Virus record (IMG/VR): IMGVR_UViG_3300026484_000600
Length of the DNA: 36,705 bases
Reading direction: 5' to 3' (one strand)
Source: a virus
Lineage: Duplodnaviria > Heunggongvirae > Uroviricota > Caudoviricetes
In this document: one piece after another, positions 1 through 36,705 of the stretch
Position numbering within the stretch: the stretch's first letter is position 1
How the letters are laid out: each line of letters opens with the position of its first letter
Position numbers and translations under genes: made by a program
The notes under the pieces: model-generated
The model's input: the letters and a program-made list of their open reading frames with translations, nothing else
What the model was told of the DNA's origin: nothing
Database searches by the model: none

Positions 1-315
1 TTAGATTTTAGATAATGATTTTACTTCATCCCATGAACCAATATTGTATTCAATGAATTTATCAGCTTCAGCACGATCTTTTGCTTTGTAATCATGTTTA
101 TGATCTCTAAACATAGATTTAACAGCATTTTCATAATTTTTCATCTCTTCCTCACCGATTGGTTCTCTTGGGTCTCTCATCATAGCCATTGTAACTAAAT
201 AGATAGCTTCATCTTTATGACCTTCATCTTGAGTGATTAGATCTAATTCACCAATAAGTCTAATCCCTGAACCTCTTGTATAAATTCCCATTTTGATTTC
301 TTTTGTTAATGGCAT
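1..315 (-). CDS. hypothetical phage protein
   Basis: 104 aa ORF, AAGGA RBS, own sigma70 promoter at 346-374. Confidence 0.8.
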   Translation of the reverse strand: MPLTKEIKMGIYTRGSGIRLIGELDLITQDEGHKDEAIYLVTMAMMRDPREPIGEEEMKNYENAVKSMFRDHKHDYKAKDRAEADKFIEYNIGSWDEVKSLSKI

Positions 316-345
316 TTGTGATTTCCTTTTCTTTTTATATAATAT

Positions 346-374
346 ATTATACCCTAATTTAGGTATAAAGTCAA
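346..374 (-). promoter_or_regulatory. sigma70-type early promoter
   Basis: TTGACT-N17-TATAAT on minus strand. Confidence 0.85.
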
Positions 375-384
375 GTATTTCGAA

Positions 385-603
385 TTAAAATTCGATATAA
401 TCCACATGTTGGCGATTTAAATTTTCTAGAATCTCTTGATCATTATCATTTCCAAAATGAGTGATAATATTTACTATAGCTTCCAAATCAAACGATTGGC
501 TATCACTATGAGTTGAGACCATAGTAGGCTCAACTCTAGCACTAATATTAGCTTTAACTTTCTCACTAAAAGCTGGGTTATATGCAGTTAATAGAATTGT
601 CAT
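385..603 (-). CDS. hypothetical protein
   Basis: 72 aa ORF directly downstream of 616..891, GAAGG RBS. Confidence 0.7.
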   Translation of the reverse strand: MTILLTAYNPAFSEKVKANISARVEPTMVSTHSDSQSFDLEAIVNIITHFGNDNDQEILENLNRQHVDYIEF

Positions 604-615
604 AGACTTTGCCTT

Positions 616-891
616 CTATGAATTCAAATCAGCAAGTTTGTATTCACCACTTGCAACTTTTTTTCTTGTTTCAGCAACACCACTATCACCTAAAAAAGCA
701 TTTCTATATTTTCCAGTTGTAGTTGAATGATCATAAACATTGTTTAAAGTAACTGAACCATCATTTGCAATAAATGCTATGATTGTTTCGTATGATTGAA
801 AAAATCTACCTTCATCTGTTTCAATAATAAACTGATTTGCTATCTCTCTACCACTATTCCCTACCATATTTGAAACTTTAGCTTTTACCAT
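616..891 (-). CDS. hypothetical phage protein
   Basis: 91 aa ORF, AAGGA RBS, promoter at 921-949; FQSYETIIA and HSTTTGKY pattern resembles small phage early proteins. Confidence 0.8.
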   Translation of the reverse strand: MVKAKVSNMVGNSGREIANQFIIETDEGRFFQSYETIIAFIANDGSVTLNNVYDHSTTTGKYRNAFLGDSGVAETRKKVASGEYKLADLNS

Positions 892-920
892 TTTGTTATC
901 CTTTTGATTAATTATGCCAT

Positions 921-949
921 ATTATAACATAGTTTGACTAAAAAGTCAA
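921..949 (-). promoter_or_regulatory. sigma70-type early promoter with conserved 24-bp core (908-931)
   Basis: TTGACT-N17-TATAAT; exact TATGTTATAATATGGCATAATTAA. Confidence 0.9.
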
Positions 950-954
950 GCTAT

Positions 955-1344
955 TTAGAGATATTCTTCGATTAATGCTTCAGTTATATTGCCCATTGTT
1001 GATATTAACTCATTAGTTACTATATCAAGTTCTTTTTCATAAATATCGGTTTCATTCTCTTTAAGCCAATAAAGAGTTAAAAATTTATCTTCTAAATCTA
1101 TAACTTCATCTTCCATTAAACGTTCAACTAATTGATCACGATAATCTTCAGTATCAATCTCAAATTCAAAGTCATCAATATAAACATCCATTGTTTTTGG
1201 TAAATCTCCTCTATCTTCAACAAATGATTCATATATTTCATCAACAACTAAATCATCATCTTCTGGTTCTAACTCTGCGAAAGTTGTTAGGATTCCTCTG
1301 TTACCATCTGCATCCGCTCCATAATTTTCAGTCCAAACATTCAT
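955..1344 (-). CDS. highly acidic hypothetical protein
   Basis: 129 aa from ATG 1344 (RBS AAAGGGG); hand count 41 D/E vs 8 K/R. Confidence 0.8.
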   Translation of the reverse strand: MNVWTENYGADADGNRGILTTFAELEPEDDDLVVDEIYESFVEDRGDLPKTMDVYIDDFEFEIDTEDYRDQLVERLMEDEVIDLEDKFLTLYWLKENETDIYEKELDIVTNELISTMGNITEALIEEYL

Positions 1345-1372
1345 AATCACCCCTTTAATTTAAATATACACG

Positions 1373-1401
1373 ATTATAACATATTTTGATTAAAAAATCA
1401 A
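1373..1401 (-). promoter_or_regulatory. sigma70-type early promoter
   Basis: TTGATT-N17-TATAAT with TG extension. Confidence 0.8.
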
Positions 1402-2258
1402 GCTTCTTCAGTAGTTTTTTCATTTAACTGTGCAAGTTTTAAAGCTCTCTGTTTTTTTGCATGAGCTAATCGAGCACGTTTTCTTGATAATTTTGCCTTG
1501 CCTCTTGTACTTGATGAATCAGGAGCAAACTGCTGCATAAAATCTATTTTAGATACACCAAACTCTTTTGCTAAATCTGATATAGTTTCACCATTTAGTA
1601 ATGCTTCTACCACCCTACGTTTATCTGCATCTAATTTAGTCATTTCGAGTTCAACTTCTGCTTCTGTCATATCTAAATCTTCTATCCAAGATTGTTCTGC
1701 AAATGGAGTCCCTACTGCAGTTTCCAAAATATCAAAATCCTCAGCATCTTGAGTTTGAAAATTTGATACGGTTGCAAGTTTAAATGGCCGTCTTTTTGAC
1801 GTCTCAAATCGAACATACTCATTAAATAGATCTCTATTGAACCGTTTTTTTGCTTCATCACTACCATCAAGTTCATTTAATTCATTGAATTCTTTAGACT
1901 TTGTTAAACCCCGGTCCTTTATTTCCTTATATGAATCACCTTCTTGAGTTAATTCATAAGTAGTTACGGCATTAGTTTTAAAAGTACTATTCATAGTATT
2001 TAAAAAGTTCCAAATACCCCATTGAATATGATTTTGGACATACGTATTAAACTTTGACATCGTTGGATCCCAATCATTCCATGCTTTAACAATTGCTTCA
2101 TCAGCAACAGAAAATAAATCATCGATACCATAACCTGGACCTGTATATGTTTTAAATTTCATAACCATTGATGTTCTTGTTCCTTGAACTGATTGGTATG
2201 CTTCCTCAAATGATTTAAAAGATTCCCGTTCGGATAATGAGATCTGTGCTTCTGACAT
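1398..2258 (-). CDS. phage sigma70-family RNA polymerase sigma factor-like protein
   Basis: Region-2-like DDLFSVADEAIVKAWNDWDPTMSKFNTYVQNHI and region-4-like HTH LDADKRRVVEALLNGETISDLAKEFGVSK. Confidence 0.7.
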   Translation of the reverse strand: MSEAQISLSERESFKSFEEAYQSVQGTRTSMVMKFKTYTGPGYGIDDLFSVADEAIVKAWNDWDPTMSKFNTYVQNHIQWGIWNFLNTMNSTFKTNAVTTYELTQEGDSYKEIKDRGLTKSKEFNELNELDGSDEAKKRFNRDLFNEYVRFETSKRRPFKLATVSNFQTQDAEDFDILETAVGTPFAEQSWIEDLDMTEAEVELEMTKLDADKRRVVEALLNGETISDLAKEFGVSKIDFMQQFAPDSSSTRGKAKLSRKRARLAHAKKQRALKLAQLNEKTTEEA

Positions 2259-2286
2259 AAATATTCCTTTAATTTAAAATTACTAT

Positions 2287-2315
2287 ATTATATCAAAATT
2301 TAAATTAAAAGTCAA
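2287..2315 (-). promoter_or_regulatory. sigma70-type early promoter
   Basis: TTGACT-N17-TATAAT. Confidence 0.85.
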
Positions 2316-2340
2316 GTTTTAGGAAATTATAATGAAGATT

Positions 2341-2364
2341 GGCCATAGAATATTATCTATGACC
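2341..2364 (-). terminator. hairpin downstream of rIIB, possible terminator
   Basis: ggccataga/tctatgacc stem (8 of 9 pairs). Confidence 0.4.
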
Positions 2365-2391
2365 ATATTTTGAAGTTATTTTAAGGTAGAT

Positions 2392-3519
2392 TTAATTGTA
2401 GTAACCACAACTTGGACATTCACTCATACCATCCAAATCATATCCACAACGACCACATACATCTTTATCCGATGTATCATTTTCAAGGATTTCATCTAAA
2501 ATAGTTTTATCTAAATCACCTGATTTGATCAGTCTAGCAATCATTTTACCAATGCCAGTTGTATCATTTCTTAAAGTTTTTCTACTAAATGATGCCATAG
2601 TTTCATTTGATAAACCTTTATCATTTAAGATTGCTCTGATCCAAGCGTCATCAATAGTACAATTATCTAAACCTTCTGTAATTTGTTTACCGATAGCTTT
2701 TGCTTCTTCAGCAACAGTATCAACAATACCATCAATTTTACCTGTAGTAACATCTGCTGTTTCAACTACTGATTGTTTTGATAATGTATTTTCAGCTTGA
2801 TAATCTTCAACCTCACCGATTACTTTATACTCACAGCAACGCATTTTGGTGTTGTTATAATCTTTTGGGATAGAAACCACATCTGAAGGATTTATCTCGC
2901 AGATAACAACTCTATCATTATTAGTTGAACCAAATGAAGGGAGATAATCATAACTACAAACATGTAAGCCAGTACTACAAGTTTGATTTGAGTCTTCATT
3001 TACCTGGTTACGAGGCATTGAAATTACTGCACCAATTGAGTTATCAATTGTACCTGTATAAATGTCTTTCCAATCATTTCTAATTTTTTTGTAAGCGAGA
3101 AATGTTCCATTTTCAGTAATTGGGATTGCTCCAGCTTCAAGAAAATCATAAAGTTCGTTTACAGCACGATATGAAGGGTTTTTCATAAGGTTTTCTAAAA
3201 ACTTAACCATATGACTAATATCAAAACCTTCTTTTGCCATTGAAATGATACGGTCTGTTAAAGTGTTATGAATTGGTTTACCATTATATAATACTTCTCC
3301 ATCTTTAATAGTAACTATATTTTCACCAATATCACTAGCATTGATTGCATTTTCAACTTCTTGGGCGATATTTACAAGTTCTGGCACTAAATCCCATTCT
3401 TGGTTTTTAAGAGCCTCTTTAATAGCTTCATAATTTTTATGGGCTGTATCAATGGGTTTCATTGTTCCCTCTAGCATTATACTGATTGTTCCATTACCGT
3501 TGATGATGTGTGGTAGCAT
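2392..3519 (-). CDS. rIIB: rIIB-like protein
   Basis: Typical rIIB motifs FLENLMKNPS, PITENGTFLAYKKI, MPRNQV, CSTGLHVCSYDY, INPSDVVSIPKDYNNTKMRCCEYKV; extra C-terminal CxxC...CxxC zinc ribbon. Confidence 0.9.
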   Translation of the reverse strand: MLPHIINGNGTISIMLEGTMKPIDTAHKNYEAIKEALKNQEWDLVPELVNIAQEVENAINASDIGENIVTIKDGEVLYNGKPIHNTLTDRIISMAKEGFDISHMVKFLENLMKNPSYRAVNELYDFLEAGAIPITENGTFLAYKKIRNDWKDIYTGTIDNSIGAVISMPRNQVNEDSNQTCSTGLHVCSYDYLPSFGSTNNDRVVICEINPSDVVSIPKDYNNTKMRCCEYKVIGEVEDYQAENTLSKQSVVETADVTTGKIDGIVDTVAEEAKAIGKQITEGLDNCTIDDAWIRAILNDKGLSNETMASFSRKTLRNDTTGIGKMIARLIKSGDLDKTILDEILENDTSDKDVCGRCGYDLDGMSECPSCGYYN

Positions 3520-3548
3520 GTTTTTCCTTTTTATTTTTAATATATGAT

Positions 3549-3577
3549 ATTATAACAAAATATATCTTAAATTTAAA
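3549..3577 (-). promoter_or_regulatory. extended -10 promoter for rIIB
   Basis: TGTTATAAT with weak -35 (TTTAAA) at 17-bp spacing. Confidence 0.5.
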
Positions 3578-3604
3578 TAAATAAAAATAAAAAAAGGAGT
3601 TGTA

Positions 3605-4303
3605 ATGACTTTAACAGAATTGAACATGGTTTCGGTACCTGCTTCACAGGCTATACTTTTAGAAATGATGGATGTACAAACATATTTATCTGGAATAAAA
3701 TATACTATTAATGAATTTAAAAATAGTGTAAAAGATGGAATAAAATCTTTTAAAGATGCAACAACAGCAATTATGTTAGCTGCAAAAAATAAAAAAGCTT
3801 TAGAATCCCTTAATGCTTCAATTAAACATCATATTGAAAATAAGCTTTATAAGCCTTTAGAAGAAAAATTATCAAAACTTTCAAATAGTGAAGCATTAAT
3901 TAAAATTATTAAAAACAATTTGTTTAGAAAACTTTATAATGTGAGTGGTTGGAATGGTGTTATTGCAAATTTAAGTTTCATAGCTTTATCAAATGAGATA
4001 ATATCAGCAATAAACAATAAGATAGATGAAAATACTAAAGGAAAAGTTACTGAAATTGGTGATGTTCTTATTGCAAGTGTTAAATCGGTTATCGCTGCTA
4101 TGTTTAAAAAAATAACTCATGTGCCTTTCAAAACTGCTGAAAAATTATTTAATGCTTTAATGAAATTTAAATCGTATGTAATTGATATAGTTTCATCAGC
4201 ATTAGATGATGTTATTAGAGGAAAAGAATTTTGGGTACGTTTACCTATTGTACAAAGCAAAGAACAGATGCTTGGTAAAGATGCATCATTTGTAACCGCA
4301 TAA
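3605..4303 (+). CDS. hypothetical helical protein (possibly late/virion-associated)
   Basis: 232 aa ORF, AAGGAG RBS, AATAAATA at 3576-3583, no TTGAC promoter. Confidence 0.75.
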   Translation: MTLTELNMVSVPASQAILLEMMDVQTYLSGIKYTINEFKNSVKDGIKSFKDATTAIMLAAKNKKALESLNASIKHHIENKLYKPLEEKLSKLSNSEALIKIIKNNLFRKLYNVSGWNGVIANLSFIALSNEIISAINNKIDENTKGKVTEIGDVLIASVKSVIAAMFKKITHVPFKTAEKLFNALMKFKSYVIDIVSSALDDVIRGKEFWVRLPIVQSKEQMLGKDASFVTA

Positions 4304-4426
4304 GTGTTTTTTCATGGAATAATTTTTAAATATATATTCTATAAAAATAAATAACTTAAAAATATTTTTTTAGTTTTTTGTAAAATATTAAGTATAAATA
4401 ATTTAAATTTTACAAAGGCTTTATGG

Positions 4427-5608
4427 TTGCAATCTAAATTTAAACATCTCTTTTGGAATATTACTAAATCTGAAATTGACTTAGTTAATGTACTTATTAA
4501 TATTGTTGAACGAGATGATGCGTTTGCTACAGATGGTATAGATCGCAACCAGTTGGGCTACGTAATAGATACTAATATGCATGAATTATCATCATCTCTT
4601 GGATTTTTAGAATTACGTATTGAAACTATTATGCAGACTCTTGAATCTCTTTCAAAATCAGTTGCTACAATATATCATGAAACTGACAACAGTATCCTTA
4701 TGTCTAAAGCTACATTTGTATATCAATATAATATAAGTAGTACTAATAATGATATTAATAAACGATTAAATATTATTGTGAATACTACTATGATTAAATT
4801 ATTGAGAAATAATTTACATTTATTTGAATTATTATATAGAATTGATAAGTATGGTTTAAAAAGCAAATATAGTAAAATAATTTATGAAAAATTCTATAAA
4901 AAAGATAGAACTGTTAGTACTTATTCAATAGAAGAATTAGTACGTATGATCGATTTTGGGTTAGAATATAAAGAACTTACTTGGTCGAGGCTAAATAGCA
5001 ATATTTTAAAGAGGGTTTCCAAAGAGTTAAATGAAAAAACAAATTTATATTTTGAGTATAATAAAATTAAGACAACTGTTGCTGAAACAAATAGAGTACA
5101 AACTGCTGAAATTAGAATAGTAACACATGTTGCTCCTGAAGTTGAAGAACCGAATACATATTTTAGTAAAGAATTTTTGATGAATAGAAAAGTTGCATAT
5201 TATATAGAAAGAGATATAAATCGCAAGTTTAAAGAAATAACGAGATTTAAAACGAAAGATGCTATAGAAAATCCTGAAGCATACAAACATAAATTACGGA
5301 AAGAAGCTTTTAAATTAAGAGATGAATACGAAGCTAAAGTATTATTACAAGAATGGTTAAATAATATTAAATACAACAATTATGAACACGAAGGTTTAGT
5401 TGTATTACAAGATTATAGTAAAGACAATCAATTCATAACGGTTAATAATAATTATAAACTTTATGATATAGAAAAAGGTGTTGAGGTATCCACTAGTGCC
5501 AGAGACACTAGGATGAAAATACAATCATTTATGAAGAAAGGACATTATGATATTGTAGAGACTACGGAATATATAAAGAATTGCTCTATTAGTTATACAA
5601 TGGGTTAA
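4427..5608 (+). CDS. divergent Rep_3 (RepB-like) replication initiator paralog A
   Basis: LKSKYSKIIYE and WSRLNSNILKRVSKELNEKTNL match Rep_3 WH2 motifs; TTG start; TATAAATA at 4393-4400; no adjacent iterons seen. Confidence 0.7.
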   Translation: MQSKFKHLFWNITKSEIDLVNVLINIVERDDAFATDGIDRNQLGYVIDTNMHELSSSLGFLELRIETIMQTLESLSKSVATIYHETDNSILMSKATFVYQYNISSTNNDINKRLNIIVNTTMIKLLRNNLHLFELLYRIDKYGLKSKYSKIIYEKFYKKDRTVSTYSIEELVRMIDFGLEYKELTWSRLNSNILKRVSKELNEKTNLYFEYNKIKTTVAETNRVQTAEIRIVTHVAPEVEEPNTYFSKEFLMNRKVAYYIERDINRKFKEITRFKTKDAIENPEAYKHKLRKEAFKLRDEYEAKVLLQEWLNNIKYNNYEHEGLVVLQDYSKDNQFITVNNNYKLYDIEKGVEVSTSARDTRMKIQSFMKKGHYDIVETTEYIKNCSISYTMG

Positions 5609-6454
5609 TTATTTCACAAAAAATAAATCTGCAATTTTCTTAGGTAGAATATCACCCAATGCCTCAACACTACCTTTTGGAATTGAAATAGTATCATGTG
5701 GTCCATGAGATTCTCTAGGATTGATTCTAACAAGCTGCGCATCTGGTATTTTTTCTTGTATAAATTCTCCCATATTTCTAATAGTTGGTATTGCTGTACC
5801 AGCACCAATTTCAATAACTACTATTTTTGTACCGTTTTTATCATATTTATGCATGAATGCGTTGAAACGTTTCTCTTGTTCAGAAGTTTCTTTTTGATTA
5901 AAATCAAAATCACCAAACATCATAATGTTTGGTCTAGCCATTGCACCGCATTTAGGGCATTTTGGAAGTTTACCTTTGATTTTAAAAGTATTAGGATCTA
6001 CATCAAACTTTGTATCTTCTGGGGCATCCCATGGTTCATCATTACAATCAGTACATTGAAATTTATTGATTCTTCCATGAACTTCATAAACTTTGTCTTT
6101 ATCAAACCCAGCTTTTTGAAATTGACCATCAACATTTGAGGTAACGATAAAGTAATCTTTTTTATCTTTAACTAATTCTTTCAAGGCTGCAAATCCAATA
6201 TGAGGTGTAGTGATTTTGTAAGTGTCAAATCTATGACCGTAAAAAGCCCAAGCAAGTTCAGGATGTTGTTTGAATTGTTTTGGGTTAGCAATTGACATAA
6301 AGTCTATATTTTTCTTTTTTAGTGGTGGATAAGCTTTCCACATACCTTCATTTCCACGAAAATCTGGCAGTCCAGAGTCAACCCCCATACCAGCACCTGC
6401 TGTAATAATTACTACTTCTGCATCTTCAATTTCTTTAATCACATTCATCTCCAT
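5609..6454 (-). CDS. Sir2-family NAD-dependent protein deacylase
   Basis: GAGMGVDSGLPDFRG, TSNVDGQFQKAG, catalytic EVHG, CTDC/CPKC zinc ligands, RPNIMMFGD. Confidence 0.92.
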   Translation of the reverse strand: MEMNVIKEIEDAEVVIITAGAGMGVDSGLPDFRGNEGMWKAYPPLKKKNIDFMSIANPKQFKQHPELAWAFYGHRFDTYKITTPHIGFAALKELVKDKKDYFIVTSNVDGQFQKAGFDKDKVYEVHGRINKFQCTDCNDEPWDAPEDTKFDVDPNTFKIKGKLPKCPKCGAMARPNIMMFGDFDFNQKETSEQEKRFNAFMHKYDKNGTKIVVIEIGAGTAIPTIRNMGEFIQEKIPDAQLVRINPRESHGPHDTISIPKGSVEALGDILPKKIADLFFVK

Positions 6455-6485
6455 AAAGTATTTTCCTTTTATTTATTATAAGTAT

Positions 6486-6514
6486 ATTATATCATAATAA
6501 AATAAATAAGTCAA
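6486..6514 (-). promoter_or_regulatory. sigma70-type early promoter for Sir2 gene
   Basis: TTGACT-N17-TATAAT. Confidence 0.85.
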
Positions 6515-6527
6515 GCAAAATAAAGCT

Positions 6528-6567
6528 CCTCCTCTTTTAATATTCTTTTATATTCTTTAGGCAAAAT
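6528..6567 (-). repeat. partial third copy of the Rep-cassette distal box
   Basis: Reverse complement attttgcctaaagaatataaaagaatattaaaagaggagg closely matches part of the 84-bp boxes at 14363 and 16439. Confidence 0.85.
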
Positions 6568-6623
6568 GAAGAAGATATTTTGGGTTATTAATAAGGCGGT
6601 TTTATTTAATGCTTTAAATAAAT

Positions 6624-6735
6624 TCATTTTATACTTAGGGCGGTTTCATTTTAAATTTGGACTAAATGAAGGTTTTTTCATTTTGTACTTAGAATCAATT
6701 TTATACTTAGGTTAAATAAATCATTTTTTATTTAG
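6624..6735 (+). repeat. iteron array of Rep paralog B
   Basis: tcattttRtacttag-like 15-mers at 6624, 6646, 6678, 6696 (weaker at 6721); exact inverted copy of the 6678 unit at 6788-6802 over the ATG. Confidence 0.8.
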
Positions 6736-6798
6736 AAAAAATTAAAAAAATAATCATTTAAACAATAAATAAAATTAAAAATAAGGTCTAAGTACAAA

Positions 6799-7992
6799 AT
6801 GAAAAAAATAAAAACTGAGATTATGGAAATTAATAAACCTAGTGAATTAACACAAACAATGTTTTTTAAGAATGATGATAGTAATGCTATAGCATCATTA
6901 ACGGCTACACAGATGGATATGTTGAATTTAATTTTTTATAAAAGCAAAGAATATTTTATAAAAGAAAAGGTTGAAATATTAGAATTTATACCATTCGAAA
7001 TAGATTTAAAGATGATTTCAGAGACATTTGACAAATATAATACTGGAGCATATACAGATCTAATTAAGCAATTAGTTGAATTATCTGATATTAAAGTAGT
7101 TATAAATGTATTAGGTAAGAATAAAGATATGAATACTACCTTTACTAGGTTTATTCATAAAATAACAGTATCAAAACATAAAAATAATAATAGGAAAAAA
7201 GTAAGATTGATATTAGATGGAGATATATGTAAAATGATATTTAATGTAAAAAAATTATTTAGTAAATTTTACTTAAAAATACAATTTTCAATGAAATCAA
7301 AATATTCAAAATTACTATATGAACTTCTTAAAGATTATGAAGGGATTTTCACTAAAATTATTGATTATGAACTATTAGTAGGTTTATTGAATGTTGATTA
7401 TGAAAAAACAAACAATGGTAAATGGGCGTTATTCAATCAAAATATTCTTAAAAAAGCAGTTAAAGAAATTAATGAAAAATCAGATATTAAAGTTAGTTAT
7501 GAACCTATCAAAGAAAGACCTGATGGTGGTAGATTACAAGTAACTAAAATTAAATTTATGATGGAGAAACAAGATGAAAACAGATTGAAGGAATTAGGCA
7601 TTTTAGATCAAGAACCAGAATTATCGATAGAAGAGCAAATTCATCAAAATAAACTTAAAAATAAGTCAAAGGCTAAAATGGTTAAATTGGTTAAAAATGG
7701 ATACGAAATTAAAGATGAAGAATCTTGGATTAATACAGATATAAGGAAAAATGAAGAATTATATACTGCTCAATATAAATTAGATGATTATATTGATGCT
7801 TTAGATGATATGGACTTAGACAGCAAGCAAGAACTGCTTTCATCATTAGCTACTTATTTAAAAACTGATGATCCTATTGTATTAATTGACGGATATAGCA
7901 TTAAAGATCTTTCAGGTAATTTTTTAACCACCTCAGCAATCGAAACACGAAAAGTTATTTTAGATTTTCAAGAGGTGTCGGGGTCAAATTGA
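6799..7992 (+). CDS. Rep_3 (RepB-like) replication initiator paralog B
   Basis: INKPSEL, SLTATQMDML, MKSKYSKLLYELLKDY, FNQNILKKAVKEINEKSDIKVSY. Confidence 0.9.
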   Translation: MKKIKTEIMEINKPSELTQTMFFKNDDSNAIASLTATQMDMLNLIFYKSKEYFIKEKVEILEFIPFEIDLKMISETFDKYNTGAYTDLIKQLVELSDIKVVINVLGKNKDMNTTFTRFIHKITVSKHKNNNRKKVRLILDGDICKMIFNVKKLFSKFYLKIQFSMKSKYSKLLYELLKDYEGIFTKIIDYELLVGLLNVDYEKTNNGKWALFNQNILKKAVKEINEKSDIKVSYEPIKERPDGGRLQVTKIKFMMEKQDENRLKELGILDQEPELSIEEQIHQNKLKNKSKAKMVKLVKNGYEIKDEESWINTDIRKNEELYTAQYKLDDYIDALDDMDLDSKQELLSSLATYLKTDDPIVLIDGYSIKDLSGNFLTTSAIETRKVILDFQEVSGSN

Positions 7993-8010
7993 TAATGAAT
8001 ATTATTATCA
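7990..8010. promoter_or_regulatory. Fur-box-like dyad
   Basis: GATAATGAATATTATTATC (7991-8009) matches 16/19 to GATAATGATAATCATTATC. Confidence 0.35.
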
Positions 8011-8024
8011 AAATTAATTAGTAG

Positions 8025-8088
8025 TCTTAATTCAATCTTAAAATTATTTGATAATGATTTCAATAATCATTATCAATTGGCGACTCCC
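8025..8088 (+). repeat. about 65-bp intergenic repeat, copy 1
   Basis: tcttaa-N5-tcttaaaatt then exact 21-mer taatcattatcaattggcgac (8064-8084); second copy at 10870-10932; 12-bp perfect inverted repeat 8048-8076. Confidence 0.8.
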
Positions 8089-8150
8089 ATTTTTTTAAAA
8101 TAAAGTTAATTTTTTGAATAAATAGATTAAAATCAGATAAAGGAACGAAA

Positions 8151-10166
8151 ATGGCAAGAATAGTAGAATTGCTTGAGAAAGAAAATTATACTCCTGTAGA
8201 CGGTACAAAATTTAAAAAATATTCAGAACCTGTTAATATTTTAAGGTTGATTCTTACATGTCAACTGAGAGATTATGAGTCCCTACCTACGGGGCCTAAA
8301 GTGAAAAAAGTATTTGAAGAAAGTGAAAACTTAAAAGAAATAACTACTAGATACAATAGTTTAAGAAAAATTTTAAAGACTAAAAAATCTATAGCTGCAT
8401 TAAAACCTCATAAGAAAAAATTATATGATTTATTATTTGAAATCTTATTACGTTATGCAAAGATTAATAGTTATAAACCATCAGTTTTAGGGACTGCTTT
8501 TGCAAAAACTAAACATGGTGAACTAAATGATTATCAAAAAAAAGTTATAATTAAGTTTGCAAAAACATTATTACATGAAAAGCCAGGTCTAAGAGGTAGA
8601 GATACATTAGAATTAACAAGAATGCTTATTTTTGAAGATGGTATAAAACCTCAACAAATTGAACAAAATAATGAAGAAGTTATACCTGCCGAAGATACTC
8701 AAAATGATTTAGAACCAGATTTAAATTCTAAATTACGTTCTATGAGTACTGAAGAAATTGATATTATTAGTAAAACTGTAAAGGAACGATTTTCTAAGAA
8801 CAATGATATATTAGATTCAAAGATGTCTGAAGTAGAAACATTAACTCATGAGTTAGATATAGATTTAGTAGATATTGAAGAATATTCAAAAATTAAATTT
8901 AAAGAAGCAAAAATTTCTCCAGAAGTAGAAGCTAAGGCTGATATTGTTGAAAATCAATTGCATACTGCGATTAATGAAATTGATTTAAGTAAATATCCAG
9001 AGAAAAAAGCTAAGAAAATTAAGAAAGTAGCAAGTGTTATGGTGTCTGATATTCTTGTAAATTTTGCAAAGTTTATTCCTAATGAATTAAATAGAGAATT
9101 TTTAACTACTAGTAAAATGATTGGTAATCAACTTGTTGTTAGTTTTCAAGATATTCAAGAAGAAACAAATTTTACTAGAACTTTTACTATTAGTGATAAT
9201 GGAGATATTGAGAAAGTACAACATACTTTATTTGAAGTTCCACCATCAGCTCAAAAAACTGGTTTATCTAAATCGGCAATTGCTGATATGTTAAAATTGT
9301 ATAAAGCTGCAGGTATTAAAAAAGTTGAATTACATGCAAATATAGGTTTGGGTGGTTATGTATGGTTGCGATATGGATTCAAACCTAATGAAGATCAAAT
9401 ATCAAAGATAAAAGATTCTTTTACTGATATTTATAATTGTGTGAAATATGGTTTAAAACCTGGTTATACAGTAGGTGTTACTCCAGATAATGTTTTAGAT
9501 TCAATTATAAAACATTTTGATAATCCAGTAATTACTCTTACTCTACAAACTATTAAGAAAAATTATGATATGCAGAAAGCCAAATTGGATAACATGCTAT
9601 TAAATGATTTTGGATGGGATAAATATACTGAAGCCCCTATTAAATTCAATTATACTTTTAATGAGATAATTGCAGAAACATTTAAGAATATTGGAACTGA
9701 ATTAGCAAAACAGTTTAAAATTAATGTAGATACTTTGCATGAAGATATAGCATTATCTAAAAAAGATATAAAACTTAAAGTTCCAACACTTAAATTGGTT
9801 ACAAATAATAAATTGGCAGATGAAATGATTAGAGAATATGCATTATCCAAAGCTACAAGTTCTGCTGAAGCACAAATTGCAAGAACTATTAAATCAAAAA
9901 AAATAATCGATAAATATTTTGGTAGTAGGATTTTCAAAATGTCAGAAGATGTTAAATTTACGATTTCAGTTAAGAAATTTTTAACAATGACTGGAATTAG
10001 TATTGAGACTGTACAAGGTCAAATTTCAGTCTTACCTGGAAATCCTGCAGATTTCGCAGCAGGAATTGATATGATGCCTGGAGCTATGGAGTGGAAAGGC
10101 TATTTAGATTTAACAGATGAAAAACAGTTTAAAACTGCAATGAAATATGCTACAGCTACTAAATAG
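8151..10166 (+). CDS. large protein with internal GNAT-like domain
   Basis: LFEVPPSAQKTGLSK, GIKKVELHAN, GGYVWLRYGF resemble GNAT motifs A/B; AATAAATA at 8117-8124. Confidence 0.55.
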   Translation: MARIVELLEKENYTPVDGTKFKKYSEPVNILRLILTCQLRDYESLPTGPKVKKVFEESENLKEITTRYNSLRKILKTKKSIAALKPHKKKLYDLLFEILLRYAKINSYKPSVLGTAFAKTKHGELNDYQKKVIIKFAKTLLHEKPGLRGRDTLELTRMLIFEDGIKPQQIEQNNEEVIPAEDTQNDLEPDLNSKLRSMSTEEIDIISKTVKERFSKNNDILDSKMSEVETLTHELDIDLVDIEEYSKIKFKEAKISPEVEAKADIVENQLHTAINEIDLSKYPEKKAKKIKKVASVMVSDILVNFAKFIPNELNREFLTTSKMIGNQLVVSFQDIQEETNFTRTFTISDNGDIEKVQHTLFEVPPSAQKTGLSKSAIADMLKLYKAAGIKKVELHANIGLGGYVWLRYGFKPNEDQISKIKDSFTDIYNCVKYGLKPGYTVGVTPDNVLDSIIKHFDNPVITLTLQTIKKNYDMQKAKLDNMLLNDFGWDKYTEAPIKFNYTFNEIIAETFKNIGTELAKQFKINVDTLHEDIALSKKDIKLKVPTLKLVTNNKLADEMIREYALSKATSSAEAQIARTIKSKKIIDKYFGSRIFKMSEDVKFTISVKKFLTMTGISIETVQGQISVLPGNPADFAAGIDMMPGAMEWKGYLDLTDEKQFKTAMKYATATK

Positions 10167-10167
10167 C

Positions 10168-10196
10168 TTGATTTATTTAGTAAATTATGGTATAAT
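10168..10196 (+). promoter_or_regulatory. sigma70-type early promoter
   Basis: TTGATT-N17-TATAAT with TG extension. Confidence 0.8.
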
Positions 10197-10222
10197 ATAT
10201 TAATTATAATGGAGAAATTATT

Positions 10223-10438
10223 ATGGAAATGAATGGAAAAGGACCTTTTACAAAAGTAGGAGAAAGTGTAACTGATGCGGGTTTATTCGACCATGTTTTT
10301 GATGGTACTGATGATGCACACGATGAACAATTAAAAGCTGAAAAACTTTTAGCAGCTATAAAAACAGAAATGCTCAGACGTTCTATGATTAAAGAAAGTT
10401 TTGAGGATACAGTTAAAATGCTTTTAGAGGATTTTTAA
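10223..10438 (+). CDS. hypothetical protein
   Basis: 71 aa, GGAG RBS, upstream promoter. Confidence 0.75.
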   Translation: MEMNGKGPFTKVGESVTDAGLFDHVFDGTDDAHDEQLKAEKLLAAIKTEMLRRSMIKESFEDTVKMLLEDF

Positions 10439-10439
10439 T

Positions 10440-10706
10440 TTGAAAAATGTTAAAGAAGAAGATGTTGAAAAACTACTCACTAGATTTTATAAAGATGCTG
10501 TTATCAAAAAATCTAGAGAGGACTTTATAATTTTAAAATATAAGCATGGGGACTTTGATAAACTTATACCGAATGATATTTTTTTTAATGTTGTTCATTT
10601 TTTACCAAACATAAAATTCCGTCAAAAACCTTTTGTTATGGGTGTATCTTACAATATTAGAACGAAAATATATGAAATAACGATAATAAACCCTAAGATT
10701 TATTAA
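10440..10706 (+). CDS. hypothetical protein
   Basis: 88 aa, TTG start abutting previous stop, GAGG RBS. Confidence 0.65.
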   Translation: MKNVKEEDVEKLLTRFYKDAVIKKSREDFIILKYKHGDFDKLIPNDIFFNVVHFLPNIKFRQKPFVMGVSYNIRTKIYEITIINPKIY

Positions 10707-10796
10707 AAAATTAATAAAAAAAAATTTTCTTACATAAATAAAATTAATATAAATCAAAACAAAGAAAAAGTTCGTTATGGTTTTTATTATTTCACC

Positions 10797-10823
10797 GGAA
10801 TTTCTTTTTTAAAGGGAAATTCC
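10797..10823. terminator. hairpin, possible terminator
   Basis: ggaatttc/gaaattcc 8-bp stem after the 10223-10706 unit. Confidence 0.45.
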
Positions 10824-10869
10824 ACCTTTTATTAAATCTTCCTTAAATTTAAAACTTATACATAATTTA

Positions 10870-10932
10870 TCTTAAAGTCATCTTAAAATTTGTTTAAATT
10901 GATTAATGTAATCATTATCAATTGGCGACCCC
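10870..10932 (+). repeat. about 65-bp intergenic repeat, copy 2
   Basis: tcttaa-N5-tcttaaaatt and exact taatcattatcaattggcgac (10909-10929). Confidence 0.8.
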
Positions 10933-10951
10933 TAATTCATCAAAAATAAAC

Positions 10952-10980
10952 TTGACATTCCATCTAATTTATGTTATGAT
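10952..10980 (+). promoter_or_regulatory. sigma70-type early promoter
   Basis: TTGACA-N17-TATGAT; variant of the 24-bp core. Confidence 0.8.
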
Positions 10981-11008
10981 ATGATATAATTAAAGAAAAG
11001 GTATAATT

Positions 11009-11752
11009 ATGATTACGTATACTTGTGAATCTGTTGGGATGCATGGGAATTGTGGGGATGGATGTCCTCTTTTTGCTGATGGATTGTGTGAGATACCATT
11101 TGAAATTGATAATATTGAATTATATCCTGATGAATATGATGAAATCATAGAAAGCTATAATGCTGTTGCTCGAGCTAAAAAGGAACGAGATATGCAGATA
11201 GAACAATTACAACAAAGAAAACCCAATTTTAAAATTTCAAAAGCGTTTGTATGTAATATGTTAGTAGATTATTATCAAAATAAAGACAATAGTTTAAAAA
11301 ATCCTATGAAGATGTTTATAGATAATGATGCTTTTGATGAAGAAATCATTAATGGTATAACAGACAAATTAAATAAAGTAAGTAATTACGAGCGATTTGC
11401 GTTCGATTTACTTTTAAACGGTTTAGAGAAGCATATTATACCTTCATTTAAAAATCATTATGGATTCTTTGGAGAAATTCTTTCTGATATGCATACAAAT
11501 TCTTCACTATCAACTCTTAAAGAACTTCAAAATAATTTTTATGAAGCTGATTTAAATATGAATTTTTTTAATAACTTAGGTTATACTGTTGACTCTATAT
11601 TTTTAGCTATAGATTCTGATGGTTTAAGTAGAGTGCAACTTAGAATTTTAAAGCATGAAGATTATGATATAACTACAAAAATAAAAATTGCAGAGATTAG
11701 TGGAGATAATAGTTTTTTACCGCAACAATTACAAGATATGTTTATATTTTAG
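11009..11752 (+). CDS. hypothetical protein with Cys-rich N-terminus
   Basis: 247 aa; CESVGMHGNCGDGCPLFADGLC; C-terminal FLPQQLQDMFIF. Confidence 0.8.
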   Translation: MITYTCESVGMHGNCGDGCPLFADGLCEIPFEIDNIELYPDEYDEIIESYNAVARAKKERDMQIEQLQQRKPNFKISKAFVCNMLVDYYQNKDNSLKNPMKMFIDNDAFDEEIINGITDKLNKVSNYERFAFDLLLNGLEKHIIPSFKNHYGFFGEILSDMHTNSSLSTLKELQNNFYEADLNMNFFNNLGYTVDSIFLAIDSDGLSRVQLRILKHEDYDITTKIKIAEISGDNSFLPQQLQDMFIF

Positions 11753-11761
11753 CAAGATAAC

Positions 11762-11790
11762 TTGACTTTTCCTTCTAATTATGTTATAAT
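11762..11790 (+). promoter_or_regulatory. sigma70-type early promoter with 24-bp core
   Basis: TTGACT-N17-TATAAT; exact core 11780-11803. Confidence 0.9.
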
Positions 11791-11817
11791 ATGGCATAAT
11801 TAAAGAAAAGGATACTT

Positions 11818-12030
11818 ATGAAAGAGTATAACGAAATTCCAGAAAGTTTAAAGTTAATGTTAGAAGAAGCTGTTAGTACAGACCCTTATGGTTTATCACC
11901 AAAAACACTTTATAAAAACATTGCATCTTCACTATTATTTACACCGGCTGATAAAGTTAGTAAGATTATGGAAGTATCATATTCAGTTGTAGTTATGATT
12001 GCAGATGAAAATGAAATAGGTCTTTCGTAA
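11818..12030 (+). CDS. hypothetical protein
   Basis: 70 aa, AAGGA RBS after promoter. Confidence 0.8.
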   Translation: MKEYNEIPESLKLMLEEAVSTDPYGLSPKTLYKNIASSLLFTPADKVSKIMEVSYSVVVMIADENEIGLS

Positions 12031-12122
12031 TGGTTTGGTGGGTAATAGCCTTTTTGTTCTTAGTATATGATCAATTAGCATTTGCATTTTTATTTGCGAT
12101 GATAGCTTTAAATAGGAGTTAA
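12030..12122 (+). CDS. 30-aa hydrophobic membrane micropeptide (not in ORF track)
   Basis: MVWWVIAFLFLVYDQLAFAFLFAMIALNRS; ATG overlaps upstream TAA (TAATG), stop abuts next gene. Confidence 0.6.
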   Translation: MVWWVIAFLFLVYDQLAFAFLFAMIALNRS

Positions 12123-12123
12123 G

Positions 12124-12372
12124 ATGAATATGGTTACAAGTAAGATACCTGCAGATGTTTGTAGTGTATTGATGGATTTGGCACAAGGTTTTGATGGTAT
12201 AGTTAATATTGATTATACTGATATTGCAGAGTGGAGTGATAAAGCTTCAAAAGAAGAAATTGATGAATTAAGAAGTCTTATAGCAGATTTAGCTGATTTG
12301 GATTATGCTTTTGATGAAGATGAAGATGCTCGAGAGATAGCAAATAAAATAACTACGATGGTAAAAGGTTAG
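12124..12372 (+). CDS. acidic hypothetical protein
   Basis: 82 aa, AGGAG RBS. Confidence 0.8.
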   Translation: MNMVTSKIPADVCSVLMDLAQGFDGIVNIDYTDIAEWSDKASKEEIDELRSLIADLADLDYAFDEDEDAREIANKITTMVKG

Positions 12373-12374
12373 AT

Positions 12375-12953
12375 ATGAAAAAAGTAGAGATAAAAGAGAT
12401 TGTAGAAAATAAGGAACCAAAGTTTGTAAAAACAGAACTCGTTAAAGCTGAACGAGATGGTGTCCCATTTTTATGGGAGCGTATCAAGTCTCATGATTCC
12501 GTACATGTACTCATAGATAATATGGAAGCTGGTGAAATAATTGTTGTTGAACAAGTAAGAGTTCCTGTTTTATGCAATGATGCTTCTCAAGATGGTAGAG
12601 TAACAGAAGCATGTGCTGGTTTAGTTGATAAAGATAAGGGTATAGCAGAAATTGCTAGAGAAGAAATCTTAGAGGAGTGTGGATTTGATGTGCCATTAGA
12701 CGGTATTAAATTTCTAAAAACATTAAAAAGTTCAGTAGGTACTGCTGGTACAGAATCACATGCATTTATTGCAGAAGTAACAAATGATATGAAAGTTTCT
12801 GATGGTGGAGGACTAGCAGAGGAAGATATAAATGTGGTTCGTATTAAATATGAAGATATCAATGATTATTTCTTTAATTCAGATATTCATACTGATGCTA
12901 TTACTATGTTTTTAATTACATTCTGGATGCTTTATCATACTTCTATGGATTAG
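12375..12953 (+). CDS. Nudix hydrolase, ADP-ribose/NDP-sugar pyrophosphatase-like (NudF/NudK type)
   Basis: HDSVHVL, EQVRVPV, Nudix box EACAGLVDKDKGIAEIAREEILEECGF, DGGGLAEEDINVV. Confidence 0.88.
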   Translation: MKKVEIKEIVENKEPKFVKTELVKAERDGVPFLWERIKSHDSVHVLIDNMEAGEIIVVEQVRVPVLCNDASQDGRVTEACAGLVDKDKGIAEIAREEILEECGFDVPLDGIKFLKTLKSSVGTAGTESHAFIAEVTNDMKVSDGGGLAEEDINVVRIKYEDINDYFFNSDIHTDAITMFLITFWMLYHTSMD

Positions 12954-14148
12954 ATTTTAACTCTTCCAAAACTAAATATGTTTCATAAGCATTACTTGTA
13001 AGTGGTGCTTGTGTATCATCAAAAACAAAACCTAATTTATAATCGGTCATACCTACTAAATCACCATATTTTATTGATAATGCATCATTGAATTTTGATA
13101 AATCTGTATTATCTAAAACTTCCTTCGATTCTTCTATTAAATCTTGTAGTTCAACATATTCATCTGTAATAGAAGATATAGTTTTTTTAATCCATGCTTC
13201 TTCATTTTTGATTTCCTGAAATTGTTTTGCTTTCTCTAATCTTTGTTCTGCTATTGATTTCTTTTTATTATATTTGATTTGCTCTTCTATCGATAATTCT
13301 GGTTCTTGATTATCTATCAAATCACATTTTTGTTTATGAAATTCAACGGTCATAGTAGTTTTACCATTTTTCTTTTTACCATATATTTTATCTATATAAA
13401 TATCTGTATTTGCATTTATTTCTTTAATTGCTTTATTGAGGTATGCGCTTTTTAATTTACTTGGTGTGTCGGTATTAGATTTGGTTCTATCTATACCTAG
13501 TACGACAATCCATTCATCAAAGTTTTTAGTTAATGGTTTATTTAGATTTTCATAATCCTTACATATCTCATATAAAATTTTAGAGTAAGTTAATTTTAAT
13601 TTTGTTTGTATTTTTAAATAAAGTTTTGCAAATGGTTTAGTTTTGTGAATCCAACCTAATAAAATTTCCGGTTCTAATTGAAAATCTGCCTTCGTACTGT
13701 TTGTAACTCTTGTATAATTTCTCAGAAGTGACATTGTTTTGACAGCATGAATGTCTCCAAGCAATTCATCTTGTTTAAAAATACCTACTTTAACAGATAC
13801 AGCTCTTAATGCGTCTAAAATAGATGATAACTCAGTTTTATTCTGTCGACTTTTATATTTGCCTATAAAATTGGCTAACTTTTTTAAATCTAATTCAAAA
13901 TGTTGAATTTCTAAAAATTCAAATAATTCATCTTCATTTTTAAATGATGCAAGAGTTTTTTCTACATCCATTTTTTTATGGATTTGTTCTCTTGCTAAAT
14001 AGCACATATAATTCATAGCATCATGTTGTGTTGGTGTTAAGGTGTAATGTTCATAACCTTTAATTCGCCCACGTTTTATTATCGGTGTTTTATACTCACT
14101 TGTAATCAATGCACTAGGTTTATGAATTTCAAATATATCCTGTCTCAT
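12943..14148 (-). CDS. Rep_3 (RepB-like) replication initiator paralog C
   Basis: EIHKPSAL, TLTPTQHDAM, LKLTYSKILYEICKDY, LKSAYLNKAIKEINANTDI; start moved to 14148 because GGAG RBS lies at 14154-14157. Confidence 0.88.
   Translation of the reverse strand: MRQDIFEIHKPSALITSEYKTPIIKRGRIKGYEHYTLTPTQHDAMNYMCYLAREQIHKKMDVEKTLASFKNEDELFEFLEIQHFELDLKKLANFIGKYKSRQNKTELSSILDALRAVSVKVGIFKQDELLGDIHAVKTMSLLRNYTRVTNSTKADFQLEPEILLGWIHKTKPFAKLYLKIQTKLKLTYSKILYEICKDYENLNKPLTKNFDEWIVVLGIDRTKSNTDTPSKLKSAYLNKAIKEINANTDIYIDKIYGKKKNGKTTMTVEFHKQKCDLIDNQEPELSIEEQIKYNKKKSIAEQRLEKAKQFQEIKNEEAWIKKTISSITDEYVELQDLIEESKEVLDNTDLSKFNDALSIKYGDLVGMTDYKLGFVFDDTQAPLTSNAYETYLVLEELKSNP
13158..13290. repeat. 133-bp direct repeat shared by rep C and rep D 3' regions
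   Basis: One mismatch versus 15260-15392; a further ~49-bp shared block at 13033-13081 / 15135-15183. Confidence 0.9.
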
Positions 14149-14258
14149 AATCACTCCATTTTATCATGTTCTGTTGTTACCTTATTTATATATATTTTAC
14201 AATATAAAATATTAACATTTTTTTATATACTTTTAGTGTCATAATATATAAAGACATT

Positions 14259-14350
14259 GTAACAATAGAATATGAAGGTAACAATAGAATATGAAGAAAC
14301 CGTTTTAATGTAATAGTAGAATGTGTAAAATGTAATATTGAAATGTGAAC
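14259..14350. repeat. iteron array of Rep paralog C
   Basis: gtaacaatagaatatgaag exact at 14259 and 14278, degenerate at 14310 and 14332; inverted copy (14/16) at 14165-14180 next to the RBS. Confidence 0.8.
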
Positions 14351-14362
14351 TTTTATTCCAAG

Positions 14363-14446
14363 CCATCTTTTAACCCCTTATAAACACCGGCAAAAAACGT
14401 TTGTATTTTGCCTAAAGAATAGATAAAGAATATTAAAAGAAGAGGA
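14363..14446. repeat. 84-bp perfect direct repeat, copy 1 (Rep cassette distal box)
   Basis: Identical to 16439-16522; contains ggcaaaa...ttttgcc inverted repeat. Confidence 0.95.
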
Positions 14447-14475
14447 GAGATAGACTAAGTGTTCACTAAAATGAA

Positions 14476-15045
14476 TCAAGAGCTTATTATTAAATTTTCT
14501 AAATAAATTTTTGTGGATTTATGAACCGCCAATAGTAGAAGATTATTAGATTGCCATACATGTAATTTATCTAATTTTAAATCGTAATTGGATTCTATAA
14601 TATGATTATTTTTTATTATATGGATAGATATATCTTTATCTTTAGACAAAGATAACCATAAATATTTTGTTCCTGTATAATGTTTGTAATCTGATAAAAT
14701 TGATAATTTATTTTTTAATATAGCTTTATAGAATTTAGTTGTGATACCTTGTTTCCTATATTTATTACATGTATCTATGCTCTCTTCCTGTTGTACAAGA
14801 CCTTTAAAATTTTTTATTTGATATTTATCGGTTTCAAGAATTGATACAATACAGTTGGTAACTGTATCAATCAAATAAAATTTTTGTTTGGTTCCCATGA
14901 TAATTATACGAATGTCGAATGGACTTTCTATGGGGATACCATTATATTCAATTAAGTTGTGTTTTGTAGAACAAAGTTCTATATCGTATGATTGCCTATC
15001 ACCATTCTTCAATTCAGGCATTTCTATTAATGAATTTATTGTCAT
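14476..15045 (-). CDS. GNAT-family acetyltransferase-like protein
   Basis: KYRKQGITTKFYKAIL (motif A-like R/QxxG), ILSDYKHYTGTKYLWLSL; start overlaps rep D stop (ATGA). Confidence 0.55.
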   Translation of the reverse strand: MTINSLIEMPELKNGDRQSYDIELCSTKHNLIEYNGIPIESPFDIRIIIMGTKQKFYLIDTVTNCIVSILETDKYQIKNFKGLVQQEESIDTCNKYRKQGITTKFYKAILKNKLSILSDYKHYTGTKYLWLSLSKDKDISIHIIKNNHIIESNYDLKLDKLHVWQSNNLLLLAVHKSTKIYLENLIISS

Positions 15046-16220
15046 TTTGATTCTCCATCTAATGTCTGTAAAATATTTAATGTTTCTTTTGCATTATTAG
15101 TGATAGATGGTTTAGATTCATCAAAAATATAAATTAATTTATAATCGGTCATACCTACTAAGTCACCATATTTTATTGATAATTTCTCTGCATAATCTTT
15201 GATATTGATATTATCTATTTGTTCTTTAGCAGATTCTATTTGCTCTTGTTCATCTAGAAATTCATCTGTAATAGAAGATATGGTTTTTTTAATCCATGCT
15301 TCTTCATTTTTGATTTCCTGAAATTGTTTTGCTTTCTCTAATCTTTGTTCTGCTATTGATTTCTTTTTATTATATTTGATTTGCTCTTCTATTGGAAGCT
15401 CTGGTTCTAAATCTAATAATCCTAATTTTTGTAACCGAGAATCAGGTTGTTTCTCCATCATAAATTTAATTTTAGTTACTTGTAATCTACCACCATCAGG
15501 TCTTTCTTTGATAGGTTCATAACTAACTTTAATATCTGATTTTTCATTAATTTCTTTAACTGCTTTTTTGAGAATATTTTGATTGAATATAGACCATATT
15601 CTTTGTGAAGCTTCACTAACATTGATTAAATCCATTAAAACATTCAGTTCAAATTGTTTTATATTTAAACCTTCATAATCTTTTAGTAATTCATATAATA
15701 GCTTTGAATATTTTGACTTCATTGAAAATTGAATAGTTAAAAACATTTTTGAAAAATATTTCTTAACATCTATAAATCTTTTTATGATTGTATTTGAAAT
15801 CGCCAATTTGATTCTTTTCTTTTCAGTTTTTTTATGTTTAGATACTCTTATTTCTTGAATGAATCTAGTAATAATCATTTCGTCTATATCTTTATTTTTA
15901 CCAATACTATTAATTATAATTTTTATATCGGATAATGAATCTAACTGTTCGATTATTTCACTATATTGGTTATTATTATATTTGTGGATCATATTATTGA
16001 AGTCATTTAATGTAAATTCAAAAAGTGTTGAGGGTTGTGTGTCGTCTATTTTTAATTTATATTTACCAATTTCTTTTCGTATCTTATAAAACATAACATT
16101 TATAAGATCTATTTGTAATGCCGACATTTTATAAATATTTAGTTCTTTTTTTATTTGTTGAGTAAAAACAACTTGAGTTAATTCACTTGGCTTATTAAGT
16201 TCTAATTTTTCAATATTCAT
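15042..16220 (-). CDS. Rep_3 (RepB-like) replication initiator paralog D
   Basis: LNKPSEL, MSALQIDLIN, MKSKYSKLLYELLKDY, FNQNILKKAVKEINEKSDIKVSY. Confidence 0.9.
   Translation of the reverse strand: MNIEKLELNKPSELTQVVFTQQIKKELNIYKMSALQIDLINVMFYKIRKEIGKYKLKIDDTQPSTLFEFTLNDFNNMIHKYNNNQYSEIIEQLDSLSDIKIIINSIGKNKDIDEMIITRFIQEIRVSKHKKTEKKRIKLAISNTIIKRFIDVKKYFSKMFLTIQFSMKSKYSKLLYELLKDYEGLNIKQFELNVLMDLINVSEASQRIWSIFNQNILKKAVKEINEKSDIKVSYEPIKERPDGGRLQVTKIKFMMEKQPDSRLQKLGLLDLEPELPIEEQIKYNKKKSIAEQRLEKAKQFQEIKNEEAWIKKTISSITDEFLDEQEQIESAKEQIDNINIKDYAEKLSIKYGDLVGMTDYKLIYIFDESKPSITNNAKETLNILQTLDGESK
15447..15588. repeat. 142-bp inverted repeat shared by rep D and rep B
   Basis: Reverse complement of 7431-7572 with one mismatch. 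Confidence 0.9.
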
Positions 16221-16325
16221 TTGTGGTATCCTTTTTATAAATTATACATTTTTATTTATATATAAAATTGAATAAAAATCAATATTTATGTTAATTTAAT
16301 ATTGAAAATATAATATATAAATGTC

Positions 16326-16428
16326 CACAATCTAATATTGATTTTTAGTTGGTAACACGATCTAATATTGATTTGATACTCTATACCCACAATCTAATAT
16401 TGGTTTTAACACAATCCAATATTGATTT
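16326..16428. repeat. iteron array of Rep paralog D
   Basis: cacRatcYaatattgRttt 19-mers at 16326, 16356, 16388, 16410; inverted copy (13/16) at 16210-16225 over the ATG. Confidence 0.88.
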
Positions 16429-16438
16429 TTATTTTCAT

Positions 16439-16522
16439 CCATCTTTTAACCCCTTATAAACACCGGCAAAAAACGTTTGTATTTTGCCTAAAGAATAGAT
16501 AAAGAATATTAAAAGAAGAGGA
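16439..16522. repeat. 84-bp perfect direct repeat, copy 2
   Basis: Identical to 14363-14446, 2,076 bp apart. Confidence 0.95.
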
Positions 16523-16523
16523 C

Positions 16524-16552
16524 TTGACTTTCTCTTCGAGATATGTTATAAT
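16524..16552 (+). promoter_or_regulatory. sigma70-type early promoter
   Basis: TTGACT-N17-TATAAT, TATG extension. Confidence 0.85.
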
Positions 16553-16578
16553 ATAGAAAATTAATACAGAGGTGAAAA

Positions 16579-16812
16579 ATGAATATTGGGATTTATGATT
16601 CAAATAATCGAGAAATTAAAATTGGAGATGAAATAGAGGTTGTGAACTGGTTCAAAGAAACAATCAAATCAAAAGTTAAAATTGAAATGATTACGGTTAC
16701 AGGAGATGATCATAATTATGTTGATGTTATTGGTATTGAGACATCAGACTTATGGCAATATGAAAATACGGGCAAAGGCTTAAAAGCTATTAATGTTACA
16801 GTAGTAAGTTAA
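16579..16812 (+). CDS. small phage protein, YopX-like fragment
   Basis: DSNNREIKIGDEIEV resembles the YopX DKNGKEIYEGDIV motif. Confidence 0.55.
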   Translation: MNIGIYDSNNREIKIGDEIEVVNWFKETIKSKVKIEMITVTGDDHNYVDVIGIETSDLWQYENTGKGLKAINVTVVS

Positions 16813-16868
16813 AATAAAATTAAGCAAAACCAGAGTATAATATAATATAATTAATAAAAGGAAAAAAT

Positions 16869-17315
16869 ATGAAACCTATTGAAATTAAACCGGAAATTAG
16901 AGTAATGAGTCATGAAGAATTAACAGCACGTTTAGAATATCTATCTTTTGAATTTTGTATAAATGCTGACTTTCAAAAAATTGATGCTGTTAATAAGTTA
17001 GTAGCTCGTTTAGAAGAATATTCTATGGAAGCATTAATGAGAGTTATGGAGGGGAAATTAGGTTATAGACCGCTACAAAATAAAATCTATGAAAAGGTTG
17101 AAGGATTATTTGATAATCAAGATAGTTACAATATAAACCGTATGTTCAGCTCTATGAGACGTACTCATTATTTTGGTGTTATTGATCCTGAAGATAAAAA
17201 GTACATTGAGTGGTTTAAAAACCGTGTTAAATATGGCGTTAAATCATTGATTAGAGAGGTCCATACAGTTTCATATGTAACTGTACCTAAATTCGAAGAA
17301 TTAGTTTATGAGTAA
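16869..17315 (+). CDS. hypothetical protein
   Basis: 148 aa, AAGGA RBS. Confidence 0.8.
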   Translation: MKPIEIKPEIRVMSHEELTARLEYLSFEFCINADFQKIDAVNKLVARLEEYSMEALMRVMEGKLGYRPLQNKIYEKVEGLFDNQDSYNINRMFSSMRRTHYFGVIDPEDKKYIEWFKNRVKYGVKSLIREVHTVSYVTVPKFEELVYE

Positions 17316-17628
17316 AAAACTATACGAGCGAAAATCAGACGGTACTTTTGAAGAAATTGGTGTAGAATTTACTGGCTTTCCTTCAAATGGTCTATGGTTA
17401 GTTGAGGATGGAAAACAAAACTGCATTATTCCTATGGGGAAGAAAACCTTAAAACCTGATAAAGTATTACTAAGTTATATGGTATTTCAAGATGAATTAC
17501 AAGATTATATTAGTACTGCATGGAGTGATACAAGTCTTTCAGTTAGAGATATTTCAAAAATTGCTTGTGAGTTTTTTGCTTTAAAAGCAGGTGGAATGAA
17601 AATAGGTGAGGAAATTATTGAAAATTAA
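17308..17628 (+). CDS. hypothetical protein
   Basis: 106 aa, overlaps upstream stop. Confidence 0.75.
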   Translation: MSKKLYERKSDGTFEEIGVEFTGFPSNGLWLVEDGKQNCIIPMGKKTLKPDKVLLSYMVFQDELQDYISTAWSDTSLSVRDISKIACEFFALKAGGMKIGEEIIEN

Positions 17629-17630
17629 AC

Positions 17631-17659
17631 TTGACTTTTCTTTCTAATTATGTTATAAT
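17631..17659 (+). promoter_or_regulatory. sigma70-type early promoter with 24-bp core
   Basis: TTGACT-N17-TATAAT; 53 bp identical to the 19441 promoter. Confidence 0.9.
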
Positions 17660-17687
17660 ATGGCATAATTAAAGAAAAGGATATGAA

Positions 17688-17816
17688 ATGAATTTCAAAA
17701 GAAAAAATACTTCAAAAAGAGATAAACTTCGTAGAGCAGCACCAACTTATTATTACACAACTCCAAAATCTGTTAAATTGCAGCTTGAATTTAAACGTGT
17801 TAAAGTTGAGGTTTAA
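17688..17816 (+). CDS. 42-aa basic peptide (not in ORF track)
   Basis: MNFKRKNTSKRDKLRRAAPTYYYTTPKSVKLQLEFKRVKVEV; first ORF after promoter and AAGGA RBS. Confidence 0.65.
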   Translation: MNFKRKNTSKRDKLRRAAPTYYYTTPKSVKLQLEFKRVKVEV

Positions 17817-17819
17817 GTT

Positions 17820-18053
17820 ATGCAAAAAATCGTAAAGCTTATAGATGATGGAGTTATTACTTGTGTATTTAAGGGTGATAGTGTAGATGCTTTGGTTGTT
17901 TATGAAACCTTAAAAAAATATCATGAATACGATGATTGTATCGATATTGAACTAGTTGATGAGGACAAACCATTATTTAATTCTTTGAATGAATTTTTAT
18001 CTGTTCATGAATACAAATACACTTTAGAAGAAATGCAAAAGGAAAACAGATGA
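17820..18053 (+). CDS. hypothetical protein
   Basis: 77 aa, GAGG RBS. Confidence 0.75.
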   Translation: MQKIVKLIDDGVITCVFKGDSVDALVVYETLKKYHEYDDCIDIELVDEDKPLFNSLNEFLSVHEYKYTLEEMQKENR

Positions 18054-18343
18054 TTTTTATAGCGGGTTTATTAGGATTTGCAGCTGGGGCAATCATTGTT
18101 TACTTATTTGTTCGTAATATATACCTTTATCAATATATTGATAGAGCTAGCAGACAAATGGAATTAAAAGATGTATATCGGTTTACTCAAAAAGAGTATT
18201 ATGAGCAGAATGAGGCAACAAATATTTCGGTATTTTTTGAAGATGTATTACTAGCAATACCTAAAGAATCATTAGAAAATAACAATATTGAAAGTCTTTT
18301 TGAAAGCTCTCTAAAAACAATCAAAAAATATAAAGGAATTTAA
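18050..18343 (+). CDS. hypothetical membrane-anchored protein
   Basis: N-terminal hydrophobic segment; ATGA overlap with upstream gene. Confidence 0.75.
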   Translation: MIFIAGLLGFAAGAIIVYLFVRNIYLYQYIDRASRQMELKDVYRFTQKEYYEQNEATNISVFFEDVLLAIPKESLENNNIESLFESSLKTIKKYKGI

Positions 18344-18345
18344 CA

Positions 18346-19434
18346 ATGTCAATCAAATATAATCATAATGGAAATACAGTTCAAATTTTTGACTTTAATG
18401 ATGACCAAGTAAAAGCAAAAATCGAACCTGCAATTTATTCAGTAAGCTTTAATAAGTTTATGGGGTATTTTTTAACTAAAGAAGGTGATAATTTTATTCT
18501 TCCTAAAAAAGTGTATGGTAATGCAAAAAAGAGATCTAAGAAAATTTTAAGAACTTACCAAGACAGAACTAAAAACACAGGTGTTATTCTTGTTGGTGAA
18601 AAAGGTGCTGGAAAGTCACTACTATCACAAGTACTGGGTAATAGAGTTATAAGCAAGTTAAATCTACCAGTAATTCTTGTGCAGGAACCATTTTACGGTG
18701 ATGATTTTTTATCATTTATTAATAAAATTGGGGATTGTATTATAATTCTTGATGAATTTGCTAAAACATATAAAGCTGATGAAGATAATGATAATTTACA
18801 GGAAAAGTTACTTACGATGTTTGATGGTGCAACAGGTGCTATGACCGAATCTAAAATTCTATTTGTTGTTCTTGAAAATGATATGTACAGACTCGATAAC
18901 TTTATCATTAATCGTCCTGGACGGTTCTTCTATCGATTTGAGTATGATAAAATGGAGCTGGCAGCGATAAAAGAATACTGTAAAGATAAGAAATTATCCA
19001 AAGATTTTATTTCGGACCTTATGGATTATGTTAAATCACGAACAGCATTCAGTTTTGATGTGCTTCAATCAATTGTAGAAGAGCATATTAGATATAATGA
19101 AACTCTATCTGAAATTGTTGAATCTCTTAATGTTGAAAGACCTGATGAGTTTGAAACTGTGATTGTAAGAAAAGTTATTGATAAAGGTAGCAATAGTGAA
19201 ATTCCTTTAAAAGATGATGCGAGATGGGAATCTTATGATCTTTATATTGTAAATATTGTGAAAGATAGAGAAAAGTTTGAAGAAGAGTATAAAGGTACTG
19301 ATTCGTACGTAAATAATGAAGATATTACTCTTCAAGACGGTTCTGTAAAAGTTTTTGATAATGGTGATTTTATAATTGTTACGGAGACTATTAAAGAAGC
19401 TAAAATCGATTATAAACGTTTACTTGCATTTTAG
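18346..19434 (+). CDS. AAA+ ATPase (phage type)
   Basis: Walker A GEKGAGKS, Walker B IIILDEF, NRPGRF arginine finger. Confidence 0.88.
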   Translation: MSIKYNHNGNTVQIFDFNDDQVKAKIEPAIYSVSFNKFMGYFLTKEGDNFILPKKVYGNAKKRSKKILRTYQDRTKNTGVILVGEKGAGKSLLSQVLGNRVISKLNLPVILVQEPFYGDDFLSFINKIGDCIIILDEFAKTYKADEDNDNLQEKLLTMFDGATGAMTESKILFVVLENDMYRLDNFIINRPGRFFYRFEYDKMELAAIKEYCKDKKLSKDFISDLMDYVKSRTAFSFDVLQSIVEEHIRYNETLSEIVESLNVERPDEFETVIVRKVIDKGSNSEIPLKDDARWESYDLYIVNIVKDREKFEEEYKGTDSYVNNEDITLQDGSVKVFDNGDFIIVTETIKEAKIDYKRLLAF

Positions 19435-19442
19435 TGAGAAAC

Positions 19443-19471
19443 TTGACTTTTCTTTCTAATTATGTTATAAT
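19443..19471 (+). promoter_or_regulatory. sigma70-type early promoter with 24-bp core
   Basis: TTGACT-N17-TATAAT; exact core 19461-19484. Confidence 0.9.
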
Positions 19472-19499
19472 ATGGCATAATTAAAGAAAAGGAAACTAA

Positions 19500-21626
19500 A
19501 TGATTTTAGCAAATGAAGTCCAAGATGTTCAACTAAGTGGAGCTCAAAATGTAAAGGAATTTACTATTAAAGCGAGTGCAAAAGCATTCCAGATTTTGAG
19601 TTCAAATCTTTACTCAAATCCATTAGGTTCTATGATTAGAGAGTTATCCACCAATGCGTATGATGCACATGTAATGGTTGGTAAAACGGATGAACCATTC
19701 CATATCAAATTACCAAATTCACTTGATCCTACTTTTAAAATTCGTGATTTTGGTCCAGGTCTTTCAGATGAAGAAATCAACTCAGTTTATACTACATTCT
19801 TTGAATCAACAAAAACAAATAACAATGATGTAGTGGGTTGTTTGGGATTGGGTAGTAAATCGCCTTTCGGTGTATCTGATTCTTTTACTATTACAAGTTA
19901 CTACAATGGTACCAAAACCATTTATTCTGCTTTTTTAGATTCAAGTAGAATTCCTTCAGTTGCAAAGTTTCATTCAGAAGAAACAGAGGAAGAAAATGGT
20001 ATTGAAATCGAAGTTGCTATTAAAGAAGAAGATATTGGGTATTTTGCTAGAGAGGTAAATAACCAGCTTAAATATTTTAAAGTTAAACCTACTATTTCAG
20101 GGAATTCTAACTTTGTATGGCAAACAGATGAAGAGTATCTTTATGAAGGTACAAATTGGAAAATGGTAGGGCGACAGCACAGCGGTTATTATCACGCTAG
20201 AGCTATTCAGGGGCAAATTTCATATCCTATATCTACTAGAGATATGGGTACTAAATATGAACAGTCTAGTAGAGCGATTAAAGAACTATTAGAAATGAGT
20301 ATTTTATTTGAAGTTAATATTGGTGAAGTTAATATTGCTCCAAGTAGAGAAGCATTATCTTATGATGAAGCAACGGTTGATAATATTCTTTCATATGCTC
20401 AAAAGGTTTTAGAAGAGCTACCTGCTATGATCGCTAAAGCCATTGAAGATGCTCCGACAGAGTGGGAAGCTAGATTAAAATATGAGAGTATTATGTCTAG
20501 TTTTGGGTATCATTCAGATATTCGTAAATATATAAATGAAAGTAGTGATTCAAGATGGAGAGGTATTGATGTTTCGTCTACAGAATTGAGAATTGATGCT
20601 GATGATATCATCGAATACAAATTTTTTGAAAAAAATTATAATGGTAAATTCCGTAAGCAGGAATACTCAAAATCGAGAGATTGGGATGCACAAACAGATA
20701 TTTATTATTGGAATGTAAATGTTGTTAGTGATAAAAAAGGGCTGTTATTCTATGCAACACCAGATGATAAAGCTGTAGATGCAAGAGTTAAGCAGTTTAT
20801 TACCGATTATAATAGTCGTATTAGACCATATATTATTAAGACGACTCTTCCATTTGAGGAATTAATTGATAAATTGGGTAATCCTGATATGATAAAGGTT
20901 TCTACTCTTGATAAAGTTAGAAGAGCTAAGAAAGTATCAACGACTGGAGATGAAGAAATTCAAATTCCTATGTATTCTGATTATGGTTGGAATCAATCTG
21001 ATAGATGGCCATTAAAAACAGTTGATGCTGACTTAACAAAGATCGATGGATATTATGTTGATCTTGATAGATTTAATTCATACTATAATGGTGATGAGAT
21101 AACTGATATAAAAAGTGTTGTATCTGCAGCTATCAAATTAGAGCTTATTGATAGTGATAAACCGATTGTTGGTCTCAGAAAAGCCATGAGAAAAAAGGAT
21201 CATAACCTTGTTAATCTTTTTGATCATATTAAAGAACAATTTGATGCGAGTGGTATGACAATGGAATATTATTTTGGTTCAACCTCTAGTACGCAATATT
21301 CATTAGTACAGAAAATTTTAAATGATAATATATTGCTAGATATAATTATTAATAATATAGATGATACTTCTGAAATTAATCGTTTAGCTCAAGCGGTGAA
21401 ACATAACCAAGATCATGATCTTGGTAGAGACGCAAAGTATATGATGTCGGTATTGAATGTTAATCCTCACCAAGAAGATCTATCATCACTTGCTTTAGTT
21501 TGTATTGAAAAATATGATATGTTAGTTGAGTGTGGGTATTATATTAAAAAGGAACCAGCTATAAAATATATTCAACAAATGGATTTACTACACACTTTAA
21601 CAAATACTGATAAAAAACTTTTCTAG
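19500..21626 (+). CDS. rIIA: rIIA-like protein (N-terminal GHKL ATPase)
   Basis: AFQILSSNLYS, IRELSTNAYDAH, IRDFGPGL, GCLGLGSKSPF, APSREALSY. Confidence 0.88.
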   Translation: MILANEVQDVQLSGAQNVKEFTIKASAKAFQILSSNLYSNPLGSMIRELSTNAYDAHVMVGKTDEPFHIKLPNSLDPTFKIRDFGPGLSDEEINSVYTTFFESTKTNNNDVVGCLGLGSKSPFGVSDSFTITSYYNGTKTIYSAFLDSSRIPSVAKFHSEETEEENGIEIEVAIKEEDIGYFAREVNNQLKYFKVKPTISGNSNFVWQTDEEYLYEGTNWKMVGRQHSGYYHARAIQGQISYPISTRDMGTKYEQSSRAIKELLEMSILFEVNIGEVNIAPSREALSYDEATVDNILSYAQKVLEELPAMIAKAIEDAPTEWEARLKYESIMSSFGYHSDIRKYINESSDSRWRGIDVSSTELRIDADDIIEYKFFEKNYNGKFRKQEYSKSRDWDAQTDIYYWNVNVVSDKKGLLFYATPDDKAVDARVKQFITDYNSRIRPYIIKTTLPFEELIDKLGNPDMIKVSTLDKVRRAKKVSTTGDEEIQIPMYSDYGWNQSDRWPLKTVDADLTKIDGYYVDLDRFNSYYNGDEITDIKSVVSAAIKLELIDSDKPIVGLRKAMRKKDHNLVNLFDHIKEQFDASGMTMEYYFGSTSSTQYSLVQKILNDNILLDIIINNIDDTSEINRLAQAVKHNQDHDLGRDAKYMMSVLNVNPHQEDLSSLALVCIEKYDMLVECGYYIKKEPAIKYIQQMDLLHTLTNTDKKLF

Positions 21627-21641
21627 GATTATTCCTAGAAA
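21620..21641. terminator. hairpin at rIIA end
   Basis: tttctagga-ttat-tcctagaaa 9-bp stem, T-rich tract shortly after. Confidence 0.5.
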
Positions 21642-21644
21642 GTC

Positions 21645-21673
21645 TTGATTTTTTTCTTTGAATATGTTATAAT
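21645..21673 (+). promoter_or_regulatory. sigma70-type early promoter
   Basis: TTGATT-N17-TATAAT; variant core. Confidence 0.8.
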
Positions 21674-21701
21674 ATAATATAATTAAAGAAAAGGATCAAA
21701 A

Positions 21702-21911
21702 ATGAATTTTTTTGAAAGACATCCATTAGTAGGTTTATTTCTAGCATCTGTTTTATGTTTTAGTGCTTTACATGCTCTTAATGATACTGCAACTATTGAA
21801 ATTATCGATGGGCAGGAATACATCGTTGCAATCAATGGTAAATATGTAGAACCAAGAAGACCTAATCGCTATGATATTGAGTTAAATTGGGAATATGCAG
21901 ATGAAAAATAA
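21702..21911 (+). CDS. small membrane-anchored protein
   Basis: 69 aa, N-terminal hydrophobic helix. Confidence 0.75.
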   Translation: MNFFERHPLVGLFLASVLCFSALHALNDTATIEIIDGQEYIVAINGKYVEPRRPNRYDIELNWEYADEK

Positions 21912-22362
21912 TATTCGTATTTTTGATTCTTTTGATAATTTATTTTCATTTTTAAAAGAGAATCAAGAAACAATCGAATTTGGTGAGATAGATCAATTAG
22001 CCGAATTCATGCTTAGTGCTTTTCTTTCGCCTGCAACTGATGAATCAAATATTCTATCTCAACTTAATATTTGGTTTCAAGAACGTACTAATAAATCAAT
22101 GAGATCTATCATTCAAGACTATTTAGAAGTTATAAATGAATATAAGCTGTCATCGTATAAGATAAAAGTTCTATTAGGATTAAGAGGACCATATAATGAT
22201 GATACTATTTTGGAATATATAAAAAAGAATTCCTATTCAGAAGTAGTGAAAGCTATTGTTAAATACCAAGATGTAAATTTTGAGGCAAAAATATTTATGG
22301 CTGAGTATCATAACGATACATCATATTTACCTGAAGAGTTAAAAACACTCTTTGTATTTTAA
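21895..22362 (+). CDS. hypothetical protein
   Basis: 155 aa (start may be ATG 21901); C-terminal YLPEELKTLFVF. Confidence 0.75.
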   Translation: MQMKNNIRIFDSFDNLFSFLKENQETIEFGEIDQLAEFMLSAFLSPATDESNILSQLNIWFQERTNKSMRSIIQDYLEVINEYKLSSYKIKVLLGLRGPYNDDTILEYIKKNSYSEVVKAIVKYQDVNFEAKIFMAEYHNDTSYLPEELKTLFVF

Positions 22363-22378
22363 TAGAGGGGATAAAATT

Positions 22379-23002
22379 ATGAACGTGTTATTTAACTTAC
22401 CATCACATTTACCTAAGTCTAAACTTCTTTGGACTAATAAAGATATAACATATTTGGTTGGTCAAAATGGTTCAGGTAAAACATTAACTATAATGCAAAT
22501 GGCAGCATGGTGTGAATCTAAAGGTTATTCGTATGTTGTATATGATGCGATGACAGCGTTATACGAAGCACCAGAATTAATAGAGAATGCTACACCCCAG
22601 GAATTAAAAATAGTATGTAAACAGATGGCTGATTTTTCATTTGATTTTCAAGATGATTTAAAAAGATGGTCTAGTGGCAGTATTGAAGATGCTTTAAATG
22701 ATGATAGTCTTCTTAGAAGTGTTCTTAAAATGATTGGTAATGGATATACTAGAATGTTTGTTATGCTTTACAAAGTAGTTTTAAAAGAACCAGAATATTA
22801 TTTTTTAGATTTGCCAGAGACATCATTACATGTTGTTATTACAAGAGAGTTACCTAGATTATTAATGCGATTTAGCCCTTTATCAAAATTTGTAATTAGT
22901 ACTCATTCACCAGAAATTTATAGAGAAGAAGGCGATTATCAAACTATTGATATGGATGAATCTTATGAATTAAATGATGAATTAATTTATGAAGAATTTT
23001 AA
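22379..23002 (+). CDS. minimal ABC/AAA_21-like ATPase with degenerate Walker B
   Basis: Walker A GQNGSGKT, LDLPETSLH in place of DEPE..LH, H-loop ISTHSP; start at ATG 22379 after GAGGGG. Confidence 0.7.
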   Translation: MNVLFNLPSHLPKSKLLWTNKDITYLVGQNGSGKTLTIMQMAAWCESKGYSYVVYDAMTALYEAPELIENATPQELKIVCKQMADFSFDFQDDLKRWSSGSIEDALNDDSLLRSVLKMIGNGYTRMFVMLYKVVLKEPEYYFLDLPETSLHVVITRELPRLLMRFSPLSKFVISTHSPEIYREEGDYQTIDMDESYELNDELIYEEF

Positions 23003-23008
23003 AAGTGC

Positions 23009-23037
23009 TTGATAAAAAATCTAAATTATGATATAAT
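23009..23037 (+). promoter_or_regulatory. sigma70-type early promoter
   Basis: TTGATA-N17-TATAAT with TG extension. Confidence 0.75.
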
Positions 23038-23066
23038 ATATTTAATTTAAATACAAAGGATAAAAG

Positions 23067-23369
23067 ATGAGAAAAGAACGATATTCACTAACAAGACCTA
23101 TTACAAAGAGTGGCACTACTTATTATTGGGATAGTTTAGTAAAACTAAATAATGGTGAAGAGATAACGGATAAACAAGTTAAAACAATTGAGAAGAAAGG
23201 TTTAACTTATAAAGCTATGAGAGAGAAAGGCTTGGTAGAAGTGGTTGATGATGTTTATCGTATTACTCGCAAAGGGTACAAATATATCAAATTTTATGAA
23301 AATACACCTCAAGGAAATTTTTTTAATTCGTCAAGTGAATCACCTAAAATAGTTGACAAAATATCTTAA
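23067..23369 (+). CDS. basic hypothetical protein, possible winged helix
   Basis: 100 aa; REKGLVEVVDDVYRITRKGYKYI resembles a wHTH wing. Confidence 0.65.
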   Translation: MRKERYSLTRPITKSGTTYYWDSLVKLNNGEEITDKQVKTIEKKGLTYKAMREKGLVEVVDDVYRITRKGYKYIKFYENTPQGNFFNSSSESPKIVDKIS

Positions 23370-23381
23370 TTATGTTATAAT
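23353..23381 (+). promoter_or_regulatory. sigma70-type early promoter with 24-bp core
   Basis: TTGACA-N17-TATAAT; exact core 23371-23394. Confidence 0.9.
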
Positions 23382-23410
23382 ATGGCATAATTAAAGAAAA
23401 GGTGTATAAA

Positions 23411-23830
23411 ATGTTTAGTTCAAAATATGTTAAAATTGCAAAAACCGATTGGGAAAACATTAAAAGAGATTATAACGATTTATTGGCTGAGGTAGCAGTA
23501 CTAAAAGCTGAGAATAAAGAGTTAAAAGAACAGTCGTCAGAGTTTTTAATGGGTGTTGTTAAAAAACAATCAGAGGAAATCAAAAAGCTTATGAAATACA
23601 AAGCTCAGGATGATGCTCTTTTTAGTTACGAGCAAACAAATGATAAACATTTAAAAACTATCAGAAAGCAAGAAGAGCATATTAAAGAACTTGAAAATGA
23701 GAATGCGACTTTATTACATGCGTTTCAAAGAGAAGCAAGTACAAGTTCGTTGTTAGCAAAAAAAATTGCAGAATCTAAATTTGGTTGTGAAGAATATAAA
23801 ACAGTTTCGCAACTAGATATCCACGCATAA
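23411..23830 (+). CDS. coiled-coil hypothetical protein
   Basis: 139 aa from ATG 23411, heptad-like pattern. Confidence 0.75.
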   Translation: MFSSKYVKIAKTDWENIKRDYNDLLAEVAVLKAENKELKEQSSEFLMGVVKKQSEEIKKLMKYKAQDDALFSYEQTNDKHLKTIRKQEEHIKELENENATLLHAFQREASTSSLLAKKIAESKFGCEEYKTVSQLDIHA

Positions 23831-23841
23831 GGTGATAATAA

Positions 23842-24045
23842 ATGAGTCATTTAGATATTTTGGTTAAAGTAAATGAAGTTAATGATTTGGTAGAAATACC
23901 GTCTCAGCAATTTCTAAAAGGTGAAGAACCTACACTTAATAGAGGTGAGAGACTAATCACTCTCAAAGAGCTTATGCTATTGAATCTAAATGGTTATCTA
24001 AGAATTATCAAAGAGATAGCTCAAAAAGAAACAGCAGGGGTATAA
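23842..24045 (+). CDS. hypothetical protein
   Basis: 67 aa, AAGGTG RBS. Confidence 0.75.
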   Translation: MSHLDILVKVNEVNDLVEIPSQQFLKGEEPTLNRGERLITLKELMLLNLNGYLRIIKEIAQKETAGV

Positions 24046-24047
24046 AA

Positions 24048-24566
24048 ATGAATTCAGAAGTTATGTATCAAACATATGGTGTTATGGTGAGTGATAAAAT
24101 CGAAGATGTAATAGACGGTCACAAAATCGTTTGTAATTTTAAAGCTATAGTTGAATATCAAATGGGACAAGATATTACTGTTAATCTTTCTTTCCTATCA
24201 ATAACAATTGATAACATTGAAGTTGATGAAGAAGAACTGATTTTTGGTACTATCCAAGATATGATTGTTACTGTTCTTGAAAGTGATATCAATATCAATA
24301 ATACGGATTATACTTTTAACCTTGAGACGGATTTAAGAGAAGTGGGTGTGCTTGAAGATTTTCAAGAAGAGCTAAAAGAATTTATACAAGAACACAGCAC
24401 ATCAGTTATTACCGTTGCAGACCTTATCTCTAAACTTGAACACTATCCAAAGGATTATCCAGTTGTAATGCCTGATATGGCTCCGATTAAATTGGTTATT
24501 GAGAGTACTTATGATGATGGTGTGGTTATTATAAGTGATGAAAATGGTGAAGAAGAGGACAATTAA
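24048..24566 (+). CDS. acidic hypothetical phage protein
   Basis: 172 aa; C-terminal TVADLISKLEHYPKDYPVV module common in phage proteins. Confidence 0.75.
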   Translation: MNSEVMYQTYGVMVSDKIEDVIDGHKIVCNFKAIVEYQMGQDITVNLSFLSITIDNIEVDEEELIFGTIQDMIVTVLESDININNTDYTFNLETDLREVGVLEDFQEELKEFIQEHSTSVITVADLISKLEHYPKDYPVVMPDMAPIKLVIESTYDDGVVIISDENGEEEDN

Positions 24567-24567
24567 A

Positions 24568-24789
24568 ATGATTGCTTTAAAAATTAAAGACATAAATGGT
24601 AGAGTTTTAACCATAGATGATAAAATTCGTATGGTTGATCCAGAAACCGAGGAAGTCTATGGCGATGAGTCATCTGTAAGATTAGTGCTTACAGATGACG
24701 ACACTTATGAAATAAGAGCATTTGAGAATGGTCACAGTTGCAAAAGAATTTCTAATGGAATTTATGCGCAGCCATTTCTAATAGTTTGA
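24568..24789 (+). CDS. small phage protein, YopX-like
   Basis: 73 aa from ATG 24568; KDINGRVLTIDDKI resembles the 16579 protein. Confidence 0.6.
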   Translation: MIALKIKDINGRVLTIDDKIRMVDPETEEVYGDESSVRLVLTDDDTYEIRAFENGHSCKRISNGIYAQPFLIV

Positions 24790-24792
24790 CCT

Positions 24793-24864
24793 ATTAGATT
24801 TGAAGATGAGGATTTAAAATACTTACTTTGTTTATCGATAGTAGTCCTCATCTTCAAATCTAAT
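24793..24864. repeat. 20-bp perfect inverted repeat with 32-nt loop
   Basis: attagatttgaagatgagga (24793-24812) / tcctcatcttcaaatctaat (24845-24864). Confidence 0.9.
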
Positions 24865-24879
24865 TATAAAGGAACTAAA

Positions 24880-25014
24880 ATGTCTAAAAAATGTAAAGAT
24901 AAAAAATTAACAAAAAAAGAGATTGATAAAAAATTTCATAAATTGTTAATTGATCAAACTACTAAACGATTAGGACGTCAATTAACAGATGAGGAGATCA
25001 TGTTTTTAATTTGA
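24880..25014 (+). CDS. 44-aa basic peptide (not in ORF track)
   Basis: MSKKCKDKKLTKKEIDKKFHKLLIDQTTKRLGRQLTDEEIMFLI; AAAGGA RBS. Confidence 0.65.
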   Translation: MSKKCKDKKLTKKEIDKKFHKLLIDQTTKRLGRQLTDEEIMFLI

Positions 25015-25039
25015 CATTTATTCTCTTTTATGTTATAAT
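25011..25039 (+). promoter_or_regulatory. sigma70-type early promoter
   Basis: TTGACA-N17-TATAAT; core with one mismatch. Confidence 0.9.
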
Positions 25040-25068
25040 ATGACATAATTAAAGAAAAGGTGCAAACG

Positions 25069-25623
25069 ATGAATTTCAAAACTCTCTCTACAAAAGTTGA
25101 TAAAAAACTCAAAGAGTTGTCAAAATATGCAAAGAAAGAATGGGATGTTGATTTCAAATATGAAGTACAATACACTCTAAAAAGTATTAGAGCATTGGGT
25201 CAATTTTACCAAACAACTATACGTGGCAATAAAATCAATATAATTGAATTAAATAAAGAACTTCTATTGGAATATGGAGATACATATATCAATGAAGTAG
25301 TGATTCACGAATTTGCACATGCTGTTGTTAGAAATATTTATCCAACAGGTCGAAATGGGTATAAAAAAGTTATGCCACATGGTAAAGAATTCAAAGCTAT
25401 TTGTTCACATTTTGGTATAAGTGGTAAATCAACAACATCACTATTTTCTGATAGTGCAATGTTAGAATCTAAAAGAAAGTCTAATACTTTCACTTACTAT
25501 TGTGCTTGTGATACACATAAATTATCTACTACAAGACATAATAAAATCCAAAGAGGTACAGCTAGTTATCGTTGTAATAAATGCAAAGAGGTTTTATCTC
25601 AAAAAAAGTATGAAATAGCTTGA
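25069..25623 (+). CDS. SprT-like zinc metalloprotease with zinc ribbon
   Basis: HEFAH (HExxH), PHGKEFK, YYCAC...YRCNKC; start moved to ATG 25069. Confidence 0.88.
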   Translation: MNFKTLSTKVDKKLKELSKYAKKEWDVDFKYEVQYTLKSIRALGQFYQTTIRGNKINIIELNKELLLEYGDTYINEVVIHEFAHAVVRNIYPTGRNGYKKVMPHGKEFKAICSHFGISGKSTTSLFSDSAMLESKRKSNTFTYYCACDTHKLSTTRHNKIQRGTASYRCNKCKEVLSQKKYEIA

Positions 25624-25648
25624 TTAATTTCTAAAAATATGTTATAAT
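25620..25648 (+). promoter_or_regulatory. sigma70-type early promoter with 24-bp core
   Basis: TTGATT-N17-TATAAT; exact core 25638-25661. Confidence 0.85.
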
Positions 25649-25677
25649 ATGGCATAATTAATAAAAAGGGATATGAA

Positions 25678-26136
25678 ATGAAAACAATTCAAAAAATTCA
25701 AAATTTAGTAAGTGATACTTTTACAGTTGAGATTTCATCATTTGTAGATGTATATCAAGATAGTTATGAAGATGGTGAGTTAGATTATGTTAATCATTGG
25801 TCGAATGAAAAAGTACTTTGGCATGTAGAGCCAGAGAATCTAAGAGAGGAATTGCTTGTAAACCTTGAAGAGTATTTTGAAAAAGAGTTGTTAGTAGATT
25901 TTGATTTGGACTCATTAAAAGATGAGCTTATAAATTATGCAGATGATGAATTCCTTTGGACAAACAAATTTGTAGATGTTGATAACTGTGAACCATCAGA
26001 GGAAGAAATTGCAGCATGGAAACGAAATGAACTTATGCTGTATAATCAAAATATCAATATCCGAATCACTATAAATGGTAAATCACTTACAAGCGAACTA
26101 ATTTATGAGCTTCTTTTTGAAGAAGAACTAGCTTAA
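25678..26136 (+). CDS. acidic hypothetical protein
   Basis: 152 aa, about 37 D/E by hand count. Confidence 0.8.
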   Translation: MKTIQKIQNLVSDTFTVEISSFVDVYQDSYEDGELDYVNHWSNEKVLWHVEPENLREELLVNLEEYFEKELLVDFDLDSLKDELINYADDEFLWTNKFVDVDNCEPSEEEIAAWKRNELMLYNQNINIRITINGKSLTSELIYELLFEEELA

Positions 26137-26139
26137 AAC

Positions 26140-26168
26140 TTGACTTTTTAGTCAAGTTATGTTATAAT
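26140..26168 (+). promoter_or_regulatory. sigma70-type early promoter with 24-bp core
   Basis: TTGACT-N17-TATAAT; exact core 26158-26181; cttgact-tttt-agtcaag palindrome over the -35. Confidence 0.9.
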
Positions 26169-26199
26169 ATGGCATAATTAAAGAAAAGGAATACTAACA

Positions 26200-27114
26200 A
26201 TGGTATTAAATTATGTAGATCATTCACAAAACGAAGTTCAATTCACAATAAACACAGGGGCAAAAATTCATACTCGTAAACTCAAAGCAGATGGAACATT
26301 TAGTTTAGGTGGACATATTTGTAAACCTAGTATTGAAACAAGAACAATTACTGTATTAGATAAAGCAGTCCAATCAAATTCACAAACACCACTTACACCA
26401 CTTACAGAAGCACAATCAGAGTTTGATATTAATGAGCGTTTTGCTTTTCTTGATCAATTTGTAAATATGACATTATCAAATATCACAAGCTCACTACTTA
26501 TCTGTGGACAAAGTGGTTTAGGAAAATCCCATACTGTTCTTGAAATCCTTGATAAAAATAATCTTGAAGAAGATGTAGATTATGTTATCATCAAAGGATA
26601 TGCTACTCCTAAAGCATTGTATGCAACACTTTATGAAAATAAAGATAAAGTGGTTATTTTTGATGATTGTGATAGTGTATTGAAAGACCCAGTTTCACTT
26701 AACATTTTAAAAGGTGCTCTTGATTCATATGCAAAAAGAACTATTAGCTGGTTATCAAAAGGTTTTATTGATGATGGTTTACCAAGCTCTTTTGATTTTG
26801 AAGGACAAGTGATTTTTATCTCAAATATCTCTTTACCAAAAATTGATAAAGCTGTAAGAGGTAGAACACTTGCAGTTGATGTTACAATGAGTATTCAAGA
26901 TCGTATTGATAGAATGAAAGCAATCGTAACTCATATTTTGCCAGAATATGATTTACAACTAAAAGAGGAAGTATTAGAGTTTATTGATGAACATAAATTT
27001 GAAGCAAAAGAACTCAATATGAGAACATTTGAGAAACTTATCAAAGTGGCATTTTCATATAGTGGTAGTCCAATGTGGAAGGATGCAGCGAAATACATTT
27101 TAACAAACGCATAA
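26200..27114 (+). CDS. AAA+ ATPase (phage type)
   Basis: Walker A GQSGLGKS, Walker B VVIFDDCD, AVRGR. Confidence 0.85.
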   Translation: MVLNYVDHSQNEVQFTINTGAKIHTRKLKADGTFSLGGHICKPSIETRTITVLDKAVQSNSQTPLTPLTEAQSEFDINERFAFLDQFVNMTLSNITSSLLICGQSGLGKSHTVLEILDKNNLEEDVDYVIIKGYATPKALYATLYENKDKVVIFDDCDSVLKDPVSLNILKGALDSYAKRTISWLSKGFIDDGLPSSFDFEGQVIFISNISLPKIDKAVRGRTLAVDVTMSIQDRIDRMKAIVTHILPEYDLQLKEEVLEFIDEHKFEAKELNMRTFEKLIKVAFSYSGSPMWKDAAKYILTNA

Positions 27115-27161
27115 ATTGTATAATATAAATGTGAAGGGATCATCTCTTCCATCGCCATAAT

Positions 27162-27184
27162 TTGAGAGGAGATAATCCTCTCAA
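27162..27184 (+). terminator. intrinsic terminator-like hairpin
   Basis: ttgagagga-gataa-tcctctcaa 9-bp stem followed by a pyrimidine tract. Confidence 0.55.
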
Positions 27185-27210
27185 CCTTTCTTCAAATTCT
27201 TCAAATACTC

Positions 27211-27239
27211 TTGACTTTTTACTCAAAATATGTTATAAT
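27211..27239 (+). promoter_or_regulatory. sigma70-type early promoter
   Basis: TTGACT-N17-TATAAT. Confidence 0.88.
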
Positions 27240-27267
27240 ATAGGTAACAATAAATAAAAGGATATAT

Positions 27268-27846
27268 ATGAAAACTCAAAAAAAGGACAAAATTATTTTC
27301 TCTTCAAAAGATGGAGAAGTTTCTTTAGATACACCATGTGGACAACCTCAATTATGTGAAGCTAACAATTTTTATTTAGAGCGTATTAAATACTTAGAGA
27401 GATTAGTTAAAAAATATAAATTCGATTCAATGACAGGTCTTATGGGGAAACAAGATTTCAATGATAAATTGGATAGAGTATTTGAAGAACATGAATTTAC
27501 AAATGCTCAATTTACTTTTGTATTGGTTGATATTAATAATCTTCATAATATTAATAGATTAGAAGGTATGGAAGCCGGCGATAATCTAATCATATCTGTA
27601 GCAGAACAACTCAGAAATTATTTTTCTATTGACCAAGTATATAGAATAGGTGGCGATGAATTTGCAGTTATTGTAAGAGATACTGTAAAATCATATAAAC
27701 AAGTAAAAGAAGATCTTGGTTCATTACAAGGGGCTTCATTCGTAGCAGAACGCTCAAAAGGGTATATCAATCCTAGACAACTTATTAAAACAGTAGATAA
27801 AAAATTAACAAAATTAAAAGCAAAAAATCCTTGTGAAAGAATTTAA
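27268..27846 (+). CDS. stand-alone GGDEF diguanylate cyclase-like protein
   Basis: DSMTGL, FVLVDINNLHNIN, GMEAGD, RIGGDEF; no RxxD I-site (FSID). Confidence 0.9.
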   Translation: MKTQKKDKIIFSSKDGEVSLDTPCGQPQLCEANNFYLERIKYLERLVKKYKFDSMTGLMGKQDFNDKLDRVFEEHEFTNAQFTFVLVDINNLHNINRLEGMEAGDNLIISVAEQLRNYFSIDQVYRIGGDEFAVIVRDTVKSYKQVKEDLGSLQGASFVAERSKGYINPRQLIKTVDKKLTKLKAKNPCERI

Positions 27847-27851
27847 AAAGC

Positions 27852-27880
27852 TTGTATTATTTTCTTTTTTATGTTATAAT
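27852..27880 (+). promoter_or_regulatory. sigma70-type early promoter
   Basis: TTGTAT-N17-TATAAT; variant core. Confidence 0.75.
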
Positions 27881-27907
27881 ATAGTATAATTAATCAAAGG
27901 GGAAACA

Positions 27908-28672
27908 ATGAAAAATCAATTAACAATTTTAGAAGAAGAATTTCAATTAAATATTACTCCAGAAGAACAAAATAAAATTGATTACCTACATACTATTGAT
28001 TATACTCTTTATACTCCAGAAGATAAATTATTACTAAGAAAATTTGCAAAATATAATAAACCTATTAAACGATTAAAAAGAAGAATTATAAACCAGTTCA
28101 AATGGGAGCAAAAAGTTGCTTCTGCTCCAGAAGTATTATCGGAACTAAATAAAAAAATCCAAGGTAAAAAATTATTTTCTATGGATTTAGAATTTCATGA
28201 ATCAACAGGACAACTTACAGAAGTAGGAATAACACTTTTTGAAAATAATACTATTAAAGCATATCATTTTATAGCATTGGAAACTAAACAATGTAAAAAT
28301 GGTCGCTTTGTACCCGATAATAAATTTCAATTCAATTTTGGTGAATCTCAAATATTACCATTATCGGCTATCCAAGTAATAGTTGGTGAACTTTTCAAAG
28401 GTACAGATTTTTTAGTAGGGCATGCTTTTGGTAATGATAAACCATTTTTATATAGTTGTGATATTGATATTGATAATATAGAAGTATTAGATACTCAACG
28501 ATTAGCACCATTATATCTATTAGAAAATAAGACCCATAATTTGAAAACTTTGGTAAATGATATTCTGATGATAGAAGCAAAGCATTTACATAATGGTGGA
28601 AATGATAGTTATTATACATTATTAGTATTATTAAAAATGGCAAAGAGAGAAGAGAAACTCTTGACATATTAA
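27908..28672 (+). CDS. DEDDh 3'-5' exonuclease-family protein
   Basis: SMDLEF (ExoI), LVGHAFGND (ExoII), LDTQ, HNGGND (ExoIII). Confidence 0.82.
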   Translation: MKNQLTILEEEFQLNITPEEQNKIDYLHTIDYTLYTPEDKLLLRKFAKYNKPIKRLKRRIINQFKWEQKVASAPEVLSELNKKIQGKKLFSMDLEFHESTGQLTEVGITLFENNTIKAYHFIALETKQCKNGRFVPDNKFQFNFGESQILPLSAIQVIVGELFKGTDFLVGHAFGNDKPFLYSCDIDIDNIEVLDTQRLAPLYLLENKTHNLKTLVNDILMIEAKHLHNGGNDSYYTLLVLLKMAKREEKLLTY

Positions 28673-28689
28673 CTAAAGTATGTTATAAT
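28661..28689 (+). promoter_or_regulatory. sigma70-type early promoter
   Basis: TTGACA-N17-TATAAT; core with one mismatch. Confidence 0.9.
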
Positions 28690-28717
28690 ATAGCATAATT
28701 AATCAAAGGGGTAAACA

Positions 28718-29296
28718 ATGTTAAAAAAATTAAATAGTATGGAAGCAGTTTTATTAATCGAAAGAATAAAAAATTATAGTAAATCAATGCCTTTGGATAT
28801 AGCTTTATTCGCAAAAGAATTTAGTATGCTCGTTCGTTCTGGAATAAAAAATTTCAAATATTTAACAATACCTCAAACTCCAAATACTCCTAAATCAATA
28901 CTCAAAAAAATTGATAAAGTGTCATTTGATATATTGATAGCGAATGATATGATACTAAACACTCATACTAAATTAACTACTATTTTATTGATGCGATATG
29001 CATGCGATATTAATGATTTTAAAACGATAAAAAGATCGGATTTAACGATGTCTCAATTATTAAATCTCTTAGATATTCCAAATAACGATAAACATTTATT
29101 ACATATGTTTAATAAACTTAGAAATATTATCGCTCATAAACATTCACCCTATGCAATCTTAGGTCTCGATATGAGGGATGTACAGGAAATTGTAGATAGC
29201 TTTGCCGAAATTATTTTATTTGTGGAATATACTTATATGGATTATGGTGATAAATTTAAAGAGATGTCTAAATACTTAGAAACTCTTGACAATTAA
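28718..29296 (+). CDS. HEPN-domain protein (putative RNase)
   Basis: All-helical protein with FNKLRNIIAH (R-X4-H). Confidence 0.6.
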   Translation: MLKKLNSMEAVLLIERIKNYSKSMPLDIALFAKEFSMLVRSGIKNFKYLTIPQTPNTPKSILKKIDKVSFDILIANDMILNTHTKLTTILLMRYACDINDFKTIKRSDLTMSQLLNLLDIPNNDKHLLHMFNKLRNIIAHKHSPYAILGLDMRDVQEIVDSFAEIILFVEYTYMDYGDKFKEMSKYLETLDN

Positions 29297-29314
29297 TTAA
29301 AAATATGGTATAAT
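29286..29314 (+). promoter_or_regulatory. sigma70-type early promoter
   Basis: TTGACA-N17-TATAAT with TG extension. Confidence 0.88.
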
Positions 29315-29342
29315 ATACTATAATTAATCAAAGGGATATATA

Positions 29343-29573
29343 ATGAGTAAGTATCAAAGTTTATTATCAAATACAATTCAAACAATTGCATATGATATGG
29401 AAGAGGTGGCAGTTATCAATGGTGAGAATTTAACAATAGAAATGTTAGCAGATGCTTCGTTAGATTATGTTAGTATCCACGGTGGCGATGAAGAATTGGC
29501 AACAGAGTTTTCAAATTTACCATATGAGGAACAAATTAAAATAGCAAAGAGTGTTACTGAGCTGTATTGGTAA
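29343..29573 (+). CDS. acidic hypothetical protein
   Basis: 76 aa, AAGGGA RBS. Confidence 0.8.
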   Translation: MSKYQSLLSNTIQTIAYDMEEVAVINGENLTIEMLADASLDYVSIHGGDEELATEFSNLPYEEQIKIAKSVTELYW

Positions 29574-29584
29574 AAAAGAGGAGG

Positions 29585-29745
29585 GTGTTTTTTGATAATT
29601 CTTCTCAAAATCGGTCGTGTTTTTTGACCGAATGTTAAAAAAAAGGGTCATGTTTTTTAACATAATGTGTTTTTTTAGGGGGTATGTTTTTTCGGTTAGT
29701 GTGTTTTTTGACCGACCGTTTCCCTGAAAAAGTGTATTTTTTGGA
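29585..29745 (+). repeat. array of RTGTTTTTT repeats in a non-coding gap
   Basis: Copies at 29585, 29617, 29650, 29667, 29684, 29701, 29732; gtgttttttgaccga exact at 29617 and 29701. Confidence 0.7.
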
Positions 29746-30074
29746 TGAAAAGTTAAGCCGAGTTTAAGGTAGTATAGGAGAACCCTACCTTCCTATATTT
29801 CTTTAATAATTTCTATATTTCATAACTCATCTGAATAGTGATAATCTTAATGAAGCTAAGTCATTCTAAATACATATAATAATTTCTAATTTTTGCCATC
29901 TCCACATCTCCTCTACCAAACTGAATAGAGAGTATAACAATTCAACGTATATAGAAAAATTAAATTGTGTTGTGAATAATCAGTACAACCAATTTAATTA
30001 AAATGTTCAAAATAAAACGTTTATTTCAATAATATAAATATTATTATAATTAAATAATAAGTTAGGATTAAAAG

Positions 30075-30353
30075 ATGTATAAAAGTGATATACAATTTAT
30101 TTCGCTTTGTTTAAGTGGGCAAGTCAAAGAGGTACGAAAACTTCTTGATGAGAATATAGTTATCAGTAATGAGTCTCTCTTAAAAATTTATAATGCTTTA
30201 AAAACGTTAGTTACATCTCCAAATTCTAAAACTTTGTATAGTAAAAAAGATCTTGAAGATTATACAACGGTTTATCAAATGTTATTAGAACATACATCAA
30301 TATTAGAAATAGAAAGAAACTTAAAACTTCAAGAACATAATAAAACCATTTAA
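30075..30353 (+). CDS. hypothetical protein
   Basis: 92 aa, AGGA RBS, TATAAATA at 30033-30040; N-terminus faintly ankyrin-like. Confidence 0.7.
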   Translation: MYKSDIQFISLCLSGQVKEVRKLLDENIVISNESLLKIYNALKTLVTSPNSKTLYSKKDLEDYTTVYQMLLEHTSILEIERNLKLQEHNKTI

Positions 30354-30461
30354 ATTTTTAGTATATTAATTAATGTTTATATAATATGATAGGTAATATT
30401 TTTAAAGAGTTATTGATTAATTAATATTATTCATATTTTCTACTTTTTGATTACGCTTTTT

Positions 30462-30624
30462 ATTTTTCTAAATAATTATAATTTTGTTAGAAAGTTTCAA
30501 AATGATTCAAAAAAAATACATAAATAAAAGAGTACAAACGTAAGTGAATGAATTGGGCAATTTGTATAAAATAATTTTTAAATTTATAAGAACTTTAAAA
30601 AAAATTATAATTATTTAGAAAAAT
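30462..30624. repeat. 24-bp perfect inverted repeat flanking a 115-bp core
   Basis: atttttctaaataattataatttt (30462-30485) and its reverse complement (30601-30624). Confidence 0.8.
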
Positions 30625-30633
30625 TGCTTGCGT

Positions 30634-30651
30634 TTGTGCCTATCGGCACAA
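30634..30651. other. GC-rich hairpin
   Basis: ttgtgcc-tatc-ggcacaa. Confidence 0.5.
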
Positions 30652-30733
30652 TAATTAATAAAGTGTGCTCCCCCATTTATATAATATCAATACTCTATAA
30701 TATCAATATAAATAAAAATAAAATGAGTTTATT

Positions 30734-31216
30734 ATGAAAGTTGTAGATTTACGAACACCTTGCAAAACACAGGTATTTAAAAATTTGATTAGAGATATGA
30801 TATTTTCTATTAGGCAGTCTACTTGGAAATTGGCAAATGTCAATATTGATATTAAATTAAGTAAAATAAGATTAACACCAATAACTTTAACAGATAGTAA
30901 ACAATTTAATGCTAAGGTTTCTAATTTAGTAGGTGGAGGGATTTCCTTCTTAATTGACCAAAAAATTATAGATTTTTTAAAAGAAAAAATTGAATTTGAT
31001 AATTCTAGTAAAATATTCATAACTGATATTTTAGATATTTTTTCCCACTCTCAAAATAACTTATTAAAATTAGATTATTCTAATAATGAAACAGCATGGG
31101 ATAACAACCTTTATTATGTTAAATTAAATATCATAATAAAAATGAATTCAAATGTAATTGATACTTCGATAATTATAGCTGTTGATGAACTAACATCACT
31201 ATATTTTGTATCTTAA
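30734..31216 (+). CDS. hypothetical protein
   Basis: 160 aa, TATAAATA at 30707-30714, weak RBS. Confidence 0.65.
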   Translation: MKVVDLRTPCKTQVFKNLIRDMIFSIRQSTWKLANVNIDIKLSKIRLTPITLTDSKQFNAKVSNLVGGGISFLIDQKIIDFLKEKIEFDNSSKIFITDILDIFSHSQNNLLKLDYSNNETAWDNNLYYVKLNIIIKMNSNVIDTSIIIAVDELTSLYFVS

Positions 31217-31389
31217 ATACATTTGAAAAGATTCTCAGCTTCTTCAATTTTTTCTTTAATACATTGTTTATCTTCATTTTTTAAATTACTATTTAATAAT
31301 TCTTTTTCATAAAGATAAATATCCAATATGATATTTTGTCTCAATATTTCTTTTTCATCTATCTTTTCGCTATTAGATTCTCTAGTCAT
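31213..31389 (-). CDS. 58-aa hypothetical protein (not in ORF track)
   Basis: MTRESNSEKIDEKEILRQNIILDIYLYEKELLNSNLKNEDKQCIKEKIEEAENLFKCI; AAAGG RBS. Confidence 0.6.
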   Translation of the reverse strand: MTRESNSEKIDEKEILRQNIILDIYLYEKELLNSNLKNEDKQCIKEKIEEAENLFKCI

Positions 31390-31432
31390 ACTTTAAACCT
31401 TTTTTTAAAATTATATCCAAAAGAACCTTAAA

Positions 31433-31936
31433 TTACTTATAATCTGAAATTATTTTTTTTAAATAATCAACAACTGATTTTGGAGATTTAAAAGAATTTT
31501 TATTTTTACTAAGATTTTCTATGATATTATCAACAAATTCTTGAGGTGTAGCAGTTGGTTGGGTAGATTCAACCATAGTACCTAATTCTATCTTTGTATC
31601 TTTTGATTTAGATTTAAGATTATTAATAACTAATGTATTTTTAACAACTTCAACCTTAACATCAAAAGCTGGTTCTTTTGGATTTTTTGTATTGATTACA
31701 GTAAATACTCCTTTTTGTTTTGAAGGAGCTACAGCATATTTACCAGATTTAAAGTCAGAGTGGGTACTGTATATAGCATTAATTAATTCTCCCCAATTTT
31801 TTTCATTCTTAATAAATTTATCAAAGTCTGCAGTAGTATCGGTGATTGTTTTTTGATCATAAGTATTATTTCTATCAGCATAATAACTAATACCACCAGG
31901 ATTAAGTTTTTTAACTATTTCGTCTATTATTTTCAT
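31433..31936 (-). CDS. hypothetical protein (possibly late)
   Basis: 167 aa, AGGA RBS, TATAAATA about 20-30 bp upstream. Confidence 0.75.
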   Translation of the reverse strand: MKIIDEIVKKLNPGGISYYADRNNTYDQKTITDTTADFDKFIKNEKNWGELINAIYSTHSDFKSGKYAVAPSKQKGVFTVINTKNPKEPAFDVKVEVVKNTLVINNLKSKSKDTKIELGTMVESTQPTATPQEFVDNIIENLSKNKNSFKSPKSVVDYLKKIISDYK

Positions 31937-32026
31937 ATTGATTCCTATTTTAAAAGTATTTATAATGATTTTAAATAAATTATTGAAAAAATGTAAAATA
32001 ATATTAAAATAAAAGAAGGAATATAA

Positions 32027-33067
32027 ATGGAAAAAAAGAAATTATTTAATCCGTTAGGTGATGATAGTATTCAAAATAGAACAATTATTAAAGGCGATCC
32101 AACTAATTTATTTAATTTGAATGATGTTAAATATACTTGGGCGAATAAACTTTATAGAAGTATGATGGCTAACTTTTGGATTCCGGAAAAAGTTGATTTA
32201 AGTATTGATTCAAATGATTATAAAAAACTTACTAAAGCTGAACAGAAAGCATATGATGGTATTTTATCTTTCTTGGTTTTTTTAGATAGTATTCAAGTAA
32301 ATAATTTACCAAACATTAGTGATATGATAACAGCACCAGAAGTTGGATTAGTATTAAGTATTCAAACATATCAAGAAGCAATACATTCACAATCATACGC
32401 ATATACAATAGAAACAGTAATACCTAAAAATAAGAGAGAAAAAATTTATGATTTTTGGAGAAGTGATGATGTATTATTAACAAGAAATAAATATATTGCT
32501 GAAATTTATCAAAAATTTATTGATGATTCTTCAGATGAAAACTATTTTAGAGTTCTTGTTGCTAATTATTTGTTGGAAGGACTTTACTTTTATAATGGTT
32601 TCAACTTCTTTTATAATTTGGCAAGTAGAAACTTGATGCCTGGATCATCAGATGTAATTCGATATATTAATCGTGATGAATTAACCCATTGTGTATTATT
32701 TGAAAATATTATATATGCTATAAAACAAGAATTTCCAGAAATGTATAATTTGGATATAATTTTAGAGATGACTGAAATTGCAACAAAACAAGAAATTCAA
32801 TGGACTAACCATATTATAGGTAATGATATTTTAGGTATTAGTGAAGAAAGTACTGATAGATACACAAAATGGATGGCGAATAAACGACTGGAAGCAATTG
32901 GAGCACCAAAGTTATATTTAGATGAAAAATATCAAAAAAACCCATATGGGCATTTGGAAAAAATTGCTGATACAGAGGGTGATGGTGATGTTAAGGGTAA
33001 CTTCTTTGAAAGTACGGTGACTAGTTACAATCAATCATCAGCAGTAGATGGTTGGGATGATTTTTAA
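32027..33067 (+). CDS. nrdB: class I ribonucleotide reductase small (beta) subunit
   Basis: FWIPEKVDLS, LVFLDSIQ, EAIHSQSY, LEGLYFYNGF, INRDELTH di-metal ligands, acidic aromatic C-terminal tail. Confidence 0.95.
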   Translation: MEKKKLFNPLGDDSIQNRTIIKGDPTNLFNLNDVKYTWANKLYRSMMANFWIPEKVDLSIDSNDYKKLTKAEQKAYDGILSFLVFLDSIQVNNLPNISDMITAPEVGLVLSIQTYQEAIHSQSYAYTIETVIPKNKREKIYDFWRSDDVLLTRNKYIAEIYQKFIDDSSDENYFRVLVANYLLEGLYFYNGFNFFYNLASRNLMPGSSDVIRYINRDELTHCVLFENIIYAIKQEFPEMYNLDIILEMTEIATKQEIQWTNHIIGNDILGISEESTDRYTKWMANKRLEAIGAPKLYLDEKYQKNPYGHLEKIADTEGDGDVKGNFFESTVTSYNQSSAVDGWDDF

Positions 33068-33116
33068 ATAAAAGTTATCCCACAATTATAAAAAAAAATA
33101 AAAAAGGAAAAGAGAA

Positions 33117-33332
33117 ATGGCAGACAGTATAATTAAATTAGAAGAACGAGTAGATAATACAGAACGTAAATTTGGAGCAGCGTTGGATTATTTTCCATCA
33201 CAAATATTATTAGAAGATGGTACAAAATTATGGGCTATGTTCACAAAAACGGAAATTGATAATGCTATAAAACGAGCAGAAAAAAATAAAGAAGATATAC
33301 CTAAAACACTATGGGAAAGTATCTGGAATTAA
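33117..33332 (+). CDS. hypothetical protein
   Basis: 71 aa, AAGGA RBS. Confidence 0.75.
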   Translation: MADSIIKLEERVDNTERKFGAALDYFPSQILLEDGTKLWAMFTKTEIDNAIKRAEKNKEDIPKTLWESIWN

Positions 33333-33339
33333 TTCTATG

Positions 33340-33362
33340 AAAGGGTTTTTAATAAACCCTTT
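33340..33362. terminator. bidirectional terminator-like hairpin
   Basis: aaagggttt-ttaat-aaacccttt between convergent genes. Confidence 0.6.
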
Positions 33363-33364
33363 AT

Positions 33365-33778
33365 CTATAAAATAATAAATCTTTGATTGGTATTTTCACT
33401 TCCCAATCCACCTAATTCTTCTATATATGGACCTACTTTTATAAAATCTAAATGTTTTAAAAATTCGTTACTAAAAAAATCCAATTCAAATCCACTATAT
33501 AAAGCAGTTTTTAAACCTTTATTTTTTATTTTTATTAAATGATTAGTTAATGTACCAATTTCCCATTCACCACCATAAAATAATACGCAAGATATATGTT
33601 TATGTTTTTTTAATAATCTATCTAACTCTTGCTCAGTTAATTCCTTTCCAAAATCTTTTTTATAAGTTTCTTGAGAATGACAACCATTACATCTTAATGG
33701 GCAGCCACTTATAGAAAGTGCTAGAGATATTTCTCCAGGCACTTCTTGTAATACTTCTTGAGGGTAACTATAAAACAT
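33365..33778 (-). CDS. nrdG: anaerobic RNR activating radical SAM protein
   Basis: SGCPLRCNGCHS (CxxxCxxC), FYGGEW, IKVGPYIEELGGL. Confidence 0.92.
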   Translation of the reverse strand: MFYSYPQEVLQEVPGEISLALSISGCPLRCNGCHSQETYKKDFGKELTEQELDRLLKKHKHISCVLFYGGEWEIGTLTNHLIKIKNKGLKTALYSGFELDFFSNEFLKHLDFIKVGPYIEELGGLGSENTNQRFIIL

Positions 33779-33939
33779 TATTTACTACTCGGATAGTTTG
33801 GTTTAATATTTGCTGGTTTGTCTGGTTTAATATCGTATTTTGTTACAACTTTTTTAGTATCTCTTTTATCATAATGTACCACTTCGCCTGCAACTAAATA
33901 TATGTTTAATATGCTTAATATTAAAATAATTTTTTTCAT
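33778..33939 (-). CDS. 53-aa signal-peptide-bearing peptide between nrdD and nrdG (not in ORF track)
   Basis: MKKIILILSILNIYLVAGEVVHYDKRDTKKVVTKYDIKPDKPANIKPNYPSSK; GGGAG RBS; TAA overlaps nrdG ATG. Confidence 0.65.
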   Translation of the reverse strand: MKKIILILSILNIYLVAGEVVHYDKRDTKKVVTKYDIKPDKPANIKPNYPSSK

Positions 33940-33956
33940 CTTAATTCTCCCTAATT

Positions 33957-35762
33957 TTATTGTTTGTTATAATGTCTTAAATTATGTTCTTTTTGTCTTG
34001 CTTCTGAAAAAGCGGAAACTCTTTTCAAATAACCAATAACTCTTGTTCCATGATCTACATTTTTTGTACCACATTTCGGACATTCATATAAAGTTCTTTT
34101 ATCAATATTATCACATTCATTACAAATAGTGATTTTAATATTAAAACAAAAATAATCACACCCTTCGATTGCTGCTACATCCAATAATTTTTTAAAAGCC
34201 TCTTTAGATGGAATTTCCTCTAGATTACAATGATAAGCACTACCACCATCTAGATATTGCATAAATTCTTTACCATGTAACTCAAATTTTTCAGTTACAG
34301 AAATATTATCATCTTCTACTAAATACATATAAGAGTTATAACAATCTCTTGGTACTTTATATCCATCTTTTTTATCCCATTTAGCATTTTTAACACCTAA
34401 ATTTTCAGCTGGTACAAATTCAGTATTAAATTTATAACCTGTAATTTTACTCATTTTTGTATTTTCGTCAGCTATAGTTTTTAATAACTTAGAAGCAAAA
34501 TCCATGTACTCGTCATTAACAGATATTTCCATACCTAAAAACTCTGCTGCTTCTACCAACCCATTAATACCAATAGTTAAAAATTGTTTATCTAATGTAA
34601 TAAAACCTGCATCAAATACTGGCAATAATCCTACTTTTTGATATCTTTCTACTAAATGTCTATAACCAATTTGATATTTATGAATTTTTTGAGTTTGTTC
34701 TTTAATTGCTTCGAAAATATCTTTTTTATCATTAATAGCATCTTGAATTAATCTATTCAAATTCATAGTGATAACATTAATTGAACCAGTACTTACACCT
34801 CCAGCACCTAATGAATAACTAAAATCATTCATTTGATCAGATACATCATTCTTGAGTCTGCAGCATGAACTGAGAGCATGAGCATTTTCAGACATAAAGA
34901 TAAAGAATGAATTACCCTCTGATAATTCCTCTGTTAAATGATCTTCAAATTCTTTATCTACCATAGTCTTACCATCTGTTAAACATGCAGCAGTAACTAC
35001 CGGATAAGTAAGAATAGCTTTTGTTCTTTCATTATTAAACCATTTCATAAAAAATCTTTGTAATTTATCTAAGCTTTCATAATTTGGTTTTGTCATATCC
35101 GGAAATACAAAATCACCAAACATTGCTTCAAAATATGGTTTATCATAAATACTAATATTCCAAAAAACACTTTGGTATCCTCTTGCAGCTGCTGGCTGAT
35201 TTAATGAATAAACAACATGTTGTAATGCTTCTTGAATTTCTTTAGTGTGAGTTTTTAAATAATCATCACCAAAATCTTTTTTGGCAAAATGATCAAAATA
35301 CATTAACCATTCTACTGTTGCAACTGCTCCAGCAAATTGTGCAGCTGTTGCATATACGAAATTGATAAATGATCCACAGAAAGATGCTAAATGTTCTGGA
35401 GCTTTTGATTCTCCACCTAATTTTGTTACACCATCTAGTAAAAATGGATACATTGTTACTGATACACAATATGGTTTTAATGAAGTTTCATCATGTGTAT
35501 AAATTTCATGATTATTTAATTGTTCTATATAACTATAAGAAAAATCCTCTCCATATAAATTTTCTAGTTCTTTTCTTAATAATTCTCTATTTACTTGAAT
35601 AAATTCTTGTTTCATTAATTCCGATTCCATCGTAGCAATATTTTTACTCGATACATTAGCATTGGCGTCAAATTGTGATCCCTCTGCTGCGTTAGACGAA
35701 TTGATATAATTCTCAATGAAATTAATTTTATTGTGTATTTGTGCTCTGGTTAGTTCTGTCAT
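33957..35762 (-). CDS. nrdD: class III anaerobic ribonucleoside-triphosphate reductase
   Basis: YTHD, PYCV, LSSCCRL, C-terminal CNEC/CPKC and glycyl radical TRVIGYL; start moved to ATG 35762 (GGGAG RBS). Confidence 0.95.
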   Translation of the reverse strand: MTELTRAQIHNKINFIENYINSSNAAEGSQFDANANVSSKNIATMESELMKQEFIQVNRELLRKELENLYGEDFSYSYIEQLNNHEIYTHDETSLKPYCVSVTMYPFLLDGVTKLGGESKAPEHLASFCGSFINFVYATAAQFAGAVATVEWLMYFDHFAKKDFGDDYLKTHTKEIQEALQHVVYSLNQPAAARGYQSVFWNISIYDKPYFEAMFGDFVFPDMTKPNYESLDKLQRFFMKWFNNERTKAILTYPVVTAACLTDGKTMVDKEFEDHLTEELSEGNSFFIFMSENAHALSSCCRLKNDVSDQMNDFSYSLGAGGVSTGSINVITMNLNRLIQDAINDKKDIFEAIKEQTQKIHKYQIGYRHLVERYQKVGLLPVFDAGFITLDKQFLTIGINGLVEAAEFLGMEISVNDEYMDFASKLLKTIADENTKMSKITGYKFNTEFVPAENLGVKNAKWDKKDGYKVPRDCYNSYMYLVEDDNISVTEKFELHGKEFMQYLDGGSAYHCNLEEIPSKEAFKKLLDVAAIEGCDYFCFNIKITICNECDNIDKRTLYECPKCGTKNVDHGTRVIGYLKRVSAFSEARQKEHNLRHYNKQ

Positions 35763-35913
35763 TTTTTTTTGTTCTCCCTTTTTGTTAATTTGTGGTATTT
35801 TATTTATAGAGTTATACATTTTAATATTAAAAAAAATGTATAATATTATAAATAATTACATATATCTATAAATAATTATAGATAATTAATGATAAAAAAT
35901 TAAAGGACATTAT

Positions 35914-36099
35914 ATGATTGAACTTGATAACAAACAATATTTTTCTGCAAAAGAAACTGCAGAAAAATTAGGAGTCACAATTGGTAGAATAGCCCAATTA
36001 CGAAAAAGTGGACAATTAAAAGCTATTAAAGTAAGCGAAAGAAAATTTTTATTTTCTGAACAAGCAATAAAAGATTATATTCTATTTAGTGTATTTTAA
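35914..36099 (+). CDS. helix-turn-helix (excisionase/HTH_17-like) DNA-binding protein
   Basis: FSAKETAEKLGVTIGRIAQLRKSGQLKAIKV. Confidence 0.85.
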   Translation: MIELDNKQYFSAKETAEKLGVTIGRIAQLRKSGQLKAIKVSERKFLFSEQAIKDYILFSVF

Positions 36100-36144
36100 A
36101 CAAGTGTTTTAATTACTTGTAATTAATATCATTTAATAATAATT

Positions 36145-36458
36145 TCAATAGTAATCACTTACTCTGAGGAACGAGGCTTTTGTTTTGAATTTCGGAAATC
36201 CGACTCCGTTGTATTTTCCATCATAAAATTTTTTGAGAGCTTTTTTCATTGATTTGGATGATTCCTGGATCATCCCGGTATGGAGTTTAAATCCTCTAGC
36301 TTTCAACTCATCAATCTCTGTTTTTTGGAGATATCTTCAATCTTCATAACAAGAGTATAGTTCTAAGCTTGGTTTGACAGGAAAAAATGAAGATCAAGGA
36401 GTTCTTCTTGAGATTTCGTCGGATATAATCTGTACTTGTAATTTTGATAAAATTCCAA
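36145..36458 (-). pseudogene. tnpB: truncated IS200/IS605/IS607-family tnpB remnant
   Basis: AAGGAG RBS, TTG start, YKYRLYPTKSQ...F; TAG at 36363-36365 where W is expected; frameshift near T-run 36321-36326; ends shortly after GFPKFK. Confidence 0.85.
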
Positions 36459-36554
36459 TTTGAACTCCTTTAATTACTTTATACTGAAAATCTATTTTTT
36501 ATTTGGTTTTTTGTATAATTATAGTTGTATTTTACATTAAATTGTTGATTTCCT

Positions 36555-36595
36555 GCCTATCCATCCCGCCCTTCAGGGCGAGGTCTTTCGGCTAG
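36555..36595. mobile_element. IS200/IS605-type end hairpin upstream of tnpB
   Basis: ctatccatcccgcccttcagggcgaggtctttcgg; cgccc/gggcg stem 36567-36580. Confidence 0.65.
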
Positions 36596-36630
36596 GTCGG
36601 GCAAAATACTTATTACAAAAAAGGGGAAAT

Positions 36631-36705
36631 ATGTCATATTTATTAGTACAAACATATTTAATTTTTCTTATCGGTGTAATGATAAGTTCAGGGATTATGA
36701 AAAAA
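36631..36705 (+). CDS. partial ORF with hydrophobic N-terminus, runs off window
   Basis: MSYLLVQTYLIFLIGVMISSGIMKK; AAGGGG RBS. Confidence 0.55.
   Translation, partial: MSYLLVQTYLIFLIGVMISSGIMKK

Follow-up and report, generated by a model that had tools for sequence, protein, structure and literature searches.

Four replication initiators of a plasmid type, the Rep_3 proteins, are encoded close together in the roughly 221-kb genome of an uncultured, T4-like hydrothermal-vent phage. In the 36,705-nt stretch of DNA that was analysed (the window), rep1 occupies 4427-5608 (+ strand, 393 aa), rep2 6799-7992 (+, 397 aa), rep3 12943-14154 according to the ORF call (-, 403 aa), and rep4 15042-16220 (-, 392 aa). 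For rep3, the ATG at 14148 is the likelier start, giving 12943..14148 and 401 aa. Three of the genes (rep2, rep3, and rep4) lie in complete, origin-like cassettes that are gained, lost, and swapped among related phages, which makes exchangeable replication origins their probable role. Our preferred reading, with about even confidence, is that the cassettes belong to the phage as exchangeable origin modules and are shuffled through homologous recombination at conserved boxes. A layout of multiple plasmid-type origin cassettes was not found described for T4-like phages in the literature, and neither was a cluster of RepE/pi-type initiators in such a phage, as the original prediction had supposed.

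All four ORFs are Rep_3 proteins of the RepE/pi type, and the predicted genes were confirmed at these positions by Pfam, by profile comparison, and by AlphaFold models of rep4 and rep1. The second winged-helix domain (Rep3_C, WH2) scores above the Pfam gathering score in all four ORFs and the first (Rep3_N, WH1) in three of the four; rep2 matches both, and rep3 and rep4 also have Pfam matches. Full-length homology of rep1 to the iteron-type family was found by hhalign profile-profile comparison (probability 100, E 8e-55). The models of rep4 and rep1 (pLDDT 88 each) matched RepE and pi in the PDB, and the winged-helix fold expected of such proteins was recovered in rep4 (E 1e-11; TM 0.80-0.85 to iteron-bound RepE54) and in rep1 (E 3e-6). 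In rep4, a helical domain of about 130 aa extends the tandem winged helix at its C-terminus; no match to it was found in the PDB or Atlas. The tandem winged-helix fold is shared with RepE of mini-F (ori2) and pi of R6K (gamma-ori), which are Rep_3 proteins (PF01051 and PF21205), whereas the phage Reps add the conserved C-terminal domain and an N-terminal KPSEL segment and share only about 15% identity with RepE. Their carrier is a large T4-like phage with up to four copies instead of a plasmid. The original statement that such proteins occur one per replicon was too strong, since IncF and other plasmids are well known to carry several replicons.

The rep genes cluster in a hyperplastic early region that extends from rIIB to rIIA. 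This variable region is flanked on the left by the rIIB homolog (2392..3519, -; PHROG 609 RIIB, E 1.6e-80) and on the right by the rIIA homolog (19500..21626, +; PHROG 612, E 1e-124), which shows 27.5-35.5% identity to cultured phages among the tblastn matches listed. An NrdB-like gene (32027-33067) and NrdD (33957-35819, -) are also present. One conserved type of early promoter/5'UTR unit is interleaved in the region in at least 12 copies, and the flanking genes and early cassettes are as originally described. The rep cassettes are driven from their own promoters, without this unit, and their neighbours are accessory genes. The assembly is not a chimera of plasmids and phage, a concern raised at the outset, because independent Logan contigs link the genes (rIIB, rep1, Sir2, and rep2 are joined on a single 7.5-kb piece with 0 mismatches), contig depth is even across the region (53-58), and the identical layout is present in a run from a different study.

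The rep2, rep3, and rep4 cassettes share one order, from a conserved bipartite box through private iterons to an AT-rich promoter, where an inverted iteron (only partial for rep4) is located, and then the rep gene. Each contains two to five private iterons with a spacing of 19-32 bp. The rep2 box (6517..6595, +) combines motif A, which consists of two TATTCTTTA copies, with motif B, GTTATTAATAAG, at 6584. It is followed by four 17-nt iterons (6623..6711, +), three with at most two mismatches and the copy at 6645 with four, and by a fifth, weak copy at 6720; this count was reached in 0 of 100 shuffles, and the iteron is absent from the rest of the window. An inverted copy (6787..6803, -) overlaps the rep2 start codon and is a putative autorepression operator. 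The rep3 iterons are two perfect tandem 19-mers (14259..14296, -) with a degenerate copy near 14328, and a degenerate inverted iteron with 4 mismatches (14162..14180, +) lies just upstream of the rep3 start. For rep4, four 18-nt cores (16326..16427, -) are spaced by 22, 32, and 30 bp; none of 100 shuffles matched this array, and no copy occurs in the remainder of the window. The iteron arrays are significant, and within the window each is confined to its own cassette. An 84-bp box composed of motif A, a hairpin, and a motif B-like element is found in two identical copies (14363..14446, - and 16439..16522, -), which bracket a 2,076-bp unit (14363-16438); it is 94% identical to the box in the related sequences L001 and L009. 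The initial listing of iteron geometry and 84-bp repeats was verified. The unit also includes ORF189 (14476..15045, -), which has no Pfam match and may be a GNAT-like acetyltransferase, a lead only, by its similarity to phage GNAT-like clusters (Atlas features 0.96-0.97, TM 0.65-0.75).

The same cassette architecture occurs in L001, L004, L007, L008, L013, L014, L109, and L152. Motif A is invariant across 14 aligned cassettes, despite Reps down to about 45% identity and differing iterons, and in metagenomes a Rep lies downstream of the extended motif in all 9 assessable matches. As in RepE/pi origins, rep is preceded by direct repeats that measure about 17-22 bp and share one helical face, an inverted copy lies at the promoter or start, and an AT-rich element lies beyond the iterons; unlike in those origins, no DnaA box was recognised in the phage cassettes. 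Direct-repeat arrays on one helical face with a conserved AT-rich box form the layout of an origin, not of an operator. This argues against the idea that the Reps are DNA-binding regulators only, that is, repressors, insulators, or roadblocks that organise early transcription and start no replication. We consider that idea very improbable, also because repression needs no conserved extra C-terminal domain. It can appeal to the inverted iterons that overlap the rep2 and rep3 starts and, as weak evidence, to the rep1 model, which is closest to the dimeric repressor form of RepE (TM 0.60 vs 0.38-0.46 for the monomer). In several cassettes, moreover, the box sits just upstream of divergent early promoters, and the box may therefore have a transcriptional role.

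The rep1 gene belongs to a subfamily of its own, with 43 full-length homologs, and is conserved in synteny; its product has no N-terminal KPSEL segment but an additional C-terminal tail. Repeats upstream of rep1 are not beyond chance, and no iterons were found there. Its dN/dS against L001 (0.024) is the lowest among nine genes. The conserved neighbour of rep1 is a Sir2-family gene (5609..6454, -; Pfam SIR2 E 9e-25, PHROG 2162). The rIIB/rep1/Sir2 synteny is kept in L001, L152, L153, and L154, and Sir2 also adjoins a Rep in L008 and L152-L154. Being iteron-free and vertically conserved, rep1 may be a fixed element of the system, as regulator or partner.

Comparison with related phages shows cassettes that have been gained, lost, and exchanged, apparently by homologous recombination at the boxes and at the WH2/C-terminal junction within rep. 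Between phages that are about 88% identical, cassettes are present or absent with clean boundaries, and they are placed in unrelated contexts, often opposite to the local gene direction. The segment unique to the window relative to L001 starts at 6516, at the rep2 box, and in L001 rep2 is missing apart from a relic of its last 90 nt; a relic in L109 retains the box with iterons, the rep being absent. In run X2, rep2 is replaced by another allele, with differences in the iterons and in roughly the first 217 codons and an unchanged box and 3' end. In an X2 contig, position 14362 is followed directly by 16439, and the 84 letters at the junction can be assigned to either side, so that this variant loses exactly the 2,076-bp rep4 unit, with the junction across the 84-bp box. 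The C-terminal domain of rep3 is orthologous to that of the single rep in L001 (support 100/100 in the C-terminal tree), and the breakpoint between them, 13332/13333 at about codon 272, lies at the WH2/C-terminal junction. Each of the four paralogs belongs to a different clade of the DNA-binding tree, with which the C-terminal tree disagrees. Judged from these alignments and trees, the paralogs are mosaics, in which the DNA-binding half and the iterons are exchanged jointly, as one moving specificity unit, and the family-specific C-terminal domain is shuffled separately. In lambda, the N-terminal half of O and the iterons co-vary type-specifically, and lambdoid phages can exchange the C-terminal half, the part that contacts the helicase loader. 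The Rep mosaic follows the same logic; however, the Reps are an unrelated protein family, and lambda has its iterons within the O gene and one origin per genome.

The cassettes also resemble those shuffled by PeSL repeats in T4-type hyperplastic regions, where short conserved border repeats mediate the insertion, deletion, and replacement of cassettes among close relatives and can yield mini-circles (PMC2839356, PMC4122927). Likewise, the 84-bp box includes a hairpin, an early promoter lies beside the box, and the X2 deletion runs exactly between two copies of it. Unlike PeSL, the box is specific to rep cassettes, is not the general early-promoter unit of the phage, and is conserved across distant phages along with the Rep.

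Such turnover could also be produced by selfish intragenomic mini-replicons, parasites of the phage genome that bring the phage no benefit, in the manner of homing-endonuclease genes or of embedded satellites. They would spread between co-infecting phages by recombination at boxes, and small circles such as the 2,076-bp unit may pop out, over-replicate on the phage replisome, and be packaged. We regard this as unlikely, and the original suggestion of selfish rep-ori cassettes stood in part. It accords with the presence or absence of cassettes with conserved, clean ends, with their varied contexts and own promoters, and with the N-terminal T5orf172/GIY-YIG-like nuclease domain carried by some Rep homologs. 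A self-contained circle would be released by the direct 84-bp repeats, and T4-type phages are documented to form mini-circles at PeSL repeats (PMC2839356). A plasmid-type initiator can exploit a phage replisome, as does PLE RepA (RepA_N; Vibrio cholerae satellite of ICP1), which is also iteron-binding, has a separate C-terminal domain, and replicates only with the lytic phage machinery (PMC7145576); however, it belongs to a different fold family, and PLE sits in the chromosome as a satellite, outside the phage genome, and is harmful to its helper phage. What did not fit the selfish account is the strong purifying selection on the Reps (dN/dS 0.02-0.05; 0.05 for the rep4 WH half), which equals or exceeds that on rIIA, rIIB, and Sir2. 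In addition, at least one iteron-type Rep gene is retained in all six genome versions with the rIIB-rep1-Sir2 region, a small count; Pfam found no nuclease domain in the four Reps of this phage; and, as weak evidence, the depth of the 2,076-bp unit is not above its flanks in X1.

The Rep family is known from metagenomes only, and no relatives were found in cultured phages, PLSDB plasmids, or the genome scan. Because PLSDB and the genome scan yielded no relatives, the initial idea of an arsenal against host plasmids is unsupported. In a wider form, Rep/iteron specificities would serve as tools of competition with co-infecting related phages or resident replicons: a Rep would titrate or handcuff the iterons of its rival, or replication would become private to the genome that carries the cassette. 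The diversity of specificities would then reflect an arms race. This scenario is improbable in our estimate. Handcuffing and incompatibility are established properties of iteron-Rep systems, the iterons and WH half are swapped as units among paralogs from four clades, and several related variants coexist in the same vent samples; however, within the window each iteron set lies only beside its own rep, and competition makes no prediction on the conserved box. A similarly small chance is given to persistence, with the cassettes maintaining the phage genome in slow-growing vent hosts as an episome of low copy number (carrier state or phage-plasmid) and several Reps for different hosts. RepE-type iterons with autorepression are a design for copy-number control, and RepA of P1-type phage-plasmids is structurally related. 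Against persistence stand the T4-like genome type with rII and nrd genes and the absence of ParA and tyrosine integrase from five related records (48-87% complete), in which positive controls were detected; the multi-replicon phage-plasmid first proposed thus found no support.

If the cassettes are exchangeable origin modules, Rep monomers would bind their own iterons via WH1 and WH2, the box would be a common unwinding or factor-binding element, the C-terminal domain would recruit shared replication machinery of the phage or host, and the inverted iteron copy would provide autorepression. The flat contig depth gives no sign of origin firing, and it is counted against the origin reading together with the accessory-gene setting, the own promoters, the box beside divergent promoters, and the C-terminal domain without matches. 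To our knowledge, loading of T4-type replisomes by Rep_3 proteins is not known, and one iteron cassette suffices for close relatives, so extra copies are dispensable, as with selfish DNA; both points also weigh against origins. RepE contacts iteron dsDNA and DUE ssDNA (PMC10602881), and the corresponding structures, PDB 8aan and 8ac8, were among the structure matches. The phage would gain several protein-defined origins, comparable to the simultaneous origin firing of T4. T4 uses at least five origins, and its oriE, with RepEA/RepEB, carries plasmid-like 12-nt iterons of unknown role (PMC3016281), so the claim that T4-like phages replicate without Rep_3 initiators was too strong. In T4, the iterons have not been linked to any initiator, and the origins studied best rely on R-loops, whereas here a cognate Rep_3 gene accompanies each array.

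The long contigs of the family resemble large phages, and several carry a capsid gene of the T4 type, which was found in three related records. They hold one to four Rep copies each, or one to two where related records were searchable. One 12-kb record, G003, is classed as a provirus by IMG/VR.

The original prediction of four Rep_3 (RepE-like) proteins was borne out by the ORF listing and by Pfam. The genes rep1 (4427–5608) and rep2 (6799–7992) lie on the plus strand, and rep3 (12943–14154, with a likelier start at 14148) and rep4 (15042–16220) lie on the minus strand. The first winged-helix domain, WH1 (PF01051, gathering cut-off 22.4 bits), is recognized in rep2, rep3, and rep4 (46.3, 25.6, and 52.5 bits, respectively) and is undetected in rep1, and the second, WH2 (PF21205, cut-off 21.1 bits), is found in all four proteins at 28.4–42.1 bits. 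Pfam sees only WH2 in rep1; hhalign nonetheless aligns this protein across WH1, and some rep1 orthologs match PF01051. In profile–profile comparison, rep1 and the other family members align over 373 columns, including the C-terminal part, with a probability of 100 and an E-value of 8e-55. At the sequence level, a profile built from 74 family members retrieves RepE and pi from the PDB (E 7e-10 to 4e-9). The AlphaFold model of rep4 (pLDDT 88) superposes on iteron-bound monomeric RepE54 (TM 0.80–0.85, rmsd ~3 Å, Foldseek E 1e-11) and also matches pi (2nra), and the rep1 model (pLDDT 88, pTM 0.87) matches RepE with E 3e-6. The expected tandem winged-helix fold is thus upheld by both predicted structures, and there is a weak hint that the rep1 model is closer to the dimeric repressor form of RepE than to the monomer. 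All matches in the PDB span the winged-helix part only, and neither Atlas features nor structure gave a convincing match for the additional C-terminal domain of ~130 residues. A nuclease domain, which is a hallmark of homing endonucleases, is absent from all four Reps of the window. Among the homologs, some carry a T5orf172/MUG113 (GIY-YIG-like) domain N-terminal to WH1–WH2 and the C-terminal domain (contigs L005 383–2125, L006/L068, and L087 [P0022]; also proteins P0024, P0052, P0059, P0061, and P0114), and these fused Reps may be site-specific nuclease or nicking variants.

The surroundings of the four genes are those of a T4-like phage. The rII and nrd flanks were confirmed (rIIB at 2392–3519, rIIA at 19500–21626, and NrdB-like and NrdD genes farther right), and a Sir2 gene lies between rep1 and rep2. 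The interleaved early cassettes were also real: at least 12 copies of a single conserved early promoter/5′UTR/RBS unit were located, at 897–931, 10969–11001, 11760–11814, 17628–17683, 19440–19493, 21663–21696, 23367–23402, 25028–25060, 25638–25661, 26157–26190, 27869–27893, and 28679–28702. The unit, which consists of TTGAC, a spacer, and TATGTTATAATATGGCATAATTAAAGAAAAGG, precedes early genes, forms a PeSL-like repeat family, and is unused by the rep genes. The phage contig containing the window has 221,509 bp in the protein table. Its T4-like markers, rIIA and rIIB, are within the window, and a T4-type capsid gene occurs in three of the five related records tested; gp23 (PF07068) is found in G004, G005, and G006, and a search of the closest record, G001 (85% complete), did not detect it. 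A chimera of plasmid and phage sequences, or a misassembly, can be ruled out. The Logan contigs of X1, the best-matching sequencing run (a hydrothermal vent metagenome that may itself be the source sample), tile 2300–17656 with zero mismatches, break at repeats only, and have an even depth of 53–58, and a single 7.5-kb contig joins rIIB, ORF232, rep1, Sir2, and rep2. The linkage is repeated in X2, a run from another study, where the region is present at roughly 90–95% identity.

A complete plasmid-style origin layout is found upstream of three of the genes. Before rep4, four direct repeats with 18-nt cores are spaced by 22, 32, and 30 bp (16326–16427), and a partial inverted half-site can be seen by eye in the promoter region. 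The rep2 gene is preceded by four to five 17-mers (6623–6720), with an inverted copy across the ATG (6787–6803, two mismatches), and rep3 by two perfect 19-mers (14259–14296) and a degenerate copy, with a degenerate inverted copy immediately before the RBS. Every repeat set is confined to the vicinity of its own rep, and the observed counts were reached by no shuffle. Upstream of rep1 and its ortholog in the related contig L001 (the record G001), repeats are not above chance. In two more distant relatives, dense direct and inverted arrays of one motif (AAAAGTGTTAATTG...) lie upstream of a Rep (L153 16203–16538 and L154 17113–17590), far more elaborate than the three to four iterons elsewhere.

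Beyond the iterons lies a conserved 84-bp box, which is identical at 14363–14446 and 16439–16522 and partial at 6517–6595. It contains a 7-bp hairpin, adjoins the early promoter of a divergent gene, and is distinct from the phage's own promoter unit. Its motif A, composed of CTTTAATATTCTTTA, a gap of 0–5 nt, and TATTCTTTAGG, shows no variation in an alignment of 14 cassettes taken from different contigs; among these, Rep identity falls to ~45% and the iterons are unrelated. Motif B, similar in sequence to CCTTATTAATAAGG, follows ~23 nt after motif A in most aligned cassettes. The motif B palindrome was rejected as a general hallmark, since only some cassettes have it in exact form and AT-rich DNA such as this produces chance matches not infrequently. 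A metagenome scan with the extended motif found a family Rep downstream in all nine assessable matches, the Rep start lying ~240–300 nt past the element in eight of them; the ninth, in L109, was the distal member of a pair of boxes. In that contig (2806–3600), the pair is 493 nt apart: the second box leads through four perfect iterons into a Rep gene, and the first, which has old direct and inverted repeats of its own but lacks a rep, resembles the relic of an orphaned origin. The cassette of L005, which encodes one of the T5orf172 fusions, keeps motif A and has no iteron array, only a single iteron-like site. The short motif A pattern by itself was discarded as a general probe since it also matches one HNH-linked site and, in one sample series, an unrelated repeat family; specificity is confined to the extended motif. 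The short TATTCTTTA pattern is shared by an unrelated element of ~50 nt, highly repeated and with no Rep nearby, in dozens of contigs of one sample series (L035, L037, L043, L045, L047–L049, and many other Ga01573xx contigs).

The order of box, iterons, operator/promoter, and rep is that of mini-F ori2, whose AT-rich unwinding element sits beyond the iterons, and RepE holds iteron dsDNA and the ssDNA of the DUE together (PMC10602881, PMC4081077). By this analogy, motif A may be a common unwinding or factor-binding element. A role for rep1 in binding the box is unlikely: of five IMG/VR records, G001 alone yielded a true rep1 ortholog, yet the box is also present in G002 (the record of L007, 48% complete).

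The homologs (128 for rep4 and a separate set of 43 for rep1) are all metagenomic, and the long contigs that carry the family are phage-like (224, 262, 290, 306, and 496 kb). There is no nucleotide or protein match among cultured (INPHARED) phages or PLSDB plasmids. The family alignment, run against species genomes, gave 25 pattern matches, none of which was confirmed; because the scan depended on a single peptide pattern, this is weak evidence of absence. Related IMG/VR records have one or two Rep copies, L152 has three, arranged as in the window, and the highest number is four. The synteny of rIIB(−), rep1(+), and Sir2(−) persists to ~50% rep1-type identity, and every contig that displays it encodes one or more iteron-type Reps a few kilobases farther on. 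The suggestion that the genome is a multi-replicon phage-plasmid gained no support, since partition and lysogeny genes, represented by ParA (PF01656) and tyrosine integrase (PF00589), are absent in five related records that are 48–87% complete, in which the positive controls matched 14/14. In the 224-kb relative G001 (positions ~183.6 kb and 212.2 kb), nearly all genes lie on one strand except for a 28-kb block that matches the early region of the window. The gap between rep1 and rIIB is the main transcriptional divergence point of this genome, and cumulative GC skew reaches a local minimum there. The skew was rejected as an origin locator since it tracks gene orientation, and the position of rep1 at the divergence point locates no origin.

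The cassettes differ between close relatives. L001, which is ~88% identical to the window, has only rep1 and a single iteron-type rep, and it lacks three segments: 3591–4348 (with ORF232), 6516–7902 (the rep2 cassette), and 13333–15081. ORF232 (3605–4303, 232 aa, no family match) represents a further indel in the hyperplastic region. In the rep2 cassette, the two sequences part at the box (6516) and agree again from 90 nt before the stop codon; because L001 keeps a relic of the rep2 3′ end, the alignment points to loss in L001. The single rep of L001 consists of a rep4-like DNA-binding half, with rep4-like iterons, and a rep3-like C-terminal domain (87% nucleotide identity to rep3 in this domain, tree support 100/100), and the breakpoint at ~codon 272 is the WH2/C-terminal junction. 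A contig of X2 fuses 14362 to 16439, thereby omitting 2,076 bp precisely, and 84 letters at the joint fit both sides; rep3 is present in this variant, and the GNAT-like gene and rep4 are missing. The rep2 allele of X2 diverges in its iterons and in roughly the first 217 codons, with the box and the 3′ end unchanged. The same modularity is visible within the family. In the WH1–WH2 tree, each of the four paralogs belongs to a different clade and has closer relatives elsewhere, and the C-terminal tree conflicts strongly with this topology: rep4 and rep2 share 76% in WH2 and 23% in the C-terminal part, whereas rep4 and rep3 share 66% in the C-terminal part and 23–32% in the WH domains. The dN/dS value of 0.024 for rep1 is the lowest among nine genes compared, and that of the rep4 DNA-binding half is 0.05; as judged from these sequence comparisons, the Rep proteins are strongly constrained. 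Such shuffling, mini-circles included, is known from the PeSL repeats in the hyperplastic regions of T4-type phages (PMC2839356, PMC4122927). As with PeSL, short conserved repeats border indels between close relatives (the box at 6516 and the two 84-bp boxes that flank the X2 deletion), but unlike PeSL, the box that recombines is part of the rep cassettes.

The private iterons and operators, the invariant box, the conserved extra domain, and the co-replacement of iterons with the DNA-binding half speak for a working Rep–iteron system. The favored interpretation, to which we would give an even chance on the sequence data, is therefore that these cassettes are phage-owned, exchangeable replication origins. 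Several origin modules within one T4-like genome are plausible because T4 fires at least five origins, and its oriE bears unexplained iterons (PMC3016281). In such a scheme, rep1 would serve as a fixed regulator or partner, and the C-terminal domain would act as a recruiter of common machinery, by analogy with lambda O and PLE RepA. In lambda O, it is the C-terminal domain that recruits the common machinery. For PLE RepA, a machinery-recruiting role of the C-terminal part has been suggested (PMC7145576). An AAA+ ATPase between rep4 and rIIA (18346–19434, PHROG 2376, with a weak DnaC-like helicase-loader match), which is conserved in L001, is a possible replication partner.

The cassettes are dispensable and use their own promoters, the direct repeats could free a circle, and some homologs are fused to T5orf172; all this would suit selfish mini-replicons, an explanation that we consider doubtful. 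It is improbable that the cassettes are tools of competition, and equally so that they are replicons for persistence, and the least probable reading is that they are pure regulators. The interpretation as exchangeable phage origins can be extended into a bolder scenario, which we regard as rather unlikely. A T4-like clade would have replaced or supplemented R-loop origins with interchangeable RepE-type origins that have private iterons and a shared unwinding box, and their specificities would have been diversified by competition among co-infecting relatives. The cassettes, such as the 2,076-bp rep4/GNAT unit, would also exit as self-replicating, encapsidated mini-circles and would thus be replicons nested in a virus.

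Rep_3 initiators and iteron origins are textbook knowledge, and plasmid-type replicons are known in some phages. No described system with such a layout appears in the searched literature, in agreement with the original prediction. Three aspects appear to be new with respect to that literature: a metagenome-only branch of Rep_3, carried on long phage-like contigs, that combines an extra C-terminal domain with a conserved bipartite box; the occurrence of up to four copies of it in T4-like jumbo phages; and the population-level exchange of cassettes with modular swapping of specificity. The choice of origins in T4-type phages is only partly understood, and the role of the T4 oriE iterons was never settled. 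Here, nature provides T4-like genomes that pair iteron arrays with cognate initiators, in several copies and specificities, with whole-cassette differences between relatives. The co-replaced iterons and DNA-binding half, the separately shuffled effector domain, and the invariant box offer a map of part-by-part roles. The Rep_3 family also reaches beyond plasmids, into a metagenome-only branch whose long contigs are phage-like, and supplies compact replicons that may operate with a phage replisome. The cassettes are small (~1.4–2.1 kb) and self-contained, so it is directly testable whether they work as origins, how specific they are, and which partner the C-terminal domain has.

Two smaller features of the region deserve mention. 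A 76-nt repeat containing a long inverted repeat occurs at 8025–8100, after rep2, and at 10870–10945, after an 88-aa ORF; the copies are 75% identical and are likely to be a terminator or a stem-loop element of the hyperplastic region. The Sir2 gene recurrently adjoins Reps, lying next to rep1 in four contigs (5609–6454 in the window, and in L152–L154) and next to an iteron-type Rep in L008 (8992–9765). Together with the GNAT-like ORF189 of the rep4 unit, it could hint, as pure speculation, at a link between acetylation/deacetylation and the Rep system.

Follow-up and report, generated by a model that had tools for sequence, protein, structure and literature searches.

Three complete plasmid-style modules (B, C and D), each combining an initiator gene with its own iteron repeats, are found in the genome of a 221-kb uncultured T4-like phage from hydrothermal-vent metagenomes. 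They are probably three functional paralogous Rep_3 iteron-type replication-initiation modules of this phage, and the best reading of their sequences is that of specificity-diverged ori/rep units with autoregulation. Orthogonality, origin firing and a role in a T4-like lytic phage are what we infer for them. The module layout is known from plasmids; in phages of the T4-like jumbo type it is apparently undescribed. The window, i.e. the whole stretch of DNA analysed, is 36,705 nt long (36.7 kb), and the motif scans of it allowed mismatches.

Cassette B consists of the following elements:

6486-6514, minus strand: strong sigma-70-like promoter (TTGACT-17-TATAAT with TG), leading away from box B into the Sir2 gene
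6526-6596, plus strand: conserved box B, with a polypyrimidine run, two tandem TATTCTTTA 9-mers and TTATTAATAAGG
6623-6736, plus strand: iteron array B, copies starting at 6623, 6645, 6677 and 6695 and a weak fifth at 6720; core TTCATTTTATACTTAGG
6787-6802, minus strand: inverted B iteron, containing the ATG at 6799; 1 mismatch in its 14-nt core
6799-7992, plus strand: rep B, 397 aa, Rep_3 (WH1 and WH2) with a C-terminal domain of about 130 aa

The promoter element is one among several copies repeated across the window. Cassettes C and D lie in tandem on the opposite strand, the elements of C being:

12943-14148, minus strand: rep C, 401 aa, Rep_3, with its ATG at 14148 and a GGAG RBS at 14154-14157
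14164-14180, plus strand: inverted C iteron, 2 mismatches in 17, 6 nt upstream of the GGAG RBS
14259-14349, minus strand: iteron array C, copies at 14349-14332, 14327-14310, 14295-14278 and 14276-14259
14363-14446, minus strand: conserved box C, 84 bp, identical to box D

Cassette D, together with the gene that separates it from box C, comprises:

14476-15045, minus strand: 189-aa gene (phrog_15502) between box C and rep D
15042-16220, minus strand: rep D, 392 aa, Rep_3, with an ortholog in relatives G003/L003
16210-16226, plus strand: inverted D iteron, containing the ATG at 16220; 3 mismatches in its 15-nt core
16279-16305, minus strand: palindrome of iteron 5' halves (TCAATATT, 11 nt, AATATTGA)
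16325-16426, minus strand: iteron array D, copies at 16426, 16404, 16372 and 16342; core ATCAATATTAGATTGTGG
16439-16522, minus strand: conserved box D, 84 bp
16524-16552, plus strand: strong divergent promoter (TTGACT-17-TATAAT with TG), immediately beside box D

Mismatch-tolerant motif scans reproduced the iteron spacings given in the initial annotation, namely 22, 32 and 18 bp in array B (25 to the weak fifth copy), 22, 32 and 19 in array C (starts 14349, 14327, 14295 and 14276) and 22, 32 and 30 in array D. The 28-bp offset that it reported between the box and 'acaat' is exact for D; for the degenerate distal copy of C it agrees to within 1 nt. The copies vary in quality: B copies 2 and 5 are weak (4 mismatches in 17), and in array C the proximal pair is perfect while the distal pair carries 4-5 mismatches in 18. 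It is mainly their position in the register seen across the family that identifies the distal C copies and B copies 2 and 5 as iterons.

That register recurs in about 20 independent cassettes of related uncultured phages, nearly every one of which precedes a 385-430-aa Rep_3 ORF. The distance from the box to iteron 1 is 59-65 nt throughout (typically 62-63 nt), and the spacings are 22 or 32/33 between iterons 1 and 2, always 32 between iterons 2 and 3, and 18/19 or 30-32 between iterons 3 and 4. The spacing variants thus lie about one helical turn apart (10-12 bp), as expected if face-of-helix phasing is selected; 22 and 32 bp correspond to 2.1 and 3.05 helical turns, and the 18-19-bp spacing is off phase. 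Despite this constant layout the iteron sequences are mutually unrelated, so the combination of constant architecture with differing specificity proposed for three loci holds for the wider set, and the recurrence of one layout in some 20 related phage modules argues for a working design. The cassettes are syntenic in related phages, near rIIB, Rep A, Sir2 and rIIA.

Each locus was also claimed to carry an inverted iteron copy, and one is present on or beside the RBS or start codon in all three (6787-6802, 14164-14180 and 16210-16226). It is found 11-14 nt past a -10-like hexamer: 11 nt after TAAAAT (6770-6775) in B, 13 nt downstream of the extended -10 TGTAAAAT (14194-14201, minus strand) in C, and 14 nt after the extended -10 TGTATAAT (16241-16248, minus strand) in D. 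In the 36.7-kb window the B motif at 1 mismatch in 14 and the C motif at 2 mismatches in 17 have no further occurrence, and the D motif at 3 or fewer mismatches has 5 other matches on both strands. The chance of a D-motif match within 60 nt of the start is ~0.004, and the inverted D iteron is identical in sequence in the L003 ortholog. Across the family, 10 of 18 cognate pairs agree at 12 or more of 15 positions, versus 6% of non-cognate pairs, and the inverted iteron at the rep start is a putative autoregulatory site family-wide. Rep_3 monomers contact iterons with both WH domains and dimers contact operators with WH2 only (RepE structures 1REP and 2Z9O). The start-site repeat is a full single iteron of the monomer type and not the palindromic half-site operator typical of Rep_3 dimers. 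Among B, C and D a half-site palindrome occurs only in D; its arms are preserved in the ortholog, whereas its spacer has changed.

In each cassette the stretch that separates the last direct iteron from the inverted iteron contains the least stable DNA, which ranks in the window's top 1% for instability; the conserved box, on the far side of the array, does not stand out in this respect. DnaA boxes (TTATCCACA, at most 1 mismatch) are absent from the three control regions (6455-6800, 14150-14475 and 16210-16620). Such boxes are common in Rep_3 origins without being universal.

Rep B, C and D are genuine members of the Rep_3 initiator family. All three (397, 401 and 392 aa) match Rep3_N (PF01051) and Rep3_C (PF21205) above the Pfam curated cutoffs, and as full-length ORFs that retain every invariant column of a 61-member family alignment they bear out the earlier description of the genes as intact. 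The predicted structure of Rep D (pLDDT 88) aligns with RepE54-iteron complexes at TM 0.81-0.85 and also superposes on pi, with WH1 at residues 1-165, WH2 at 170-257 and a helical C-terminal domain at 277-391; similarity to the solved Reps at the sequence level is marginal (E 0.002-0.03). The extra C-terminal domain (~130 aa) has no Pfam match, and PF06430 (RepB_C) was undetected in the whole proteins or their C-terminal parts. Relative to its ortholog, Rep D shows 15 non-synonymous and 56 synonymous codon differences over 243 codons, which supports purifying selection and agrees with the initial annotation in favouring function over decay.

Judged by their shared segments, the Reps are recombination mosaics. 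B and D have in common a patch over the WH2 helix and wing (100% aa and 92% nt identity), and C and D a patch in the linker (96-100% identical). Since the WH2 recognition helix and wing of B and D are identical, some cross-talk is possible and strict orthogonality is doubtful. Iteron similarity tracks the identity of WH1 and of WH2a (Mantel r 0.41-0.46, p<0.001) and does not track that of the C-terminal domain (r 0.13). The iterons, WH1 and the N-terminal half of WH2 (Rep residues ~1-217) appear to behave as one swappable specificity unit, although physical linkage alone could cause the correlation.

Natural variants lacking B or D, with a C/D hybrid or with a different B module, are found among the relatives. 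In the 224-kb relative G003, B is gone except for a 90-nt 3' remnant, and a single rep is a C/D hybrid with the N-terminus of D and the C-terminus of C. In run X2 one contig passes directly from 14362 to 16439 and so omits 2,076 bp, the joint lying across the 84-bp repeat, and on the same contig 6601-7451 (the B iterons and Rep B residues 1-217) is replaced by unlike DNA of near-equal length. In the source run the even depth of ~55 over the C and D units indicates that their tandem arrangement is real. No single module is essential, as for each of B, C and D there is a natural relative in which it is missing or hybrid; the sufficiently long relatives examined (G003 and L019) each keep at least one cassette.

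These variants bear on whether all three modules work. That only D is active, with B and C redundant duplicates drifting to loss, would fit the internal agreement of the arrays, D being the cleanest (69/72 positions) and B and C, with their degenerate distal copies, reaching 62-63/72 where most relatives have 66-72/72; it would also fit the conserved Rep D ortholog under purifying selection and the deletion of B, down to its 3' remnant, in G003. However, the B and C ORFs are full length with all family-invariant residues kept, of the three inverted iterons theirs match best (1/14 and 2/17 mismatches), the X2 variant retains C and not D, and many relatives have intact B-type and C-type cassettes. 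We therefore regard activity of D alone as very unlikely.

The rapid turnover, the mosaic exchange and the allelic replacement of the specificity unit at one locus could alternatively reflect a weapon of competition, in which extra arrays and Reps titrate, handcuff or hijack the initiators of co-infecting relatives or resident plasmids. The position of the cassettes in a hyperplastic region beside genes of defence or counter-defence type (Sir2, NUDIX and rII) is consistent with this, as are box and iteron arrays without a neighbouring rep in relatives L033 and L106. Titration, however, would need less than the conserved full origin layout, the phasing constraint and the autoregulatory site, and the proposal is compatible with functional origins instead of excluding them; as an explanation in its own right it is decidedly improbable.

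The 84-bp perfect direct repeat (14363-14446 = 16439-16522) raises a third alternative, that the modules are selfish mini-replicons or satellite-like passengers and that the 2,076-bp unit could loop out as an autonomous circle using the phage or host replisome. The repeats enclose a box, iterons, rep D and the extra 189-aa gene (which has no Pfam match), and so cover the needs of a minimal theta replicon; the X2 variant lacks exactly this unit with its joint inside the repeat, and cassette presence or absence differs between relatives. Some family members carry a T5orf172/MUG113 domain, which we take to be GIY-YIG-like, fused to the Rep N-terminus, and this has a mobile-element flavour. A precedent comes from the PLE satellites of phage ICP1, which are reported to employ an iteron-binding RepA for their own replication (PMC7145576). 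Against this, the family has so far been found only within related phage genomes at syntenic positions, with one weak match in 72,556 plasmid records and no tblastn match in 50,697 GenBank phage records. G003 and L019 have not dispensed with their cassettes altogether, the unit is phage-like in composition, a Pfam search of its proteins found no recombinase domain, and no circular junction of the unit was present among the 15 joints listed (there were 41 further joints). Ordinary homologous deletion or duplication explains the X2 joint equally well, and we consider a mini-replicon origin of the modules unlikely.

Functional phage origins, the reading that we prefer, have their closest counterparts in mini-F ori2/RepE, R6K gamma ori/pi and pPS10 oriV/RepA. 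Common to these and the phage modules are the two-winged-helix initiator, direct iterons upstream of rep, adjoining DNA that in the phage is predicted to melt easily, and, at the rep promoter, an inverted sequence derived from the iteron, for which autoregulation in the phage is predicted from sequence. The phage Reps differ in carrying the extra C-terminal domain, and the phage spacing is irregular but conserved (22/32/18-30) whereas that of the plasmids is uniform at ~22 bp. The phage start site bears a full inverted iteron in place of the half-site palindrome that lies over -35/-10 in the plasmids, D alone having both; the phage cassettes lack a DnaA box, have a conserved non-iteron box at a fixed distance, and occur three to four times per genome in a T4-like jumbo phage. 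Lambda O/ori-lambda and P1 RepA/oriR likewise place a phage initiator on repeated sites adjoining AT-rich DNA, but lambda O is not a Rep_3 protein and its iterons lie inside the O gene, while P1 RepA maintains a temperate phage as a plasmid and has a single specificity. In class A theta replicons, 22-bp iterons are combined with an AT-rich region and with inverted repeats that cover the rep RBS and -35 (PMC4490491). Within the pCI305/pWV02-type of Lactococcus, highly related and mutually compatible replicons (PMC4490491) combine, like the phage modules, a conserved scaffold with diverged specificity; they have 3.5 uniform 22-bp repeats and RepB_C (PF06430) and reside on separate plasmids, in contrast to the non-uniform, PF06430-free tandem modules of one phage genome. 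The T4 origins oriA, oriC, oriE, oriF and oriG resemble the phage modules in being several per genome with promoters adjoining the origin (PMC3016281), but they act through R-loops that host RNA polymerase makes, without a dedicated initiator or iterons.

By analogy with F RepE, R6K pi and pPS10 RepA, a working model may be outlined. A module would consist, in order, of an often present strong outward promoter, the box, 4-5 direct iterons, a 70-100-bp very easily melted stretch that would also house the rep promoter, the inverted iteron at about +5 to +25 relative to the presumed transcription start, and rep. Rep monomers would occupy the phased direct iterons on roughly one helix face, help to open the adjacent DNA and recruit a helicase; Rep proteins are known to bind DUE ssDNA (PMC4081077; PDB 8AAN and 8AC8). 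The replisome recruited would probably be the phage's own T4-type machinery, possibly by way of the unique C-terminal domain. When bound to the inverted iteron, Rep would turn off its own promoter, and in D dimers may also act on the half-site palindrome. Recombination at two conserved flanks, namely the box and the invariant WH2 helix and wing, would transfer the specificity unit as a whole, and lineages could thus gain, lose and swap origins of different specificity. As to why one genome should hold several specificities, we speculate that identical arrays in cis would pair ('handcuff') and inhibit each other, in which case only diverged copies could coexist as active origins.

Without any initiator, T4-type phages are able to replicate from R-loop origins and by recombination (PMC3016281), so replication need not depend chiefly on the modules. 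A far-reaching version of the model, which we put forward tentatively and hold to be rather doubtful, is that a T4-like jumbo/mega phage lineage replaced or supplemented R-loop/recombination initiation with shuffled Rep_3 cassettes, giving mutually non-interfering origin sets, box-flanked units that may excise as mini-replicons and a 'replication identity' in co-infection. The textbook example of replication that needs no dedicated origin-binding initiator is that of the T4-type phages; if the modules fire, an uncultured branch of large phages begins DNA synthesis in the style of iteron plasmids from several independently addressed origins. The family offers a natural library of about 20 initiator/binding-site pairs on one scaffold and in one geometry, and probably contains more than 100. 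Such a library would be useful for studying how Rep_3 proteins read DNA, for the limits that helical phasing and handcuffing place on origin design, and for orthogonal origin sets. The population data suggest that origin specificity is exchangeable among phages, which bears on the competition of co-infecting relatives.

Finally, the window encodes a fourth, divergent member of the initiator family:

4427-5608, plus strand: Rep A, a Rep_3 paralog with neither box nor iterons, in which only Rep3_C is detected

A 9-bp inverted repeat (4378-4386/4407-4415) lies on both sides of the Rep A -10-like TATAAAT, and the protein is 97% identical to its homolog in G003 and 60% identical to that of L019.

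Four Rep_3 genes lie inside 12 kb of the window, with the following coordinates and domain matches.

4427-5608, plus strand: Rep A, Rep3_C match only
6799-7992, plus strand: Rep B, Rep3_N and Rep3_C above Pfam cutoffs
12943-14148, minus strand: Rep C, Rep3_N and Rep3_C above Pfam cutoffs
15042-16220, minus strand: Rep D, Rep3_N and Rep3_C above Pfam cutoffs

The predicted structure of Rep D (pLDDT 88) contains two winged-helix domains (WH1, residues 1-165, and WH2, residues 170-257) and a helical C-terminal domain (residues 277-391). Residues 1-257 of the model superpose on RepE54-iteron complexes (TM 0.81-0.85, RMSD of ~3 Å) and on pi as well, and when the Rep C-terminal domains were searched against Pfam, nothing rose above noise. 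In a 61-sequence alignment of the family, no protein segment is more conserved than the WH2 helix. The divergent paralog Rep A is without the KPS N-terminal motif, box and iterons, its -10 is surrounded by a 9-bp inverted repeat (4378-4415), and its conservation between phages (97% in the 224-kb related phage G003, and 60%) is far above that of the cassette Reps; Rep A may be a common factor or regulator.

The initial annotation proposed that B, C and D are intact orthogonal ori/rep pairs whose specificity diverged while the 22/32-bp geometry was kept, favoring function over decay. Its iteron spacings were exactly reproduced for all three loci by mismatch-tolerant scans (B 22/32/18, with +25 to a weak fifth copy; C 22/32/19; D 22/32/30), and the single inverted iteron that it had placed at each start is present as a full-length copy at 6787-6802 (B), 14164-14180 (C) and 16210-16226 (D). 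The inverted iteron begins 11-14 nt after a -10-like hexamer at all three loci (an extended -10 at C and D). On the presumed transcript it occupies positions ~+5 to +25, where it either covers the RBS and start codon or immediately precedes them. Scanned at stringencies that recover the inverted copies, neither the B nor the C motif matches anywhere else in the window. The D inverted iteron is weaker (3/15 mismatches) and is letter-identical in L003, the contig carrying the Rep D ortholog; in the same comparison it is conserved alongside the arms of a D half-site palindrome whose spacer has diverged. The observation is solid and its interpretation is supported at the level of sequence. The best-supported reading, which we judge reasonably likely, is that all three Rep_3 ori/rep modules work, that their specificities have diverged, and that each represses itself at the inverted iteron. 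The internal agreement of the window's B and C arrays counts against this reading and would fit activity of D alone with B and C drifting: it is 62-63/72 positions, compared with 66-72/72 in most relatives; Rep B and Rep C keep all invariant columns of the family alignment, and Rep D differs from its G003 ortholog over 243 N-terminal codons by 15 amino-acid changes and 56 synonymous-only codon differences. We consider activity of D alone very unlikely.

In nearest-neighbor stability profiles, the stretch from the last direct iteron to the inverted iteron contains the least stable 30-mers (-25 to -28 kcal/mol, within the top 1% of the window), and the box region lies at -30 to -39. The predicted meltable stretch is thus bracketed by the direct iterons on one side and the inverted iteron on the other, and it also contains the rep promoter. 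A strong promoter is directed away from the box at B, D, L003 and several relatives, and its firing could generate upstream negative supercoiling that helps DNA opening. No DnaA box was found in the cassette control regions of the window.

The 84-bp box is a perfect repeat at C and D, and a diverged copy is present at B. In the family box, two tandem TATTCTTTA 9-mers come after a polypyrimidine run, and usually TTATTAATAAGG follows ~24 nt later; beyond the box comes an A-tract and then the first iteron, starting 59-65 nt past the box (~20 cassettes). Because the box is kept at a fixed distance across cassettes whose Reps are <25% identical, its conservation points to a common reader, which could be the invariant WH2 helix, Rep A (conserved and iteron-less), or a loader from host or phage. 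A hairpin inside the 84-bp box (GGCAAAA...TTTTGCC) was rejected as a family feature, being confined to the C, D and L003 lineage. The string TCTATTCTT is common to the box (second 9-mer) and to the iterons of two C-clade loci, L027 and L084, and a near-copy of that string, TTCTATTGTT, occurs in the window's C iteron; chance and common ancestry are both conceivable.

Related cassettes were recovered from IMG/VR and metagenome contigs by protein- and pattern-based scans, and ~20 were kept once unrelated matches had been removed. The metagenome scan returned 117 stretches, from which ~60 (one sample group, with an unrelated repeat sharing a 24-nt string) were excluded, a further dozen being chance matches inside genes; in viral contigs the long exact box pattern had 0 matches and a shorter pattern only 2. 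The unrelated repeat family is abundant (loci L013-L125, ~60 contigs, Ga01573xx samples) and opens with the 24-nt string of the box, after which come a conserved AT-rich stretch and GATGAT repeats. Across the ~20 cassettes the spacings are quantised, I1-I2 being 22 or 32/33, I2-I3 always 32, and I3-I4 18/19 or 30-32, where I1-I4 are the successive direct iterons. The alternatives differ by 10-12 bp, one helical turn, and are scattered over both Rep clades, while the iteron sequences are largely unrelated from cassette to cassette, so spacers have been held or changed by whole turns as sites were replaced. This is the pattern that selection for helical phasing of bound protein predicts, and chance or simple decay would not yield conserved spacing with replaced sites. 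In nearly all cassettes a Rep_3 ORF of 385-430 aa begins 203-287 nt past the box, and in 10/18 a cognate inverted iteron lies near the start (≥12/15 positions, several perfect), compared with 6% for non-cognate pairings. The loci contain homologs of the window's rIIA, rIIB, Sir2, Rep A and neighboring genes, so the cassettes belong to one phage lineage.

Several members depart from this layout. On a 496-kb contig of megaphage size (L131, GCA_029935755.1), positions 9640-10002 hold a box variant, two interleaved repeat types and an inverted copy, ahead of a 402-aa Rep_3 gene; the contig also encodes a second family member (P0075). Two orphan modules, L033 (minus strand, box 3717) and L106 (box 4822), have a box and four good iterons (22/32/18/26) with no rep gene downstream, the next genes being on the opposite strand; each module may represent a remnant, an origin served in trans or a control array of the incA type. 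At L038 (635-1610) the rep frame is broken into two pieces of 188 and 167 aa; the copy may be decaying, or the break may stem from a frameshift or a sequencing error.

Windowed identities and codon comparisons reveal recombination patches in the Reps. Between B and D amino-acid identity reaches 100% (nucleotide identity 92%) across the recognition helix and wing of WH2, with flanks at 33-46%, between C and D the linker after WH2 is 96-100% identical, and the single cassette rep of G003 resembles D over residues 1-260 and C at its end. Similarity between iterons tracks identity in WH1 and WH2a (Mantel r 0.41-0.46, p<0.001) and not the C-terminal domain, which in these sequences fits a specificity unit of iterons plus the Rep N-terminal two-thirds, although physical linkage alone could produce the same correlation. 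A TCAWWWTT-like 5' half is common to many iterons. In RepE, whose structures include 1REP and 2Z9O, WH2 reads the iteron half shared with the operator, and by analogy WH2 of the phage Reps would read the common iteron half and WH1 the variable one.

Natural variants exchange or lose these units. Alignment to G003 shows the B cassette removed, with the last ~90 nt of rep B remaining beside the Sir2 promoter, and one C/D hybrid in place of the window's C, 189-aa gene and D. Depth in the source run is even (~53-58) over C, D and their flanks, which shows that the C/D tandem is genuine and did not arise from two strains assembled together. In X2, a public run from another study, one contig joins 14362 to 16439, and the 2,076 bp that it omits are precisely those between the 84-bp repeats; this variant therefore retains C without D. 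A second X2 contig matches the window up to 6601 (the B box end) and again from 7451 (Rep B residue ~217, the start of the invariant WH2 patch), with 859 nt of unlike sequence replacing 850 nt of the window; the segment exchanged in this allelic swap coincides precisely with the proposed specificity unit. That the cassettes are selfish excisable mini-replicons would accord with the precise 2,076-bp omission; no circular junction of this unit was among the joints listed, and we regard such selfishness as unlikely. An N-terminal T5orf172/MUG113 domain, which we take to be a GIY-YIG-like nuclease, is present on Rep_3 proteins P0022, P0024, P0052, P0059 and P0061 of some metagenomic relatives (430-590 aa, most 550-590), and this fusion hints at homing-type mobility of the cassettes. 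The allelic swap would also fit modules that act in competition or incompatibility when relatives co-infect, a role that appears very unlikely; this role, selfish excision and activity of D alone are not mutually exclusive. Under three working modules, carrying several specificities per genome may avoid handcuffing between identical arrays in cis, a mechanistically grounded guess.

By protein, iterons and operator-like site the modules belong to the Rep_3 iteron replicon class. Unlike characterised members they have the C-terminal domain and the conserved box, a spacing that is non-uniform yet conserved, and a single full inverted iteron downstream of the -10, and they are without DnaA boxes; carrier and copy number also differ. 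Compatible lactococcal theta plasmids are a well-known case of the same logic, in which the scaffold is conserved and the specificity diverges (PMC4490491). We found no published description of Rep_3 iteron cassettes in T4-like or jumbo phages, and such initiators are not mentioned in jumbo-phage reviews or the NAD-jumbo-phage paper. A Fusobacterium 'RPA' preprint was rejected as a parallel, since it concerns a different initiator family. Megablast of 6400-16900 against plasmid and phage collections and tblastn of Rep D against GenBank phages gave no match; tblastn of Rep D against plasmids gave one weak match (Hymenobacter, 34% over 32% of the query).

The cassettes reside in a T4-like jumbo phage with AT-rich DNA (GC ~27% in the window) and a source contig of 221,509 bp, and hydrothermal-vent metagenome runs hold DNA near-identical to the window. 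NrdD, the RNR small chain, SprT and a DEDDh exonuclease are encoded in the window together with the rII genes.

2392-3519: rIIB
19500-21626: rIIA

No host can be inferred, because rIIA is only ~29% identical to that of any cultured phage and a scan of genome contigs gave only two distant Rep_3 matches, in one Cloacimonadota MAG and one Lachnospiraceae MAG. Rfam and tRNA scans of the window had zero matches. Between rIIB and Rep A the window has a segment inserted relative to G003 (3590-4349), which holds a 232-aa gene of unknown family (3605-4303); Pfam searches of this gene and of the 189-aa gene between C and D gave nothing above noise. Sir2-family, NUDIX-like and GGDEF genes (5609-6454, 12375-12953 and 27268-27846) lie beside or after the cassettes and are of a NAD and nucleotide-signaling type that occurs in phage counter-defence. 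Finally, an intergenic element of 55-100 nt is repeated in at least 8 copies in the window and in many copies in G003.

Copies of the intergenic promoter element
889-955
2261-2320
6460-6515
10943-11001
11746-11814
17621-17703
19440-19519
21608-21709

Each holds a near-consensus TTGACT-17-TATAAT promoter and a conserved leader; the elements are probably phage early promoters and possible recombination hot spots.
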